Shown here: in pieces, positions 1-64,000 of the stretch | Layout of the letters: the number at the start of each line of letters is the position of its first letter | Position numbering within the stretch: position 1 is the stretch's first letter | Assembly (NCBI GenBank): GCA_964585475.1 | Contig: CAZPDF010000002.1 | Span: forward strand, 1,631 to 65,630 | Reading direction: 5' to 3' | DNA from: an uncultured Candidatus Saccharibacteria bacterium | Lineage (GTDB): Bacteria; Patescibacteriota; Minisyncoccia; Sungbacterales; HO2-52-23 | Length of the DNA: 64,000 nucleotides | Notes under the pieces: model-generated | Seen by the model: only the letters and a program-made list of their open reading frames with translations | Told to the model about the DNA's origin: nothing | Database searches by the model: none | Made by a program: the position numbers and the translations under genes

Positions 1-7153: not shown

Positions 7154-8980
7154 ATGTGCGGTATAATCGGATATATCGGTAAACAAAACGCAGTAACGGT
7201 GGGCCTGGAGTGTTTGAAACAACTTGAATATCGCGGCTATGATTCTGCCGGTGCGGCTTTTTTTGATGGCGGGAAAATAATCTCGCAAAAAAGTGTAGGA
7301 CGGATCGCTAATCTTGAGGCGAAACTCGACCCGGCGGTTTCCTCCCCCGTTTCCATCCTGCATACCCGTTGGGCAACGCATGGCGAAGTGACGGAAGAGA
7401 ACGCCCATCCGCATGCGGATTGCACCGGTCGCGTGTGGCTCGTGCATAACGGCATCATAGAAAATTATAAAGATCTAAAGGAAAGACTTGCTACCACGGG
7501 ACACAAATTTAAATCGGAAACCGACACAGAGGTTCTGCCGCATCTTATTGAGGAGGAGTTGCAGTCACGCTCTTTGGAAGAGGCGGTACGTTTCGCTCTC
7601 CAAAAAGTTCGGGGAACTTACGGACTTGTTATTATGGATCGGGACGATCCGCAAAAACTAGTTGCCGCGCGTAACTTCAGCCCCCTGCTTTTGGGGATAG
7701 GCAACGGAGAATATTTTGTTGCCTCGGATGCGTCAGCGGTTTTGAAACATACGAAGCAGGTGATTTATCTGGATGACGGGGAGATGGCGGTCTTGACCCC
7801 CCGTGAACATAGGGTTTCCGATACCGGGGGGAACCTTCGGCATAAAAAGCCCCACGAAATTGAATGGTCGTTGGAGCAGACAAAAAAAGGCGGGTATCCG
7901 CACTTCATGCTTAAGGAAATTTTTGAGGAGCCGGAGGCGATTGAAAATTCAATACGCGGGCGCCTAGTTCCGGAGGAGGGCATGGCGAAACTCGGCGGTC
8001 TTCGCGAGGTGCTTGGGGATTTGAGAGACGCAAAGCGGGTTTTGATTGCCGGGTGCGGCACGGCCTATTACGCCGGCCGCGTCGGGGAATACATGCTTGA
8101 GGAGTATGCTGGAATTCCGGTTGAGGTTGACATTGCCTCCGAATTCCGATACAGGAAGCCGATATTCCGCGATGGAGATATTTTTCTTGCGATCTCACAA
8201 TCCGGAGAGACGGCCGATACCCTGGCGGCGTTGCGTGAAGCAAAAGAGAAAGGAGTTTTGGCTTTAGGAATTGTGAATGTGGTTGGCTCAACCCTGGCGC
8301 GTGAAACCGATGCTGGGGTATATCAGCATATAGGACCCGAGATCGGAGTCGCATCCACCAAGGCCTTTACCTCGCAGGTCGCGATCTTGGCTCTCATGAC
8401 TTTGTTGCTCGGCCGGTCAAGAGAAATGTCCGTTGTAATGGGCGAGAGAATTGCCCAGGAACTAAAAAAAATCCCCAAGCTCATGCAGAGGATTTTGAAG
8501 CAAGGCGATTCTATTAAAGAGCTTGCCCGGAAATACCAGAAATACGAAAATTTCTTGTACCTGGGCAGAAAATATAATCTCCCGGTTGCCTACGAGGGCG
8601 CGCTTAAATTAAAAGAAATTTCTTACGTTCACGCCGAGGGGTACGGGGCAGGGGAGATGAAGCATGGACCGATTGCCATGATCGATGAAAATTTCCCTTC
8701 GATTTGCATAGCTCCCCAAGATTCGGTTTACGAGAAAATGGTATCGAACATCGAGGAGATAAGAGCGCGCCGTGGCCCTGTGATGGCCATTGCCACCGAA
8801 GGCGATAAAAAAATAAGCGAAATTGCGGACGACGTAATTTATATTCCCAAAACCCTAGAAATGCTGACTCCGCTTTTGTCGGTGGTGCCTCTCCAGCTTT
8901 TTGCGTATCATTTTGGAGTTTTAAGAGGCCACGATGTTGATAAGCCTAGGAATTTAGCCAAGAGTGTGACTGTTGAATAG
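7154..8980 (+). CDS. glmS: glutamine--fructose-6-phosphate aminotransferase (isomerising)
   Basis: MCGIIGYIG N-terminal Cys nucleophile; two SIS domains; ...SQSGETADTL...; C-terminal KPRNLAKSVTVE. Confidence 0.95.
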   Translation: MCGIIGYIGKQNAVTVGLECLKQLEYRGYDSAGAAFFDGGKIISQKSVGRIANLEAKLDPAVSSPVSILHTRWATHGEVTEENAHPHADCTGRVWLVHNGIIENYKDLKERLATTGHKFKSETDTEVLPHLIEEELQSRSLEEAVRFALQKVRGTYGLVIMDRDDPQKLVAARNFSPLLLGIGNGEYFVASDASAVLKHTKQVIYLDDGEMAVLTPREHRVSDTGGNLRHKKPHEIEWSLEQTKKGGYPHFMLKEIFEEPEAIENSIRGRLVPEEGMAKLGGLREVLGDLRDAKRVLIAGCGTAYYAGRVGEYMLEEYAGIPVEVDIASEFRYRKPIFRDGDIFLAISQSGETADTLAALREAKEKGVLALGIVNVVGSTLARETDAGVYQHIGPEIGVASTKAFTSQVAILALMTLLLGRSREMSVVMGERIAQELKKIPKLMQRILKQGDSIKELARKYQKYENFLYLGRKYNLPVAYEGALKLKEISYVHAEGYGAGEMKHGPIAMIDENFPSICIAPQDSVYEKMVSNIEEIRARRGPVMAIATEGDKKISEIADDVIYIPKTLEMLTPLLSVVPLQLFAYHFGVLRGHDVDKPRNLAKSVTVE

Positions 8981-8994
8981 GGGTATGACGCTTG

Positions 8995-9121
8995 CCCCGT
9001 CACTAAATTTTGACTTTTGTTATGCTACCCCGAATAAGCCGGCGAGATGGACACCGCAACGGGTTAAATTATAGATTGCCTCGTTGTGTAGAATGGCAGC
9101 AGTCAAAATTTTAGTGCGGGG
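8995..9121. repeat. MITE-like palindromic element, CCCCGCAC-TIR family
   Basis: 5' arm ccccgtcactaaattttgac and 3' arm gtcaaaattttagtgcgggg are near-perfect reverse complements about 90 bp apart; followed by hairpin gcggggtggataaaccccgc. Confidence 0.55.
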
Positions 9122-9202
9122 TGGATAAACCCCGCAACCTTGCAAAAAGCGTGACGGTGGAGTAGAATTATCAGGAAGGTTTAAGATAGCGAGGAATTAC
9201 AG

Positions 9203-9424
9203 ATGAGATTATTTTGGCTAGTTTTGGGCGGTGTTTATTTCGGATCTAACGCTCTTTACACTTTGAAGCGTTATCGTGAAGAAGGCGGACTGACGCTAAA
9301 ACAGATTGGTATTGGATTATTGGCCGGCATCCCTGTTTTGATCGGCGCAATTCTATTAGTTTGGGGGCTGCCGACGGTTATGCCGGAAACATTCCGCGTA
9401 GGCGGAGATCAAATCGAAGATTAG
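9203..9424 (+). CDS. hypothetical small membrane protein
   Basis: 73-aa ORF with two hydrophobic helices; weak RBS. Confidence 0.35.
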   Translation: MRLFWLVLGGVYFGSNALYTLKRYREEGGLTLKQIGIGLLAGIPVLIGAILLVWGLPTVMPETFRVGGDQIED

Positions 9425-9475
9425 ATATCCCTGCACTGATCCATTCAGGCGGGATTTTTTTGGAACAAAAAAGCC

Positions 9476-10432
9476 CTATTTGGTAGGGCTTTTGTATTTT
9501 TTCTCGAGTGCGTCAAGATAATTTTTGAGATCACCCGAGTTGCGCGGCATTTTTTTCAAATCCGCGATCAGTATTTTCAGGTCTCCTGCGCTATTGAGCA
9601 TCCGGACGATGCGGCCGAAGTTTGTATAATATGCAAGATCATGGCTTATTTTTGCTTCGAGCACCCAATCGGGGTGTTGGTCTTTTGTTTGATCGTCATA
9701 ATCTCGTGCGTAGGTGGGATATGAGGCAATGAGCTTTCTTGCTCGTTTTCTTGCTTCGTCAAGGGGAAACTTCCGGAAAATTTCCTCTGCTTTTTTTCGG
9801 AAGGCGTTAAGCTCATCCGACATGGTCAATGTCTGGCTGATCCAATCTGACATTTCCCTTGAATTACCATAGTCATTTTTGTGTCTGAAAAATTCAGCCG
9901 CCGCAAGGTATCCGAGCGGCAAAATAATACCTTCATCCATCTGGTCGTCAGTCCGCATGTTATCGTGAAGATCTTCGTGTAGAACTGATTCTACTTTATG
10001 CGCAAGTGACCGCTTGGCAACGGAAGGGGCAATGACCATGGGGTCTTTTTCGCTTGCATAGACATACTCCTTTCTCATGTAGTAGGAATAGCGTTCGCCG
10101 CGCACAGTATAATATACGCCGAAGGATTTAATTGTTATTTCCTCTGTGGTTTCTAGTTTTATATTAACGACCATATCATAGCCAGGCGTTATCGTGCCTA
10201 GCTTCTTCAGATACATGCCAAGGAGCGGGCGGTGAGGTTTGTCAAGAGTACTTTTCGTAAACGCTTCAGTTGGCTCAATCCCCAAAGTTTTTCCGAATGC
10301 TTTCACTTCTTTGGCAAGCGTGACCGTTTCCTGCAGGAGTTCCTTCTCGGTTTTTTCTCCCGCGAATGTTAATGTAAAGGAACATACAATAACGAGGAAG
10401 AGAGCAATACCTGCCGTAAAGGATTTCTTCAT
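9476..10432 (-). CDS. secreted hypothetical protein (signal peptide; HEDLH motif)
   Basis: Start MKKSFTAGIALFLVIVCSFTLTFAG preceded by GGAGGA RBS; contains HEDLH (HExxH-like) of uncertain significance. Confidence 0.5.
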   Translation of the reverse strand: MKKSFTAGIALFLVIVCSFTLTFAGEKTEKELLQETVTLAKEVKAFGKTLGIEPTEAFTKSTLDKPHRPLLGMYLKKLGTITPGYDMVVNIKLETTEEITIKSFGVYYTVRGERYSYYMRKEYVYASEKDPMVIAPSVAKRSLAHKVESVLHEDLHDNMRTDDQMDEGIILPLGYLAAAEFFRHKNDYGNSREMSDWISQTLTMSDELNAFRKKAEEIFRKFPLDEARKRARKLIASYPTYARDYDDQTKDQHPDWVLEAKISHDLAYYTNFGRIVRMLNSAGDLKILIADLKKMPRNSGDLKNYLDALEKKYKSPTK

Positions 10433-10546
10433 CCGTCTCCTCCGAATGTTTCCGTAATTTGTATCACTAATAGCATAAAAAGTCAAACGTCCCTTAAAAA
10501 TTAAATCCCGTTACGGTTTTTGTAATTGGGAGGGCTTTTTTATGGA

Positions 10547-11086
10547 TTATTTGGTTTTGCTTTTATAAAACTTTAGTGCCTTGATAAATGGTAAAGCGTA
10601 TCGTTTCGGATGAAGGCGTGCGTCTCTCGAGACATCGCTTATAGTAACGAACCGGGTTGCGATGATTTCGCTCCGATGAGGACGCACTTTTTCTGCGTGT
10701 GTGGAAAAGAGGCGATGGATCACTTTGCCGTGCTTTTTAGTTTGGACGTCAAATCTGCCAAGCTCTTTAACGGGTGAAACGATCCTAAGTTCTTCTCGTA
10801 ATTCTCGTCGCGCGGCGGCACGGTAAGTTTCTCCTGCTTCGACTTTTCCTCCTGCCGAGGAAGTGATAAGTCCTGGATAGCTATTTGTCCAAGGGGGGCG
10901 TTTGCAAATAAGTAGTTCCCCCCTCGCGTTAAAAACCAAAATGTGGACGACGCGCCGCCACAACCCGAGTTTTTTTGCATCTTCTCGAAAGCCTAGTCGA
11001 ACTAACTTATCGTTTTCGTCAACGAGATCATAGGGTTTTCTTTTTTTTAGAAACTTCTTTGTTGTCAGCGGTGTTTTAGTTGGCAT
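10547..11086 (-). CDS. NUDIX hydrolase
   Basis: Nudix box GGKVEAGETYRAAARRELREELR. Confidence 0.8.
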   Translation of the reverse strand: MPTKTPLTTKKFLKKRKPYDLVDENDKLVRLGFREDAKKLGLWRRVVHILVFNARGELLICKRPPWTNSYPGLITSSAGGKVEAGETYRAAARRELREELRIVSPVKELGRFDVQTKKHGKVIHRLFSTHAEKVRPHRSEIIATRFVTISDVSRDARLHPKRYALPFIKALKFYKSKTK

Positions 11087-11786
11087 GGAAGACTCGGAGC
11101 CACCTTTAATTTATAAAGAGTTGCGCGCTAAGTGGAATGCGGCGGTGCAAGAGGCGTGTTTCGCGTTAGGCTATCGGGGAAGCCCTAGCTCGGTTCGGCT
11201 GCTTGAGAAATTTTCTCATACTCGGTTAAGAAAAGCGAATCGTTATATTGTTTCCGGCATTTCGGGTTCCGGGAAGACCACGTTCGGCAAACTGCTGGAA
11301 TATATGTCCTTTAGAAAGTTACCGACAGCGGTAGTTCGTTCCCCTCGACCCGGCGAAATACAGGGACTGGACTATATTTTTCTTGATGAATACACCTTCG
11401 AACGCTGGAGAGATAGAAACATGTTCTCCTTTTATCATAAAACCAACGGAGTTTCACATGGGTTTCTCCGCTCGCATCTCCGGGACTTGAAAGGACAGAG
11501 CGGGAGGTTTTATCTCGATAAAAGCATTCGATCCGTTTCTTGGCTCTTTCCGCGTATTCGGGAGCGGTGCACGTTGATTTACCTGTTGCCCCCCACCTTT
11601 GATGAATTATATTTTCGAATAAAGAAGCGGGAGCGCTTGCGGCAGCATGCGGGACTGGCCGACGAAGAAATTGTCGGCAGATTTCGGGAGGAGATAGAAG
11701 AATTTAGACAGAGCGTCTCTCTGCCCTATGCATATTTCGTCAATGATGATATAAAGACGTTGTTGAACCTTATGTCTTGTGTATAA
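11085..11786 (+). CDS. P-loop nucleoside monophosphate kinase, guanylate-kinase-like
   Basis: Walker A GISGSGKTT; TAVVRSPRPGEIQGLDYIFLDEYTFE resembles the Gmk TTRxPRxGExxGxDYxFV motif. Confidence 0.5.
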   Translation: MEDSEPPLIYKELRAKWNAAVQEACFALGYRGSPSSVRLLEKFSHTRLRKANRYIVSGISGSGKTTFGKLLEYMSFRKLPTAVVRSPRPGEIQGLDYIFLDEYTFERWRDRNMFSFYHKTNGVSHGFLRSHLRDLKGQSGRFYLDKSIRSVSWLFPRIRERCTLIYLLPPTFDELYFRIKKRERLRQHAGLADEEIVGRFREEIEEFRQSVSLPYAYFVNDDIKTLLNLMSCV

Positions 11787-11823
11787 AAAGCCCGCCTTCA
11801 CTTTTGTAATGGGGCGGGTTTTT
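11784..11823. terminator. bidirectional rho-independent terminator
   Basis: aaaagcccgcc-ttcacttttgtaatg-gggcgggtttttt. Confidence 0.7.
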
Positions 11824-12025
11824 TGATTTGGAGATAGACCTGTATTCCAAAAATCCACACAACGGTTATTCCAGAAAGCCCGAGTATTAGTCCTAGGGGA
11901 GGATTTTGCTGCCGAAGCGGCGGAACCGTAAGTTCAATGAAAGCGATGAAAAATCCCCAGCCAATAGTGGACCACGCTCCGCAGAGCAGTGCAAGAGATA
12001 GGGCGCGCCAGATTTTTCCAATCAT
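11798..12025 (-). CDS. hypothetical small membrane protein (doubtful)
   Basis: 75-aa hydrophobic ORF; its 3' end overlaps the terminator hairpin, which lowers confidence. Confidence 0.25.
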   Translation of the reverse strand: MIGKIWRALSLALLCGAWSTIGWGFFIAFIELTVPPLRQQNPPLGLILGLSGITVVWIFGIQVYLQIKKPAPLQK

Positions 12026-12897
12026 CTTTCTGCCCCCGTTATTCTTAGAAGTGTTTCCAGTCCACCTTCTCCATAATCTCTGAAAAATTCGCCAGGCTCT
12101 TTATTGTCAAGATTCGGATGCGGAGTTTGCAGCCACTCTCCATAATCCCCCAAATAAAGTTTTAGCGCATTAAACCACTTTTTCATTACTTCGGGGTCAA
12201 CCGGCTTTTTGGTCCAAAGCCAAAGCCAGTGGTGCGGAGACTTGAAGGAGCAATTTTCTTTCCAGACGGTTTTGGCCCGGCCGTTATGTATTTCCTCAAA
12301 CACAAAAGAGTGCTGCGGAATAGGACCTTTCGCTGATACGCGCGTGCGAGAGGTTATAAAGCACTCGTCCCCAATAGTAACGGGGGAGATAAAGTCTACG
12401 AAGGTTCCCACAAAACATCTTTTTCCGATGGTAGTTTTTTGCTTCTTGAGGCCGTCCCAGTTGGAAGTTCCGGTGCCGTGTCCGATATTCGTATCATCCC
12501 CCATAACCGCATCGGCCAGGTAACATTCATGCGGAATCCGCACGCGGTCTCCAACTATGCATCGTTTGAGTTTTGCCCCATCGGTGATGTGCGTATCATT
12601 TCCGATTTTGCAGTCGGTGATGATTACGAGCGGCCCCAGTACGCAGTTATTTCCGGTCACAGTTTCCCCTCTTATAAATGTACTGGGGTGAACTACGGTT
12701 CCCTGGCCGCCGAGGGGCGTTTGGGGATCTATATAGGTATTTAGCGGATCGACAAAAGTTATTCCAGTTCCGCGTATGATCCTCTGTAAGTTAGCTTTTT
12801 GCCACCAAACCGCATTGGGTACGCGCTTCAAGCTTCTCTCCTTTGGAAACGAACTATTTTCTAGATCGGTTATACCATATAGAATGAAGAGTATCAA
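12022..12897 (-). CDS. left-handed beta-helix (hexapeptide-repeat) acyltransferase, GlmU C-terminal-domain-like, with Trp-rich C-terminal extension
   Basis: NWDGLKKQKTTIGKRCFVGTFVDFISPVTIGDECFITSRTRV aligns with GlmU [31 protein letters not shown]; start codon uncertain. Confidence 0.6.
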   Translation of the reverse strand: MILFILYGITDLENSSFPKERSLKRVPNAVWWQKANLQRIIRGTGITFVDPLNTYIDPQTPLGGQGTVVHPSTFIRGETVTGNNCVLGPLVIITDCKIGNDTHITDGAKLKRCIVGDRVRIPHECYLADAVMGDDTNIGHGTGTSNWDGLKKQKTTIGKRCFVGTFVDFISPVTIGDECFITSRTRVSAKGPIPQHSFVFEEIHNGRAKTVWKENCSFKSPHHWLWLWTKKPVDPEVMKKWFNALKLYLGDYGEWLQTPHPNLDNKEPGEFFRDYGEGGLETLLRITGAER

Positions 12898-12902
12898 ACG
12901 CC

Positions 12903-13556
12903 ATGTTTAAGTTATCCAGAGCGCAACTTATCCGATGCCGGGGGATAATTGTCTGGGATTTTGACGGGGTTCTTTTCGAAACCAAACGGCAGAGCATGGA
13001 ATACAGAAGACTGTTGGGAGCGATCGGTATTACAGAGGAAGCGATTGTGGTGGCGCTAAAGCGCTTAGAAAAAAAGAATCGCCTCTTTTCGATAACCGGT
13101 TTTATAGAGGAACTAAACCATAAAGGAAAGCTTTTCCCGGCCGCTATGATACGGAAAATCTTTCACAATAATCTTGTAGTCAATACCTATTATGACTCGA
13201 AAGTAGATGCTATGCTCCACAGACTTAAGAGAAGGGGGTTCATACAATTAATATTGAGTCTTGGCAACGCACAATGGCAGCGAAAGAAAATGTTTGTTGG
13301 CTGCGGTTCCTCCTTCCCGAGACACTTTGCTAGAATTTATACGACCAGGAGACCGAAACACTTTATTTTATCCCAAATAAAAAAACGTTTCCCTGATAAA
13401 CCCGTAATTTTTGTTGATGATACAGAAGAAAATCTTAATTTGGCCAAGAAGCACGTTCCCGAACTGATAACCGTGTATTATTCAAATATAAATGGCCACT
13501 CGCTCGATTCGCTCGAGAAGCGAATTATTAGCTATGTCAAACAAACCGGGAAATAA
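12903..13556 (+). CDS. HAD-superfamily hydrolase
   Basis: Motif I IVWDFDGVLF (DxDGxL); C-terminal FVDDTEEN motif. Confidence 0.55.
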   Translation: MFKLSRAQLIRCRGIIVWDFDGVLFETKRQSMEYRRLLGAIGITEEAIVVALKRLEKKNRLFSITGFIEELNHKGKLFPAAMIRKIFHNNLVVNTYYDSKVDAMLHRLKRRGFIQLILSLGNAQWQRKKMFVGCGSSFPRHFARIYTTRRPKHFILSQIKKRFPDKPVIFVDDTEENLNLAKKHVPELITVYYSNINGHSLDSLEKRIISYVKQTGK

Positions 13557-14493
13557 AACTCCCAGAATTGTCGTTATCGGCGGCGGCACCGGCGTTTTTA
13601 CCGTCCTCTCGGGACTAAGGAAATACCCGCTTGATTTGACGGCGGTAATATCTATGGCGGACGACGGCGGATCCACCGGCGTTCTTCGCGAAGAATTTGG
13701 GATTTTGCCTCCGGGGGATGTTCGCCGGGTTTTGGTTGCGATGTCCCATTCGGATGACCGGATGTTAAGCGACCTTTTCAATTATCGGTTCGACGAGGGC
13801 GGATTTAAGGGTCATACTTTCGGAAATATAATGCTGACGGCGCTTGAGCGGCTCACCGGAAGTTTTGAAGAGGCCGTAAGCGAGGCGGCGCGTATCCTCG
13901 GAGTCCATGGAAATGTCTTGCCGGTAACGCTTGATAACGTGCGGCTTTGCGCGAAACTTGAGGACGGCTCAATCATCCGGGGAGAAACAAATATCGACAT
14001 CCCGAAACACGATGGTCGCCTGAAGATTGATCGCCTCTGGCTTGATCCCCGCGCCTGGATCAGCCGAAGCGCTAAAGAGGCGATTTTATCCGCAGACATG
14101 ATTGTAATCGGCCCCGGCGATCTTTATACGAGCATTCTTCCAAACCTTATTGTTCGCGGCGTGGCGGATGCAATTGGAAAAGTGCGCGCCAAAAAAGTTT
14201 TGGTGATTAACCTTATGACCAAGTGGGGCGAGACAAATGGATTCAAGGCCGAGGATTTTATAAAAGCCGTTGAAAAATATCTGGGCAGAAAGGTGCTGGA
14301 TTACGCTATTATCAATACCAAACAACCTTCACCCCAGCGGAGAGTCCATTATGAGAAGGAATCTTCCGAATTTGTGGTGGCGGGAGATATGCCTAAGAGG
14401 CCGGTACCTATCTTTGGAGACTTTATCCGTCGTCGCGGTTTTGTGCGCCACGATCCGGAGCGTCTGGCAGAAGTGCTCGTCTCTCTTTTATGA
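13534..14493 (+). CDS. yvcK: YvcK/CofD-like gluconeogenesis factor family (UPF0052)
   Basis: RIVVIGGGTGVFTVLSGL...AVISMADDGGSTGVLR signature; internal start MSNKPGNK chosen. Confidence 0.7.
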   Translation: MSNKPGNKTPRIVVIGGGTGVFTVLSGLRKYPLDLTAVISMADDGGSTGVLREEFGILPPGDVRRVLVAMSHSDDRMLSDLFNYRFDEGGFKGHTFGNIMLTALERLTGSFEEAVSEAARILGVHGNVLPVTLDNVRLCAKLEDGSIIRGETNIDIPKHDGRLKIDRLWLDPRAWISRSAKEAILSADMIVIGPGDLYTSILPNLIVRGVADAIGKVRAKKVLVINLMTKWGETNGFKAEDFIKAVEKYLGRKVLDYAIINTKQPSPQRRVHYEKESSEFVVAGDMPKRPVPIFGDFIRRRGFVRHDPERLAEVLVSLL

Positions 14494-15233
14494 CCACAAT
14501 GAAATTAACGCAAAATTCTTTAAAAAAAATTCTCTCGCTGGCGGAGAAAATTTTGCGTTCCGGAGGAATCCTGATTTGCCCCACCGATACGGTTTACGGT
14601 ATTTTGGGGGATGCGACTAACCGTGACGCGATAAAGAAAATTTTTGCGCTAAAAACGCGCTCCGCGGAAAAGAAGTTTCCGATTTTTGTGAAAGACATTC
14701 CGACGGCGCGGAAGTTCGCGTATATAGCGGATGCCAAGGCGAAGTTTCTGGAGAAAGTGTGGCTCGCCCCGTTAGAGACAGCCCGCCCCGAAGGCCCTTC
14801 GGGCGCGCAAGCGCGGGCGAGGTCTCTAACGGGGCCAGGGCCCCTCACGGTCGTGTTACATCACAAAGAGAAATTACCTAAAATTTTGACCCCGCACCAG
14901 AGCAAGCTCGGTGCGGGGCAGGCCGGTGGTCTAGGCACCATCGGTATTCGTATCCCGAATCATCCTTTTCTTTTAGAACTTTTGTCCCGTTTAGATTTTC
15001 CGCTGGTTCAGACCTCGGCAAATATTTCCGGAAAGCCCCCGGCAAAAAATATAAAAGAAATTAAGGAATATTTTGGGAAAGAAAGACTAAAACCCGAATT
15101 AATAATTGACGGTGGTCAAATTGATGGAACGCAATCAACGGTTATAGATTTTACAGGCAATGAGCCGATTCTTTTGCGAACCGGCGCGATTTCAAAATTA
15201 GAACTAGACCGATTGCTGAGTGGGCTTGATTAA
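14490..15233 (+). CDS. tsaC: L-threonylcarbamoyladenylate synthase (YrdC/Sua5 family), with in-frame palindromic insertion
   Basis: ILICPTDTVYGILGDA...GIRIPNHPF...VQTSANISGKPPA; insertion at 14767-14834. Confidence 0.8.
   Translation: MTTMKLTQNSLKKILSLAEKILRSGGILICPTDTVYGILGDATNRDAIKKIFALKTRSAEKKFPIFVKDIPTARKFAYIADAKAKFLEKVWLAPLETARPEGPSGAQARARSLTGPGPLTVVLHHKEKLPKILTPHQSKLGAGQAGGLGTIGIRIPNHPFLLELLSRLDFPLVQTSANISGKPPAKNIKEIKEYFGKERLKPELIIDGGQIDGTQSTVIDFTGNEPILLRTGAISKLELDRLLSGLD
14767..14834. repeat. In-frame palindromic element inside tsaC
   Basis: ccccgttagagac-agcccgccccgaaggcccttcgggcgcgcaagcgcgggcga-ggtctctaacgggg has 13-bp perfect terminal IRs plus internal hairpins. It encodes PLETARPEGPSGAQARARSLTGP, an Ala/Arg/Pro low-complexity loop. 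Confidence 0.7.
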
Positions 15234-15303
15234 GTCCTCCGGCTGTTTAGTGGATAAACACGCTTGTTTTATAGATGGCGGCTACGATAGTATTGGAATT
15301 ACT

Positions 15304-15987
15304 ATGCTACTATCTCGCGACGCTATCCTAAGACATTTTAAGGAGGGCAATATTGTCATTGACCCTTTTAACGAGCGGAAGTTAAGGACCACAAGCTATG
15401 ATGTAACGCTCGGGGAGTGGTTTTGGCGCGAGGGGCATCCGGAAGGACGGGCAACCCTCCACAATCTTTACGACGAAACTTCCACCAAACTGGTTTGGCA
15501 GGGGCCGCATCAGGCCGAGAAGGCGAGGGACGTGTCGGAACGCCTCGGCATGTCCTTGATAAACGTAAGGTCCGATGAAAAGATTATTCTGCTCCGGCCC
15601 GGGGAGACCGTGCTTGCCCATACGGACGAATTTATAGGGGGCCGCAACCGGGTGGTTTCCAAAATGTATGCTCGATCCTCGCTTGGCAGGAATTTCATCG
15701 AGGTTTGTAAAGACGCGGGGTGGGGAGATGTCGGATATTTCAATCGCTGGACCATGGAGGTGACGAATAATTCGCAGTATTTCACGATTCCCTTGGTGGT
15801 GGGACGCCGTATCGGACAGATGGTGTTTTACGAAGTTGAGCCAATTAAGGGCGCGCCGGATTACGTCAAGGATAAGGATAGCGGTAAGTATCAGCGTTCG
15901 CAGGACGTTGAGGAATTGAAAAAAACCTGGGACCCGGAGATGATGATACCGAGAATGCATTTGGATTGGGAGGTTCGCTCGGTATAG
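15304..15987 (+). CDS. dcd: dCTP deaminase / dUTPase-superfamily protein
   Basis: MLLSRDAILRHFKEGNIVIDPF matches the dCTP deaminase N-terminus MILSDRDI...I.I.PF; internal ATG chosen. Confidence 0.65.
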   Translation: MLLSRDAILRHFKEGNIVIDPFNERKLRTTSYDVTLGEWFWREGHPEGRATLHNLYDETSTKLVWQGPHQAEKARDVSERLGMSLINVRSDEKIILLRPGETVLAHTDEFIGGRNRVVSKMYARSSLGRNFIEVCKDAGWGDVGYFNRWTMEVTNNSQYFTIPLVVGRRIGQMVFYEVEPIKGAPDYVKDKDSGKYQRSQDVEELKKTWDPEMMIPRMHLDWEVRSV

Positions 15988-15994
15988 CGGTCCT

Positions 15995-16124
15995 CAGTAT
16001 TTTGCTTTTTAGACAAGGCTTCGGCCGCTCCAGCGGCGGCCTGCAGGGTCGGCGAGGCCCTCGCGCTCTGCGCGAGACCAAGCTACCTCGCCTCCCATTG
16101 TCTCAAAAGCAAAACACTTCGACC
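15995..16124. repeat. About 130-bp structured repeat, family B (GTATTTTGYTTT...CGCTCCAGCGGCG...CCCATTGTYTC.AAARCAAAAYAC.TCGACC), copy 1
   Basis: Near-identical architecture and conserved blocks shared with 62259-62392; terminal IR agtattttgctttttagacaa / ttgtctcaaaagcaaaaca; sits immediately after the dcd stop. Confidence 0.65.
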
Positions 16125-16277
16125 GCCTATGTCTCGCTTGTAGCATGTTATCGAACGATTTATTTTTATCGAGGGCGTGCCTCGATATTTTTTGTCTTGC
16201 CTCTTTATGCTTAGAATGTTATTGTGATCGAGGATCGTTGAAAGAGGGAGGACGCACTGAGGCGCTACCTTCTCGCC

Positions 16278-16889
16278 GTGATAATTTCCTCTATTTTAGG
16301 CACCTTCTGGCACAATCAGTCTTTCGGACAGCTGATTGAAATTGATGGTAAGAATTATCAGTTTTCTCAAATCTATTCTCAAAATATCCTTGAACGCCTT
16401 GGCGACAAAGGAAAAGTCACACAAGTAAGAAATCCGTTTGACAAGAAATCTGTGAAAATGGTTTTTGTGCCGGGATGGACGTGGAGGGAAACATATCGAT
16501 ATACCCTTGCCCAAAAAGTATGGCCACTTTATAGAATGGATTTTACGTTTAGTATTGCTAGTGATAATGATCCATTTTATATTCTTAAGGCCGGTCTCAT
16601 GGCTTCAGAAAAAACCCCATACGGGATTATACGTTTTGAGATTCATAACGTAAGTTATAAACGCCACGAGAATCTTACTGCGCTTAAACAGGTTTTTGAT
16701 GTCGTGGTCAGTGCCACGGAGGAACAAAAGCGAAAAAGGCAGCATGAGCTCGTATGCGTTGAGATGACGGGGGAGCTCTATTTAAGCTCGACTGTTCAAC
16801 GAAAAGACTATGTCCGGGATCTTAAGAACGCGAGCGTCACATTTATTTTTGCGCCGCAATCGGCCAAGATTGTTTCTTGTACCCAGTAA
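16278..16889 (+). CDS. hypothetical protein (possible N-terminal signal peptide; start uncertain, CTG 16257 or GTG 16278)
   Basis: ORF with AAAGAGGGAGGA RBS at 16241-16252; followed by a terminator. Confidence 0.4.
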   Translation: MIISSILGTFWHNQSFGQLIEIDGKNYQFSQIYSQNILERLGDKGKVTQVRNPFDKKSVKMVFVPGWTWRETYRYTLAQKVWPLYRMDFTFSIASDNDPFYILKAGLMASEKTPYGIIRFEIHNVSYKRHENLTALKQVFDVVVSATEEQKRKRQHELVCVEMTGELYLSSTVQRKDYVRDLKNASVTFIFAPQSAKIVSCTQ

Positions 16890-16916
16890 AGCCAGCACTG
16901 CTGGCTTTTGTGTTTT
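16889..16916 (+). terminator. rho-independent terminator
   Basis: gccagcactgctggc hairpin followed by ttttgtgtttt. Confidence 0.65.
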
Positions 16917-17132
16917 GGGAAATGGTCTGCTCAAGAAACTGCCTCAACCGCCGGTGTTTCGCTAGGGGGTTTGCTTAAGGTAGTTTATGAGATTCAACCT
17001 CATAAATTACATAAACCCACCTTATCGAGTTATCGAGGTCGTGCCTCGATATTTTTTTATCGGTCGTACCTGCCTAAAAGAATCCTAGTCAAAAAACTAG
17101 TTTTTTGACTAGGATTCTTTTAATATGGGTAT

Positions 17133-18410
17133 ATGGCCTTAGGGCATCTAAAAACTAAAGATCCGAAACTCGCAAAACTGATAGCGGAGGAAACCCAGCG
17201 CCAGTCGCGGACGCTTAATTTGATTCCTTCGGAGAATATTGTTTCCGAGGCGGTTTTGGAGGCGCTGGGCTCCCCGCTCACCAATAAATACTCCGAAGGG
17301 TATCCGGGGAAACGATATTACGGAGGGAATGAAATTATTGATAAAGTTGAGGTGTTAGCGCAGGAACGCGCGCGGAAAGTTTTTCGCTTGGGAAAGAATT
17401 GGCACGTGAATGTTCAGCCCTATTCCGGTTCGCCCGCGAATTTTGCGGTTTATTTTGCATTGCTTCGGCCCGGGGATAAATTGATGGGAATGTCTTTGCC
17501 TTTTGGCGGGCATCTTACGCACGGCTGGAAGGTGTCCGCAACCGGAAAATTCTGGACACCCGTTCAGTATACGCTTGGCCGGGCTGGCTATATTGATTAT
17601 GAGGAAGTTAGGACGCTTGCGCGAAAGGAGAGGCCGAAAATTATTGTTGCGGGTGCCACGGCTTACCCCCGAATTATAGATTTTAAAAAATTCGGGGAAA
17701 TTGCAAAAGAAGTTGGCGCGTACTTTATGGTGGACATGGCGCATATTGCGGGACTTATCGCGGCAGGAGCACATCCATCACCTTTTCCATATGCTGATGT
17801 TGTAACTACGACGACGCATAAAACCCTGCGTGGTCCCCGCGGCGCGATTATCTTCTCCCGCAAAGATCGTTTCGTAATGTCAAATGTCAAAGGTCAAATG
17901 TCAAAGGTTTCGATTGCCGAGGCAATCGACAAGGCCGTTTTCCCCGGACTTCAAGGCGGCCCGCATGACAATCAAACCGCAGCCATTGCCGTATGTCTTG
18001 GTGAGGCCATGAAGCCTGCGTTCAAAAAATACGGGAAGCAAATCGTGAAAAATGCGCGTGCGCTTGCGAAGGAACTTATGCGGCTTGGGCTTCAACTGGT
18101 TTCCGGCGGTACAGATAACCACCTAATGCTTGTTGATCTGACTAATTTAGGGATTTCCGGGCGCGAAGCGCAGGATCGGCTTGAGCAGGTCGGGATTATA
18201 GTGAATCGTAACACCATTCCGTATGACACCCGCTCGCCCTTTGATCCTTCGGGGATTCGGCTTGGCACACCGGCGGTTACGACACGAGGGATGAAAGAGA
18301 AGGAGATGAAAGAGATTGCGCGGTTGATTTATGGGGTATTGACTGGAGAAAATACGGATGCTATAAAAAAAGAGGTAAAAGATCTTTGCAGAAAATTTGG
18401 GGGGGTTTAG
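17133..18410 (+). CDS. glyA: serine hydroxymethyltransferase
   Basis: LIPSENIVSEAVLEALGSPLTNKYSEGYPGKRYYGG...VVTTTTHKTLRGPRG PLP-lysine region; small in-frame repeat insertion at 17876-17912. Confidence 0.95.
   Translation: MALGHLKTKDPKLAKLIAEETQRQSRTLNLIPSENIVSEAVLEALGSPLTNKYSEGYPGKRYYGGNEIIDKVEVLAQERARKVFRLGKNWHVNVQPYSGSPANFAVYFALLRPGDKLMGMSLPFGGHLTHGWKVSATGKFWTPVQYTLGRAGYIDYEEVRTLARKERPKIIVAGATAYPRIIDFKKFGEIAKEVGAYFMVDMAHIAGLIAAGAHPSPFPYADVVTTTTHKTLRGPRGAIIFSRKDRFVMSNVKGQMSKVSIAEAIDKAVFPGLQGGPHDNQTAAIAVCLGEAMKPAFKKYGKQIVKNARALAKELMRLGLQLVSGGTDNHLMLVDLTNLGISGREAQDRLEQVGIIVNRNTIPYDTRSPFDPSGIRLGTPAVTTRGMKEKEMKEIARLIYGVLTGENTDAIKKEVKDLCRKFGGV
17876..17912. repeat. Tandem TGTCAAA(G)G repeat, in-frame in glyA (VMSNVKGQMSKVS)
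   Basis: cgtaatgtcaaatgtcaaaggtcaaatgtcaaagg. Confidence 0.6.
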
Positions 18411-18581
18411 ATGTCGTACGGATCAGGCGATAGAAGTCTTTTTTGGGTGTTTGTAGGTATTGCATTGTTGTGTCTTGGAGTGATTTACTTTGTGGTAGTG
18501 CCGGAATTAAGAAATAAGTTTGAACGTAAATCGACTACTATTATTGAGATAGAAATAAAAGAAATATCTCCTTCAAAGTAG
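18411..18581 (+). CDS. possible 56-aa membrane peptide translationally coupled to glyA
   Basis: ATG immediately after the glyA TAG; MSYGSGDRSLFWVFVGIALLCLGVIYFVVVPELRNK...; under 60 aa so absent from the track. Confidence 0.3.
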   Translation: MSYGSGDRSLFWVFVGIALLCLGVIYFVVVPELRNKFERKSTTIIEIEIKEISPSK

Positions 18582-18634
18582 CTTTATCCTAGTTTAAGGA
18601 AGCCATCGTCGAGCTCGGCTCGACCATCGCGCTT

Positions 18635-18760
18635 CTCCGGTAGCAGAACTTTGACTGGCTCACGAGGCCAGTTTTTGACGAGCCAAAGTTCGCTACCGGA
18701 CTGCGCCCAGTAGTAGAATTTTGACCGAGCTTAGCTCGGTTTTTCTTTACCCTGTTACCA
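18635..18760. repeat. Hairpin/terminator-like repeat, CCGGTAGCAGAACTTTG family, left copy
   Basis: ccggtagcagaactttgactggctcacgaggccagtttttgacgagccaaagttcgctaccgg is a long IR; related copy at 19215-19290. Confidence 0.5.
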
Positions 18761-18874
18761 AAAGCCGCGGTCGTAAGGCCGTGGTAGTGGGGTTTACCGA
18801 AACTCACCATAGGGATTCGCTTCTTGATCCTTTACTGTTATACTTACCCTAGGTTCTTTAGGGGGCGGGGAGTA

Positions 18875-19201
18875 ATGTCCAAGGCAACCGTAGTGAAAAT
18901 CGGCCATTTCCCGCTCAATTTAGGTGCGGAAAACTCGGAGGCGTTATTTAACGCAATAATTAAGGAGGTTATGGGCCCCCGAGCAAGGGAGTTTGGTCTA
19001 GAGGACTTTGAATACAACGGGGCCGACCATATTGGAGAGATCCAATTTTCCAACGGAGAGGTCTGTCGTGTGCGGCTGATCTTTACCCCGACGCTTAATA
19101 ACGGCGTGACCTTGTGGATCTTTGGAGAGACGAATGTGCTTGGTGATCTTCTGTCCGAGGGATCCGTATTTCTTATAACAACGGCATTCCAACGTCATTA
19201 G
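18875..19201 (+). CDS. hypothetical protein, flanked by related hairpin repeats
   Basis: MSKATVVKIGHFP... start with GGGGGCGGGGAG RBS. Confidence 0.4.
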   Translation: MSKATVVKIGHFPLNLGAENSEALFNAIIKEVMGPRAREFGLEDFEYNGADHIGEIQFSNGEVCRVRLIFTPTLNNGVTLWIFGETNVLGDLLSEGSVFLITTAFQRH

Positions 19202-19214
19202 AAGGAGGCGGCAG

Positions 19215-19290
19215 CACTTCTCCGGTAGCAGAACTTTGGCTGGCCCTTGGCCGGCTTTTTCTTTGCCGAAATTCACTACCGGGCTAGCTT
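19215..19290. repeat. Hairpin/terminator-like repeat, CCGGTAGCAGAACTTTG family, right copy
   Basis: ctccggtagcagaactttggctggcccttggccggctttttctttgccgaaattcactaccgg. Confidence 0.5.
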
Positions 19291-19292
19291 TT

Positions 19293-19512
19293 TATTTATT
19301 TGTCTAAATTTTGGATCTCGCTGAAAGCGGGAGAGCAAAATTTAGTAACAAATAAATAACCCCGCATCAATTTTGCCTATGTCTTGCCACGCGGCGTGCG
19401 CGGGCCGAATAGGCCCCTTCCTTAATGGGCGAAGCGCGCCGCCATCAATTCCAGAAATGGGCCGATATTATCCAGGCAAACTTATAACAGTTGCAAAATT
19501 GGTGCTGGGGTT
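19293..19512. repeat. Composite MITE-like element: IR module plus CCCCGCAC-TIR element
   Basis: ttatttatttgtctaaatttt...aaaatttagtaacaaataaataa IR, then 5' arm aaccccgcatcaattttgcc (19358-19376) and 3' arm gcaaaattggtgctggggtt (19493-19512); same organisation as 43108-43306. Confidence 0.55.
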
Positions 19513-19545
19513 TCCAGCATTCAAAATTTATGTTAAAGTTGCTTC

Positions 19546-20370
19546 ATGATTCTTCTTGACGGGAAAAAACTTTCGCAAAAGATTTTGGAAGAATTAAGGG
19601 GCAGAATCTCCGTAACCAAGAAGAAGCTGCGTTTGGCAATAGTGGTGGTGGGGGAGGACCCGGTTGTGAAAAAGTTCATTGAACAGAAAAAAAAGACCGC
19701 CGAAGTAATCGGCGTGGATGTCCGCATTTATCCTTTTGAGGCGAGTATCACCACGAATGAATTGCGCAAGTGTCTGGCCGAGATTGTGCATGAAGAAAAA
19801 AATACTGGAGTAATCGTTCAACTGCCTCTGCCCGAGCATATAAACACCCAATATATTTTAAATTCAGTAACGCCGGAAAAGGATATTGATGTGTTGTCGG
19901 CTCGCGCGATCGGCAATTTTGCTACGGGGAAGGGCGAGATATATCCTCCGGTAGCGGGTACCGTAAGCGCCATTTTTGAGGAATACAAAATAGATTATCG
20001 AAACAAGTATATAGTTATGGTTGGCGCTGGAAATTTAGTGGGTAAGCCTTTGGCTCTATGGCTTCTTAACGAAAAAATTACTTTTAGCGTTGTAAGATCC
20101 AGTACCGCAAATCCCCGTGAGTTTCTCGATAAAGCCGATATTATAATCTCGGGCATCGGGAAACCCAAATTTATTACCGGCGATATGGTAAAAGACGGAG
20201 TTGTAGTCATTGATGCAGGCACTTCGGAATCCGAAGGGAGAATCGCGGGCGATGTGGATTTTGATTCAGTTTCCCGGAAAGCCGCCTATATCACTCCGGT
20301 TCCGGGAGGAGTCGGGCCAGTAACCGTTGCGATGCTTTTTAAGAACCTCATTGCGCTCGCAAAATTATGA
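19546..20370 (+). CDS. folD: bifunctional methylenetetrahydrofolate dehydrogenase/cyclohydrolase
   Basis: MILLDGKKLSQKILEELR...; PVPGGVGPVTVAML near the C-terminus. Confidence 0.9.
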   Translation: MILLDGKKLSQKILEELRGRISVTKKKLRLAIVVVGEDPVVKKFIEQKKKTAEVIGVDVRIYPFEASITTNELRKCLAEIVHEEKNTGVIVQLPLPEHINTQYILNSVTPEKDIDVLSARAIGNFATGKGEIYPPVAGTVSAIFEEYKIDYRNKYIVMVGAGNLVGKPLALWLLNEKITFSVVRSSTANPREFLDKADIIISGIGKPKFITGDMVKDGVVVIDAGTSESEGRIAGDVDFDSVSRKAAYITPVPGGVGPVTVAMLFKNLIALAKL

Positions 20371-20960
20371 TACAACAAATAGATCTTGTGGTGTTTCAAT
20401 GGTTAAATTCCTGGGCCTTTTGGGGCGCATGGACAGACGCCTTGATCGTGTTTCGTGCCGTATTTCTCGGATACTGGATTGTTCTGGGGATTCTTGCTTT
20501 CGGGTTTTTAACCATTCCGCCTCTGTCCGTTGTTTTTCCGAGTTTCCGTATTCTCCGGCGGAAAAATTGGGAGATGGCGGGAGTCGCGTTAATGTCGGCG
20601 CTGTTTGCTCGGTTCGGCGCGGTCGAGCTCGTGCGAATGTTTTATGATCGGGCGAGGCCGTTCGAGGTTTTATCGGATGTAAACCAGCTGATTTTTCGTG
20701 ACGGCGGCGGATCATTTCCGTCGGGGCATGCCGCGTTTTATTTCGCCATTGCCGCAGTCGTCTCGCGCTATTACCCAAAAGCAAGTGTTTTGTTCTTTTT
20801 GGCGGCCCTCAATCTTTCTGCGGCTCGGGTGCAAGCTGGCATTCATTGGCCGAGCGATATTTTGGCAGGAGCAATGGTGGGTATAATAACGGCTTGGCTC
20901 GCGGTATTTATTCTACGGAAGTTAGAACCTATCTCAAAAATACCTCCGCCCGCGATATGA
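20367..20960 (+). CDS. PAP2-family phosphatase (undecaprenyl-diphosphatase/PgpB-like)
   Basis: YDRARPF (KX6RP), PSGH and AARVQAGIHWPSD (SRX5HX3D) acid-phosphatase motifs; multi-TM. Confidence 0.75.
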   Translation: MIQQIDLVVFQWLNSWAFWGAWTDALIVFRAVFLGYWIVLGILAFGFLTIPPLSVVFPSFRILRRKNWEMAGVALMSALFARFGAVELVRMFYDRARPFEVLSDVNQLIFRDGGGSFPSGHAAFYFAIAAVVSRYYPKASVLFFLAALNLSAARVQAGIHWPSDILAGAMVGIITAWLAVFILRKLEPISKIPPPAI

Positions 20961-21225
20961 GCCAATTTCCGCAAGACCCAGGAGCGACGACGATGGTGTA
21001 CCTTGACGGTACTCCGAGGAGGAGCGACGCAGGTATTGCGGAAATTGGCCATATCCCGAAGGGTTGCGGCTGTTTTGCGTCCCGGCGTCGTTGCTCCTCC
21101 TTGACGTATCACAGAGGATACGCCTTCGTCGTCGCGCCTCGCCGGGGCGCAAAACCGCTCGCAACGCGGACTGGAGGTATTTTTGAGATGGGTTCTAAAA
21201 AAAGCGGACTATGCCGCTCTAAAAT

Positions 21226-21519
21226 CTAACCTCTTTCGCCAATAAACACCAGCGTAAAGCAAAGTAATACTACTCCTACCGTCACGGCAGCAAATACGCC
21301 GAATACAAATAGATAGCTTATTACTTGGACGAGTGTGGTATCCGGAGCCGGTCCACCTCCTTTAATGAAATACCAACCGACGGCCGGCCCGTAAAGAATT
21401 GCCGAGATCCCGCATGCTGCCAGGGTGTACCAGTTAAAAAGCGGTTTCTTCCAGGATTTCACCGTCTTCGCTCCATCAGGAACTGATTTTAGTATAGTCG
21501 ATTTTTTGAATAATTGCAA
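21226..21519 (-). CDS. hypothetical small membrane protein
   Basis: 97-aa ORF with two hydrophobic helices. Confidence 0.35.
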   Translation of the reverse strand: MQLFKKSTILKSVPDGAKTVKSWKKPLFNWYTLAACGISAILYGPAVGWYFIKGGGPAPDTTLVQVISYLFVFGVFAAVTVGVVLLCFTLVFIGERG

Positions 21520-21552
21520 GTGAAAAAGCGACTCATGAAGAGTCGCATTATG

Positions 21553-21879
21553 TTAGGTCGAGAAAGAAGTTCCGCATCCGCAGGAGGATCCGGCGTTGGG
21601 GTTAAGAAAAGTAAATCCTCCGGTAAGTCCCTGTGTCACATAGTCAAGCGTCGTGCCGTTAAGATACAGGTAGCTTTTGGCATCAATTGCGACCTTGAGT
21701 CCTTCGATTTCAAAGATTTTGTCTCCTGTAGCGGTTTCGTGATCAAACTCAAGCGAATAGGAGAGTCCGGAGCATCCGCCGCCCTTTACTCCCATGCGAA
21801 GAAAGACATTACCCAGATTCTGTTCGTCTATGAGCCGTTTTATCTCATGGGTTGCCGGAATAGTAAGATAGACCGGCAT
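21553..21879 (-). CDS. iron-sulfur cluster insertion / A-type carrier protein (IscA/ErpA/HesB family)
   Basis: GGGCSGLSY and C-terminal CGCGTSF cysteine motifs. Confidence 0.8.
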   Translation of the reverse strand: MPVYLTIPATHEIKRLIDEQNLGNVFLRMGVKGGGCSGLSYSLEFDHETATGDKIFEIEGLKVAIDAKSYLYLNGTTLDYVTQGLTGGFTFLNPNAGSSCGCGTSFST

Positions 21880-21881
21880 TT

Positions 21882-22097
21882 TTAGGTGCCCCCATTTTTA
21901 TAGATTCGTCCTCTGCCGCCGCATTTATTGCACATAGAGTCGCCAAGGTATGTACGTATATATCCTTCACCCCCGCATGCTAGGCATGGTTTGCCCCTAA
22001 GATATTCGCCGTAACTTCCCGCAAGAAGAAGCGCCGAAAATATTACGAGCAGTGCCACCACAGTTATTATTGTCGAAGAGCTGTCGCCAGCTTCCAT
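21882..22097 (-). CDS. hypothetical small membrane protein with CxxC...CxxC zinc-ribbon
   Basis: 71-aa ORF: TM helix then CLACGGEGY...CNKCGG. Confidence 0.35.
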   Translation of the reverse strand: MEAGDSSSTIITVVALLVIFSALLLAGSYGEYLRGKPCLACGGEGYIRTYLGDSMCNKCGGRGRIYKNGGT

Positions 22098-22424
22098 GTT
22101 CCACCCCGTTATCTATTCCATTCCCACCATATCACTGTTTGTGGATACAGAAAAGCCGGTAGCAAGTCCGGGGTTCTATATGGGTGAGAAGGGAGTTGCT
22201 GCCCAAATAAATTTGGGCGAGCCTCGCCCCGATTAAAATCGGGGCGGGAACCCGCCCGTTCAGATGCCGCGGGAGAGAGTTGAACTCTCACGGGGTTGCC
22301 CCCAATGGATTTTGAGTCCATCGCGTCTGCCAATTTCGCCACCGCGGCACACCGCTATTTTATTATAAAAACGCCCGTTTTTCAATGGTTGAAAATAAAA
22401 GTTCATTGGTTTAAAGTTCAAGTG

Positions 22425-23201
22425 ATGGCCCGCATAATTTCTCTTTGCAACCAAAAAGGTGGAGTTGGGAAGAGTACTACCAGCATTAACCTTAGTGTGT
22501 TTTTAGCCGCTCTTGGGAAGCGAGTGCTTTTGGTGGATGTAGATCCGCAGGCCAATACCACTTCCGGCATGGGGCTTAACCCGCGCAAGCTTGAGAAAAG
22601 CATCTACCATGCGCTTATCGGAAAGGCCAAGCCGCAGGACGTGATTAAAAGGACGCAAATCCTCGCGGTTGATATTTTGCCTTCGTCCCCGGCGCTTGCC
22701 GGTGCGGCCATTGAGCTGGTTGACATGCGGAATAGAGAATATAAACTAAAGGAGGTTTTAGAAGAGGTACGGCGGAAGTACGACTTCATTATTATAGATT
22801 CTCCCCCGAGTTTGGGCCTGCTTACGATAAATGCGCTTACCGCGGCCGGAAAGGTAATAATTCCGGCTCAATGCGAATATTATGCTTTGGAGGGGTTGGC
22901 CGATCTGCTTCAGACCATCCAGCTTGTAAATACTAATCTCAAGACCCGAACGGGAATACTCGGGGCGTTACTCACGATGTATGATCGAAAATCCCGGCTT
23001 CACCGGGCGGTCGCGAAGGAGATTCGCAGGAAGTTTCCGGGTTACGTCTTTGATGCGGTGATTCCGCGGAACGTAAGCTTGGCCGAAGCGCCATCATTCG
23101 GAAAAACCATTTTGCAGTATGACCCTTATTCTCACGGGGCAAAAGCATACAGACAACTCGCAGAAGAGATTTTGAAGCTGGAAGGTATCAGAAAAGTCTA
23201 A
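22425..23201 (+). CDS. parA: chromosome partitioning ATPase ParA/Soj
   Basis: MARIISLCNQKGGVGKSTTSINL deviant Walker A; start chosen at the internal ATG. Confidence 0.9.
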   Translation: MARIISLCNQKGGVGKSTTSINLSVFLAALGKRVLLVDVDPQANTTSGMGLNPRKLEKSIYHALIGKAKPQDVIKRTQILAVDILPSSPALAGAAIELVDMRNREYKLKEVLEEVRRKYDFIIIDSPPSLGLLTINALTAAGKVIIPAQCEYYALEGLADLLQTIQLVNTNLKTRTGILGALLTMYDRKSRLHRAVAKEIRRKFPGYVFDAVIPRNVSLAEAPSFGKTILQYDPYSHGAKAYRQLAEEILKLEGIRKV

Positions 23202-23223
23202 TCACTAATCTAACTCGAATTTC

Positions 23224-23241
23224 TTCGCGAATATTCGCGAA
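23224..23241. promoter_or_regulatory. Perfect 18-bp palindrome TTCGCGAATATTCGCGAA between parA and parB
   Basis: Self-complementary; the same TATTCGCGAA core recurs twice upstream of ftsZ (54102-54111, 54135-54144). Confidence 0.5.
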
Positions 23242-23266
23242 TCAAATTAGGGGTTGATTCGAGAAA

Positions 23267-24277
23267 ATGACAGATCCATTAGGTAGGGGCCTCGAATCCT
23301 TAATACCCAACAAAGAGCCGGACGAAGTTCCGGGGGTTTTGAATACGGAGCCGCAGGATCCGCCCTCTCCTTTAGCAGAAAAACCCCGGCCGTCTCTTGT
23401 CAATCTTGGCTCTCCGGCCGCGCGCACTTACGAGGATCATTTTACTCCTCGCAGGAGCGATTCTGTTTTTTGGATAGAAATTGAAAAAATCGAGCCGAAT
23501 CCTTACCAGCCGCGCCGCGAATTTAATGAGGAGGCATTAAAAGGGCTTGCGCATTCCATCCGCGAACACGGAGTGCTCCAGCCGATACTTGTTACCAAGC
23601 GCGAGATAGAAACTCCGACCGGCCTGGATGTCCGGTATCAATTGATTGCCGGAGAAAGACGGTGGCGCGCGGCAGGCCTGGCCGGCCTCTCCCAAATTCC
23701 TGCGGTAATCAGGCGCGGCATTCCGGATGACCGGATACGGCTTGAGCTCGCCTTAATTGAGAATGTACAGCGCGAGGATTTAAACCCGATGGAAAAAGCC
23801 CGGGCATTCAAGCAATTGATTGACGAGTTTCATCTGGTACAGCGCGAGATTGCCGAGCGCATCGGAAAATCGCGTGAGATGATTGCCAATACCCTCCGTC
23901 TTTTATCACTTTCGCCGGACATCCAGCAAGCGCTCCACGAGGGGCGCATAACCGAAGGACACGCGCGGGCGGTTTTGATGGCCGGTGACGATCCGCAAAA
24001 ACAGACGCTAGTTTTTAATGCCGTGGTAATGGATCGCCTGAATGTTCGAGAGGCGGAAAACCGCGCGCGGCAAGTTTCCGGAAAAATTTTTGTTCCGCGA
24101 AAACGTCCTGCGCAAGTCCATGATCCGGAGACGCGTTCTTGGCAGACAAAACTCGAGGAGCTATTAGGAACTAAAGTCCGAGTGGAGAAATTGGGCGAGC
24201 GCGGAAAAATTGTCGTTGAATTTTATTCGGATGAGGAATTAAGAGGTATACTTGACAAATTAATAAGGGAGGTATAG
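23267..24277 (+). CDS. parB: chromosome partitioning protein ParB/Spo0J
   Basis: IEKIEPNPYQPRREF...QLIAGERRWRAAGLAG...HTH; C-terminal GERGKIVVEFYSDEELRGILDKLIREV. Confidence 0.9.
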   Translation: MTDPLGRGLESLIPNKEPDEVPGVLNTEPQDPPSPLAEKPRPSLVNLGSPAARTYEDHFTPRRSDSVFWIEIEKIEPNPYQPRREFNEEALKGLAHSIREHGVLQPILVTKREIETPTGLDVRYQLIAGERRWRAAGLAGLSQIPAVIRRGIPDDRIRLELALIENVQREDLNPMEKARAFKQLIDEFHLVQREIAERIGKSREMIANTLRLLSLSPDIQQALHEGRITEGHARAVLMAGDDPQKQTLVFNAVVMDRLNVREAENRARQVSGKIFVPRKRPAQVHDPETRSWQTKLEELLGTKVRVEKLGERGKIVVEFYSDEELRGILDKLIREV

Positions 24278-24307
24278 TGTAGATGAAGATCGTTTGAGGA
24301 GGACGAG

Positions 24308-24637
24308 GTGCACCAGACTATAGATCGGGCCGATGCAATTAGTCGTATCGCTGAAGAATTGCGCTTTGCGTCATTTGTCACTTGGCAGGCCACCATGGAT
24401 GGGCGGCAGCGATACGGAGTCATTACAGATAGATCCCCGGTGGATATCAAAGTACACTCAGGGGATGGTCCGATCCGGATCACATTTTCTGAGGCACTTT
24501 CTTGGGGGTTGAGGTCCATAACTCCAGACAACCTTGTGCAGACCGCAGATCTCCTTAGTCTCCGCGCCCATTACTGTGATAAGGACCATGTACCGCTCTT
24601 TGACTGCATCAGAAGGGTATTTCTAAGAACTGAATAA
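24308..24637 (+). CDS. hypothetical protein
   Basis: GTG start with GAGGAGGA RBS; followed by a GGCCCCCCGCGGGCC terminator. Confidence 0.4.
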   Translation: MHQTIDRADAISRIAEELRFASFVTWQATMDGRQRYGVITDRSPVDIKVHSGDGPIRITFSEALSWGLRSITPDNLVQTADLLSLRAHYCDKDHVPLFDCIRRVFLRTE

Positions 24638-24667
24638 ATGTCGTTGACCAAAATATAAAGTTGATAA

Positions 24668-24692
24668 TCGGCCCCCCGCGGGCCATTTTTTG
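24668..24692 (+). terminator. rho-independent terminator (GGCCCCC.GCGGGCC family)
   Basis: cggccccccgcgggcc plus T-run; near-identical hairpins at 25027, 26295 and 28660. Confidence 0.7.
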
Positions 24693-24757
24693 TTCTTGAC
24701 AAGTTGATCCGAGAGACCTAAAGTTGACTCAGTTCATCATTCGGGGGAAGTTAATAA

Positions 24758-25024
24758 ATGGAACGCGAGATTATTAAATTTCGGATACCGGAAGCAAATG
24801 CGGATAGATTTTTCTTTGGCGCCGTTATGGAGAAGAACTTAGATTGTGTAGAAATTTGTCTGGGTAGCCCGGAAAATATTTTTCCCATGAATCCCCATTT
24901 CTTTGCCAGCCAGGGTGTAGAGCAAATGAGTGTGCATGACGTAGTTAAGGAGTTGAATAGATTGGAAGAGGCGAACACGGCTTTACGCGATAAACTCAAT
25001 AGAACTCAGGAATTGAGTCATTAG
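24758..25024 (+). CDS. hypothetical protein
   Basis: 88-aa ORF with GGGGGAAG RBS; terminator downstream. Confidence 0.4.
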   Translation: MEREIIKFRIPEANADRFFFGAVMEKNLDCVEICLGSPENIFPMNPHFFASQGVEQMSVHDVVKELNRLEEANTALRDKLNRTQELSH

Positions 25025-25026
25025 AA

Positions 25027-25053
25027 ACGGCCCCCTCGGGCCGTATTTATTTT
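25027..25053 (+). terminator. rho-independent terminator
   Basis: cggccccctcgggccg plus tatttatttttt. Confidence 0.7.
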
Positions 25054-25082
25054 TTGACATTTAGTTGCAGTAGGTATAAACT
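25054..25082 (+). promoter_or_regulatory. sigma70-like promoter (TTGACA ... TATAAA) driving a near-leaderless antitoxin transcript
   Basis: TTGACA at 25054-25059, TATAAA at 25075-25080, ATG at 25091 without an SD. Confidence 0.5.
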
Positions 25083-25090
25083 GCAAGTGT

Positions 25091-25324
25091 ATGAATGTCG
25101 TCACTATTCCCAAAAAACTTGCGCAAAGAGACGATTTGGTTGTCATACCTCGGGGAGAGTATGAGGACCTTTTGGAGTTAAAGAAAATAATCCCCATGGT
25201 TAAAGCTACCAAGGCCGAACTGCGGGCTATCCGGCGGGGCGAACGTGAAATTGCGAGAGGGGAATATGTAACTTGGCGCGAATTAAAATATGATTTGGCG
25301 TGTACTCGTAACCGGAAGCGCTAA
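25091..25324 (+). CDS. AbrB/MazE-fold (SpoVT_AbrB-like) type II antitoxin candidate
   Basis: MNVVTIPKKLAQRDDLVVIPRGEYEDLL has a duplicated V.IP(K/R) swapped-hairpin-like motif; paralog at 50704-50979; followed by a RelE/ParE-like toxin remnant. Confidence 0.5.
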   Translation: MNVVTIPKKLAQRDDLVVIPRGEYEDLLELKKIIPMVKATKAELRAIRRGEREIARGEYVTWRELKYDLACTRNRKR

Positions 25325-25546
25325 AAACAACTAAAGCGTATACCGAAAGGGGGTGCAGAACGAATTGAGGCGGTAATTGACGAGATGGAGGATAATCCTT
25401 TGCGCGGCGATATCGTAAAGCTTGGCGGCGAAGGCGATAGGTGGCGGAGACGCATTGGCGGTTACCGAATTCTCTATCGGCTTTCTTACAACGAGAGGGC
25501 AATTTTTATTTATGATATCAGCAGACGAACTAGCAGCACTTATTAA
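25290..25546 (+). pseudogene. RelE/ParE-family toxin gene disrupted by a -1 frameshift at an A5 run (about 25330)
   Basis: Frame B reads MIWRVLVTGSAKNN*. Frame A continues as KQLKRIPKGGAERIEAVIDEMEDNPLRGDIVKLGGEGDRWRRRIGGYRILYRLSYNERAIFIYDISRRTS. Joined, they give a typical ParE/RelE layout; restoring one C in aacaac[c]taaag rejoins the frames. Confidence 0.5.
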
Positions 25547-25552
25547 AAAGTT

Positions 25553-25745
25553 CCCCCGGAGAAACTCGGCACCAAAGTTATGGTGCAAAAAATAGGGGAG
25601 AGAGGGAAAATTGTGGTGGAATTTTACCCCCACACCTATTAAACGCAATTGAAATTGGTGCGAAGCACAGCGTTTAATAGGTGTGGGGGTTTATTCGGAC
25701 GAGGAGTTAAGAGGGATTCTTGATAAACTTATTCGAGAGGTATAG
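25553..25745 (+). pseudogene. Diverged duplicate of the parB 3' end, interrupted by a 63-bp palindromic element
   Basis: PEKLGTKVMVQKIGERGKIVVEFY-[insert]-SDEELRGILDKLIREV* versus genuine ParB LGTKVRVEKLGERGKIVVEFYSDEELRGILDKLIREV* at 24160-24277. Confidence 0.6.
25627..25689. repeat. Palindromic element, CCCCCACACCTATT family, inside the parB-tail remnant
   Basis: cccccacacctattaaacgc-aattgaaattggtgcgaagcaca-gcgtttaataggtgtggggg has 20-bp perfect TIRs; second family member at 58200-58322. Confidence 0.7.
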
Positions 25746-25752
25746 GGGGATA

Positions 25753-25894
25753 CTTGACCCCGCCTTTGAAAAGGACTGCCTGAGGGCAGATACCTATTTT
25801 GGCAGTTAGAGCCTGATCAATCACGTCAGGGTCTTTTTATTAAACCCACTTAACTTTTTAGAATCTGTCCTTTTCAAGGGCGGGGTTGACAAGT
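25753..25894. repeat. About 25-bp imperfect inverted repeat pair flanking a 90-bp hairpin-rich spacer; the right arm carries the -35 of the downstream promoter
   Basis: acttgaccccgcctttgaaaaggac ... gtccttttcaagggcggggttgacaagt. Confidence 0.5.
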
Positions 25895-25914
25895 GGATAA
25901 GGGAGGGTTAAGAC
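25886..25914 (+). promoter_or_regulatory. sigma70-like promoter
   Basis: TTGACA, then the 17-nt spacer agtggataagggagggt, then TAAGAC; AGGAG RBS and ATG at 25944. Confidence 0.45.
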
Positions 25915-25943
25915 TGATTCGGTTCTTGATATAGGAGTGGTGC

Positions 25944-26288
25944 ATGACAACCATTGCATCTTCCAGCATTTTGCGCGATCTCGCAGATGGGAGTTCTATT
26001 CCTGCTGGCCCCCTCGTGTTATTTACCTCTCCGGAAGATGGAAAAAAGCGAATCGGCTGGATTCAGGAGGTCGATTATGATCGAAAATATATTCTTGTCG
26101 CGCAGGAGCAAGAATATACCCGTATCACATTTGCAGATTTTCGAAGGCTTCAAGTGCAACTAGTCGATATTGACCATAAGTCACCGGCAGCCTACATCGT
26201 TATGCGGTATAAAGAAGCGATGGAGGAGTTGCGAAGAACGCGACAGGAACTTTTCGAATTACTTCACTTTAATGGAATTACTATTTAG
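25944..26288 (+). CDS. hypothetical protein
   Basis: 114-aa ORF with promoter, RBS and terminator. Confidence 0.4.
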   Translation: MTTIASSSILRDLADGSSIPAGPLVLFTSPEDGKKRIGWIQEVDYDRKYILVAQEQEYTRITFADFRRLQVQLVDIDHKSPAAYIVMRYKEAMEELRRTRQELFELLHFNGITI

Positions 26289-26294
26289 TCGCCA

Positions 26295-26320
26295 TCGGCC
26301 CCCCCGCGGGCCTTTTTTTA
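26295..26320 (+). terminator. rho-independent terminator
   Basis: cggcccccccgcgggcc plus ttttttt. Confidence 0.7.
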
Positions 26321-26507
26321 TTTCACCCCTTTGGTTTGGTAAACTGCTGATTATGCGAATCCGCGTGTCGTTTGAGGGCCTTGCGAGGCGGAGCGGCCAT
26401 GGTTTTCCGCCGGAGGCGGAAAGAGCGACGCCGAGCACGGGAGGTGAGGACGCCTCGGCGGGGCGTCCGACAGCCGTACCGAAAACGACATGTGGATGAG
26501 CGATCTT

Positions 26508-28244
26508 CTAAAGCAGTTTATACCCCACCTCCTCCACTCCTTTCACCTCTTTCAGTTTCACCCTGGTTTTCTCAAGCTGGACGCGATTTTTAAAAGGGGC
26601 CTGGATTGATAAAACCGCCCAGGCCTGATTTTTGGTATCGGTAACCACTTTTTTTATATTTATTTTTTGCCGAGCGAGAACGTTGGTAACGTCCCTCAAA
26701 AGCCCCACACGATCTTTGATGGTGAGATTCAGTTCAACGGTTTCTCCGCCTCGTTTTTCAAACGTGTTCTCCTCCCGAAGTTTTTTCAAAACCGAAGACA
26801 CTTTTTTCCGCGCTTGCGCGCTTTTGACAAACCCAAGCCAGTCGCGGCTTGGCTTTTTATTTTTCTGCGTCAAAATTTCAACGACGTCCCCGTTTTTCAA
26901 TTGATGATCCAGCGCCGTCATTTTGCCATTTACTTTGGCTCCGGTGGCGCTGTTTCCTATGTCCGTATGAATATGGTAGGCAAAGTCCACTGGCGTTGCT
27001 CCTTCCGGCAGATCAAAGACATCGCCTTTTGGGGTAAGTACGAAAATACGGTTTTTGAAGAAATCAATTTTCAATGATTCAAGAAATTCGTCCGGCTTAT
27101 CAAATTCTTTCTGCCATTCGCGCAATTGCTCGATCCAAGCGTACTGTTTCCGGTTCACTAGGGCCTGCTTTTCTTCGGCGTATGAGGCGGTTTGAGTTCT
27201 TTTGAATTCGGAGTACGCCCAGTGCGCGGCAATGCCATATTCTGCTTCCTCGTGTATCTCATCCGTCCGCATCTGTATTTCCACCGGCCTTTCTTCCGGC
27301 CCAAAAACCGTCGTGTGGAGAGAGCGGTAGCCATTGGGTTTGGGCAGGGCAATATAGTCCTTGATTTTTCCCGGCATCGGGCGCCAGAGCTTGTGTACTA
27401 CACCCAGGGTCGCGTAGCAGTCCTCTACTGTCGGCACGATTACCCTAAGCGCCACGAGATCGGTGATTTTGGAAATATCCATATCGTATTTAAGGAGTTT
27501 TTTATACAAGCTGTAGTAGCGTTTGGCCCGCGCGTGAATATCGAGGAATTTTATTTTTTCTCGAGCCAGCTCCTCCGCGATAAAGGGCTTTATTTTTTTG
27601 ACGTATTGATCCCAATCCTCGTATTTCTCTTGGGCCGTGCGCATGATCCATTCGTGCTCCTTGGGATATACATAAGGGAACGCTAAATCCTCGAGTTTCC
27701 CGGATAGTTCTTGTATGCCCAGGCGGTACGCAAGAGGTGCGTAAATTTCAAGGGTTTCTAAAGCGATCCGCCGCTGTTTTTCCGGCGGCAGGTGACCCAA
27801 AGTTTCCATATTGTGGGTACGGTCTACGAGTTTAAGAAGCACAATCCGAATATCTTCGGCGATCGCAAGGAACATTTTTCTCAAGCTCTCGGCGGTTCTT
27901 TCCGTGCCTCTGTAGCGGATTTTGTCGAGTTTCGTCACGCCTTCAACCAAAAATGCGATTTCATCCCCAAAATTTTTCTTTATATCCGCAATCGTATATT
28001 CGGTATCTTCGCAAACATCATGAAGGAGGGCGGCGGCAATTGTCGGCGCATCAAGCCGCATCTCGGCAAGCCGCAGCGCCGTGGCCATGGGGTGCACGAT
28101 ATAGGGCTCGCCGGATTTTCGTTTTTGGCCTTCGTGGGCGTGGGACGCAAAATCATACGCTTTTTTGATAAGCGCTGAATCTTGGTCCGGCCGCGCCTGA
28201 ATTTTCATTTTTTCCAAAAGCGAATTGACGGTCATGATAGCCAT
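26508..28244 (-). CDS. bifunctional (p)ppGpp synthetase/hydrolase, RelA/SpoT (Rel) family
   Basis: HD domain HDVCEDT; synthetase motifs (DLVALRVIV, RSLHTTV); TGS (IFVLTPKGDVFDLPEGATPVDFAYHIHTDIG); C-terminal ACT-like; start at MAIMTVNSLLEK. Confidence 0.9.
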   Translation of the reverse strand: MAIMTVNSLLEKMKIQARPDQDSALIKKAYDFASHAHEGQKRKSGEPYIVHPMATALRLAEMRLDAPTIAAALLHDVCEDTEYTIADIKKNFGDEIAFLVEGVTKLDKIRYRGTERTAESLRKMFLAIAEDIRIVLLKLVDRTHNMETLGHLPPEKQRRIALETLEIYAPLAYRLGIQELSGKLEDLAFPYVYPKEHEWIMRTAQEKYEDWDQYVKKIKPFIAEELAREKIKFLDIHARAKRYYSLYKKLLKYDMDISKITDLVALRVIVPTVEDCYATLGVVHKLWRPMPGKIKDYIALPKPNGYRSLHTTVFGPEERPVEIQMRTDEIHEEAEYGIAAHWAYSEFKRTQTASYAEEKQALVNRKQYAWIEQLREWQKEFDKPDEFLESLKIDFFKNRIFVLTPKGDVFDLPEGATPVDFAYHIHTDIGNSATGAKVNGKMTALDHQLKNGDVVEILTQKNKKPSRDWLGFVKSAQARKKVSSVLKKLREENTFEKRGGETVELNLTIKDRVGLLRDVTNVLARQKINIKKVVTDTKNQAWAVLSIQAPFKNRVQLEKTRVKLKEVKGVEEVGYKLL

Positions 28245-28283
28245 AGTGTATTCTAAAGAAGGTCCTTTTTCAAGGAGAAAATT

Positions 28284-28658
28284 ATGGTACTCAAGGGGGT
28301 ACTGCAGAAGCGTCCAACCGAAATCGCGGCAGAATGCATAGCTGTCATTCTTTCTGAGATCCCCATGAATTATGAATTTCATCAAGTTGTGCGCGAGCGC
28401 GCCAAAGACTTGATCAAGAGACGTTCTCAAAAATTAGGCGAAGGTCCACGGCTCTCAAATAGTGATCACGAAACTGCCGCACGCCTTGTGGCCGGAATGT
28501 CCATGTACTATATGTACGCATCAGAATGCGAAGCCGTGCTGGATGAAGTGTTTCTCAAGGCGCAACGGATCAAGGCGGAACTTGACTCAATTACCTCCAC
28601 GAGAGACCACCTTGAATGGCTTGAAGTAGCGGCAGATGTACGAGGAACTAAGAAATAA
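28284..28658 (+). CDS. hypothetical protein, divergent from rel
   Basis: AGGAG RBS 7 nt upstream of ATG; terminator downstream. Confidence 0.4.
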   Translation: MVLKGVLQKRPTEIAAECIAVILSEIPMNYEFHQVVRERAKDLIKRRSQKLGEGPRLSNSDHETAARLVAGMSMYYMYASECEAVLDEVFLKAQRIKAELDSITSTRDHLEWLEVAADVRGTKK

Positions 28659-28685
28659 AGCGCCCCCTCGGGCGCTGTTTTTATT
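28659..28685 (+). terminator. rho-independent terminator
   Basis: gcgccccctcgggcgc plus tgtttttatt. Confidence 0.7.
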
Positions 28686-28748
28686 GATCCGAAAGAAAAC
28701 TAGTTTTCTGACTAGTTTTCTTTAGCAGGTTCCTCGTTTTTCTTTCTT

Positions 28749-28897
28749 GCCCCGCACCTTTGTCGCGAGATAATAATTTTGCAACACGCTTCGCGCGTCG
28801 AGGGATTGGCTATTCGCCACCGCGTGTTGCGGAAGTTATTTGAGTAGAGGGTTTATCGGACTAGCTCTTCCATCTCGTGGCGACAAAGGTGCGGGGC
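28749..28897. repeat. MITE-like palindromic element, CCCCGCAC-TIR family
   Basis: 5' arm gccccgcacctttgtcgcgaga and 3' arm tcgtggcgacaaaggtgcggggc; the internal block gagggattggctattcgccaccgcg resembles the interior of the copy at 240-393. Confidence 0.6.
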
Positions 28898-28919
28898 GCT
28901 GAAAGGACTAGCTAAACTT

Positions 28920-31028
28920 CTACGCATCTTTCGATGCTTGAAATTTAGAGTCCTTTCGCGGGTCAGTCCAACTGGCATAGTCACAGGCGGGATACCGGGA
29001 ACAGCCAAAAAATATTTTTTTGCGCCTAGTCCAGCGGACTATGACGTCTCCCTCCTTACATTTAGGGCACTTCATGCCGATTGTCTCAGGGACGCTGTTT
29101 TTCAGGGTCTTGGTAGTTTTACACTCGGGGAAGCCGGAGCAGGCGAGAAACTTTCCGAAGCGGCCCAGACGCACCACCATGGGTTTCCCGCATTTTTCGC
29201 AGACCTCCTCGGTTGTTTCGGCGACAGCATGTTTTTTAACGGTGGTGTATTTTTCAGTAAGGCGCCGCGCAAAGGGATCATAAAATTCGCGGACCACCGG
29301 CTGCCAGCCGATTTTCCCCTCGGCAATTTCATCGAGTTCATCCTCCATACGCGCGGTAAATTGGATATCCACGATTTCCGGGAAATGCTCAACTAAGAGG
29401 TCGTTAACCAAGACGCCGGTTTCGGTGGGTTTAAGCAGCCGCCTCTCGATTCTCTCGACATATCCGCGATCCTGCACGGTGGATATTATGGGCGCGTAAG
29501 TTGAGGGCCGCCCGATGCCATATTTTTCAAGGGTTTTGATAAGCGTTGCCTCGGAATATCTTGGTGGGGGTTCGGTGAAATGCTGAAGGGGCTTCAGTTC
29601 CATAAGCTCTAATTTGTCTTGTGGCTTAAGATCAGGCAGGGCCATTTCCGTGAATTTAAGCGGATAAACTTTTAAGAAACCGTCGAATTTCATAATTTGT
29701 CCGGTCGCGCGGAAAGTATGGGTTTTGTCTTTCGTTGCGGCAGCGATATCCACGGCCGTCATGTCGAATATTGCTTCGGGCATCTGGGTCGCTACGAAGC
29801 GCCGCCAGACAAGTTCGTATAGTTTAAATTGGCGTCTCTCTAAAAATTGTTGTACGGATTCCGGGGTTCGCCAGGGATCGGTCGGGCGGATGGCCTCATG
29901 CGCTTCTTGGGCTCTCGCTGTTTTGGTTTTAAAACGGCGGGGCGAGGCAAGAGAATAATTCTTACCAAGCTCTTTTGTTAAAAAAGCGCCGGCTTCTTTA
30001 AGCGAATCCTCGCTTAGATTAACCGAATCGGTTCGCATATAAGTGATGAGTCCAACCGGGCCCTCGCCTAGTTCGACTCCTTCGTAGAGCTGCTGTGCCA
30101 GTACCATGGTTTGTTTGGCTGAGAAACCAAGCCGTTTAAAAGATTCTTGCTGAAGAGTAGAGGTGGTGAAAGGCGGAAGCGGTTTTTTCGCTTGAGCCCG
30201 CTTTTCTACGCGTTCCACGGCCCAGGAGGCGCCGTTAAGTTCTCGAACGATTTTGTCGGCATCGGCCTGCGAAGCTATGCCAAATTTCTCGATGGTATTG
30301 CTGGCGATTTTCACAAGAAGTGCTTCAAATTTTTGTTCATTTTCGTCGCGCGGTTTGAGAAGGGCCGAGATGGTCCAATATTCCTGCGAGTTGAAATTTT
30401 GTATTTCTCGTTCGCGTTCTACAATTAGTCGCACTGCGACCGATTGTACGCGTCCGGCAGAGAGCCCTCGGTATACTTTTTTCCAAAGAAATGGGGAAAG
30501 TTTGTAGCCGACCAAGCGGTCAAGGACCCTGCGTGCCTGCTGGGCGTCCACCCGCTTCATATCAATATCGCGCGGGTTTTTAAGCGCCTCATCAATCGCA
30601 CGTTTAGTAATTTCGTGAAAAACAATCCTTTCTATCGCGGCTTTCGGCTTTCGGCTTTCGGCTTTCGGCTTTTTTGAATTTTCTCCTTTTTGTTGGGAGT
30701 TGGGAGCTGGGAGTTGGGAGCTATCGTTCAGGCCCAGGGCCTGAACGAGATGCCACGCTATGGCTTCTCCCTCGCGATCCTCGTCAGTTGCGAGTATAAT
30801 TTTTTCCGCATGCGCGCTCTCCTTCTTTAGTTTTTTCACCACCGCGGTTGATTTTTTGGGAATCACGTACTGCGGCTCGAAATTGTTCTCTACATCCACC
30901 CCAAGTTTGGATCCAGGCAGGTCGCGGATATGGCCGAAAGAGGACTCCACTACAAAATCGCTCCCGAGGAAGCGGGAGATGGTTCTTGCCTTGGTGGGGC
31001 TTTCCACGATGACTAAGTTTTTGGCCAT
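28920..31028 (-). CDS. topA: DNA topoisomerase I, with in-frame low-complexity insertion in the Toprim region
   Basis: MAKNLVIVESPTKARTISRFLG...DREGEAIAWH...; C-terminal zinc ribbons CEKCGKPMVV...CSGFPEC, CPKC...; insertion NDSSQLPAPNSQQKGENSKKPKAESRKPKAA from the tandem repeats at 30636-30745. Confidence 0.95.
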   Translation of the reverse strand: MAKNLVIVESPTKARTISRFLGSDFVVESSFGHIRDLPGSKLGVDVENNFEPQYVIPKKSTAVVKKLKKESAHAEKIILATDEDREGEAIAWHLVQALGLNDSSQLPAPNSQQKGENSKKPKAESRKPKAAIERIVFHEITKRAIDEALKNPRDIDMKRVDAQQARRVLDRLVGYKLSPFLWKKVYRGLSAGRVQSVAVRLIVEREREIQNFNSQEYWTISALLKPRDENEQKFEALLVKIASNTIEKFGIASQADADKIVRELNGASWAVERVEKRAQAKKPLPPFTTSTLQQESFKRLGFSAKQTMVLAQQLYEGVELGEGPVGLITYMRTDSVNLSEDSLKEAGAFLTKELGKNYSLASPRRFKTKTARAQEAHEAIRPTDPWRTPESVQQFLERRQFKLYELVWRRFVATQMPEAIFDMTAVDIAAATKDKTHTFRATGQIMKFDGFLKVYPLKFTEMALPDLKPQDKLELMELKPLQHFTEPPPRYSEATLIKTLEKYGIGRPSTYAPIISTVQDRGYVERIERRLLKPTETGVLVNDLLVEHFPEIVDIQFTARMEDELDEIAEGKIGWQPVVREFYDPFARRLTEKYTTVKKHAVAETTEEVCEKCGKPMVVRLGRFGKFLACSGFPECKTTKTLKNSVPETIGMKCPKCKEGDVIVRWTRRKKIFFGCSRYPACDYASWTDPRKDSKFQASKDA
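30636..30745. repeat. Tandem heptamer repeats (CGGCTTT x4; GTTGGGAG/CTGGGAG x4) plus a perfect palindrome, in-frame within topA
   Basis: ctttcggctttcggctttcggctttcggctttt...gttgggagttgggagctgggagttgggagct...tcgttcaggcccagggcctgaacga. Confidence 0.75.
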
Positions 31029-31076
31029 TTAGTATTGGATGCGAATTTCTACTAATAATGCAAATCTACGAATATG

Positions 31077-31463
31077 CTAATTTTGTTCTTTAGCATTAGA
31101 GTTTATTACTCTTTTGGGTTTAAGTCTACGCTCGCGAAAGTTTATTAGAATACCCAATTTTAAACCGGTTGTTTGTAAATAACGTTTAAGTTGATAATAA
31201 TCATCTTTTGTTAAATAGTGCCTTGTTTTCAGTTCCAGAATTATTTTGTTGTCTATGAGGAAATCAGCGTAACTTATTCCTCCGAGCTTCCTATTTTTGA
31301 ATTCCAGTTCTATAGGATATTCGCGTTTGAAGGGGATCCTAGATTCTTTTAAGAGCGTTTCTAACGCATCGCCATACTGTTTTTCGTTAAGCAGTCTCCC
31401 CAGTTGGTTGTGTGCTTCGTAACACATCCCGCAAATTTTATAAGAAAGTTCCGGATAGATCAA
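31077..31463 (-). CDS. PD-(D/E)xK nuclease-superfamily small protein (possibly GxxExxY-type)
   Basis: GISYADFLIDNKIILELKT has the D...E.K restriction-endonuclease-like motif; 128 aa. Confidence 0.45.
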   Translation of the reverse strand: MIYPELSYKICGMCYEAHNQLGRLLNEKQYGDALETLLKESRIPFKREYPIELEFKNRKLGGISYADFLIDNKIILELKTRHYLTKDDYYQLKRYLQTTGLKLGILINFRERRLKPKRVINSNAKEQN

Positions 31464-31525
31464 TTTTTGTACGGTGATTTGCCTATTTGTAGATCTGCAT
31501 GATTCGCATTAGTATTTGCATCCAA

Positions 31526-32614
31526 TTATATTCTTTGGTAAACGTTTCCTCCCAAGTTTCTTACCCTATTTTTAAGCTCAAGCATGGAGAGTGAAGCCAT
31601 GATGACCGGAACCGCATATCCAGTTTTTTCTTTTAGGGCATCAATACCCAAGGGACTCTCCAAAATTTCAAGGAGAGTTTTTTCTTCTTCGCTTGCCATA
31701 GAATCGCGTTCTTCACTCTCCTTAGTAGTATACTCGATTCCTAGTTCCTCCAAAATGTCTTCGGCCGTTCGAACGAGTTTTGCTCCCTGCTGGATAAGTA
31801 GCATAGGACCGGCCGAGGTCGGCGAAAATATCGAACCCGGCACCGCAAAAACTTCTCGATTTTGTTCCAAGGCAAAGCGTGCAGTAATAAGCGCACCGGA
31901 TTTTTCGCGGGCTTCCACCACCACTACTCCCAGCGCGAGGCCGGAAATGATGCGGTTTCGCTGAGGGAAGTGGTCTTTCAAGGCCGGGGTGCCGGGCGAA
32001 TATTCCCCTATAATTGCTCCGCCAGTATCAACAATGCGGCGCGCAAGACCCCGATTTTCCGGCGGGAATATGGAATTTGGGTCAAGCCCGGATCCTAAAA
32101 CCGCAACGGTTAAGCCCTTGGTTTCGATGGCCGCTTCGTGCGCGCGCGCATCAATGCCGGTAGCAAGCCCGCTAATAATACTAAAACCGGCTTGAGTCAG
32201 GGCATAAGACAGCGCTTCGGCGACTTCCAAGCCGTAGTTCGTCGGCCTTCTGGTTCCGACGATTGCGATCGAAAGATTTCTCGCCAGGATTTTCGGCTCT
32301 CCGCGGCCGTAAAGAATTACGGGAGAAGCGTGAATTTCGCGCAGGCGTTCGGGATAGGCAGGGTCCTCTTCCGTGATCACCCACATATTTTCGCGGATTA
32401 GTTTTTCGAGTTCCTTGTCTGGATGGAGCGAGGGTCTTTTCCAGAGAATCGCCTGGATGGCGCGCGGATCAAGGCACGCCTCGACAAAAGCCGACTCTCC
32501 CGCGCGCCACGCCTCCTCATATGCCGCAAAATGTTTTTTTAACGCGCGTAAAGAGGCCGGTCCGATGCCGGGAATGGAATTGAATGCATGCAAAAACTTT
32601 AAGTCACTACTCAT
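31526..32614 (-). CDS. dprA: DNA processing protein DprA (Smf)
   Basis: IAIVGTRRPTNYGLEVAEALSYALTQAGFSIISGLATGIDARAHEAAI...TVAVLGSGLD Rossmann-like DprA core. Confidence 0.85.
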   Translation of the reverse strand: MSSDLKFLHAFNSIPGIGPASLRALKKHFAAYEEAWRAGESAFVEACLDPRAIQAILWKRPSLHPDKELEKLIRENMWVITEEDPAYPERLREIHASPVILYGRGEPKILARNLSIAIVGTRRPTNYGLEVAEALSYALTQAGFSIISGLATGIDARAHEAAIETKGLTVAVLGSGLDPNSIFPPENRGLARRIVDTGGAIIGEYSPGTPALKDHFPQRNRIISGLALGVVVVEAREKSGALITARFALEQNREVFAVPGSIFSPTSAGPMLLIQQGAKLVRTAEDILEELGIEYTTKESEERDSMASEEEKTLLEILESPLGIDALKEKTGYAVPVIMASLSMLELKNRVRNLGGNVYQRI

Positions 32615-32689
32615 TAGTATCTCACCCTACTACATTTTATTTTTTTCGGCAAACATGCTAGGGTAATTCAAAAGCAACACGGGGGATCA

Positions 32690-33214
32690 ATGCGAACCAC
32701 CGGTGCGGTCTCCGCAGTTCTTTTACTGGTCGTCCTCCTTGGCGGATGTGCTCAAGCGACTTATATGGTATATATCCCGTCTGCTTCTACGCTTTCCCGC
32801 ATTCATCCGTTGGGTATGACGGTCTATGATTCAGGCGGTCTGCCCCTAAGAGAGCACGAGTGGCCATCTCTTTTTTCGGTCATGGATGACGCCTACACTT
32901 CATTACGGGAGTGTATTGGCACGGGAGACGAAAGTATCTGGGAGGAGGTTCGCCGGGTTCCGATTGTTATTGTCCCCGCGGCGCGTTCCTCTCCTGAAGA
33001 ATTTCCTGAAGAGGCCGGGATTATGTTTTACCGCTGGCGCCATCAGGAGCGCTGGCGCTTCGGCCCCCTGCTGATATTGGTTCGTGGCTCGGCCATTGCC
33101 GCTCCCTCCTTTCGGGCCGAATGGATTCACGCTTTTCTTTATTTTTCCGGAGAGGGTCATAAGGCCAACTTTCTTCTCCACCAAAGTCCCTTATTTAAGA
33201 AGTGTGAATATTAG
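32690..33214 (+). CDS. lipoprotein, paralog pair A1
   Basis: Signal plus lipobox LLGGCAQ; shares HPLGM.VYD, VPI.I.P, EWIH..LYF.G and FK.C blocks with 33313-33804. Confidence 0.5.
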   Translation: MRTTGAVSAVLLLVVLLGGCAQATYMVYIPSASTLSRIHPLGMTVYDSGGLPLREHEWPSLFSVMDDAYTSLRECIGTGDESIWEEVRRVPIVIVPAARSSPEEFPEEAGIMFYRWRHQERWRFGPLLILVRGSAIAAPSFRAEWIHAFLYFSGEGHKANFLLHQSPLFKKCEY

Positions 33215-33235
33215 CCATATTTCCCTAGATAGTAC

Positions 33236-33257
33236 GCGGCAGCAATGCCGCTTTTTG
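33236..33257 (+). terminator. rho-independent terminator (duplicated with the paralog)
   Basis: gcggcagcaatgccgc plus tttttg; identical hairpin at 33811. Confidence 0.65.
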
Positions 33258-33312
33258 ATTTCTTGGGCAAATGTATTAAGGTGATCTTATCATTGCGAAA
33301 GAGGCGTAAGAA

Positions 33313-33804
33313 GTGAGACCACGATTGTTACCTGTGGCTATTGTTCTTTCCATGGCCCTTTCCGGATGCGGCCTTCAGCACTTCTTGCGAGCGCCAAATC
33401 CTGCGGTCCCGCATCGCCAGCATCCTTTAGGCATGCTGGTGTATGATGAGGCCGAAAAGGTTGTCGAAGAAACGGAGTGGGCTTGGCGATTTGGGATTAT
33501 TGGTGATGCCTACTCAACGTTCAAGGCATGCATCAACCCGGAAGACCCGGAGATAGACAGAGCATTGAGAAATGTTCCTATTATCATCTTGCCGCCGGAG
33601 CCCATAATAATTTTGGGGCAAGATACGCATGCATTTACGAATCTGCGTACAATGTTCCTTCGCTCCGATTTTTTTCACAGGCCGGAATTGCGGCACGAGT
33701 GGATACATATATATCTTTTTGTAACCGGTAAAAGATTTTTGGGAGATCTACTGCATCGCGACCAGCGCTTTAAGTCGTGTTGGCGCATACCCGATAATGA
33801 TTAG
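33313..33804 (+). CDS. lipoprotein, paralog pair A2
   Basis: Signal plus lipobox ALSGCG; conserved blocks shared with 32690-33214. Confidence 0.5.
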   Translation: MRPRLLPVAIVLSMALSGCGLQHFLRAPNPAVPHRQHPLGMLVYDEAEKVVEETEWAWRFGIIGDAYSTFKACINPEDPEIDRALRNVPIIILPPEPIIILGQDTHAFTNLRTMFLRSDFFHRPELRHEWIHIYLFVTGKRFLGDLLHRDQRFKSCWRIPDND

Positions 33805-33810
33805 TTTCCT

Positions 33811-33833
33811 GCGGCAGCAATGCCGCTTTTTTG
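33811..33833 (+). terminator. rho-independent terminator
   Basis: gcggcagcaatgccgc plus ttttttg. Confidence 0.65.
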
Positions 33834-33891
33834 TTTGACTCTGCACTAGGCGTCTGTTAGTATGAGCGCGGTTCTTAATAATAAAGGCGGG

Positions 33892-34770
33892 ATGATGGAC
33901 GGAAAGATCTTTTTAGCAACGCTTTCATTGGGCCTTTTTGCTTTAGCGTGTAGCGGCATCGGTGTTTCGCGGCAGGCCTTGGTCGAGGGAGCAAGGTTAT
34001 TTGATGGAGAATTTATAGTTGCCGCAGACGGCATTTATACTTTTGCTCATTACTATTCTCACCCCGAAAATGGGCGGAAGGTGATTATGGTAGGCATGAA
34101 TCATGGAGGCGATAAAGAATATTTTGCTGCAATAGAAAATATTCTTCGGGGCACGGAGGTCGTGTTATTTGAGGGATCTATATCAAAAAAGATTGACGAG
34201 GAAGCAAAGAAGAAGGACGCCGAAAAGATTAAAAGCGATAATGCCCATGAGGCGTTTCTTGTTTCTATTGCAACCTACTTCTGGGAAGCTCCGAGGTATC
34301 TTGAGCTTCTTCGAGAGTCGCAGGCCATTAATCATCGAAGGGAAAATTGGTTTGTAGGCGATGCCGAATTTTTTAGAAAGTTTCGGGATAAAGAGTCTCT
34401 GCGTATAATGAATGAGAAATTCGAGCGCCACTTCGAAGCGTATCCACTGGAACGGAAGATAAAGATAGTAGAATATCTAAGGGGTGCGCTCGCAAAGATC
34501 GAGCAGAAAACGTTTACGCGAAGGGACTTCGGAGAATCATTTGTCGTGCTTTGGTCCGACCCCAGCTTTGTTGAATTGATTCTCGGAATTCTTGGCGCTC
34601 CCAGAGACGAGATGGTTTTTAAAACCTTTGACCAACTGATTCACGAGAAAAATCCGCAGACGATTGGTATTAAATTCGGTGCCGGACACATGTCGAATCA
34701 AAGGAGATTGCTTGAGCAGCGCGGATACATTCATCAATTCTCGACCCCGCTGAGAAACCTAAAATTTTAA
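33892..34770 (+). CDS. TraB/GumN-family lipoprotein (tentative)
   Basis: MMDGKIFLATLSLGLFALACSG lipobox; VGMNHGG near the N-terminus and FGAGHM near the C-terminus resemble TraB/GumN signatures. Confidence 0.45.
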   Translation: MMDGKIFLATLSLGLFALACSGIGVSRQALVEGARLFDGEFIVAADGIYTFAHYYSHPENGRKVIMVGMNHGGDKEYFAAIENILRGTEVVLFEGSISKKIDEEAKKKDAEKIKSDNAHEAFLVSIATYFWEAPRYLELLRESQAINHRRENWFVGDAEFFRKFRDKESLRIMNEKFERHFEAYPLERKIKIVEYLRGALAKIEQKTFTRRDFGESFVVLWSDPSFVELILGILGAPRDEMVFKTFDQLIHEKNPQTIGIKFGAGHMSNQRRLLEQRGYIHQFSTPLRNLKF

Positions 34771-34791
34771 CCCGCATCCTGCGGGTTTTTT
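34771..34791 (+). terminator. rho-independent terminator
   Basis: cccgcatcctgcggg plus tttttt. Confidence 0.7.
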
Positions 34792-34857
34792 AAATTGACA
34801 GATGGGCTGTTGTATGCAACGGATACGTTAGTTTCATTCACAAATGAGCGTGGCAGC

Positions 34858-36060
34858 ATGGCAGAATCGGTAAGGTATCTAGCGTTCCTAGTTGCAACTT
34901 ATTATTTTCTGCAAGCCATGGGCGGGAATCCCGGACTACACGTGCAGGCCCTGCAGAAATTCGTGAAAGAAGTTTGGCAATTCAGTCCGGCGCAGGCAGC
35001 AGCCTTTAATGCTTTTCTGGTAATCCCGTGGATGATAAAGCCGCTCTACGGGCTCGTTTCCGATTTCCTCCCCATTTTAGGTTCGCGGCGGAAGAGTTAT
35101 TTCATCCTGATGGGATTAATTGCCGGAAGTTTTTATTTTCTTCTCGATGTGCTGGGGACTTCAAAGGAAGCGGTGTCGTGGCTTCTATTTAATGCCGCTT
35201 TGGCAATTGCCTTCTCGGACGTGCTTTGCGATGCGGTTATGGTGGAGAAAGGGCAGCCGTTAAACGCCACCGATCGCCTGCAGTCCTGGCAGTGGTTTGC
35301 TCTTGGGTCGGCGGGGGTTATCATTGCTTTCTCTAAAGGGTACGTTGCCGAGTATCTGCCGCTTGGGCAGGCCGTTCGTCTTTCCATGCTCGCGCCGCTA
35401 TTCATGGTAGTTTTTTCCGCGGTAGCGCTGAAGGAAGAGCGCCGTTCCTCGTCCGGGGAAGCGGCTCGCCAGGCCTGGCAGGGGCTCAAGAAGGCAATCC
35501 GCCTGAAATCGCTCTGGGGCGCCGCGGTATTCATTTTTCTTTTTAACTGTAGCCCGAGTCTTGGCACCGTGCTTTACTACTATGAGAAAGATTTCTTGAA
35601 GTTTTCTGACGTTCTCATCGGCCATATTGACACCGCGGGCAGTATTGGATTTATTGCGGGGACGGCGCTTTTCGGACTGGCCGCGAAGCGTTTCAGCCAC
35701 GAAGTATTGATTAGGGTCATTATCGTAAGCGGCATCCTCTCTACTCTGGCCTATCTTTTATTCCAGGGAGCAGCAAGCGGCTTTTTGGTGAGCGGCATAG
35801 CATCCATTATTGGTGTTGCTGCGTTTCTTGGTCCGTTAACACTCGCGGCCAAAGTGTGTCCCAAATACGCCGAAGGTACGGTTTTTGCTCTTCTTATGTC
35901 CGTGGCGAATTTTGGCATGCAGGCGGGGCAAATTATCGGGGGGAAGCTTTATGAAAACATCGGTTACTCATGGCTCGTCGTAATTTCCGCCGCCTTTACC
36001 GCGCTCATGTGGTTTTTCCTGCCGCTGGTGCGGGAACGGCAATCAAACAAGAACGCTTGA
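34858..36060 (+). CDS. BT1-family folate-biopterin transporter (MFS superfamily)
   Basis: IPWMIKPLYGLVSDFLPILGSRRKSY matches the FBT signature PWxxKPxxGxxSD; 12 predicted TM segments. Confidence 0.7.
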   Translation: MAESVRYLAFLVATYYFLQAMGGNPGLHVQALQKFVKEVWQFSPAQAAAFNAFLVIPWMIKPLYGLVSDFLPILGSRRKSYFILMGLIAGSFYFLLDVLGTSKEAVSWLLFNAALAIAFSDVLCDAVMVEKGQPLNATDRLQSWQWFALGSAGVIIAFSKGYVAEYLPLGQAVRLSMLAPLFMVVFSAVALKEERRSSSGEAARQAWQGLKKAIRLKSLWGAAVFIFLFNCSPSLGTVLYYYEKDFLKFSDVLIGHIDTAGSIGFIAGTALFGLAAKRFSHEVLIRVIIVSGILSTLAYLLFQGAASGFLVSGIASIIGVAAFLGPLTLAAKVCPKYAEGTVFALLMSVANFGMQAGQIIGGKLYENIGYSWLVVISAAFTALMWFFLPLVRERQSNKNA

Positions 36061-36139
36061 TCTACAGGTGTTCTTTTCTTTTTGCCGCGGGCATGATAGT
36101 ATATTTACGGATCTTAAAAGGCATATAGGAGTTTGCGCT

Positions 36140-36892
36140 ATGCACGGTCTTATGAGGATTTTAGGCATTGCGGCGTTGTTTTTTATCGTGGCCTGCGGCA
36201 GATCGGATGCGCCTGCGCCATCTGAAATAAGGCCTTCAAGGCCGCCGATTCCGTCGCCCGGCGCGCCCTCTCCGGTCAAAGGAGAAGGAACGATTGTCGG
36301 CGAGGTTCTTTTCAAAGGAGTTCCGCCCGCACCCAAAAGAATCGTGGTGAATAAAGACAAGGAGGCGTGCGGCGATTATCAGGATAGTGAAGAGCTGGTC
36401 GTCGGACCAAATAAGGGCGTGCGATGGGCAGTAGTTTCTTTGGATTCGAGTCCCGTCGATATGCGTTGGGAAGGCACTACCCTTGATCAGCAGGGATGCC
36501 GTTTTTCGCCGCATGTTCGCCTAATTCCTGCGGGGAGTAAACTTATGGTGCTTAACCCCGACGGCGTTTTGCATAACTTCCACTCTCAATCCTCGGTAAA
36601 CCCATCGGTTAATAAGGCCCAGCCCAAGTTTAAGAAAACGATGGAGGTATCGTTTGAGAAGCCCGAAATTTTCAGGATTTCCTGTGATGCTCACGGATGG
36701 ATGAGGGGATGGATTGCGGTAATTGATCATCCCTGGCATGCGGTAACCGACGAGAAGGGCGGATTCAAATTCGAAAATGTGCCTGCGGGCAAGCGGGTGT
36801 TCCGCATCTGGCACGAGGGAGTTGCGCGAGGTGCCGTCGAAGTTGAAGTTAGGTTCGGTGAAACCACCAAAGTTTCTTTTGAGCTAAAGTGA
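36140..36892 (+). CDS. cupredoxin-like (type-1 copper, amicyanin/pseudoazurin-type ligand spacing) lipoprotein
   Basis: Lipobox IVACG; HNFH ... CDAHGWM gives His ... Cys-x2-His-x2-Met copper ligands; AGGAG RBS. Confidence 0.5.
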   Translation: MHGLMRILGIAALFFIVACGRSDAPAPSEIRPSRPPIPSPGAPSPVKGEGTIVGEVLFKGVPPAPKRIVVNKDKEACGDYQDSEELVVGPNKGVRWAVVSLDSSPVDMRWEGTTLDQQGCRFSPHVRLIPAGSKLMVLNPDGVLHNFHSQSSVNPSVNKAQPKFKKTMEVSFEKPEIFRISCDAHGWMRGWIAVIDHPWHAVTDEKGGFKFENVPAGKRVFRIWHEGVARGAVEVEVRFGETTKVSFELK

Positions 36893-37118
36893 TTGCGGCT
36901 CCTCCAAGGGGCCGTTTTTCTTTTGAGTTTGGTGAATAATGAAGTTTTGGTCCCTGAGCCTGTCGAAGGGCTACCGATGGGTAAAGCCAAAACGTTATCC
37001 TTCGACAAGCTCAGGAAGTAACGTTTTGGCTATTATTCACCAAGTTCTTCTTTTGCTCTCTTGCATTTTTTTGCGCAGGAGCTATTATAGATGACGGATC
37101 TTTTTTGGAGAGAAGCAA

Positions 37119-37529
37119 ATGTTTTTTTTGAGGTTTTTCGCGGGTTTAATTTTTGCAGGAATTTTATTTGCGGCATGCGGACAGGGAGATCAGACAAAAC
37201 AGCCCGAAACTCCGACTCCGCCTCCGATTCAGGTGGCGGATGGAAAAGCGCTTTACGAGACGAACTGCGTCGTATGCCACGGCATCAGCGGAAAAGGCGA
37301 CGGTCCTGCTGCGGCAACTCTGAATCCCAAGTCGGCCGATTTTACCTCGCGAATTATTCGCGATAAATGCAGGTTCAAGAAAGCGGCGATTGAGACGGCG
37401 ATTCGCGAGGGTGGTGCAAGGACCGGAGCTCCGAAGGGGAGTGTAATGCCTCCGTGGAAGAGTTTGACCCAAGAAGAGGTCAATGTGCTTGTAAAGTATG
37501 TTTGCGAAAGTTTTGCGGGGGAGAAGTAG
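37119..37529 (+). CDS. class I c-type cytochrome lipoprotein
   Basis: Lipobox LFAACG; haem-binding CVVCHG (CxxCH); distal Met in SVMPPW. Confidence 0.7.
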   Translation: MFFLRFFAGLIFAGILFAACGQGDQTKQPETPTPPPIQVADGKALYETNCVVCHGISGKGDGPAAATLNPKSADFTSRIIRDKCRFKKAAIETAIREGGARTGAPKGSVMPPWKSLTQEEVNVLVKYVCESFAGEK

Positions 37530-37554
37530 CGGAGTAAACAAGGTGGCCTGAAAA

Positions 37555-37978
37555 GACCACATTTTTTATTTTTTTCAACCCCTTGACAAGTTTTAGGCCA
37601 GCGCTACTCTGGTATCAGACAAATCGTTTATCCTATCGAGAGTCCCAGAAAGGAAAGGGCAACCTTGCGGAACTTCCGACTTGCAACTTCCGACTTCCAA
37701 CGACTTCTTTGTTGGTAGTTGGTGGTTAATTGTTGGTTGTTGCGTAAGCGCCGACTCTATCCCTAAGGATCCCTAAGCTCCGACATGCGTCGGAGCCGGG
37801 ATGGCGGCCGCTATAAGCGGCTTAGCCATAGAGTTTCGGTTGCCTATTGACCTTTTTCGGGATTTTTTGTTAGGGTGAGCGAGACGACCTTTGACAAGGA
37901 GAAGAAATCAATGAGACGTTTTTGGATGGTTTTGGGCACGATCGCGATGCTTTTCGGTTCATTTTCTTATGTCCAGGC
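37555..37978. repeat. 424-bp direct repeat, copy 1 (promoter region, structured 5' leader, and the first 23 codons, i.e. the signal peptide, of the downstream gene)
   Basis: Identical over about 424 bp to 39623-40046, from gaccacattttt... through ...tcttatgtccaggc; contains TTGACAag and internal hairpins such as gctccgacatgcgtcggagc. Confidence 0.9.
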
Positions 37979-39587
37979 CGAGACGGATATTCAGAAGCTG
38001 TCGAAGGTACTCCCGGCAGACGTTTTCAAAGAAGTTTCTAAAATTCCCCCCAAGCCGCACTTTTTGCTTGGCCTTGAGCCTAAGACCGATGAATGGGAGC
38101 AATACCTTGAATGGAGAAAGATCTTCCAGACGAAGGATCTTTTCTACGGGTATAATGGCTCCGGTGTCATGGATAAATCCCGCGCAGATTATGTCGCCCC
38201 GGGCAACACCGAGCTTTCAGAGACGGTGAACGTTTCCGGAAAAAATATTCTGATTCTTTACACTCATCACCACTTTACGAAGGACGGAATGCACTCGTTC
38301 TGGTCGGTCACGGGAGAGAAGAACTTGGCGGAGTTTTCTCCTGTCTATCGGAAATACGAAATCCAATGGGGACTCGGACATTTGAGCGACGAGCAGTGGA
38401 AAAATATCCAGCGGGTGCTCGGCTGGGCGCAATTTGAAGCAATGAAGGAGCTTGTTCATGATGTGATTGGTTGGGCTCTTAAGAAAAACCTCAAAGATTA
38501 TAGCGAGATGAATCTTACCGAAGGAGTGCTTGAGGCCCGCGCCGTCCTTCTTGACGATCCGGATTATAAGAAACGGCTTGATGATCCAGTTCCGGGGACA
38601 GCCGGGCTAAAAGTGCGAGACATTATTCCTGTGCCGCTGACGAGGGCCGAGGATTTTCTGCCCGATCTTCTTATTGTAGGACCCAGGGGTTTCTACGGCG
38701 GATTTGCTAACTGGAAAACACCCGATATGGAGCGAATTGTTTTCTTTGACCTCCTTGGACTTGCGCTCTGGCATGTGTCCGGCTGGCCGATGCCTGCGCA
38801 CGAATTCGTGCACACGAACCCCTATCTTCAGGGAATTCCGCTTAGCTTTTATTATGATATCGAGATGTGGGCGGATTTGACGACTGGGCTTGAATCCGGG
38901 ATGCGCGAGTTCCTGTTCCATCCTTATATGGCAGTGGTTCGAGATTCGGTGCGCACCCAATTCGGCTATGATTACGAGGAAGCCAAGCGCCGCATCATGC
39001 CGGGGCAATTCGGGGTAAAAGATATTCGCGAGAAGGAATTCCGAGAGCATGCGAGGCGCGTGAAAGTGATTCGGGATGAACTTGTGCGTTTTGTGAAAGA
39101 TCCGAAAAAAGGACTTCTCGTGCGGTTCTACAGCGACCCGTATTACTGGGTGGCGATCAATACTAAATACTGCGATACCGCAGCTGCCTGGAGAATTCTC
39201 TTTGCCCTGTCATACGAGCCTGCCGGTCTTTATGATCCTGATAAGAAGGATAAAGACGGCAAGATAGTTTCAGCGGTACAGCAGACCAAGGAATGGCTTA
39301 CTAGAGAGGAAGATGGGGGCAACATCAGGCGCCTTGCAGAAAAGGCGATGGCAAATACGGGCAAAGAGTCTAAATTCGCGAAGGAGCTTTCCAAAGTCGA
39401 GTCCAATGAATTAATGAAGTGCCCGGTTGATTCTCGCTGGTTCCTTATGAACGAAGCGGAAAAACGTATGTTCCATGATTTTATAAAGCCGCTTCTTCTG
39501 CAGGGGAAAGACGGAGACCCTGACGCAAGGGTTCTCCTCATGAGAATTTTTGGTCCCGCCATTCTTCAGCGCCTGCAGATTCGCTAG
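37911..39587 (+). CDS. secreted putative zinc metallopeptidase-like protein (HEFVH...E), paralog 1
   Basis: ATG with AAGGAGAAG RBS; signal peptide MRRFWMVLGTIAMLFGSFSYVQA; HEFVHTNPYLQG...E motif conserved with the paralog; shared C-terminal FYSDP block. Confidence 0.5.
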   Translation: MRRFWMVLGTIAMLFGSFSYVQAETDIQKLSKVLPADVFKEVSKIPPKPHFLLGLEPKTDEWEQYLEWRKIFQTKDLFYGYNGSGVMDKSRADYVAPGNTELSETVNVSGKNILILYTHHHFTKDGMHSFWSVTGEKNLAEFSPVYRKYEIQWGLGHLSDEQWKNIQRVLGWAQFEAMKELVHDVIGWALKKNLKDYSEMNLTEGVLEARAVLLDDPDYKKRLDDPVPGTAGLKVRDIIPVPLTRAEDFLPDLLIVGPRGFYGGFANWKTPDMERIVFFDLLGLALWHVSGWPMPAHEFVHTNPYLQGIPLSFYYDIEMWADLTTGLESGMREFLFHPYMAVVRDSVRTQFGYDYEEAKRRIMPGQFGVKDIREKEFREHARRVKVIRDELVRFVKDPKKGLLVRFYSDPYYWVAINTKYCDTAAAWRILFALSYEPAGLYDPDKKDKDGKIVSAVQQTKEWLTREEDGGNIRRLAEKAMANTGKESKFAKELSKVESNELMKCPVDSRWFLMNEAEKRMFHDFIKPLLLQGKDGDPDARVLLMRIFGPAILQRLQIR

Positions 39588-39622
39588 ATTTTTCTAAGGA
39601 TAACATAATGTGGTCAATATAC

Positions 39623-40046
39623 GACCACATTTTTCTTTTTTCGCAACCCCTTGACAAGTTTTAGGCCAGCGCTACTCTGGTATCAGACAAATCGTTTATC
39701 CTATCGAGAGTCCCAGAAAGGAAAGGGCAACCTTGCGGAACTTCCGACTTGCAACTTCCGACTTCCAACGACTTCTTTGTTGGTAGTTGGTGGTTAATTG
39801 TTGGTTGTTGCGTAAGCGCCGACTCTATCCCTAAGGATCCCTAAGCTCCGACATGCGTCGGAGCCGGGATGGCGGCCGCTATAAGCGGCTTAGCCATAGA
39901 GTTTCGGTTGCCTATTGACCTTTTTCGGGATTTTTTGTTAGGGTGAGCGAGACGACCTTTGACAAGGAGAAGAAATCAATGAGACGTTTTTGGATGGTTT
40001 TGGGCACGATCGCGATGCTTTTCGGTTCATTTTCTTATGTCCAGGC
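39623..40046. repeat. 424-bp direct repeat, copy 2
   Basis: See copy 1; ATG offset is identical (2068 bp) in both copies. Confidence 0.9.
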
Positions 40047-41436
40047 TGATACGGTCTGGCCCAAAGAATGTCAGGGCAAGGAGCCGCACTACCTTACTGG
40101 ATTTACGCAGACCAAAGATCAAATCGATGCTTTCTTCCAGATGCAGCAAAACTATCGGATGAGTCAGGCAGATTCTGCTAACCGTGCGGTGCGTGCTACA
40201 AACCTTGGAGAGTACGTAAAGCTTACCTTCTACGGCCACACGCTTACGCTATATCTGCCGATGTACCGGCAAGTGGGAAATACTGTTTACTTCCATACCG
40301 CATCCGGGGTGACACCCCTTACCGTACAGGAATTTGAGTGCGTGAAAGCGGATCTGAAGCAATGGATTCAGAGCGCGGTTGATGCAGACTACGATGATCA
40401 TAAGATGATTACTACGATCGCGGTCGAGAGTTTTGGCAAGCGAAACAATATGACTCCGGAAGCTGTGTATAAGCTTCTCGCAAAGCAGGTTCCAGAGTAC
40501 GGCACGAACTATGCTGACGTTTTGAAGATCCCCCTGCTTGAGCCAGTAGATTTCATCAGAAGTGTGAAATACATGTATTTCACAGCGATGGGCTCCTGCA
40601 ACGCCACCGTCTATGTCAAGACCGTGGTAGCGCTTACTCCGTGTGTGCGACGCATGGATCATATCATCGGCTATCCTACCGTGATGAAGCATGAGCTGAT
40701 TCATGCGAACATCAAACTCCAAGGATATCCCATTGCCTGGCACATGAATTACGAGCTTTTTGCCGCCCTGCTTCCTTTTCTTGAGCAGCCGACAAACCTT
40801 GACGACTTTTTCTATCACACGTATCTTTCGACGCCTTGGGAGATTCTCAAAGTGTTTGGCCGCTGGGATATCCAGAAGGTGCGTCAAGAGATTTTCCGCT
40901 ACGTCGTGGCTTGGCGCGGCAGCGCGATGAACCGAGAGGTTCTGGCAGGCTACCTTGCCGAGATTAACGAAGCCGCTAAGTGGCTTCGGGAGACTGGCCT
41001 GCAGGCGCTCGCCGAATTTTATTCCGATCCCCACGCTTGGGCTGCGGTAAACGACATGTTCTATGACGACGATATGGCCTATAAAGCGATAATGGCCAAA
41101 AACTGGGAGCCCACGCTTCTTAAGGGCCATGCTAATACCGTGAAATTCATCCTTAAGCATGCGGATCAATCAAAGTCGATTGCCGAAAGGGCCATGGAGC
41201 GGGTAGGAAAGGATAGTAAGGGCTTTGAAGACGACCGTCGCGTCAAGGCCCTCGGGGAGTATTTGAAACTCGCCGAGGCGCTCGGTTTCTCGAAAGACGA
41301 GCTAGTCCGCATGGGGCGCGCGCATGGATACCGCATTGAGCATTTCGAGCGGATGGATCTTGACATGATGCGCCAACTCATGAATGATTTCCTTAAGGGA
41401 GAAGGAATGTTTGAGAAAAGACTGGAGGTGCGCTAA
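39979..41436 (+). CDS. secreted putative zinc metallopeptidase-like protein (HELIH...E), paralog 2
   Basis: Signal peptide identical to paralog 1, then divergent; HELIHANIKLQGYP...E; FYSDPHAWAAVN block. Confidence 0.5.
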   Translation: MRRFWMVLGTIAMLFGSFSYVQADTVWPKECQGKEPHYLTGFTQTKDQIDAFFQMQQNYRMSQADSANRAVRATNLGEYVKLTFYGHTLTLYLPMYRQVGNTVYFHTASGVTPLTVQEFECVKADLKQWIQSAVDADYDDHKMITTIAVESFGKRNNMTPEAVYKLLAKQVPEYGTNYADVLKIPLLEPVDFIRSVKYMYFTAMGSCNATVYVKTVVALTPCVRRMDHIIGYPTVMKHELIHANIKLQGYPIAWHMNYELFAALLPFLEQPTNLDDFFYHTYLSTPWEILKVFGRWDIQKVRQEIFRYVVAWRGSAMNREVLAGYLAEINEAAKWLRETGLQALAEFYSDPHAWAAVNDMFYDDDMAYKAIMAKNWEPTLLKGHANTVKFILKHADQSKSIAERAMERVGKDSKGFEDDRRVKALGEYLKLAEALGFSKDELVRMGRAHGYRIEHFERMDLDMMRQLMNDFLKGEGMFEKRLEVR

Positions 41437-41462
41437 TGGTACGAGATAAGGGAGGTAAGGCC

Positions 41463-43055
41463 ATGAAAACGAGGTATCTCGTTTCTTTGTTCCTGGGTTT
41501 TGCTCTTATCGTTGCAGGCTGTGCCACCACTGGTCAGAAAGGATGCACGGATGAGGTTAAACAGCGCTACCCCACTTACACCAAAGATGAACGGTTGGTG
41601 CTCTTCTATGGCGCCAAAGGAGTGGGGTGTATCCATGAGTGGATTCTCGAGGTTGAAAAAGATAAGGATGGCAAGCCGGGTGCTCCCAAGATCGCCTACC
41701 ACAAGATCAAGCTTGACAAACTTCTGGCGGTGGAACTAAAGCAGCTCACAGATTTCGAAAGCATTCTTGATACCAATCCCCAGAACGAGCGGACGTATAA
41801 GCTCCTGGAAGAGATGGGAATTCGGCCTTACTTTGAAGCCATGGAGCGCGCGGGGAAATTCCGCTTTGCACGTTGGACGCTCAAACTCAATTACGACGAG
41901 TTCCGCAAGCTTCTTGGCGAGATTGATTCTTCCAAAGAAGCAGAGGATCGTCGCAAGAGTTACACTGCCGAGATTTTGCTTCCCCAATGGGATCCCGCTA
42001 AGGAAACCCCCTTTGTTGCGAAGTACGTTGAAGAAGCAAAAAAGAACGGGAAGCTTGTTTTTGTGGGAATGACTACGGTCTTTGACTATGAACTTCTTGG
42101 GAAAAAGGAGCCCGATCCGGAAGTCCCGTGGGACCCCAATCGATTTGTCTGGAAAGAAAAAGAAGAGGGGCTGGAACTCCGGCTCTATAAGGTGATGAAC
42201 ACTGACCGGCCTAGGGATAAGCAGCCTCATTATCTTGAGGCCACGCGCTTGACCTACCGTTTTGATAAGGACGGCAAAATCATTGGCACAGAGCGCGAGT
42301 CAAAGCCAGCGCTTCGTGTCTTTGCTTCGCCTTCCGATACTCTCGATATCGTGGTGCTTGATTCGGACCGCGAGGGAGACCTGGGTTTTGGTTTCCCGGA
42401 CGTCATTCAGAAGCTCTTTTCTAGCGTTGCGAGCGGAAAGGATCTTTACCTACAGCATCAGTCGCTTCTTGCCCAGCTTTTTGTGGAGAAGATGGCGGAC
42501 AAGCGAAAACCACTACCGAAGCCCCAGCCTCAGAAGCTTGAGACCGCGCAAGCCGGGACCCCGGTTGATCCGTGGGAGAAAGCACCCGGCCCGCAGGGAT
42601 GGAGCGTTCCCCATGAATACAAGAGCGAGAAGAAAGATAACTATAAGGTTGAAATCGTTTTGGTGCCAAGAAAGCCGGGGGAAGATTCTTCGGTGAGACA
42701 GATTAAACTCATCGCCAAAATCTACCACGCCGCGGCCAATGAATGGGAGTCGTCCAAGGGAGAGGTGGTAGAGTACTATCGTCCTCTGCCCGAGTACGCC
42801 GAGAAGAATATTCTTGAAACCAAGGTTGATTATTCTAACAAGAAGAAGGTTACGATCGAGCGCGAAGGCAAGCCGAGCATCTCGGGGATCGTGAATCCTG
42901 GTAAGAACGCATTTACCGAGGAGCGGCCGGTCGCGATTGATTTCTCCGATGGCGAGACGCGCTGGCGGATCGCCGATCGCGACAAGTCAGGTGTTTACAT
43001 GTACCGGATGGAGATTTCAAAATCCAGCGGCAGCTCGAACGGAGAAGACCAGTAA
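41463..43055 (+). CDS. lipoprotein, hypothetical (530 aa)
   Basis: AAGGGAGGTAAGG RBS; MKTRYLVSLFLGFALIVAGC lipobox; Lys/Glu-rich. Confidence 0.5.
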   Translation: MKTRYLVSLFLGFALIVAGCATTGQKGCTDEVKQRYPTYTKDERLVLFYGAKGVGCIHEWILEVEKDKDGKPGAPKIAYHKIKLDKLLAVELKQLTDFESILDTNPQNERTYKLLEEMGIRPYFEAMERAGKFRFARWTLKLNYDEFRKLLGEIDSSKEAEDRRKSYTAEILLPQWDPAKETPFVAKYVEEAKKNGKLVFVGMTTVFDYELLGKKEPDPEVPWDPNRFVWKEKEEGLELRLYKVMNTDRPRDKQPHYLEATRLTYRFDKDGKIIGTERESKPALRVFASPSDTLDIVVLDSDREGDLGFGFPDVIQKLFSSVASGKDLYLQHQSLLAQLFVEKMADKRKPLPKPQPQKLETAQAGTPVDPWEKAPGPQGWSVPHEYKSEKKDNYKVEIVLVPRKPGEDSSVRQIKLIAKIYHAAANEWESSKGEVVEYYRPLPEYAEKNILETKVDYSNKKKVTIEREGKPSISGIVNPGKNAFTEERPVAIDFSDGETRWRIADRDKSGVYMYRMEISKSSGSSNGEDQ

Positions 43056-43074
43056 TTTTTTAGATAAAGCTACA

Positions 43075-43100
43075 GTTCCGCATCACACGCGGAACTTTTT
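43075..43100 (+). terminator. rho-independent terminator
   Basis: gttccgcatcacacgcggaac plus ttttt. Confidence 0.7.
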
Positions 43101-43107
43101 AATTATT

Positions 43108-43306
43108 TGTCTAAGTTTTGAAGTCGGAGCGAACAAAACTTAGCAACAAATAATTAACCCCGCACTTATTTTACCACCCAGAACGATATGAAGCTTCCGA
43201 TGGCATGAATCACGACTTACTGTTGCGTGGTGCGTGCGCGAATAGCGCATCCCTCATTGGGCGAAGCACCACGCCGTCCGCTGCCCCGTAAAATAAGTGC
43301 GGGGTC
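43108..43306. repeat. Composite MITE-like element: IR module (ttaattatttgtctaagtttt...aaaacttagcaacaaataattaa) plus CCCCGCAC-TIR element (TIRs 43156-43174 and 43288-43306)
   Basis: 5' arm aaccccgcacttattttac and 3' arm gtaaaataagtgcggggt are reverse complements; same module order, inverted, at 240-473. The 3' TIR abuts the mfd stop. Confidence 0.6.
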
Positions 43307-43310
43307 GAAT

Positions 43311-45338
43311 TCACCCTTTTGCTGTTTCAACTGCATCAGCCAGCATCTGGCAATAAAGATTGAGCCCAACCTTATTGATGGCTCCGGACTGCTCACGTCC
43401 AAGAATATTTCCGGCACCGCGGATTTCAAGATCCCGAAGTGCAATTTGATATCCGCTCCCTAGTTCCGCATATTCTTTGAGAGCATCTAGCCGCTCTAAA
43501 GATTTCTCCGTAAGATGAGGCGGTTTATAAAGGAAGTAGGCGAAGGCCTGGGTTGAAGCGCGACCTATTCTTCCGCGAAGCTGATGCGCTTCGGCCAGGC
43601 CGAGACGCGTGGCGTCATCCACGATTAGGGTATTGGCTGATGAAATATCAAGGCCGTTTTCAATAATGGTAGTAGCCAGCAGCAGATCGGCTTCTTTATT
43701 CCGGAATTTGTCCATGGCGCGCAAAATTTCACGCTCTTTCATCCTACCGTGTATGGTCTCGATCCGCAGCCGTCCGCCGATTTTAAGCGAACTAAGTTTT
43801 TCCCTGACACGCCCGATGGTTTCAATCCTATTATGCAAAAAATAAATCTGACCACCCCGTTTAATTTCAAATTCGATTGCTTTTCGTATGGTTTGGGGCG
43901 AGTAAGGAAGTGCGAGTGTAGCAATCGGCAGGCGCTCCGGCGGCGGGGTCTCGATGAGGGAAAGGTCGCGCAATTTGGCAAGCGCCAAGGAGAGCGTTCG
44001 CGGAATGGGAGTTGCTGAAAGCGAGAGAATATCTATTCCTGCTCGAAGGTTCTTGAAATACTCTTTTTGCTTGACTCCAAAGCGCTGTTCCTCATCAATG
44101 ATTACTAGGCCGAGATCTTTGAATTTTACATCGGGGGAAAGCAAGCGGTGGGTGCCTATGATGCAGTCAATTTTACCCTCGCTCAACTCCCGCAGGATTC
44201 GCGTTTCGTCTCCTCGAGAGATGAGCCGCGAGAGCATGGCCGCAGTTACTGGTAATTGGTTACTAATGCGTTCGTGGAATGTTTTTTCGTGCTGGGAGGC
44301 AAGAATCGTGGTTGGCGCAAGAAGTGCTACCTGCCTGCCCGAGGCAATTACCCGGAGTGCTGCGCGGAGTGCCAGTTCCGTTTTTCCGAAACCAACGTCG
44401 CCGCAAAGAATTCGGTCCATGGGCCTCGTATGCTCAAGGTCGCGCATTATTTCTTCCTCAGCGCGCAATTGGTCTTCCGTCTCTACAAAGGAAAATGTTT
44501 CTTTGAGTTCTCTCTCCAGCATCGCGTCCCCCGCATAAGGCGGACGCTCGGAGGCATGGCGTTTCGCATAAAGCTCCAAAAGTTCGTGCGCGAGTTTCTC
44601 CGCATCTTCTTTTACTCGTCTTTTAGCGGTCTGCCATATTGTTCCGCCGAGCCGATGGATTCTCGGGGTTTCGAATCCCACATAGGGCGAAAGGCGGTCT
44701 TTTTGATCGGTCGGCACGTAGAGGCGGTCGGGTTCGGCATTCGGCCGGGGGGCCGCATATTCAATTATGAAAAAATCCGAAGCACGAAATCCGAAATCGT
44801 TTTGGAATTTTGAATTTTGAATTTCGGATTTGTTTCGGTTTTCGGATTTCGTATTTAGGATTTCCGCGGCCGTGCCGCGGTATATTCCGATGCCGTGGTC
44901 TACATGCACCACATAACTTCCTGGCGGAAGTTTTTCAATTGTTTGCGTACGGACAAATTTGGGTTTTACTTTCTCCGCGGTTTCCGGACGCTCGCTTATC
45001 GAATCAATTGTGTTTCCCGCAAATTCAATGAGGTAGGGTGTTTCTGCATTGATCGGCCAGAGCTCAATAATTCCTCCGCGAACCGCAAATACGCCTCGGC
45101 CCGGTACTGTTTGCGCCCGCTCGTATCCAAGATCAATCAATTTTCTTGTAAATTCCGAGGGTTTTAGAACGAGGTCCGTTTCTATAAAGAAGGCATTGCC
45201 ACGCCACCAGAGATTGGTTGAAGCAGCTTTTTTTATCGAGGCGCGATTTTCTTTAAACCATAAAGCACCCCTTTCCAGATTCTGGGGGGTGAGTGACACG
45301 ATTAGGAGCTCGGTAATTTCCGGCGGTCCGGTTGACAT
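43311..45338 (-). CDS. mfd: transcription-repair coupling factor Mfd (short form lacking the N-terminal UvrB-homology region), with in-frame low-complexity insertion
   Basis: Helicase motifs GDVGFGKTELALRAA, DEEQRFGV, superfamily-2 C-terminal domain; start at MSTGPPEITELLIV; insertion SENRNKSEIQNSKFQNDFGFRASDF from the repeats at 44770-44880. Confidence 0.85.
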   Translation of the reverse strand: MSTGPPEITELLIVSLTPQNLERGALWFKENRASIKKAASTNLWWRGNAFFIETDLVLKPSEFTRKLIDLGYERAQTVPGRGVFAVRGGIIELWPINAETPYLIEFAGNTIDSISERPETAEKVKPKFVRTQTIEKLPPGSYVVHVDHGIGIYRGTAAEILNTKSENRNKSEIQNSKFQNDFGFRASDFFIIEYAAPRPNAEPDRLYVPTDQKDRLSPYVGFETPRIHRLGGTIWQTAKRRVKEDAEKLAHELLELYAKRHASERPPYAGDAMLERELKETFSFVETEDQLRAEEEIMRDLEHTRPMDRILCGDVGFGKTELALRAALRVIASGRQVALLAPTTILASQHEKTFHERISNQLPVTAAMLSRLISRGDETRILRELSEGKIDCIIGTHRLLSPDVKFKDLGLVIIDEEQRFGVKQKEYFKNLRAGIDILSLSATPIPRTLSLALAKLRDLSLIETPPPERLPIATLALPYSPQTIRKAIEFEIKRGGQIYFLHNRIETIGRVREKLSSLKIGGRLRIETIHGRMKEREILRAMDKFRNKEADLLLATTIIENGLDISSANTLIVDDATRLGLAEAHQLRGRIGRASTQAFAYFLYKPPHLTEKSLERLDALKEYAELGSGYQIALRDLEIRGAGNILGREQSGAINKVGLNLYCQMLADAVETAKG
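44770..44880. repeat. Low-complexity GAAATCCGAAAT / GAATTTTGAATTT repeats in-frame within mfd
   Basis: gaaaaaatccgaagcacgaaatccgaaatcgttttggaattttgaattttgaatttcggatttgtttcggttttcggatttcgtatttaggatttc. Confidence 0.65.
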
Positions 45339-45393
45339 TCGTTTAAAACATGATATCATGGTTGGCAGCACTAAACAAGAAAGGCGGCCGAAC

Positions 45394-45774
45394 ATGTTTC
45401 GCACGAGACATAGCGGTACGTTTCTTCTGCTCTTCTTCTCTGTCTTTATATTCCTTATGATGGCGCGCGAGGGGGAAACCGGGGAGCCGCCCGGAGGTGA
45501 TCCCCTGGAACGCCTTTTTCAAATAATTCAGAGCGGCATGAGTATCGAGGAAGTTTCCGAGAAGGCAGGGGAATTGAATGTGCGTGTCGTATCACGATTC
45601 GATTCCCGCATGATTACTTTTGAGTGGTACGGCGAGGATTTCTTCCGCACCGGCACGAAGCCCTTTTCGGTTTTGTATATTAAATTTCTTGAGGAAAAAG
45701 TAGTTTGTGTCTATTATCGGTTTGCCTATGAGCGTGATCCTCATATACGCCGGGAACGCGGCATAGCTTGCTGA
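45394..45774 (+). CDS. hypothetical small secreted/membrane protein
   Basis: Internal ATG with AAGGCGG RBS chosen because the long ORF 45049-45774 overlaps mfd on the opposite strand; N-terminal hydrophobic segment. Confidence 0.4.
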   Translation: MFRTRHSGTFLLLFFSVFIFLMMAREGETGEPPGGDPLERLFQIIQSGMSIEEVSEKAGELNVRVVSRFDSRMITFEWYGEDFFRTGTKPFSVLYIKFLEEKVVCVYYRFAYERDPHIRRERGIAC

Positions 45775-45836
45775 ATCCGCGAAGTCCTACGGAAAACCAA
45801 AAAAGCAGAAAATCGCACCTCGGTGCGACTTTCTTT

Positions 45837-46403
45837 TTAATTTTTGTTTATAAGGTTTATGGCTTTCTCTGGTCCTGCATCCAAAATCAGCAAAAGTCCT
45901 TCCAGTAATTTCTTTTTTACTTTTTTCAAGACTGTTTCTTCTACGGGCGTAAATTTCTGTAAAACCAATTTCATCGCGTCCACGCGTTTTTTCTTCTGTA
46001 TCCCTACCCGGAGTCGCCAAAAATCCCAAGTGCCGAGAGCCCGTCTAACCGACTCCACTCCTTTGTGTCCGGCCGAATGTTTCCCGAAAGAAAGTTTGGC
46101 GCGCCCGAGTTCTATATCCGCATCGTCGTGGATGAGAAAAACGCTTTTTGGTTTCACTTTGTAGAAACGTACGGCGGGAGAGACCGCATTACCAGATTTA
46201 TTCATCATCGTATCGGGCAAGAGTACTGCAACTCGCTCTTTACCAATCTTTCCCTCGCCTACTTCGGCGTTCCATTTTTTCTCAAAGCGAAAATCGGGAA
46301 GACCGCCCTTGTCCCTAAAGGCAGCCGCAATTTCCCGTCCGATATTATGGCGGGTTCCTTTGTACTCTTTTCCCGGATTACCGAGGCCAACGACGAGAAT
46401 CAT
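45837..46403 (-). CDS. pth: peptidyl-tRNA hydrolase
   Basis: MILVVGLGNPGKEYKGTRHNIG...LIHDDADIELGRAKL...HKGVES. Confidence 0.85.
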   Translation of the reverse strand: MILVVGLGNPGKEYKGTRHNIGREIAAAFRDKGGLPDFRFEKKWNAEVGEGKIGKERVAVLLPDTMMNKSGNAVSPAVRFYKVKPKSVFLIHDDADIELGRAKLSFGKHSAGHKGVESVRRALGTWDFWRLRVGIQKKKRVDAMKLVLQKFTPVEETVLKKVKKKLLEGLLLILDAGPEKAINLINKN

Positions 46404-46449
46404 ATATTTGCCAAGCCCAAGAGAATCACTATAATGATATAGTACCCAT

Positions 46450-47049
46450 ATGAGTGAAGAACGTAAATACCCTGAGGAGGTTTCTCTAAATAAGAAGGGT
46501 TGGGGCGCTGAACTTTGGGACATTATTAAGGTTCTGGCGATTTCCCTGGCAATAGTCCTTCCATTTCGCTACTATATTGCCCAACCCTTTATCGTGCGAG
46601 GCGCTTCTATGGAGCCGACGTTTGAGGACCGTGAATACCTGATCATTGACGAGGTAACATATTATTTCAATGCGCCGGAGAGGGGGGAAGTGATTGTTTT
46701 TCGCTATCCTCGCGATCCAAGGCAATTTTTTATCAAAAGAATCATCGGCCTTCCCGGAGAGAAGGTCGAGACAAAAGACGGGAGGGTTAAGCTTTACAAT
46801 GCGGCGTATCCGGATGGATTCACGCTGGAGGAGTTCTATCTTGTTCCGCCGGGAAAAGAAACGCAACCGAATTTAACTATTACCCTGGGCCAGGATGAAT
46901 ATTTCGTGCTGGGAGACAATCGCGGTTTTAGTTCTGATTCCCGTGTCTGGGGACCGCTGCACAAAAAATTAATAGTAGGAAGAGTCTTATTTCGCGCCTG
47001 GCCGCTTTCAAGGCTCGGGGCCGTCAAGGATTATAGTTTTTCTTTTTAG
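46450..47049 (+). CDS. lepB: signal peptidase I
   Basis: RGASMEPTF (Ser nucleophile box) and GDNRGFSSDSRVWGP (Lys box region). Confidence 0.85.
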   Translation: MSEERKYPEEVSLNKKGWGAELWDIIKVLAISLAIVLPFRYYIAQPFIVRGASMEPTFEDREYLIIDEVTYYFNAPERGEVIVFRYPRDPRQFFIKRIIGLPGEKVETKDGRVKLYNAAYPDGFTLEEFYLVPPGKETQPNLTITLGQDEYFVLGDNRGFSSDSRVWGPLHKKLIVGRVLFRAWPLSRLGAVKDYSFSF

Positions 47050-47131
47050 TGTATGCGAATAGCGCTCGCTCCCCCGACATTACGTCGGGGTCGCGAAATG
47101 CGAATGCGCACATGCGAATAGTATAACCGTC

Positions 47132-48574
47132 ATGCCTAAAATCAAGTCTTCGCCAAATGAATATCTGGCTGAATTCGATCGCATGCCGCAGGAAGAGAGG
47201 CAGATAGGACGCATACGTAAATCCTTGGAAGCGCTCGCCGAATTTTACGGTTTCGAAAAAATTTCTACATCCATCGTAGAAAATTATCGCGTGTTCCTGC
47301 CACTCTTGCGAGCCGGAGTTCTTGGCGAAAACTTGCCGGTGTTTGGCAAGACCAAGGTAGGAGCAGAAATTTTCCTGCGGCCGGCCGGAGTACTCGGGGT
47401 TTTGCGCTCCTACATGTCGCAGAAGATGAATGACCTGCCTCACCCTTTGCGTTTTTCTTTTGAGGGGGAGCGTTACTCTCTTGCCTCCCACGGACACGGT
47501 TCCAAAATATATAGCCGCCCCGAGTGGGGGATTATGATGATTGGAGAAGAAGGGCCGATTGCCGAAGCGGAGATCATACAGGTAATCTGGAAGGCGATTC
47601 ACGAATCGGGACTCGATTTGGGCGAATTAGCGCTTCGCGTAAACGCAACCGGCTGTTCGGTCTGCCGCTCGTCTTTTCGCTCTTCTCTCAATTCTTATTT
47701 CCGCACTCGTTCCGGGCGCATGTGCAAAAATTGCAGGAGACTGTCCAAACGTAATCCTACAAAAATTCTTCTTTGCGAAGAAGAGAAATGCAAGGTACTT
47801 TTCAGCCACGCCCCGCAGGTCCTTGACTTTTTATGCGAAGCGTGCAAGAAACATTTGAGGGGATTTCTGGAGTTTCTGGACGAGGTGGGCATTGCGTATT
47901 TTCTTGACCCCAAGCTTTTTAAAGACGGCTCCTGGTTTAACACCCTTATTTTTGAAGCGGTAGTGAGGCCGAAAGCGGCGGCTCCAGTGGAGGGTGAAGT
48001 GATAGCGAGTACCCCACAATTTATCCCCCCACCTTCTCGAATACCTCACGGTCTTGCTGCCGGGACGGAGGGTAATTTACAATCCTTCCCGCGGGGTGCT
48101 GAACCCCATGAGAAGGCGGGGGGATTTATTTTGGCCGAGGGCGGCCGGGTTAGTCATGCCGCCGAAATTATGGTCGGGAGGCGTCTGGATGTAGCGAGCG
48201 CCTCTTTCTTTTTCGATACATGGGTCTTGATGCTTGCGAGTGCCAGGAATCTTGTAGGGAAAGAGGAGGAGAGGCCTAAAGTGTTTCTTACTCAACTCGG
48301 GGAACTGGCTAAACGTAAAAGTTTGGTGCTTCTTGAGACGCTGCGAAAGGGTGGCGTTGGGGTACGGGAATCTCTTGGCCGTGATTCAATCAAATCACAG
48401 TTAACAGTTGCCGGACGCGTAGGGGCCGAAATTGCTCTGATTCTTGGCCAGAAAGAGGCGCTGGACAATACCATTATTGTCCGTGAGGTAAGCTCGGGGA
48501 TTCAGGAGACGATACCACAAGACAAATTGATAGAGTTTTTAAAGAAGAAACTAAAGGCTTCGCCCAAAAATTGA
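47132..48574 (+). CDS. histidyl-tRNA synthetase-like class II aaRS (HisS/HisZ family), divergent with a Cys-rich insertion
   Basis: LRPAGVLGVLRSY resembles the HisRS motif-2 region; C-terminal anticodon-binding-like domain; central CSVC...CKNC...CEEEKC...CEAC cluster; canonical motif 3 not evident. Confidence 0.5.
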   Translation: MPKIKSSPNEYLAEFDRMPQEERQIGRIRKSLEALAEFYGFEKISTSIVENYRVFLPLLRAGVLGENLPVFGKTKVGAEIFLRPAGVLGVLRSYMSQKMNDLPHPLRFSFEGERYSLASHGHGSKIYSRPEWGIMMIGEEGPIAEAEIIQVIWKAIHESGLDLGELALRVNATGCSVCRSSFRSSLNSYFRTRSGRMCKNCRRLSKRNPTKILLCEEEKCKVLFSHAPQVLDFLCEACKKHLRGFLEFLDEVGIAYFLDPKLFKDGSWFNTLIFEAVVRPKAAAPVEGEVIASTPQFIPPPSRIPHGLAAGTEGNLQSFPRGAEPHEKAGGFILAEGGRVSHAAEIMVGRRLDVASASFFFDTWVLMLASARNLVGKEEERPKVFLTQLGELAKRKSLVLLETLRKGGVGVRESLGRDSIKSQLTVAGRVGAEIALILGQKEALDNTIIVREVSSGIQETIPQDKLIEFLKKKLKASPKN

Positions 48575-48605
48575 AGCGTTAGCGCACAATTTTTGGCTGC
48601 GAAAC

Positions 48606-48716
48606 TTTAGCCCAGCACTTATTCTACTGTAAAGACCAAATGATAATACAAAAAGTTTGCAGCATTAAACTTCTAATCTTTACGCCATCTTTGTAGTAGA
48701 ATAAGTGCTGGGCTAA
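48606..48716. repeat. MITE-like palindromic element (variant TIR AGCCCAGCACTTATTCTACT)
   Basis: ttagcccagcacttattctact ... agtagaataagtgctgggctaa; perfect 22-bp TIRs flanking 67 bp. Confidence 0.6.
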
Positions 48717-48741
48717 AGTAATTTATATACTAATCCACGAA

Positions 48742-48820
48742 TTACCACACGAATCCACAAATGACTCGACAGACTCACTGTAGATAATTAGTGGATTAGT
48801 GCGCACATTAGTGGATTGGT
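48742..48820. promoter_or_regulatory. Cluster of four DnaA-box-like 9-mers ((T/C/G)AATCCAC(A/T/G)), two per strand
   Basis: ctaatccacg, cgaatccaca, ttagtggattag (RC ctaatccactaa), ttagtggattgg (RC ccaatccactaa); each is one mismatch from TTATCCACA. Confidence 0.4.
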
Positions 48821-48829
48821 GTACAGTGC

Positions 48830-49246
48830 ATGGACTGCCTTTTCTGCAAAATCGCCGCAGGCGAAATTGGCTCCGAGGTTATATATGAGGACACGGAGGT
48901 AAAGGTTTTCAAAGACCTTCACCCCAAAGCCCCGGTGCATCTGCTCGTTATTCCTAAAACTCACATTCAGTCCATTGCGCATCTGGACCCCGCACCTTTT
49001 GTGGACTGCGCTTCGCGCGGGGACTCACACTTAGTCCACAAAAGGTGCGGGGTGGAAGCCGACCAACAGTGTTATATAATCGCCAAACTGATTTATGCCG
49101 CCAAGAACGCTGCCGCGGATCAGGGATTGAAAGGATATAAATTAGTGTTTAATGTGGGGCGGGAAGGAGGGCAGGTGATAGATCATCTGCATCTGCATTT
49201 GCTTGGTGGATGGGGAAGCGAGGGTGAGAGGAGTATAAATGTTTAG
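48830..49246 (+). CDS. HIT-family (histidine triad) nucleotide hydrolase, with in-frame palindromic insertion
   Basis: HLLVIPKTHI...; HLHLHLLGG triad; insertion at 48988-49052. Confidence 0.8.
   Translation: MDCLFCKIAAGEIGSEVIYEDTEVKVFKDLHPKAPVHLLVIPKTHIQSIAHLDPAPFVDCASRGDSHLVHKRCGVEADQQCYIIAKLIYAAKNAAADQGLKGYKLVFNVGREGGQVIDHLHLHLLGGWGSEGERSINV
48988..49052. repeat. In-frame palindromic element (CCCCGCACC TIR, MITE-family-like) inside the HIT gene
   Basis: ccccgcaccttttgtggac-tgcgcttcgcgcggggactcacacttag-tccacaaaaggtgcgggg has 19-bp perfect TIRs. It encodes DPAPFVDCASRGDSHLVHKRCGV between the conserved HIT segments. Confidence 0.75.
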
Positions 49247-49262
49247 ATCTTTACGAAATAAG

Positions 49263-49312
49263 AATCCGTACGAATGTACGAATTCGTAAATTCGTAAAAA
49301 TTCGTATTTCGT
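49263..49312. repeat. Low-complexity TTCGTAAA-type direct repeats upstream of rpsU
   Basis: cgtacgaatgtacgaattcgtaaattcgtaaaaattcgtatttcgtaaatg. Confidence 0.6.
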
Positions 49313-49318
49313 AAATGT

Positions 49319-49546
49319 ATGGTCGAGGTAAAAAGACGACAAAATGAAACCACCGGGGCCATGCTCCGGAGATTTACCCGAAGAGTCCAACAATCGGGCA
49401 TTTTGATTCAGGCGCGAAAAATCAAGTTTTATAAGCATAAACCGACGAGACGTGCCATGCGCGAGAGGGCTTTGCGGAGAGGGCAGAAGATGAAAGAAAT
49501 TGAGAGGTTGAAGAAATTGGGGAAATACAAGGAGGATGAGAGATGA
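49319..49546 (+). CDS. rpsU: 30S ribosomal protein S21
   Basis: MVEVKRRQNE...LRRFTRRVQQSGIL...KPTRRAMRERALRRGQKM. Confidence 0.8.
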   Translation: MVEVKRRQNETTGAMLRRFTRRVQQSGILIQARKIKFYKHKPTRRAMRERALRRGQKMKEIERLKKLGKYKEDER

Positions 49547-49811
49547 GAAAGGCGCGGTTTCCTCGGCAATTCTTTTTGAAAACACGCACGGCTGCCCCAG
49601 CGGGCAGCCGTGCTCAGTGATCTGCCGGCGACTCGCCTTCGGCGAGACCGTGCTCGCCGGCCTCTCAATGGTTTTCTAAAAGAACTGCCTCGACCGCTTG
49701 GACCCATCTTAAAAGAAAAAAGTGAAAAGGAAATGAAAAAACCGAGGAGCAATCCTCGGATTTGACTTTTCACAACCTTCCGCTTATATTGGTGCTAGAT
49801 CATATAAAAGA

Positions 49812-50585
49812 GTGGATGGAATGTCCGAGATTAAGGTTGCTACCCTTCCGAACGAAGTAGCACATGCACTACAAAACGCTGTCGAGCGTGTCGGCGGAAT
49901 CAACCACCTTAGGAGCGAATCGGCAGACGCAATCCGTACTCCCCGGGTAATTGTGTTTAATTCCGTTCTTTTTCGTGCACTCTTGGCAGAATATGTTAAT
50001 AAAGGCCAGACATTCAGCGATATCAGACGTAAAGATCCGCGTTTATTCCACACGCTTCTTGGTATGTATGTTGGCGATGTCAAGACCAAAGATCGCCTTT
50101 ACACCATGCAATTGGTTGATGGGGAAAGCGGACCGATTGATGGGGCGGTGTTTGAAGCGTGGGTCTTGACACCAGAGATTTCAGCCAGACATTTTCATCA
50201 AAAGCATGAAGCGCTAGCCAGGCTCTTGCGAAGATACGGCAAAGTGAAAAGCTACAAAATTGAGGGCTATGACCATATTGAGGCGCCGCTTAATCGTTAC
50301 GCCGGGGACCACCCCAACCATTTTCGAAGAACCAAGTATCTTTCTTCTGTCTGGCTTAACTCCGACTTACAGCTAGGACAAAGGAGGGGCGGAACTTTTC
50401 GGTTTTTCGATTCCTTCTTAATCGGCAATGGCCATGCGGGTAAAACGAGCGAGAAAAGCGCAAAGATTCCTAAGAAGTTTTGTGATTATTCCGGCCCATT
50501 CCTCCGCATCATCATGCGTTGTAGAAAAGACCGCGCACCGGAGTTTATCAAAGTTGTCACAAAATGTGTAGAGGTGCTCATATAG
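49812..50585 (+). CDS. hypothetical protein
   Basis: 257-aa ORF, no recognisable motifs; lies between similar ccgaggagc.atcctcgg hairpins (49742-49760 and 51077-51095) together with the TA remnant. Confidence 0.4.
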   Translation: MDGMSEIKVATLPNEVAHALQNAVERVGGINHLRSESADAIRTPRVIVFNSVLFRALLAEYVNKGQTFSDIRRKDPRLFHTLLGMYVGDVKTKDRLYTMQLVDGESGPIDGAVFEAWVLTPEISARHFHQKHEALARLLRRYGKVKSYKIEGYDHIEAPLNRYAGDHPNHFRRTKYLSSVWLNSDLQLGQRRGGTFRFFDSFLIGNGHAGKTSEKSAKIPKKFCDYSGPFLRIIMRCRKDRAPEFIKVVTKCVEVLI

Positions 50586-50703
50586 GGAAAGACCCAAATG
50601 CTGTGCTATTATATAGTGCGGCATTTTAATTTGGGCACCGAAGATTCGTTTCCAGGAGCGGCTCCTCGGTTGACTTTATTGTTTTTGGGATTAGGATAGC
50701 AAT

Positions 50704-50979
50704 ATGCCCACTATTACTACTCCACGGCATGTGAAAACAAGCGAAGATTTGGTTGCTATTCCACGGAAAGAATATGAGGAGTTTTTGCGCACGCAAAAAC
50801 GCAATGGGAGAGAGGGAAGAGTGAAGCATACGATGAGGGCGCCAAAGAAACCTGAGAGATTTTATAATGGGCTCGATCGGGAGCTTACCGAAGCGCTGCG
50901 AGACATAGAAGCCGGCAAAACCTACGGGCCGTTCAACACCGCAGAAGAGGCGATACGCTTTCTTCGCCGAAAGAGATGA
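50704..50979 (+). CDS. AbrB/MazE-fold antitoxin candidate (paralog of 25091-25324) with RelB/ParD-like C-terminal tail
   Basis: DLVAIPRKEYEEFL versus DLVVIPRGEYEDLL in the paralog; C-terminal LTEALRDIEAGKTYGPFNTAEEAIRFL. Confidence 0.5.
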   Translation: MPTITTPRHVKTSEDLVAIPRKEYEEFLRTQKRNGREGRVKHTMRAPKKPERFYNGLDRELTEALRDIEAGKTYGPFNTAEEAIRFLRRKR

Positions 50980-51067
50980 TGCTAGAATTTACAAAGAAGT
51001 TTGACGATACGTACCGTTCATTTCCGAAAGAGGTTTTTGAATATAAAAAAACACAAGGATTGATTTA
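50975..51067 (+). pseudogene. 5' remnant (30 codons) of a RelE/ParE-family toxin gene
   Basis: MMLEFTKKFDDTYRSFPKEVFEYKKTQGLI** matches the toxin N-terminus (EFT..F...Y...PKEV) and overlaps the antitoxin stop by 4 nt as in intact TA operons; truncated by tandem stops just before the hairpin at 51077. Confidence 0.45.
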
Positions 51068-51101
51068 ATAAAACCACCGAGGAGCGATCCTCGGTGTTGT
51101 G

Positions 51102-51602
51102 TTATATTCTGCGGAAGACTGTAGAAGGCCGCATGGTGAGATAGAACTCTTTGGCCCTCCGGCCTTTCAGGTTTTTGGCGCCATATTTATGAAATGCTTC
51201 CGCTGTGGGTAAGGCTCTCCAGCGTAAGAATGTTTTGAGGCGTGAATCTTTTTTGGGGTCGCGGAGGAACGCGATGAGATCGTTGTATGACCACTCGGCA
51301 AAGATCTCCAGACGCGCAAATGCTCTGTAGAACTTCTTCAGCGGGGATTTAAGTTCCGGCGGATCAACCTCGGAAAGATAAAGGTTTTTGTAGCCCTGTG
51401 ATATGCGAGGATCTTTTAGAACCCGTTTTGCTGTAGCAAGCCATTTTCCGACTTCAGCAGAGTAGGGCGTTCCGTGCTTTTTAGCTTGAGCCATGAGTTT
51501 TCCTTCAAACTCACCGACTGTCATTCTAACCCGAGCGGTTTTCATCTCGTTCCACGCTGATTCAATATCGGCAAGAGCTTTCTGGATGGTAGTCATCCCC
51601 AT
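51102..51602 (-). CDS. hypothetical protein
   Basis: 166-aa ORF. Confidence 0.4.
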   Translation of the reverse strand: MGMTTIQKALADIESAWNEMKTARVRMTVGEFEGKLMAQAKKHGTPYSAEVGKWLATAKRVLKDPRISQGYKNLYLSEVDPPELKSPLKKFYRAFARLEIFAEWSYNDLIAFLRDPKKDSRLKTFLRWRALPTAEAFHKYGAKNLKGRRAKEFYLTMRPSTVFRRI

Positions 51603-51691
51603 TTTTCCCGTTGAGATCTCTCCTTAATTGTAGGTAGATATAATTGATTGTCAAGGTTGACTTTAACAACAGGAGTTGTTACGAAGAAGAT

Positions 51692-52174
51692 ATGAAATTA
51701 AAAATTCAGCAGGATATAAAAGACGCAATGCGCGCGAAAGACGAGCTTCGTCTTTCGGTTTTGCGGATGCTGTCTGCGGCCATGCATAATAAAGAGCTTG
51801 AAAAACGCGCCAAGACCGGCAAACCGGAGGAACTTAGTGAAGAGGAGACGGTTGCGGTTCTGCGATCGGAAGTTAAGAAACGGCGCGATTCTATAACCGA
51901 ATTTGAAAAAGGCAGGCGCAAGGATCTGGCCGATAAGGAGTCGGCAGAGTTGAAAATTTTGGAAGTTTATATGCCGCAGGAGATGTCGGATGAAGAAATT
52001 GAGAAAATTGTGAAAGAAGTTATAGCAGGAGCTGGCGAGGTGACCGAAAAACCCTTCGACAAAGCTCGGGGCAGGGATTTTGGCCGCCTGATGGGCGAAG
52101 TGATGAAGCATGTGAAAGGACAAGCATCAGGAGATCGGGTGAGCGGCATGGTGAAAAAAGCGCTAGGGTCATGA
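51692..52174 (+). CDS. GatB/YqeY-domain protein
   Basis: MKLKIQQDIKDAMRAKDELRLSVLRMLSAAMHNKELEK... typical YqeY N-terminus; internal ATG chosen. Confidence 0.7.
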   Translation: MKLKIQQDIKDAMRAKDELRLSVLRMLSAAMHNKELEKRAKTGKPEELSEEETVAVLRSEVKKRRDSITEFEKGRRKDLADKESAELKILEVYMPQEMSDEEIEKIVKEVIAGAGEVTEKPFDKARGRDFGRLMGEVMKHVKGQASGDRVSGMVKKALGS

Positions 52175-52590
52175 AGACCGATCTTGTTAAAAAAGTGTGG
52201 CCGTTACTGCCGCGAATTTTATTACGGCAACTCCCGAGAAAAATTGAGATAGTTTCGGTGGCCGAGAAAAGATCTCGACTCCTTAACTTGATTTATCGCC
52301 GAAAGAATAAACCCGCCAACGTTTTATCTTTCCTCTATGGCCTGGACGTGTCCCGTCGAAGCCGACAGGCGAAGGCGGATTACGGAGAGATCTTGATATG
52401 CCCCGTACTCATCCGCCGCGAAGCCAAAAAACAAGGAAATACCTATAAATATCAGATGACTTGGATGGTGCTGCATGGTATGATACACTTGGCGGGATTG
52501 CATCATGAGGAATCCCGAAGGTTGGCAGAACGGGTAGAGAAATTGGAGCATAGCATACTGCGTAAATTATCCAGTCAAGCGAAACTCTAA
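52171..52590 (+). CDS. ybeY: rRNA maturation endoribonuclease YbeY
   Basis: HGMIHLAGLHHE (H..H....H zinc motif). Confidence 0.85.
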   Translation: MKTDLVKKVWPLLPRILLRQLPRKIEIVSVAEKRSRLLNLIYRRKNKPANVLSFLYGLDVSRRSRQAKADYGEILICPVLIRREAKKQGNTYKYQMTWMVLHGMIHLAGLHHEESRRLAERVEKLEHSILRKLSSQAKL

Positions 52591-52700
52591 GTTCAAAACT
52601 CTAAACTCTAATCAAGTTCAAAGTTCCAAGATCAAAATTCAAATACGGATATTTTGGGTTTTGAGTTTAAAGTTTTCTTAGAGTTTAGAATTTGGAGTTT
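52580..52700. repeat. Intergenic low-complexity inverted repeat of the AAACTCTAAACTCT / TTCAAAATTCAAAT type
   Basis: gttcaaaactctaaactctaatcaagttcaaagttccaagatcaaaattcaaatacggatattttgggttttgagtttaaagttttcttagagtttagaatttggagtttagagtttt. Confidence 0.65.
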
Positions 52701-52714
52701 AGAGTTTTATTACT

Positions 52715-53956
52715 GTGTCTCGTAACATCATCACCGCATTAGACGTTGGCACCTCGACGGTTCAAACCGTGGTTGCCGAGAAAAGAAGAGGAGAACAAAA
52801 TCTCCGAGTATTGGGTATGGGAATTGCGCCTTCTGCGGGCGTCAGGCGCGGAATAATTGTGGATTTGGATGATGCGACCTCCTCTATCCGTAAGTCCGTT
52901 GAGGAGGCGCGCCGCTCCTCGGGCGCTACCACAAAATCCGTGTGGCTGGCGGTAGGAGGTGCGCATGTTGCGGTATCAAGTTCTCGCGGAGTGGTTGCGG
53001 TATCGCGTGCCGATGGCGAAATTTCTCCGGAAGACGCGCGCCGCGCCATTGCCGCGGCCGAGACCTTTGTTCCCAAAAATCCGAATAAAGAAATTCTGCA
53101 TATAATCCCCCGTGATTTCAAGGTGGATAATGAGGCCAACATTAAAAACCCGGTGGGAATGCACGGGATAAGATTAGAAGTTGACGCGCTGATTATTGAA
53201 TGCTCAAGCCCGCTCTTAAAAAATCTTTTAAAATGTGTCGGAGGCGCCGGGCTTACGGTTGAGGACTACGTTTTTGCTCCCTTTGCCGCAAGCGCATCAG
53301 TTCTTTCCAAGCGTCAGAAGGAGCTCGGGGTTATGCTTTTGGATGTTGGCGGCGGCACGGCAAGCTTTGTAATCTATGAGGAAGGAGTGCCGATACATGC
53401 CGGAGTAATTCCTATAGGCGGAAATCACATTACGAATGACGTAGCGATCGGTTTCCGGACGCATGTTGATGCGGCCGAGCGCATAAAAGTTGCCTACGGC
53501 TCGTGCCTTGCCGCGGAGCTCTCCAAACGCGAAGCCATCCGTCTTGCCGAATTTGTCGAAGGAGAAGGGGGCGTATATTCGCGTAGGGAACTTGCCGAAA
53601 TTATTGAGGCGCGGCTCGGTGACATTTTTGAACTTTTGCACAAGGAGTTAAAAAAAATCGGCCGCGTCCAGCTTCTGCCGGCCGGCGTGGTTTTGGTGGG
53701 CGGGTCTGCACTTCTACCCGGCCTAGTGGATCTTACGAAGCGAGAGATGAAATTACCGGTTGAACTTGGCAGGCCGCAGGAATTTCTTAGTGTAGTGGAC
53801 GAAGGGATAGCGCCTACGTTCGCCGCGGTTTTCGGGGTTCTTGAGTGGGCCAGATTAAGACGGGAGGAAGAAGGCGGTTGGCTCGCGCGGGGGCATAAAT
53901 CCATGGGTTTTAGCGAAAGCCCGTGGCTTAAGTGGTTGAGGTCCCTTCTTCCTTAA
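52715..53956 (+). CDS. ftsA: cell division protein FtsA
   Basis: ITALDVGTSTVQTVVAE...actin-like fold motifs...LLDVGGGTASFVIYEEG...VVLVGGSALLPGL. Confidence 0.9.
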   Translation: MSRNIITALDVGTSTVQTVVAEKRRGEQNLRVLGMGIAPSAGVRRGIIVDLDDATSSIRKSVEEARRSSGATTKSVWLAVGGAHVAVSSSRGVVAVSRADGEISPEDARRAIAAAETFVPKNPNKEILHIIPRDFKVDNEANIKNPVGMHGIRLEVDALIIECSSPLLKNLLKCVGGAGLTVEDYVFAPFAASASVLSKRQKELGVMLLDVGGGTASFVIYEEGVPIHAGVIPIGGNHITNDVAIGFRTHVDAAERIKVAYGSCLAAELSKREAIRLAEFVEGEGGVYSRRELAEIIEARLGDIFELLHKELKKIGRVQLLPAGVVLVGGSALLPGLVDLTKREMKLPVELGRPQEFLSVVDEGIAPTFAAVFGVLEWARLRREEEGGWLARGHKSMGFSESPWLKWLRSLLP

Positions 53957-54101
53957 AAGCACCCACACGTAAAAGTTGTGGGTTTTTTGTTGATAAGAGG
54001 TGCACTATTTGTTTATATGCCATTTGTGCAAAATGGGGTTACTATGTTACGAATGGAGCGGAAGATGTTTTGTAGAGTAATCGCTAATCAGACCCGAATT
54101 C

Positions 54102-54144
54102 TATTCGCGAATGCCCGTAGTGAGCTTGTCGAACTATTCGCGAA
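54102..54144. promoter_or_regulatory. Two TATTCGCGAA motifs upstream of ftsZ (same core as the parB-upstream palindrome)
   Basis: ctattcgcgaatgcc and ctattcgcgaacttg, 33 bp apart. Confidence 0.4.
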
Positions 54145-54171
54145 CTTGATTCGTGATTGATTTGAGAGCGT

Positions 54172-55272
54172 GTGCCCCAGTTAAAACCAGACATCGAAAC
54201 ATACGCGAGGATCAAGGTGGTGGGAGTAGGCGGAGGAGGAGGAAAGGCAGTGACGAGAATGATTGACCATAAAATAAATGGGGTTGATTTTATTACCATA
54301 AATACTGACGCGCAGGATCTGCATTTTACGAAAGCAAAGACCAAAATCCATATCGGGAAGAATCTCACCAAGGGTCTTGGCGCGGGAATGAATCCGGAAG
54401 TGGGGAGGCAGGCGGCGGAGGAAAATAGAGACGAGATACACGAAATTCTAAAAGGAGCGGATATGGTTTTTCTTACCTGCGGTCTGGGAGGAGGGACAGG
54501 GTCCGGCGCATCCCCCATCATTGCGGAGGTGGCGCGGGATGCGGGGTCGCTGGTAATCGGCGTTGTAACGAAGCCGTTTGGTTTTGAAGGAGCCAAGCGC
54601 GCGGAGGTTGCGGAAGAGGCATGGCACCACTTGAAGGAGCGGGTGGATGCTTTAATTACCATTCCTAACGACCGGCTTCTGAACGTAATCAATAAAGACA
54701 CTTCGTTAGTAAACGCCTTTATCATATGTGATGACGTTTTGCGACAAGCCGTTCAGGGGATTTCGGATCTCATTATCAGCCCGGGCATAATTAATGTGGA
54801 TTTTGCCGATGTGCGGGCGGTTATGAAAGAGGCCGGATCGGCCTTGATGGGCGTGGGGCATGCGACCGGAGAGGATAGGGCGGTGGTAGCAGCCAAATCT
54901 GCGGTAAATTCTCCGTTGCTTGATGTATCAATTGACGGCGCGCGTGGGGTTCTCTTCAATGTTTCCGGCGGCCCGGATCTTACCATGTGGGAAATCAACG
55001 AGGCGGCTAAAGTAATTACCGAATCCATTGACCGCGAAGCCAAAGTGATTTTTGGCGCGGTGCATGACGAGCGCCTGAAAAAAGGAGAAATAAAAATTAC
55101 CGTGATTGCCACCGGATTTAACTCTTCGCCCACGCTTAAACTGCCGCTTCATCGCGGGGATGGGCATGAACAAAAGAAACCGCCCCCGGTTGGAAATAAA
55201 AAACAGAGTAATGTCGAGGAGGAAGAAAGCGAATGGGACGCGGTGCCGGCGTTTTTGCGGCGGAAAAAATAG
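54172..55272 (+). CDS. ftsZ: cell division GTPase FtsZ
   Basis: ARIKVVGVGGGGGKAV...GGGTGSGASPIIAEVARDAG tubulin signature; GTG start, exact start uncertain. Confidence 0.95.
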   Translation: MPQLKPDIETYARIKVVGVGGGGGKAVTRMIDHKINGVDFITINTDAQDLHFTKAKTKIHIGKNLTKGLGAGMNPEVGRQAAEENRDEIHEILKGADMVFLTCGLGGGTGSGASPIIAEVARDAGSLVIGVVTKPFGFEGAKRAEVAEEAWHHLKERVDALITIPNDRLLNVINKDTSLVNAFIICDDVLRQAVQGISDLIISPGIINVDFADVRAVMKEAGSALMGVGHATGEDRAVVAAKSAVNSPLLDVSIDGARGVLFNVSGGPDLTMWEINEAAKVITESIDREAKVIFGAVHDERLKKGEIKITVIATGFNSSPTLKLPLHRGDGHEQKKPPPVGNKKQSNVEEEESEWDAVPAFLRRKK

Positions 55273-55415
55273 CTCGAAGATTCGGTTTCCTCGGCCGAAT
55301 CTTAACTCGCAGCGGCATGGCGCCGCATTTTATTTTGGTTAAATTAAAAAACTCAACGGATGTCCGTTGAGTTTTTGGTTTTTGAGGGATTCGACAATTT
55401 TCTTTTAGCTACCAC

Positions 55416-56252
55416 TTAGTTATCAATATCTACCGCACGCTCTTTGCGTAATGTTCGGAATTGTTCTAGCAGGTCTGGATTGTTATTTTGCAAGAACTCC
55501 CAGGCATGCAAGTTTAAGTCAAGCTCATATGTATATTTGTATTCCGTATGAGTCCTTTTGTATTCCAGGAGCCTTGAAGCCATTTCTAGCCGTTCGGACA
55601 CAGTAGGATTTTCTGAAGTATAGGCCGCTTCAGCATCGATCATGACGTGCATCGCCCAGGGTGTATACATTTGTAAGCGTCTGTTCCCCGGATATTTTGC
55701 ATAGATGTTTAACAAGAAATCAATGACAGTAATTCCATATCTTTTGCCATAGTACCTGCCCAGTAGCGCAAAATCGGAAAGCGATCTTGATAGTTGATTT
55801 CTGTCGCTATCGTCATCTTTATTCCAATCAATAGCTTTTATTACTTCCAGCATCTGCCTAAAGAGCGGATCCGTCTGTTCAAAATTAAACTCTTGACGAG
55901 TATCTTGAATATCCGCAAGGCGCCGCGAAATAGTCTTAAAAGATGTTTCAAGAAAGTCCTGTGCGGTCATTCCATATTTTTCGAGTAATGCCGGTGTGAT
56001 ATCCGCATTTCCTTTGCAGCTTAGCTCGTCACCGCCTTTTATGTTATTTTCGTCGCGTTTTTCTCCTTTGGCGCTAATCCGAATAGTATACTCGTCAATC
56101 CTTTCTATACGAGTGCTATTTTCGAAGTTTTTTAACTCGCCGACCTTCAGCATCTCCCAATATTGATCTCGTTTCGGGTTTTGCGCGAAACTTGATTGTG
56201 AAAGAACCAAGACACCCAATGCAACAAATAGGGAAGTAGTTACTCTTTTCAT
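55416..56252 (-). CDS. secreted protein with one copy of a roughly 130-aa repeat domain (YYGK(R/Q)YG core), paralog of 56467-57882
   Basis: Signal peptide MKRVTTSLFVALGVLVLSQSSFAQN; domain ...DWNKDDDSDRNQLSRSLSDFALLGRYYGKRYGITVIDFLLNIYAKYPGN... Confidence 0.5.
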   Translation of the reverse strand: MKRVTTSLFVALGVLVLSQSSFAQNPKRDQYWEMLKVGELKNFENSTRIERIDEYTIRISAKGEKRDENNIKGGDELSCKGNADITPALLEKYGMTAQDFLETSFKTISRRLADIQDTRQEFNFEQTDPLFRQMLEVIKAIDWNKDDDSDRNQLSRSLSDFALLGRYYGKRYGITVIDFLLNIYAKYPGNRRLQMYTPWAMHVMIDAEAAYTSENPTVSERLEMASRLLEYKRTHTEYKYTYELDLNLHAWEFLQNNNPDLLEQFRTLRKERAVDIDN

Positions 56253-56466
56253 CCGTCGCACCCGCGTTCTTTTGTGTGAATATGTAGCACAGCTCCGTAT
56301 TTCTGTCAAAGTAGCCAGACGAGCCGTTGAGTATAAGTTAATTCCACATACGAAAAGTAGGGAAGTGTTTCTACTAAACTATTGTCGCCGATCGGCGGTG
56401 GTAGTTTAGTAGCTGACGTATCACCGGTTTTAAAAATCCCAACGGAGGTCCGTTGGGCGCTTTTTT

Positions 56467-57882
56467 CTACTTTTTCTCGTTTTCGCGGGTTTTTTTAAGA
56501 TCCAGCAGGCGCTTCACTAAATCCGGCGCAACTACCTGAAGGATCGCTTCTGCCGAGCCGGACGACACGGAATCATCAGGGTAATAAAGATAGAGGGTGT
56601 AAAGTTTCTCGCCAAGCTCTCTTCGCTCGGCCCGGGTGGGGATTTCTATTCCTCGGGCATCCGCTGAAGTGATCATTCGTCGAATGGATTCCTGGTACAC
56701 ATCTCTTAGCGTGCCGTCTTGGGGATACTTTCTCATAAGATCTTCCAGCATCCGAACAATGCGCCATCCGTATTGTTTGCCGTATGCTGCCGTCCACGCG
56801 ATTCTCTCCACCTCGCTTTTATCAAATGGCAGAGAGCCGTCTGGTCTGGGTCGCGCGCGGTTAAGAATTTTTTCGATTTCCGAAAGAAGCGTCCACGATG
56901 CAGAATTATTTTCTTGATACCAGACGCTTGACCGTAATGATTCCACGAGCGCCTTGAATGCTTCCTTCTGGGTGAGGCCCGATATTGGAAAATCGTAACG
57001 CGGATCGTGAAAGCTTACGTTTTCAATCGGAGAGTAAGCCGAGCTACGGTTTAGAGTTTCCTTTTCTCTTAGCGCGACTTCCTGCTCGTTTCGTACCGCA
57101 TAAATTTTTTCAAGAACGTCGGGTGCTACAATTCTTGCTAAGGCCTCTCCGCCATGGTAGGAATCCAGCGGCAGGTATGCGGAAGGATAGTTTTTATAAA
57201 GCTCGAGAAGTTTTTCTAGCAGAGTTCTTCGTTCCTCCGTTGTGGGGACTCCGATGCTGGAGGAGGGTGCGAGCGTAAGGAGGTGGTGCACTGCCACGCG
57301 AAGGGCAACGTGAATTTCGCTTTCAGGGAACTCTGCGGTAAGTTCGGTAAGAAGTTCTAGGATCTTGAAGCCGTACTGCTTGCCATAATAATATCCAATT
57401 TGAGCGAGGGCATAGGGCGCATCGCTAATAGAGGATGTCGTCTTGTAGTCCCCCCAGTCCATTGTTTTGGCAAACGACACAATTTTGTCAAAAAGTTTGT
57501 CGGCTTGCGGATCGTCAGTGATTCCTGCCTCCTTCATTTCGCTGAGGCGTTCCTCGAGTTCTTTAACCAAAAAATAAAAGGCGTCTTGCGTTTTCTGGCC
57601 CTCGGTCGGCTCGTTCGGCTCGCATGAAGAGTTTCCCATTTCATCAAAACGCAAAGGTGCTTTTCCTGTCGAGAGATTTTTCTCGGTGATTTTATTTACC
57701 TTGTTTCCGGTTAGGGAAACGACGATTGTATCCTCGCCCCGCAATTCTATTTTCAGCGAGCCGTTGCCTACGTTGGAAAGTCGTTCAATATCCTCTTTTT
57801 GCCAATTTTGCGCGAAACTTGATTGTGAAAGAACGAGGATTCCGACAAGCAGGGAAAGGAGGAGAGGAATAAGCTTTTTCAT
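56467..57882 (-). CDS. secreted protein with two tandem copies of the YYGKQYG repeat domain
   Basis: Signal peptide MKKLIPLLLSLLVGILVLSQSSFAQN (shares VLSQSSFAQN with the paralog); repeats around ...ALAQIGYYYGKQYGFKILELL... and ...AWTAAYGKQYGWRIVRMLEDL... Confidence 0.5.
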   Translation of the reverse strand: MKKLIPLLLSLLVGILVLSQSSFAQNWQKEDIERLSNVGNGSLKIELRGEDTIVVSLTGNKVNKITEKNLSTGKAPLRFDEMGNSSCEPNEPTEGQKTQDAFYFLVKELEERLSEMKEAGITDDPQADKLFDKIVSFAKTMDWGDYKTTSSISDAPYALAQIGYYYGKQYGFKILELLTELTAEFPESEIHVALRVAVHHLLTLAPSSSIGVPTTEERRTLLEKLLELYKNYPSAYLPLDSYHGGEALARIVAPDVLEKIYAVRNEQEVALREKETLNRSSAYSPIENVSFHDPRYDFPISGLTQKEAFKALVESLRSSVWYQENNSASWTLLSEIEKILNRARPRPDGSLPFDKSEVERIAWTAAYGKQYGWRIVRMLEDLMRKYPQDGTLRDVYQESIRRMITSADARGIEIPTRAERRELGEKLYTLYLYYPDDSVSSGSAEAILQVVAPDLVKRLLDLKKTRENEKK

Positions 57883-58083
57883 CAGAAGATTCTCCCAAGA
57901 GACGCTCTACAATCTTTAGCATTTATCATTATTTTTGTCAACCCCGTTAGAAGTTTCTGGAACACATGTATCTTCTTTTTGCGGTGATACTTTCTGATGC
58001 ATTTTTGTTGTTGTTTACGTGAGCATAAAAAATGTTGAAATTTTTTATGTCATAAACTTCTAATTGGGTCAAGGACTCATTAC

Positions 58084-58092
58084 TTATCCACA
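58084..58092. promoter_or_regulatory. Perfect DnaA box TTATCCACA in the AT-rich nrdJ upstream region
   Basis: cattacttatccacagaattttttt lies within the 480-bp AT-rich intergenic region. Confidence 0.4.
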
Positions 58093-58199
58093 GAATTTTT
58101 TTGACTGGGCATGGCACCGCGATATAATTAAGCTAACAACCTTAGCTACCAAGAAATTTTTCGAAAATTCTCTTTCGTCCGGGCGGTCAGCCCCCACAC

Positions 58200-58322
58200 C
58201 TATTTTGAACTGCGGTATACGTATTTAGCGGATGTTCTTGAGAACTGCGGCCACAAGCCCGGTGTCGATAGAATCCCAGTGCGTAGTCTGCAGTTTCTGA
58301 TTGTTCAAAATAGGTGTGGGGG
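58200..58322. repeat. Palindromic element, CCCCCACACCTATT family, immediately upstream of nrdJ
   Basis: cccccacacctattttgaac ... gttcaaaataggtgtggggg; 20-bp perfect TIRs flanking 83 bp; sibling at 25627-25689. Confidence 0.7.
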
Positions 58323-58365
58323 CACGCCGAGGAGGGCGGAGGAGAATTTTTGTCAAGAAACGTAC

Positions 58366-61300
58366 ATGACACGGATCCTTCAAGACCAAAGAACAGAAGA
58401 GCATAAAGCAGCTCGACACCCGCTTCCTTTGAAGCGGCTTTTTACTAAAGAAGGATCGCACCCCTTCGACGGGGTTGGGTGGAAGAAAGTGAAAGTTACC
58501 GTGCGCGGCATCAACGGTCACGTTGAGGAACGGGAACTTGAATTTCCGGATTTTTGGTCGGAGAACGCCGCAATCATTGCGGGCTCCAAATATTTTCGCG
58601 GCCGCATCGGGTCTCCGGAGCGAGAAATATCAGCACGCGAGATGATCCGCCGGGTTTCCGAAACTATCAGCGGCTGGGGTTTTAATCTCGGATACTTTGA
58701 TACCCAGGATGATGCGCAAATTTTTGGAGAGGAACTCGCGCATATACTTCTCCACCAAAAAGCCGCTTTTAATTCTCCGGTCTGGTTTAACGTTGGAATA
58801 GAGTCTCCTCCGCAGTGTTCCGCCTGTCAGCCGTACCGAGCGCTGGTAAGTACGCCCTCCGGATTTTTCCCGATTGGAGAAATCGTAGAAAAAAATCTTT
58901 TGGGACTGCCGGTATACGATTCACAAGGCATTACGCGGGTTATTGCCGTAAAAAATAACGGAGTAAAAAATGTTTATAAAATCTGTCTTCGTAACGGAAC
59001 TTTTATAGAAGCCACCGGAGACCATTTGATCAAAGCAGCGCGCGAAAGAAGAACACGATCGCAGTGGATTCGCGTTGACGAACTGAGTGAAGGAATGCGG
59101 CTACATTTGTATCCGCATAGAGAAATTCTACAGAAGCAAATTTTGGCGCCTGCTATGCAGGATTTGGTTAGTAGTGCGGCCGCGAATTCGAATGTTATTA
59201 CCGCAGCACCTCCGCTAGTTTCGCTTAAAAATTCACAAGTGGAGATTGGTGAAGCGGCGCTTGCCGGATGGCTGCAGGCGGATGGGTTTGTGGGGCAGTA
59301 TCAAACAGGAACCAATCGTTCCTTGACCATAGAGTTTATGGCAGTGACTCCCGAGGAAAAGCAGTGGATAGAGATGCATCTTAATACCGTATTTCCTTAC
59401 GTTCATCGGAAAGTACGTATCACCAAGACCAAAGCGGGAACTCCCATAACGAGGATTCGCCTGTACGGTGAATCGCTGCGTTCTTTTGTAGAAAAGTATG
59501 AGCTTTTGAAGAGACGTCAGGCTATCCGTGTGCCCCAGGCGCTTTGGAAGAGTCCGCCGCAGGTTAGCAGTGCATATTTGAAGAGCGTCTTTCAGGGTGA
59601 AGGATTTGTACATATGCGAGAACGGTCGGTTCACGTCGCCTTTGACACCATCAGCCAGGAATGGATGCATGATGTACAAATACTTTTATATGGACTTGGT
59701 ATTTATTCGCGCATTCGGCATAAAAAAGAACCTCGTTCTAACCGCAGCGATCTCTATGAACTTGATATCAGTTATGGAGGTGAACGAAAAAAATTCGCTG
59801 ACCGCATCGGATTTATAAGCCAAGAAAAACAGGATAAGTTAAATGCCTCACTGGAAATTGATCGTCAGAAGAACGTCCCCGATCTTCGAGAGGAAGAGAT
59901 TGTCCATATCGAGCAGTTGGGCGAAGAGGTGGTATACGATATTCAAACCGAGAGCGGTGAATATTTAAGCAATAACGTTGCTGTTCATAATTGTTTTATA
60001 CTTTCGGTCGAGGACAACATGGAATCGATCCTGCAATGGATTTACACCGAGGGCATGATTTTCAAGCGCGGATCCGGCGCGGGGATAAATCTTTCCACTC
60101 TTCGCTCAAGCCACGAGACGTTGTCCAAAGGCGGCCATTCTTCCGGTCCGGTATCTTTCATGAGAGGAGCGGATGCGGTTGCCGGCATGATTGCCTCCGG
60201 CGGATCAACCAGGCGTGCGGCAAAAATGGTTGTGCTGAATGCCGACCACCCGGACGTTATGAGATTCATACGTTCGAAGTCCGAGGAAGAAAAAAAAGTT
60301 CGGGCGCTGATTGCGGCAGGATATAATATGTATGATTTGAATAATGACGCTTGGAACTCGATTCAATATCAAAACGCGAATAATTCGGTAAGAGTCACGG
60401 ATGAATTTATGAATGCCGTTGAGGGCGATGAGAAATGGACCACGCGATATGTTACCACCGGCAAGGTGACCGAGGAAGTCCGGGCGCGCGATCTTATGCG
60501 CGCGATTGCCCAAGCCGCCTGGGATTCCGGAGATCCGGGGATGCAGTATGACACCACTATCAATCGCTGGCATACGGCTTCAAACACGGGCCGCATAAAC
60601 GCCTCTAACCCGTGCGCCGAATACATGCACCTTGATGATTCCGCCTGCAACCTTGCCTCGATCAACCTTCTGCGGTATTTGAATCGGGACGGGACTTTTA
60701 ACGTGCGCGATTTCATCCATACGGTGGATATCATGACTTTGGCGCAGGAAATCATAGTTGATTCTTCAAGCTATCCCACGGAAAAAATCGCTAAAAACGC
60801 GCATGAATTCCGGCAGCTGGGCTTAGGTTATGCCAATTTGGGCGCACTTCTTATGACTTGGGGCTTGCCCTATGACTCGGAAGAAGCGCGCCACACAGCA
60901 GCTTCCATAACCGCGCTTATTTGCGGGGAGGCGTATCGCTATTCTGCCGAGATTGCCAAACGCATGGGTCCTTTTCCCGGATACAAATTTAATAAAGCGC
61001 CGATGTCAAATGTCCTGGTCATGCATCGCGACTCGTTCGGAAGGGTGAGGGAGACGCGGGTTACGGATCGCGAGATATATCGTGCCGCAAAAAAAGTATG
61101 GGAGGAGGCCGTGGCTATGGGCAAGAAATACGGAGTTCGCAATTCGCAGGTTACGGTTATAGCCCCCACCGGAACCATCGCCCTTATGATGGATTGCGCA
61201 ACCACCGGGGTGGAACCTGAATTTGCGCTGGTGAAAATCAAAAATCTCGTCGGGGGTGGAACGATGAAATTCGTAAATACCGCCGTGCCGGATGCTCTTT

Positions 61301-62244
61301 TGCACCTCGGGTATCTTGAGGAGGAAGTTGGTGCGATTGTCTTTTACATTGAAAAAAACGGAACGATTGAGGGCGCGCCGGGATTAAAAGAGGAGCATTT
61401 GGCGGTTTTTGATTGCGCGGTAAAACCTGCAGGTGGAAAGCGATCAATCGCCTGGCAGGGACATGTAAAAATGGTGGGAGCAGTGCAGCCCTTTATCTCG
61501 GGAGCAATTTCAAAAACCTTCAATATGCCGCACGAGACCACGGTTGAAGAAATTATGCAGGCCTACACTATGGGTTGGAAATTGGGACTTAAGGCCTTTG
61601 CCGTCTATCGCGACGGATCAAAAGCGGCCCAGCCCTTGGTAACTGCCTCCGGGCAGGGCGGCGGGTCTTTCGAGCGAAAACCCGCGCGCAGGAAACTTCC
61701 TCCAACCCGGCCCTCCGAGACCCACAAATTCTCGATTGCCGGGCATGAAGGATATTTGACTTACAGCACTTTTGAGAATGGCGATTTGGCCGAAATTTTT
61801 ATCCGTATGTCAAAACAGGGCTCGACTTTGGCAGGGCTCTTGGATGCATTCGCGATTGCGATTTCGATCGCGCTTCAGCACGGGGTTCCTTTGAAAATTT
61901 TGGTGCGAAAATTTGCCTACGGCAGGTTTGAGCCGGCAGGATACACCGAAAATGCGGCAATCCAAATTGCAACCTCCATTACCGACTACATCTTCCGCTA
62001 TCTTGCGCTTAGGTTTTTGTTGCCGCAGGATTTGGATGAATTGGGAATTAAAGCGCCTCCCAAGGAAGTGGAGGCGATGACCAAAACGCTCAACGGGCTA
62101 CTGGAGGCGCGCGAGAAATCTTTGCCGGATCCGGATCGGCTCGTTTATGCCGATAGCGTATGCCGCGAGTGCGGAGGAATGATGATTCAGACCGGCGCCT
62201 GCAAAACCTGTTTTAGATGCGGAGCGACGTCTGGGGGTTGTTAA
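58366..62244 (+). CDS. nrdJ: class II (adenosylcobalamin-dependent) ribonucleotide reductase NrdJ, interrupted by an intein
   Basis: Extein motifs: ...SPVWFNVGIESPPQCSA|CFILSV... (active-site Cys loop), GSGAGINLSTLRSSHE, NPCAEYMHLDDSACNLASINL, C-terminal CRECGG...CKTCFRCG zinc ribbon; start ATG 58366 is tentative. Confidence 0.9.
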   Translation: MTRILQDQRTEEHKAARHPLPLKRLFTKEGSHPFDGVGWKKVKVTVRGINGHVEERELEFPDFWSENAAIIAGSKYFRGRIGSPEREISAREMIRRVSETISGWGFNLGYFDTQDDAQIFGEELAHILLHQKAAFNSPVWFNVGIESPPQCSACQPYRALVSTPSGFFPIGEIVEKNLLGLPVYDSQGITRVIAVKNNGVKNVYKICLRNGTFIEATGDHLIKAARERRTRSQWIRVDELSEGMRLHLYPHREILQKQILAPAMQDLVSSAAANSNVITAAPPLVSLKNSQVEIGEAALAGWLQADGFVGQYQTGTNRSLTIEFMAVTPEEKQWIEMHLNTVFPYVHRKVRITKTKAGTPITRIRLYGESLRSFVEKYELLKRRQAIRVPQALWKSPPQVSSAYLKSVFQGEGFVHMRERSVHVAFDTISQEWMHDVQILLYGLGIYSRIRHKKEPRSNRSDLYELDISYGGERKKFADRIGFISQEKQDKLNASLEIDRQKNVPDLREEEIVHIEQLGEEVVYDIQTESGEYLSNNVAVHNCFILSVEDNMESILQWIYTEGMIFKRGSGAGINLSTLRSSHETLSKGGHSSGPVSFMRGADAVAGMIASGGSTRRAAKMVVLNADHPDVMRFIRSKSEEEKKVRALIAAGYNMYDLNNDAWNSIQYQNANNSVRVTDEFMNAVEGDEKWTTRYVTTGKVTEEVRARDLMRAIAQAAWDSGDPGMQYDTTINRWHTASNTGRINASNPCAEYMHLDDSACNLASINLLRYLNRDGTFNVRDFIHTVDIMTLAQEIIVDSSSYPTEKIAKNAHEFRQLGLGYANLGALLMTWGLPYDSEEARHTAASITALICGEAYRYSAEIAKRMGPFPGYKFNKAPMSNVLVMHRDSFGRVRETRVTDREIYRAAKKVWEEAVAMGKKYGVRNSQVTVIAPTGTIALMMDCATTGVEPEFALVKIKNLVGGGTMKFVNTAVPDALLHLGYLEEEVGAIVFYIEKNGTIEGAPGLKEEHLAVFDCAVKPAGGKRSIAWQGHVKMVGAVQPFISGAISKTFNMPHETTVEEIMQAYTMGWKLGLKAFAVYRDGSKAAQPLVTASGQGGGSFERKPARRKLPPTRPSETHKFSIAGHEGYLTYSTFENGDLAEIFIRMSKQGSTLAGLLDAFAIAISIALQHGVPLKILVRKFAYGRFEPAGYTENAAIQIATSITDYIFRYLALRFLLPQDLDELGIKAPPKEVEAMTKTLNGLLEAREKSLPDPDRLVYADSVCRECGGMMIQTGACKTCFRCGATSGGC
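58825..59991 (+). mobile_element. 389-aa intein with a LAGLIDADG homing-endonuclease domain inserted at the NrdJ active-site loop
   Basis: Begins CQPYRALVSTPSGFFPIGEIV (block A), TGDHLI (block B, T..H), LAGWLQADGFVG and YLKSVFQGEGFV (two LAGLIDADG motifs), ends VYDIQTESGEYLSNNVAVHN followed by +1 Cys. Removal restores QCSA-CFILSV. Confidence 0.85.
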
Positions 62245-62258
62245 AACGGTGGTTCCCT

Positions 62259-62392
62259 CGGTATTTTGTTTTCGAAACACGTCTCGCGCGCTCCAGCGGC
62301 GCGCTCGCTAAGGGTCGGACGAAGTTTCGCGGATACGCCGCGAACCAAGCAACTTCGCCCTCCCATTGTTTCGAAAACAAAATACCTCGACC
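62259..62392. repeat. About 130-bp structured repeat, family B, copy 2 (after the nrdJ stop)
   Basis: cggtattttgttttcgaaacac...gcgctccagcggcgcgc...cccattgtttcgaaaacaaaatacctcgacc; shares terminal IR and internal blocks with 15995-16124. Confidence 0.65.
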
Positions 62393-62613
62393 ACCGTTTT
62401 TAAATTCTTAAATTTCTGCACCTTAAATTTAAAGGGGTTTTGCATGCCCGCGGTTTTTTGGGGTAGAAAATAAAAAACGGCCTGCCCCCCATCTATTTTA
62501 CTGCTGAGTTTCTAGTGAGCAAAACGAGTGTAAAAGAAGAAGAGCGCCCGCATGGAGACGCTCTTGTCTGGTAAAATAGGTGTGGGGTGCGACTGCACCG
62601 CCTCCTGCTTTGA

Positions 62614-63093
62614 TTATAATGCCGTCTGGGGCGTCAGTCTTTCGAAGACCCAGAAAAGGATACGCTCGAAGAGCGGACGGATTTCTTCATAGCGGGGACC
62701 CAGGGGGTCTTTGGTAACGCAGCACCAACCTGTTTGATCCTCATCGTGGTAGAAAGTGATTTCCACTTCCACCTCGTTGTAGGTTGTATCAAGTTTGAGC
62801 GGATGAAGGTTGAAAGTTATTGCGGTATTCTCCTCGAACCTGACCCGTTTTCTGAAGATACCTCTTTCCACAAAATGCCACGGCCGCACCAAAGCCCCCT
62901 TCGTTCTGACGGCTTGCAGTACTGACCCGGGCCTGTATTCATATTCGCCAACGTATTCTTTTCCGCAAAGTTTTGTTGTGCTGTGTGTAACCCCATGTAG
63001 TTTTACCGTGCCGGGCGCGAAGTAGGTGGAGATCTCCGTAAATATCCCGACGATTTCTTCTCCTGTGGCCGGTCGAGGCAACCTTACTTTCAT
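62614..63093 (-). CDS. hypothetical protein
   Basis: 159-aa ORF; no motif I can place confidently. Confidence 0.35.
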   Translation of the reverse strand: MKVRLPRPATGEEIVGIFTEISTYFAPGTVKLHGVTHSTTKLCGKEYVGEYEYRPGSVLQAVRTKGALVRPWHFVERGIFRKRVRFEENTAITFNLHPLKLDTTYNEVEVEITFYHDEDQTGWCCVTKDPLGPRYEEIRPLFERILFWVFERLTPQTAL

Positions 63094-63297
63094 TTTCTAT
63101 GCCCCTGCATGTTTTGGTTCCGGGATGATTCTAGCATTTGTGGTTTAAAAGTCAATGTTAAGAAAAAACCGGCGGTTTTCGCCAGCGAGGGTTTGTGATT
63201 AGTACGATCGAAAGTGTACGCGCGTTTTTTGAGGTAGAAAATGTAAACCGGCGGAGGGAATAGAACCCTTTCGCCGGTCAGGTTGTGGACCCGCGCG

Positions 63298-63588
63298 TTA
63301 GCGCCGGGCGGCGTCTCTGAGAAAGTCGCACCAGTCCCTCGTCAGGTCCGTGAATTCGCCGAAGTGTTGATTGCCTGTCTCTTCGACGACACCGCCGCAG
63401 CCGGGGCATCTCACCACCTTGTCACCGAAGGCGAGGTGCGAATCGTAGAACACCTCAGCCCCGCAGCCGGTGCAGGAGCCCTTGCGGCTAGGGAACGTGT
63501 TGCAACCCCCGTGCGCGAGCACCTGTAACAGGTAGTTGGTTCCGCTCTCATCGAGTGTTCCCAGGGCAAAGTATCGGTTTTTGAGCAT
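63298..63588 (-). CDS. hypothetical zinc-ribbon protein
   Basis: CTGCG ... CPGCGG paired CxxC motifs. Confidence 0.4.
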
Positions 63589-63657
63589 GTTCTCCCCCCG
63601 CCTTTTCTGGAATTATTTCGTAATATCCATTATACACCACTTATAGAAAAAAGTCAA

Positions 63658-64000
63658 ATGCTTTATATCTTCACGGGTAACGGCAAGGGTAAGACCACGG
63701 CGGCTTTGGGCCAAGCCATACGCGCTGTGGGTGAGGGGAAGCGGGTTTTGATGGTGCAATTTATAAAAGGCCCCTGGAAATCGGGGGAGGATAATATAAA
63801 AGTCATCCTGAACGAAGTGAAGGATCTTGGAGATCCTTCGGTCGTCACGCTCCCTCAGGATGACAAACGCGGTTTTTTCAAACTTGTCAAAATGGGCAAG
63901 GGTTTTGTGGGGATTATGGGAGACAAACTGCCGCGAGAAGAGCATGAGAAAGCTGCGGAGGAGGCGTTGGACTATGCGAGAAAAGAAATAGAATCCGGCA
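63658..64000 (+). CDS. cobA: cob(I)yrinic acid a,c-diamide / corrinoid adenosyltransferase (CobA/CobO/BtuR-type), partial at window end, with in-frame hairpin-element insertion
   Basis: [39 protein letters not shown]-loop signature; hairpin element at 63802-63863. Confidence 0.7.
63802..63863. repeat. In-frame palindromic hairpin element, family A, inside cobA
   Basis: gtcatcctgaacgaagtgaaggatcttggagatccttcggtcgtcacgctccctcaggatgac encodes [21 protein letters not shown]; same termini and reading frame as the leuS copy. Confidence 0.75.

Follow-up and report, generated by a model that had tools for sequence, protein, structure and literature searches.

The HIT gene and its hairpin insert

A gene for a histidine triad (HIT) protein in the window (the whole 64-kb stretch of DNA that was analysed) contains a hairpin-forming segment that is bordered on both sides by the same four nucleotides. 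Protein matches place this DNA in a Patescibacteria MAG close to Sungbacteria.

48830..49246, + strand: HIT gene, host of the insert, 138 aa (Pfam HIT, 4.3e-20)
48988..49052, no strand assigned: 65-nt hairpin element in HIT, arms CCCCGCACCTTTTGTGGACT / AGTCCACAAAAGGTGCGGGG, the loop retaining GCGCTTCGCGC
48984..48987, no strand assigned: target-site duplication TGGA, left copy (sequence read and empty site in L141)
49053..49056, no strand assigned: target-site duplication TGGA, right copy (sequence read and empty site in L141)

The arms of the inverted repeat (48987-49007 and 49033-49053) are 21 nt long, 100% complementary and spaced by 25 nt. The chance expectation in 64 kb for a repeat with such perfect arms is ~1e-6. 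Folded as DNA, the hairpin has a free energy of -28.4 kcal/mol, with z = -9.1 against shuffles. The 65-nt element together with a 4-bp duplication makes 69 nt, i.e. 23 codons, with the peptide DPAPFVDCASRGDSHLVHKRCGV, and it is 23 residues by which the window protein exceeds its orthologs in the alignment. The latter are mostly 114 aa and read SIAHL/EADH, the slash marking where the extra residues lie. The alignment of solved HINT structures to the window protein is interrupted exactly at the insert. The filled site reads C-TGGA-[65 nt]-TGGA-A, and an ortholog (L141) has the corresponding empty site, CAC-C-TGGA-ACTG, with a single TGGA (CACCTGGAACTG). In an AlphaFold model residues 54-75 are coil with pLDDT <50, and the HIT fold is retained. 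The identical protein is encoded in three independent assemblies; the insert is therefore not an assembly chimera or artefact.

A family of CCCCG-ended hairpins

The HIT hairpin has many counterparts. Scans and a covariance model reveal at least 16 copies of a CCCCG-ended hairpin family in the 64 kb (a density of ~1 copy per 4 kb in DNA of ~46-51% G+C), 11 of them intergenic and 5 genic – one in HIT, two in TsaC, one in HisRS and one at a second LeuRS site. All sequences compared, here and below, derive from metagenome assemblies. The copies are 29-156 nt in size and have terminal inverted repeats CCCCGCAC / GTGCGGGG within arms of 13-21 nt, the consensus ends being RCCCCG(C/T)...(A/G)CGGGGY. 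There are 12 occurrences of CCCCGCAC in the window, where 1.7 are expected, and every one is the outer end of a hairpin. The intergenic copies are as follows (R1 is a covariance model built from long intergenic copies only).

242..391, + strand: long copy with core, directly after a stop codon (R1 126 bits; alignment A3)
28750..28896, + strand: long copy with core, stem CCCCGCACCTTTG (R1 123 bits)
43158..43304, - strand: long copy with core (R1 125.7 bits)
19360..19509, - strand: diverged long copy, core in the opposite half of the loop that the stem encloses (R1 43.7 bits)
25627..25689, no strand assigned: short copy, 63 nt, CCCCCACACC flavour, TTTA/TTTA, loop with GTGCTTCGCAC (repeat search)
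25758..25885, no strand assigned: 128-nt copy, TTGA/TTGA duplication (repeat search)
57942..58068, no strand assigned: 127-nt copy, CCCCGTTAGAAG flavour, right arm decayed, TCAA/TCAA (repeat search)
58191..58322, no strand assigned: 132-nt copy, CCCCCACACC flavour, degenerate core, probable leader of the ribonucleotide reductase gene (repeat search and model)
8995..9121, no strand assigned: 127-nt copy, imperfect arms (end-motif scan and model)
48611..48712, no strand assigned: 102-nt copy, CCCAGCAC ends, in the HisRS-HIT spacer (R1 41 bits)
62485..62587, no strand assigned: 103-nt copy, CCCCACACC flavour (R1 32.6 bits)

The placing of the copy at 58191-58322 in a leader depends on the true start of the ribonucleotide reductase gene, which is probably an ATG ~40 nt downstream of the element. 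(The reductase itself, class II, 58279-62244, contains a LAGLIDADG intein according to Pfam.)

Stem subtypes are common to long and short copies, and the end flavours CCCCGCACC, CCCCCACACC and CCCCGTTAGA are each found with and without the core of the long form. The short copies have the look of 145-155-nt copies that underwent internal deletion. The HIT insert has its place in this series: its stem CCCCGCACCTTTTG is almost the same as that of the long copy at 28750, and GCGCTTCGCGC in its loop resembles the junction of the long-form core. R1 gives it 33 bits on both strands (E ~4e-6). This is about what true long copies score on their reverse strand, which means that only the terminal stem is matched.

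Copies in other genes

Four further copies lie in genes.

14767..14834, no strand assigned: TsaC site 1 element, 68 nt, CCCCGTTAGAGAC flavour (GTTAGA flavour) (inverted repeat, ortholog and PDB alignment)
14890..14918, no strand assigned: TsaC site 2 mini-element, 29 nt, CCCCGCACC-11 nt-GGTGCGGGG (R1 19.7 bits)
4459..4490, no strand assigned: LeuRS mini-element, 32 nt, CCCCGCATC...GGTGCGGGG, putative insert (R1 14.6 bits)
48024..48124, no strand assigned: HisRS element, 101 nt, TCCCCCCACC...GGCGGGGGGA, TTTA/TTTA flanks (extra residues here in the ortholog alignment)

Compared with PDB 9d3h and with many orthologs, TsaC is longer in two places, by 24 residues following KVW and by 11 following KILT. 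The first corresponds to site 1, where the repeat search finds arms CCCCGTTAGAGAC...GTCTCTAACGGGG at 14767-14834, and where 68 + 4 nt give 72 nt, or 24 codons, with the peptide LAPLETARPEGPSGAQARARSLTG. The second is an 11-residue gap in the alignment with 9d3h and corresponds to site 2 (29 + 4 nt = 33 nt = 11 codons, PHQSKLGAGQA). Both states of site 1 exist among orthologs: it is filled in L017 and L020, TGG-CCCG-[68 nt]-CCCG-GTCCG, and empty in L019, TGGCCCGGTCCG. CTCG and CCAG, which flank site 1 in the window, are decayed copies of CCCG. The LeuRS mini-element makes 32 + 4 nt = 36 nt, 12 codons with the peptide PAPHRAGGSGAG, and that in HisRS 101 + 4 nt = 105 nt, 35 codons.

A preliminary description of this DNA had reported the hairpins in HIT and TsaC, and had proposed that the former has the terminal-repeat flavour of the intergenic family and links that family to the in-frame insertions. 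These points hold. The terminal stem is common to HIT and the intergenic copies (as borne out by the 33 bits with R1 and the excess of CCCCGCAC, 12 against 1.7), and 4-bp duplications occur in both classes. The TsaC hairpin at 14767-14834 has the sequence quoted and is a family member, though the second member in the same gene (14890-14918) had been missed. The insert-free orthologs for which the description called do exist, for HIT in L141 and for TsaC in L019.

In an alignment of TsaC orthologs (A4), the proteins P0130, P0134, P0154, P0175, P0127 and P0167 have short inserts at three other positions, e.g. VPKPFGPGSRPTEVGLG and VPRPDGRDGGPEGLAK. At the protein level, at which they were seen, these are likely to represent more hairpin insertions.

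Target duplication and the frame filter

Among 31 CCCC-ended hairpins from the window and from related loci, 9 are flanked by perfect 4-bp repeats, compared with ~0.12 expected by chance. Such repeats occur with genic and intergenic copies alike. The duplicated 4-mers are TGGA, TTGA, TTTA, TCAA, TGAA and CCCG, each with outer bases that are complementary (YNNR). (The same sites can equally be read as a 2-bp duplication around an element whose ends are RCCCC...GGGGY.) In the window, perfect duplications are TTTA at 25627, TTGA at 25758, TCAA at 57942 and TTTA in HisRS, and HIT relatives contribute TTGA (L004) and TGGA (L006). Three related loci illustrate the range of positions. An element with a TGGA duplication splits a terminator hairpin in L011, one with a TGAA duplication is at the start codon of TsaC in L020, and two copies are in tandem in L076, TCAA-E-TCAA-E-TCAA. 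None of 107 core-bearing elements, mostly of the single-core type, has a target duplication; double-core palindromic copies have one.

The length of the element plus 4 is divisible by 3 for all five genic copies (69, 72, 33, 36 and 105 nt) and for one of the 11 intergenic copies (hypergeometric P ~0.001). All five genic copies are also free of stop codons. Examples of the predicted peptides across insert junctions are ...SIAHLDPAPFVDCASR and KVWLAPLETAR. That every genic copy keeps the frame and lacks stops fits selection on translated inserts, not removal at the RNA level.

The long form and its conserved core

Long copies, which are 145-155 nt (147-150 nt in the window), combine a terminal stem of the HIT type with a conserved core. 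The core is TTCGCCC-n-GGGAT followed by a hairpin with a TATTC loop, and its helices covary across Patescibacteria. Among 12 copies 95% of the cells are paired, with double changes at 16 pairs, a result that no shuffle equals. With 92 distinct copies, pairing is 94%, as against 37-54% with slid partners, and double changes are seen at 30 of 32 pairs (0 of 500 shuffles do as well). Nine loci match the strict long-form pattern. They are in named Patescibacteria MAGs, namely of Tagabacteria, of the Parcubacteria group and of records that bear the label Saccharibacteria. The core-only pattern is present in at least 120 groundwater or sediment metagenome contigs. Searched against viral contigs, the core pattern had 0 matches. 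A phage origin was rejected on this ground, and seven viral 17-mer matches to the stem are not elements by the model. No conserved start codon or ORF was found between long copies on reading their sequences.

Within the loop that the stem encloses, the core lies in the 5′ half, lies in the 3′ half, or is present twice in a palindromic double-core architecture. A 3′-half core or inverted double cores were seen at window 19360-19509, in L034, L052, L058, L067 and L085, in L024, L053, L056 and L087, and in L076 (3731-4042). Where two cores are back-to-back and inverted, the whole element is one long palindrome. The L076 example is a tandem pair of identical double-core copies with TCAA between and outside them. 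At position 4 of the terminal stem (A5 pair 4:250), 27 of ~73 copies have an asymmetric A.G mismatch, left CCCA and right GGGG. Its recurrence suggests that the two element ends are non-equivalent.

Every long copy is followed on its 3′ side by a second hairpin of ~60 nt, e.g. 392-455, 43095-43157 (minus strand) and L012 5386-5445. Its outer stem is AT-rich, its inner stem is of the CTAAATTTT type and its loop contains TTCGC; there is also a 2-nt bulge. In L012 (tuf), L014 (ftsZ) and L016 the start codon of the following gene falls in the 3′ arm of this hairpin, and in the window copies a terminator-like hairpin comes after it.

Occupied and empty sites among orthologs

One nucleotide position in the HIT gene accommodates either the CCCCGCACC flavour (the window and L004) or the GTTAGA flavour (L005, L006 and L007). 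TsaC orthologs have five insert sites, and site 1 is occupied by three different versions. The presence of inserts is patchy and non-monophyletic among the orthologs of both genes. In a TsaC tree calculated with the insert columns excluded, filled and empty sequences are interspersed (this is a neighbour-joining tree that is star-like and poorly resolved).

The inserts are much more alike than the genes that contain them. Between the window and its relatives, nucleotide identity for HIT is 88% in the insert and 71% in the rest of the gene, the corresponding values at third positions being 83% and 49%. For TsaC site 1 the insert is 96% identical and the rest 65-67%; at third positions, 100% and 44-46%. 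A transposon that targets TNNA at random is, alone, unable to explain same-position inserts that are 96% identical where silent sites are saturated. Either the same active subfamily re-entered one permissive site, or a more specific process is responsible for copying or retaining the insert.

Nature of the element

The most probable reading, to which a probability of roughly 0.75 is assigned, is that the hairpin in HIT belongs to a MITE-type family, whose members are small, palindromic DNA elements without coding capacity. The elements integrate into DNA, duplicating 4 bp of the target, and land in spacers, in terminator loops, at a start codon and in the interiors of genes. In essential genes, only insertions with (length + 4) divisible by 3 would survive selection. 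The genic inserts, to go by their frame and freedom from stops only, would be translated as disordered surface loops that leave the fold undisturbed. The element itself would act as DNA, probably via its hairpin or cruciform ends, which an enzyme provided in trans would recognise. That the same sites were hit again may reflect the small number of insert-tolerant sites in a small protein. A search of 0.82 Mb (the window and fetched loci) for a transposase or partner gene found none, nor any ORF bounded by the family ends. Long-range pairs of ends that might mark an autonomous element in the same 0.82 Mb were confined to pairs belonging to separate copies and one 2.3-kb pair enclosing rpsB-tsf. 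Similarities of the ends to attC and to IS5 were considered and dropped, as motif order or orientation is wrong.

An unlikely possibility is that the element is more than a passive MITE, namely a Patescibacteria-wide, structure-conserved one that is moved by an unrecognised enzyme (possibly HUH-like and acting on single-stranded DNA, or host-encoded) and homes to defined sites in essential genes, or else that the genic copies are kept for a hairpin function in DNA or mRNA. Homing, or a hairpin function at the nucleotide level, would account for the near-identity of inserts that share a codon position despite saturated silent sites.

Rather unlikely is site-specific homing or short-patch gene conversion, with one defined site per gene or with transfer between lineages by recombination, in place of transposition to loosely defined TNNA sites. 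It would account for the filling of the same nucleotide position by two flavours in HIT and three at TsaC site 1, and for inserts that are 88-96% identical in host genes that are 65-71% identical and have saturated third positions. However, the reconstructed target sites have only YNNR in common, related TsaC genes use five different sites, and other copies are in unrelated spacers, in a terminator loop and at a start codon. Identity also drops sharply at the element ends, and no conversion tract is therefore visible.

It is improbable that the hairpins are functional RNA structures, whether for mRNA stability, pausing or processing or (for the long form) as a non-coding RNA gene, maintained by selection on transcripts. 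Their long-form helices P1, P2 and P4 do covary strongly over ~90 distinct copies, the second hairpin always comes after the long form and holds the next start codon in three loci, and the genic inserts are very highly conserved at the nucleotide level. Yet G.T mismatches (G.U in RNA), which number 49 compared with 62 A.C, are not in excess, orientation is random relative to the flanking genes, and the target duplications are those of a DNA insertion present in many copies per genome. Rfam has no match for the elements (the window at the gathering threshold, and three loci at E <= 1). The lack of a G.T excess, the random orientation and the Rfam result together lead to the structure being read as a feature at the DNA level. 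A 5′ leader or riboswitch role for the long form was rejected because of the random orientation, and an RNA gene is disfavoured by the lack of G.U bias.

Could the inserts be removed before the protein is made, as an intron is, or be bypassed, so that the proteins are unaltered? Hairpins this stable (-43 to -47 kcal/mol as RNA) would impede ribosomes, which speaks for it. Removal would, however, require neither the reading frame nor the freedom from stops that distinguish the five genic copies from the intergenic ones. The genic copies, at only 29-101 nt, contain no motifs of introns or inteins, and Rfam gives no intron match. An intein or self-splicing intron was rejected specifically, since the inserts are 11-35 codons, Pfam finds only host domains and Rfam no intron. 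Removal is thus very improbable.

Ordinary lineage-specific loops, palindromic by chance (Patescibacteria proteins often have lineage-specific insertions), or assembly artefacts are effectively refuted by the ~1e-6 expectation for perfect 21-nt arms, the same ends on intergenic copies, the target duplications with an empty ortholog site and the identical protein in three assemblies.

Relation to known elements

The MITE-type reading accords with several features found here: small non-coding size, terminal inverted repeats, a duplication of fixed length with empty sites, and many copies. Patescibacteria (CPR), whose genomes are tiny, are thought to have few mobile elements. The family has entered at least four essential genes within a single 64-kb stretch. 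Literature searches on MITEs or palindromic insertions in CPR brought up no account of it. New are the family, its host lineage, its abundance, its conserved core and its same-site recurrence; elements of this kind are known.

Among small mobile elements the Correia, RUP and ERIC repeats have TA as target duplication. Together with the Coxiella QMITE and the Correia/NEMIS elements of Neisseria, these bacterial MITEs resemble the present family in being small and ORF-less, with terminal inverted repeats, target duplications, many dispersed copies and internally deleted derivatives. Here the duplication is instead 4 bp of the form YNNR, conservation is superphylum-wide with structural covariation, and the 0.82 Mb yielded no parent insertion sequence that shares the ends. 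Bacterial MITEs, including QMITE, are described as occasionally translated in frame (PMC10969869, PMC5896051).

The closest parallel for genic copies comes from Rickettsia, whose palindromic elements (RPEs) are short palindromes found in spacers and, in frame, in housekeeping genes, with peptides judged compatible with the fold of the host protein (PMC10969869). The likeness extends to the unrelatedness of the housekeeping genes and to the reduced genome. The differences are that the host phylum is another and no sequence relation is known, and that the genic copies here are 29-101 nt while RPEs are ~100-150 bp. The present elements are near-perfect hairpins with a clear 4-bp duplication and a covarying long-form core, and near-identical copies fill the same site in diverged orthologs. 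This would be the second independent case, after Rickettsia, of selfish DNA becoming protein loops in a reduced genome.

REP/BIME elements, which RAYT (HUH) transposases mobilise, are similar as abundant extragenic, covarying hairpins that act as DNA. The long core copies resemble REPs in lacking target duplications. REPs are 20-40 nt in size with a conserved GTAG, and they are not known to enter genes or to create duplications on insertion. The short copies here do have duplications, do sit in genes and have CCCCG ends, and membership of the REP/BIME class was ruled out on these three features.

If the MITE-type reading is correct, the family accounts for some of the puzzling 'extra loops' of CPR proteins, and annotators and users of structure prediction should be cautious, as such loops would be DNA parasites and not functional motifs. 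For finding the mobilising enzyme there are concrete handles in the core and in the 4-bp duplication, and the conserved ends provide a marker for tracing exchange between CPR lineages.

Other inserts and repeats in the window

The preliminary description had grouped with the HIT and TsaC hairpins two further in-frame insertions, in LeuRS and TopA, and had envisaged a single mobile palindromic system for all four. Comparison with solved homologs confirms true insertions at all four positions. A single system is supported for the CCCCG-ended family and does not extend to the LeuRS zinc-knuckle and TopA inserts.

2366..2411, + strand: LeuRS zinc-knuckle, two small adjacent GC hairpins with CCCTAGG ends, inside a 35-residue insert (z = -3.1)
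30633..30725, - strand: TopA insert, ~31 residues after the Toprim domain, with two heptamer arrays (alignment with solved homologs)

For LeuRS, the sequence reported exists and belongs to a real protein insert, but at 2366-2411 rather than 2385-2440. Membership of the family is unsupported, as there is no target duplication at 2366-2411 and no R1 match is listed there at E <= 10. For TopA, the two heptamer arrays (~30639-30670 and 30692-30721, not complementary to each other), a perfect palindrome and a real insert are all present, but the palindrome, 21 nt at 30726-30746, adjoins the insert from outside, encoding the conserved VQALGLN, and the insert is not a family member. The suggested folding of the inserts gave a clear result for HIT (z = -9.1), whereas LeuRS 2385-2440 and the TopA interval as a whole (z = -1.0) fold no better than shuffles. 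At best, the LeuRS zinc-knuckle and TopA inserts represent a different, low-complexity and heptamer-rich class of repeat.

AT-rich imperfect palindromes fill the spacers 48748-48821, 49250-49315, 44770-44863 and 52582-52707, including both flanks of HIT, and are built of heptamer-like units such as AATCCAC, TTCGTAA, AAATCCG and AAACTCT. A heptamer-style repeat is also translated in TopA (30633-30725) and in LeuRS (KSEI.., NSKSQ.., FEILNSKF), and looks like a second repeat class entering genes. The LeuRS ORF (1755-5462, 1235 aa) additionally has embedded alpha/beta-hydrolase-like (~301-411) and NUDIX (624-744) domains identified by Pfam. A 28-nt GC-rich hairpin, CCTCGCCCCGATTAAAATCGGGGCGGGA, at 22222-22249, which is a weak match to the model, adjoins a tRNA-Leu gene (22263-22349) and is probably its terminator.

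Follow-up and report, generated by a model that had tools for sequence, protein, structure and literature searches.

The end of the 64-kb stretch of DNA analysed here (hereafter, the window) carries nrdJ, which encodes an intein-bearing ribonucleotide reductase, and the beginning of cobA, with a DnaA box, a promoter, a leader hairpin and several palindromic repeats around them. Taken whole, the region is very probably best explained as the nrdJ–cobA deoxynucleotide-supply locus of an ultra-small bacterium of the Sungbacteria (Patescibacteria, candidate phyla radiation). Its features are listed below (coordinates, strand where assigned, description).

57938–58072, no strand: degenerate MITE, an inverted repeat; element proper 57942–58068, CCCCGTTAGAAG... 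ends
58084–58092, +: consensus DnaA box TTATCCACA; 8 nt separate it from the −35 hexamer downstream
58101–58128, +: Sigma-70-type nrdJ promoter, TTGACT-16 nt-TATAAT, 11 of 12 consensus matches
58162–58352, +: leader hairpin, terminator- or attenuator-like, fold energy −109.6 kcal/mol, z = −9.6
58170–58180 paired with 58334–58344, +: 11-bp core of the leader hairpin, CTCTTTCGTCC with GGGCGGAGGAG
58191–58322, no strand: MITE-like palindrome of 132 nt with CCCCCACACCTATTTTGAAC ends in the leader-hairpin loop; inverted repeat 58190–58323
58366–62244, +: nrdJ, encoding the 1292-aa precursor of a class II adenosylcobalamin-dependent ribonucleotide reductase (Pfam, NCBIfam, homologue alignment)
58366–58824, +: nrdJ N-extein
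58825–59991, +: intein of 389 aa, splicing domain plus two-motif LAGLIDADG endonuclease domain
59992–62241, +: nrdJ C-extein, followed by the stop codon at 62242–62244
62243–62253 paired with 62389–62399, +: nrdJ terminator stem, AAAACGGTGGT/ACCACCGTTTT, then a T-run
62248–62396, +: 'family-B' structured repeat of about 150 nt, a three-way junction inside a 20-bp stem
62485–62587, no strand: degenerate MITE of 103 nt, CCCCCAC...TATTTT family
62614–63093, −: lineage-specific 159-aa ORF of no known family, with a gene call in the ENA assembly
63298–63588, −: cysteine-rich 96-aa ORF of no known family, within an island of GC 0.63
63658–64000, +: cobA (corrinoid adenosyltransferase), first 114 codons, running off the window (NCBIfam TIGR00708, E = 7e-21)
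63802–63864, +: 'family-A' hairpin repeat GTCATCCTGA...TCAGGATGAC inside cobA

An earlier note on this DNA had called NrdJ a B12-dependent reductase, and the protein indeed scores 1262 bits against NCBIfam PRK06556 (cut-off 859) and matches PDB 7b9q with E = 1e-168. The full cobA, an intact ORF of 192 aa, lies in an ENA contig (L088) that shares 11,635 nt with the window, all of them identical; its product matches Salmonella enterica CobA (PDB 1g5r, E = 7.5e-25). The functional pairing of cobA with nrdJ, also proposed earlier, recurs as synteny in 11 related loci; CobA would adenosylate salvaged corrinoid to supply the cofactor of NrdJ. Neither a riboswitch nor an NrdR box was found at the nrdJ–cobA locus, and the 159-aa ORF has no match in Pfam, NCBIfam, PHROGs or PADLOC and no homologue in the relatives' loci. 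All features listed in the earlier note were found, at coordinates that are exact or off by about 10 bases, with the sole exception of a palindrome copy placed in a 'parB-tail remnant', which we could not confirm: parB occupies 23267–24277, and about 1.3 kb separate it from the copy (25626–25690), which follows downstream beyond small unrelated ORFs. The locus itself is ordinary and had been read correctly. Its regulatory and mobile-repeat details are moderately interesting, and it is noteworthy because the DnaA box is conserved as part of the promoter and because small, apparently mobile palindromes sit in the leader hairpin, the terminator and, in frame, cobA.

The intein runs from CQPYRAL to VAVHN and is followed by CFILSV of the C-extein. 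Its boundaries, its length and the presence of both LAGLIDADG motifs (LAGWLQADGFVG and YLKSVFQGEGFV) had been given correctly, and the profile check of intein blocks that the earlier note suggested places both domains above their Pfam cut-offs (Intein_splicing, 41.6 versus 35.8 bits; LAGLIDADG_3, 53.2 versus 22.5 bits). The insertion point falls directly before an active-site cysteine, where intein-less close relatives read from PQCSA into CFILSV unbroken; splicing would restore this PQCSA-CFILSV junction, with the cysteine predicted to serve as the +1 nucleophile. By alignment offset this residue corresponds to Cys134 of Thermotoga maritima NrdJ, and it belongs to the redox-active cysteine pair, the radical cysteine being further downstream in NPCAE. 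This qualifies the earlier placement in the 'catalytic Cys loop'.

From its intact motifs, the intein endonuclease is predicted to be active now or to have been so recently. Four Sungbacteria alleles with 79–81% extein identity lack the intein precisely, being contiguous at both the protein and the DNA level, and present or recent endonuclease activity may explain such mixing of intein-plus and intein-minus alleles among close relatives. A decaying relic that still splices, no longer homes and is inherited vertically is a less probable reading but one to be taken seriously: over long distances intein identity follows extein identity (56.9 versus 57.9% for an actinobacterial-type allele and 63.2 versus 62.5% for P0011), and in P0003 an Asp-to-Gly change has removed the acidic residue of motif 1. 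Against decay stand the mixed presence and absence just described and the acidic residues in both motifs, here and in nearly all relatives (11 of 12 motifs among the six closest relatives with the intein).

The palindromes, whose families are as the earlier note described them, have the character of MITE-like repeats. The window holds eight occurrences of the arm motif of the leader palindrome, where 0.1 would be expected, and of 32 CCCC...GGGG candidates, 8 are flanked by the same 4 nt on both sides, again with an expectation of about 0.1. The HIT gene contains a clean 69-nt in-frame MITE insertion, and the family is therefore mobile. The element at 57942–58068 has TCAA on each side, a 4-bp target-site duplication, and its insertion separates a conserved TTGTCAA motif from the DnaA box; three relatives (L001, L002 and L003) retain empty sites of the form TTGTCAA-N10/11-TTATCCACA. 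The elements at 58191–58322 and 62485–62587 have no target-site duplication, and their mobility is suggested by family membership. A search for an autonomous transposase partner found none in the window or in the sequences examined from relatives.

Two of these repeats are nested within stems that the locus already possesses. The 11-bp core of the leader hairpin, followed by TTTTT (58347–58351), is kept in 10 genomes with three compensatory pairs and a single broken cell among 110, and a TTTTTGTCT-like sequence always follows the stem in these genomes; the hairpin may act as a terminator, an attenuator or an mRNA-stabilising stem. The palindrome in its loop has perfect 21-nt arms and was present as reported, although the span given earlier (58200–58322) was slightly short. 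Of 11 Sungbacteria loci, 3 have an insert at this site. The hairpins of L001 and L003 lack one, L002 has a related insert with arms similar to those in the window and diverged interiors, and the insert of L006 is of a different MITE type. The insert common to the window and L002 may reflect one old or two independent insertions, which the sequences do not distinguish. At the other end of the gene, the family-B repeat (20-nt perfect arms at 62260–62386; fold energy −80 kcal/mol, z = −9.6; 139 bits with covariance model R1), likewise present as reported, lies inside the nrdJ terminator stem. L001–L004 also have it at this site; L005–L007 have plain terminators. Such inserts do no more than lengthen hairpins already present, which may be why they are tolerated.

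Stable structure at recurrent sites could also mean that the palindromes, family B and the leader insert above all, are selected functional RNAs, 3′-UTR or 5′-UTR modules that do not move. This is unlikely, although several observations favour it: the shared post-nrdJ site in five genomes, the repeated occupation of the leader loop, conserved family-B loops (TCCAGCG, GGTCGG and ACCAAGC), compensatory change in 32 of 50 family-B pairs and the position of at least four window copies, which start 0–5 nt after a stop codon and are co-oriented with the gene. However, the post-nrdJ copy of L001 is closer to the window's rpsU copy than to its nrdJ copy, and the 'covariation' therefore represents subfamilies of a dispersed repeat. 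Family B is, moreover, absent from more distant Patescibacteria as well as from L005–L007 and matches no Rfam family, one L003 copy lies antisense between ftsA and ftsZ, and the nrdJ copy of L003 has MITE-family CCCC...GGGG ends and a 4-bp duplication. We retain the reading as MITE-like repeats.

The hairpin repeat noted earlier inside cobA, together with adjacent bases, adds 19 in-frame residues relative to the orthologues of L002, L005 and L006. A palindromic repeat of this kind can mislead assemblers, but a pseudogene or an assembly artefact is very improbable here, as the reading frame stays intact to the conserved C-terminus KGKRGLEY, the same sequence is present in the separately assembled ENA contig, L001, L004 and L007 have inserts in the same loop, and the repeat also occurs in frame in TatD and LeuRS.

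As the alignment of homologues shows, nrdJ starts at ATG 58366 and not at GTG 58279, which does lie inside the leader palindrome. The equivalent of ATG 58366 begins the homologues (one relative uses GTG there), the conserved LPLxRLFTKEG follows just after it, and no reading frame is conserved upstream, which leaves the palindrome non-coding. With the intein blocks passing as well, neither of the two outcomes that the earlier note named as refuting its reading was obtained. A start at GTG 58279, with the palindrome coding, has the open frame in its favour and very little chance of being right: 10 of 11 distinct homologues begin at or near the ATG position, the only one extended upstream (P0014) was called too long, its DNA there aligning as non-coding leader, the 29 extra codons fall within a repeat absent from L001 and L003, and the ENA gene call has ATG 58366.

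The perfect DnaA box at 58084, present as reported, is the sole perfect copy in the window. The earlier note had assigned it no meaning. A lone box in a window of this size would be expected by chance, but chance does not account for its conservation in orthologous promoters. A perfect box occupies the promoter position in all eight Sungbacteria loci compared, beside TTGAC or TTGAT, and TTGAC and a TAxxAT-type −10 hexamer align in most relatives. Among 28 Patescibacteria nrdJ upstream regions, 14 contain a perfect box and 14 do not, with TTWTNCACA variants at its position in L008, L014 and L023; more distant relatives have the box directly against the −35 hexamer. The 14 perfect plus-strand boxes fall within 18.2 kb upstream of nrdJ and compare with 6 on both strands in 322 kb elsewhere, an enrichment of roughly 80-fold per strand. 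That the AT-rich spacer is a replication origin or its remnant is extremely doubtful despite the perfect box in a spacer of 36–41% GC, given that the box is single (no other with one mismatch or fewer within 4 kb), that cumulative GC skew climbs steadily over 55–64 kb with no turning point, and that the box stays fixed beside the nrdJ −35 hexamer even where neighbouring genes differ between genomes. On these alignments, the box reads as a conserved promoter element and not as an origin mark.

Each part of the locus has a known counterpart. Reductases rank second among the bacterial hosts of inteins, 211 having been counted in them (PMC4760082). The intein here resembles other ribonucleotide reductase inteins (class II NrdJ or 'RIR1', LAGLIDADG) in its in-frame insertion at a conserved active-site position, its Cys +1, its standard splicing blocks and its two-motif LAGLIDADG domain. 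Intein and LAGLIDADG annotations are found on most of the best 120 database matches to NrdJ, and all eight aligned intein-bearing homologues have the intein at the window's site. Nothing essential differs beyond the host, a candidate-phyla-radiation bacterium; that group is not in the taxon list of the 2015 survey (PMC4760082). CobA shares the P-loop GNGKGKTT with S. enterica CobA/BtuR (PDB 1g5r) and aligns over its full length except for one loop, roughly S. enterica residues 77–98, where the 19-residue insert lies.

Like bacterial MITEs and terminator-like repeats (Correia, RUP and Streptococcus pneumoniae SPRITE), the repeats are short and non-coding, with many copies, stable hairpins, terminal inverted repeats and target-site duplications, and they are sited in regulatory regions and terminators (PMC10969869). 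They differ in their CCCC...GGGG ends, a 4-bp duplication that is often TNNA and a parent insertion sequence that was not found, and family B differs in its conserved branched core directly after stop codons. The four in-frame insertions within the 64 kb (cobA, TatD, LeuRS and the HIT protein) recall Rickettsia palindromic elements, which similarly leave unrelated housekeeping genes unbroken (PMC10969869), whereas the repeat families and host lineage differ and the inserts here are shorter (19–23 residues).

For the promoter, the closest parallel is Escherichia coli nrdAB, where consensus DnaA boxes just upstream of a housekeeping reductase promoter tie dNTP supply to the replication initiator; DnaA control is published for that operon and has been proposed for Bacillus subtilis and Caulobacter (PMC8203912). 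Here there is one box rather than three, the reductase is of class II, the host belongs to the Patescibacteria and binding is predicted from sequence. By analogy with nrdAB, the box most likely couples reductase transcription to DnaA, whose binding would tune it to replication status.

The locus at 57883-64000 is an ordinary intein-bearing nrdJ together with its cofactor-activating partner, cobA. By its profile matches, the nrdJ product is assigned to the class II (NrdJ) ribonucleotide reductases: it scores 1262 bits against the NCBIfam equivalog for the B12-dependent enzyme (NF005122, cut-off 859), which bears out the identity proposed in the earlier note, and 591 against TIGR02504 (cut-off 400). 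The class II N-terminal domain PF08471 is found, and the open reading frame from 58279 to 62244 gives five Pfam matches (Ribonuc_red_2_N, Intein_splicing, LAGLIDADG_3, Ribonuc_red_lgC and TSCPD). Its extein carries the active-site Asn-x-Cys-x-Glu motif, as SNPCAEY, and the redox-cysteine motif DSACNL. The best protein relatives are annotated as Candidatus Sungbacteria/Sungiibacteriota and Parcubacteria, and a genome-collection scan with nrdJ finds 78-80% identity to metagenome-assembled genomes of the phylum Sungiibacteriota, part of the Patescibacteria group. One ENA contig, L088, matches the window without a difference along 11,635 nt and reaches beyond the window end.

A start at an upstream GTG, the alternative under which the adjoining palindrome would be coding, is ruled out by homologue alignment. 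Homologues have their start codon at the site of ATG 58366, where one relative uses GTG, and share the sequence LPLxRLFTKEGxHPFD shortly after; the 29 codons upstream of the ATG lie within a repeat that is missing from two of the relatives' nrdJ loci fetched for comparison (L001 and L003). The ENA model of the protein (P0121, 1292 aa) begins at this ATG. Relative to the conserved N terminus (58366-58488), the NCBI model (P0001, 1251 aa) misses the first 41 codons, and the model of one relative (P0014) begins too early, within the leader.

The segment 58825-59991, exactly where the earlier note placed it, is predicted to be a 389-residue intein with a splicing domain and a LAGLIDADG homing endonuclease domain. 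It begins with CQPYRAL and ends with VAVHN, followed by CFILSV, and in isolation it exceeds the gathering thresholds of both Pfam profiles in the block analysis that the note had proposed (PF14890, 41.6 against 35.8; PF14528, 53.2 against 22.5). The splicing residues are in place (Cys1 in CQP, the block-B TGDH in ATGDH, the terminal His-Asn in VAVHN and the +1 cysteine), and both LAGLIDADG motifs are intact, as noted before, with their catalytic acidic residues in LAGWLQADGFVG and YLKSVFQGEGFV; splicing and cleavage are both predicted. By alignment offset, the +1 cysteine, Cys154 of NrdJ, corresponds to residue 134 of Thermotoga maritima NrdJ (1xje), which in that enzyme is one of the redox-active cysteine pair, equivalent to Escherichia coli R1 Cys225, with the radical cysteine in the NPCAE motif downstream.

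Four Sungbacteria alleles with 79-81% extein identity (P0013, P0014, P0016 and P0018) are without the intein, reading ungapped through PQCSA/CFILSV, and their DNA is contiguous across the insertion site. An intein occupies the same site in other Sungbacteria and Parcubacteria alleles, and also in P0063, a homologue from a hit group that includes several annotated Actinomycetota. Intein and extein identities run roughly in parallel (70.7 versus 81.0% for the closest allele, 56.9 versus 57.9% for P0063), which argues for an intein that is old and mostly co-inherited, though polymorphic among close relatives. Among bacterial intein hosts, reductases rank second in frequency (PMC4760082), so this part of the locus is ordinary.

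Upstream of nrdJ, the consensus DnaA 9-mer TTATCCACA (TTWTNCACA) has a perfect match at 58084, as reported earlier; it is the single copy in 64 kb and in itself unremarkable. A promoter scan places TTGACT-16-TATAAT at 58101-58128, 8 nt downstream of the box, and all seven fetched relatives' nrdJ loci share the arrangement of TTATCCACAG, an A/T run and then TTGAC(T/G/C) or TTGAT, most of them with a recognisable -10 hexamer after the -35. The box holds this conserved promoter position in 8/8 close loci and in 14 of the 28 Patescibacteria loci, with TTWTNCACA variants at the same place in three further loci; in more distant loci it abuts the -35 hexamer. Across those 28 loci, 18.2 kb of sequence upstream of nrdJ holds 14 perfect plus-strand boxes, against 6 on both strands in the other 322 kb, an enrichment of about 80-fold, and outside the Patescibacteria a perfect box lies upstream of nrdJ in only 1 of about 50 loci.

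A replication origin at this site is rejected, since there is no second DnaA box near 58084, GC skew is monotonic with no inflection at the box, and the box keeps a fixed position next to the promoter. The comparison across loci instead identifies the DnaA box as a probable conserved promoter element of nrdJ, at which DnaA would bind. It would predict that dNTP synthesis is coupled to the replication initiator in these tiny-genome uncultured bacteria, as in E. coli, and offers a concrete regulatory site across many Patescibacteria, a group in which we know of almost no regulation. A separate TTGTCAA motif (57935-57941 / 58068-58072 in the window) precedes the DnaA box by 10-12 nt in 7/8 genomes and stands farther upstream in the L007 locus. 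A MITE-like element, 57942-58068, landed exactly at TTGTCAA, and the bases it duplicated put GTCAA back beside the box.

What the earlier note described as an AT-rich spacer is this promoter and a leader hairpin, expanded by two MITE-like elements. The hairpin lies between promoter and nrdJ start and has an 11-bp core, in which CTCTTTCGTCC pairs with a GGRCGAAAGAG-like sequence. It is kept in ten genomes, with compensatory changes at three pairs and only 1 of 110 cells broken, and a TTTTTGTCT-like sequence always directly follows the stem. The structure looks like a putative intrinsic terminator or attenuator. Its loop holds the palindrome that had been noticed upstream of nrdJ, at 58190-58323 (a 132-nt element, 58191-58322, with 21-nt perfect arms), and hairpin and insert together fold at -109.6 kcal/mol. 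The hairpin is bare in L001 and L003. At that position the L002 loop carries a relative of the insert whose arms match but are each 2 nt shorter and whose interior has diverged, and the L006 loop a different MITE type; altogether the site is occupied in 3/11 Sungbacteria loci, by two element types. An Rfam search of the leader (57883-58365; E <= 1 and gathering thresholds) gave nothing relevant to a cobalamin or other riboswitch, and across the window as a whole the sole hit above the gathering threshold is a tRNA. The proposed search for NrdR boxes (16-bp acaCwAtATaTwGtgt, usually in tandem) turned up nothing at 3 or fewer mismatches, again in the whole window.

Like MITEs, the CCCC...GGGG palindromes are short and non-coding, end in inverted repeats and occur in several copies. 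A scan of the window and seven loci for inverted repeats of the form CCC[CG]...GGG yielded 32 candidates, 8 of which have identical 4-nt flanks, mostly TNNA, where about 0.1 would be expected by chance. Clean comparisons of insertion and empty site are available for three elements. The element at 57942-58068 has a TCAA duplication and empty sites in L001, L002 and L003; an element directly before cobA in L001 also has a TCAA duplication, with empty sites in the window and L002; the third (48988-49052, 65 nt) duplicated TGGA within a HIT gene, adding 69 nt in total and exactly 23 in-frame residues.

MITE-like insert in the HIT gene
48984-49056: insert within the HIT gene (48830-49246); the orthologues in L002 and L003 keep its SIAHL/EADH flanks unchanged

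The elements at 58191-58322 and 62485-62587 show no target-site duplication. No autonomous insertion sequence with the same ends was found, there being no exact 14-nt CCCC... arm pair 400-4000 nt apart in the window and 88 loci. General targeting of hairpin loops by these elements is rejected: flank complementarity exceeds chance only for the two nrdJ-leader copies among the 20 tested, and for the other 18 it is no better than at random positions. Most copies of a second repeat, family B, also have complementary flanks.

The family-B copy behind nrdJ, the structured repeat reported earlier, has 20-nt perfect arms at 62260-62386 that form a 20-bp stem closing a three-way junction (-80 kcal/mol, z = -9.6). 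Around it lies an outer stem with a T-run behind it, which together make up the nrdJ terminator. A covariance model trained on seven copies finds four in the window, the nrdJ copy and the three listed below, each beginning 0-5 nt past a stop codon and co-oriented with the gene. Family-B motifs are too short and variable for a specific pattern, a trial pattern having recovered 2/7 copies then known.

Further family-B copies in the window
15984-16128, plus strand: after the dCTP-deaminase-like gene (dcd)
26349-26509, minus strand: after the RelA/SpoT gene (relA/spoT)
49553-49699, plus strand: after the ribosomal protein S21 gene (rpsU)

Because other copies follow rpsU and relA/spoT, a role as a signal confined to genes of dNTP metabolism, suggested by the positions behind nrdJ and dcd, is rejected. 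Behind nrdJ the repeat is present in L001-L004, replaced by plain terminators in L005-L007 and absent in more distant loci. Many of its pairs covary; the nrdJ copy of L001 is most like the rpsU copy of the window, so the differences trace to subfamilies of a dispersed repeat and not to in-place compensation.

Two small open reading frames separate nrdJ from cobA.

Features between nrdJ and cobA
62614-63093, minus strand: open reading frame of 159 aa
63298-63588, minus strand: open reading frame of 96 aa, cysteine-rich
63247-63278: terminator-like hairpin with GAGGGAATAGAACCC (L001, ~6040-6075; L002, ~10963-10998; L003, ~11298-11335)

Neither frame has a Pfam, NCBIfam, PHROGs or PADLOC match, save one weak PHROGs match of the 96-aa frame to a family of unknown function (E = 0.003), and neither has homologues in the relatives' loci. 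The 96-aa frame lies in an island of GC 0.63 amid surroundings of about 0.48, suggesting that it was acquired recently. The terminator-like hairpin keeps a conserved loop (ACCGGCG-GAGGGAATAGAACCC-...CGCCGGT) in four genomes, and the neighbouring small frames differ. A 29-nt direct repeat (GTTTTTTGRGGTAGAAAAT..AAA.CGGC), 86% identical between 62453-62481 and 63224-63252, has one copy shortly past the 3' end of each of the two minus-strand small frames. On the other side of nrdJ, two paralogous genes with function unassigned (297 and 471 aa; 55416-57882, minus strand) lie between it and ftsZ (54172-55272) and break the ftsA-ftsZ-nrdJ order of relatives; L006 carries a single homologue in that position.

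The cobA gene starts at 63658 and, as described before, contains a family-A hairpin, at 63802-63864. Its product is predicted to be a CobA/BtuR adenosyltransferase: the 114-residue fragment in the window matches TIGR00708 (E = 7e-21), with a score of 74.7, short of the cut-off for the full length since the window end truncates the fragment, the P-loop is present, PDB 1g5r is matched, and the full-length CobA of L088 carries PF02572. The proposed pairing is recurrent, with cobA downstream of nrdJ in L001, L002, L004-L008, L010, L016, L017 and L088; no cobA turned up in the 6-kb flanks of nrdJ loci outside the Patescibacteria. On the whole, the description in the earlier note proved accurate and its reading is supported, the sole exception being a parB-tail remnant, which was not confirmed.

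Compared with L002, L005 and L006, the window CobA has 19 extra residues, which contain the family-A hairpin, and the proteins of L001, L004 and L007 have other inserts in the same loop. The gene is intact (192 aa), and its product aligns with Salmonella enterica CobA on both sides of the insert loop. A member of a repeat family is thus in frame in the conserved cobA and absent from the L002, L005 and L006 orthologues, and family A also lies in frame in two other genes, where it is read in two different frames (SHSERSEESKEILRVAQDD and VILSEAKNLDRSFGLSPQDD).

Further family-A hairpin copies (GTCATTCTGAGCG.AGCGAAGAATC...)
1087-1142: in the TatD DNase gene
4878-4937: in the LeuRS gene

The LeuRS open reading frame (1755-5462, plus strand, 1235 aa) separately contains, in the synthetase frame, Pfam matches to NUDIX (residues 624-744) and to an alpha/beta-hydrolase or Ser_hydrolase (residues 301-411), an unusual domain insertion or fusion.

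We think it unlikely that the palindromic repeats are more than passengers. If they were, the loop of the nrdJ leader hairpin would be a recurrent landing site and family B a mobile terminator module behind stop codons, which with the DnaA box would tune the cell's only identified reductase, and in-frame copies would add surface loops to housekeeping proteins in a process like that of the Rickettsia palindromic elements (RPE). To our knowledge, no RPE-like process has yet been described for these bacteria. The locus is a case study of small palindromic repeats that have invaded a genome of roughly the 1-Mb class, where they occupy leader and terminator hairpin loops and lie in frame within cobA, HIT, TatD and LeuRS. 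They matter for gene calling, as the late NCBI start and the early start of one relative's nrdJ illustrate, and they bear on how proteins of these lineages acquire their many inserts.

The closest precedent for the nrdJ box is the control of E. coli nrdAB by DnaA, and DnaA control of nrd has also been proposed for Bacillus subtilis and Caulobacter (PMC8203912). Among known repeats, the closest analogues of family B are terminator-like repeats such as SPRITE, and the in-frame family-A insertions resemble RPE (PMC10969869).
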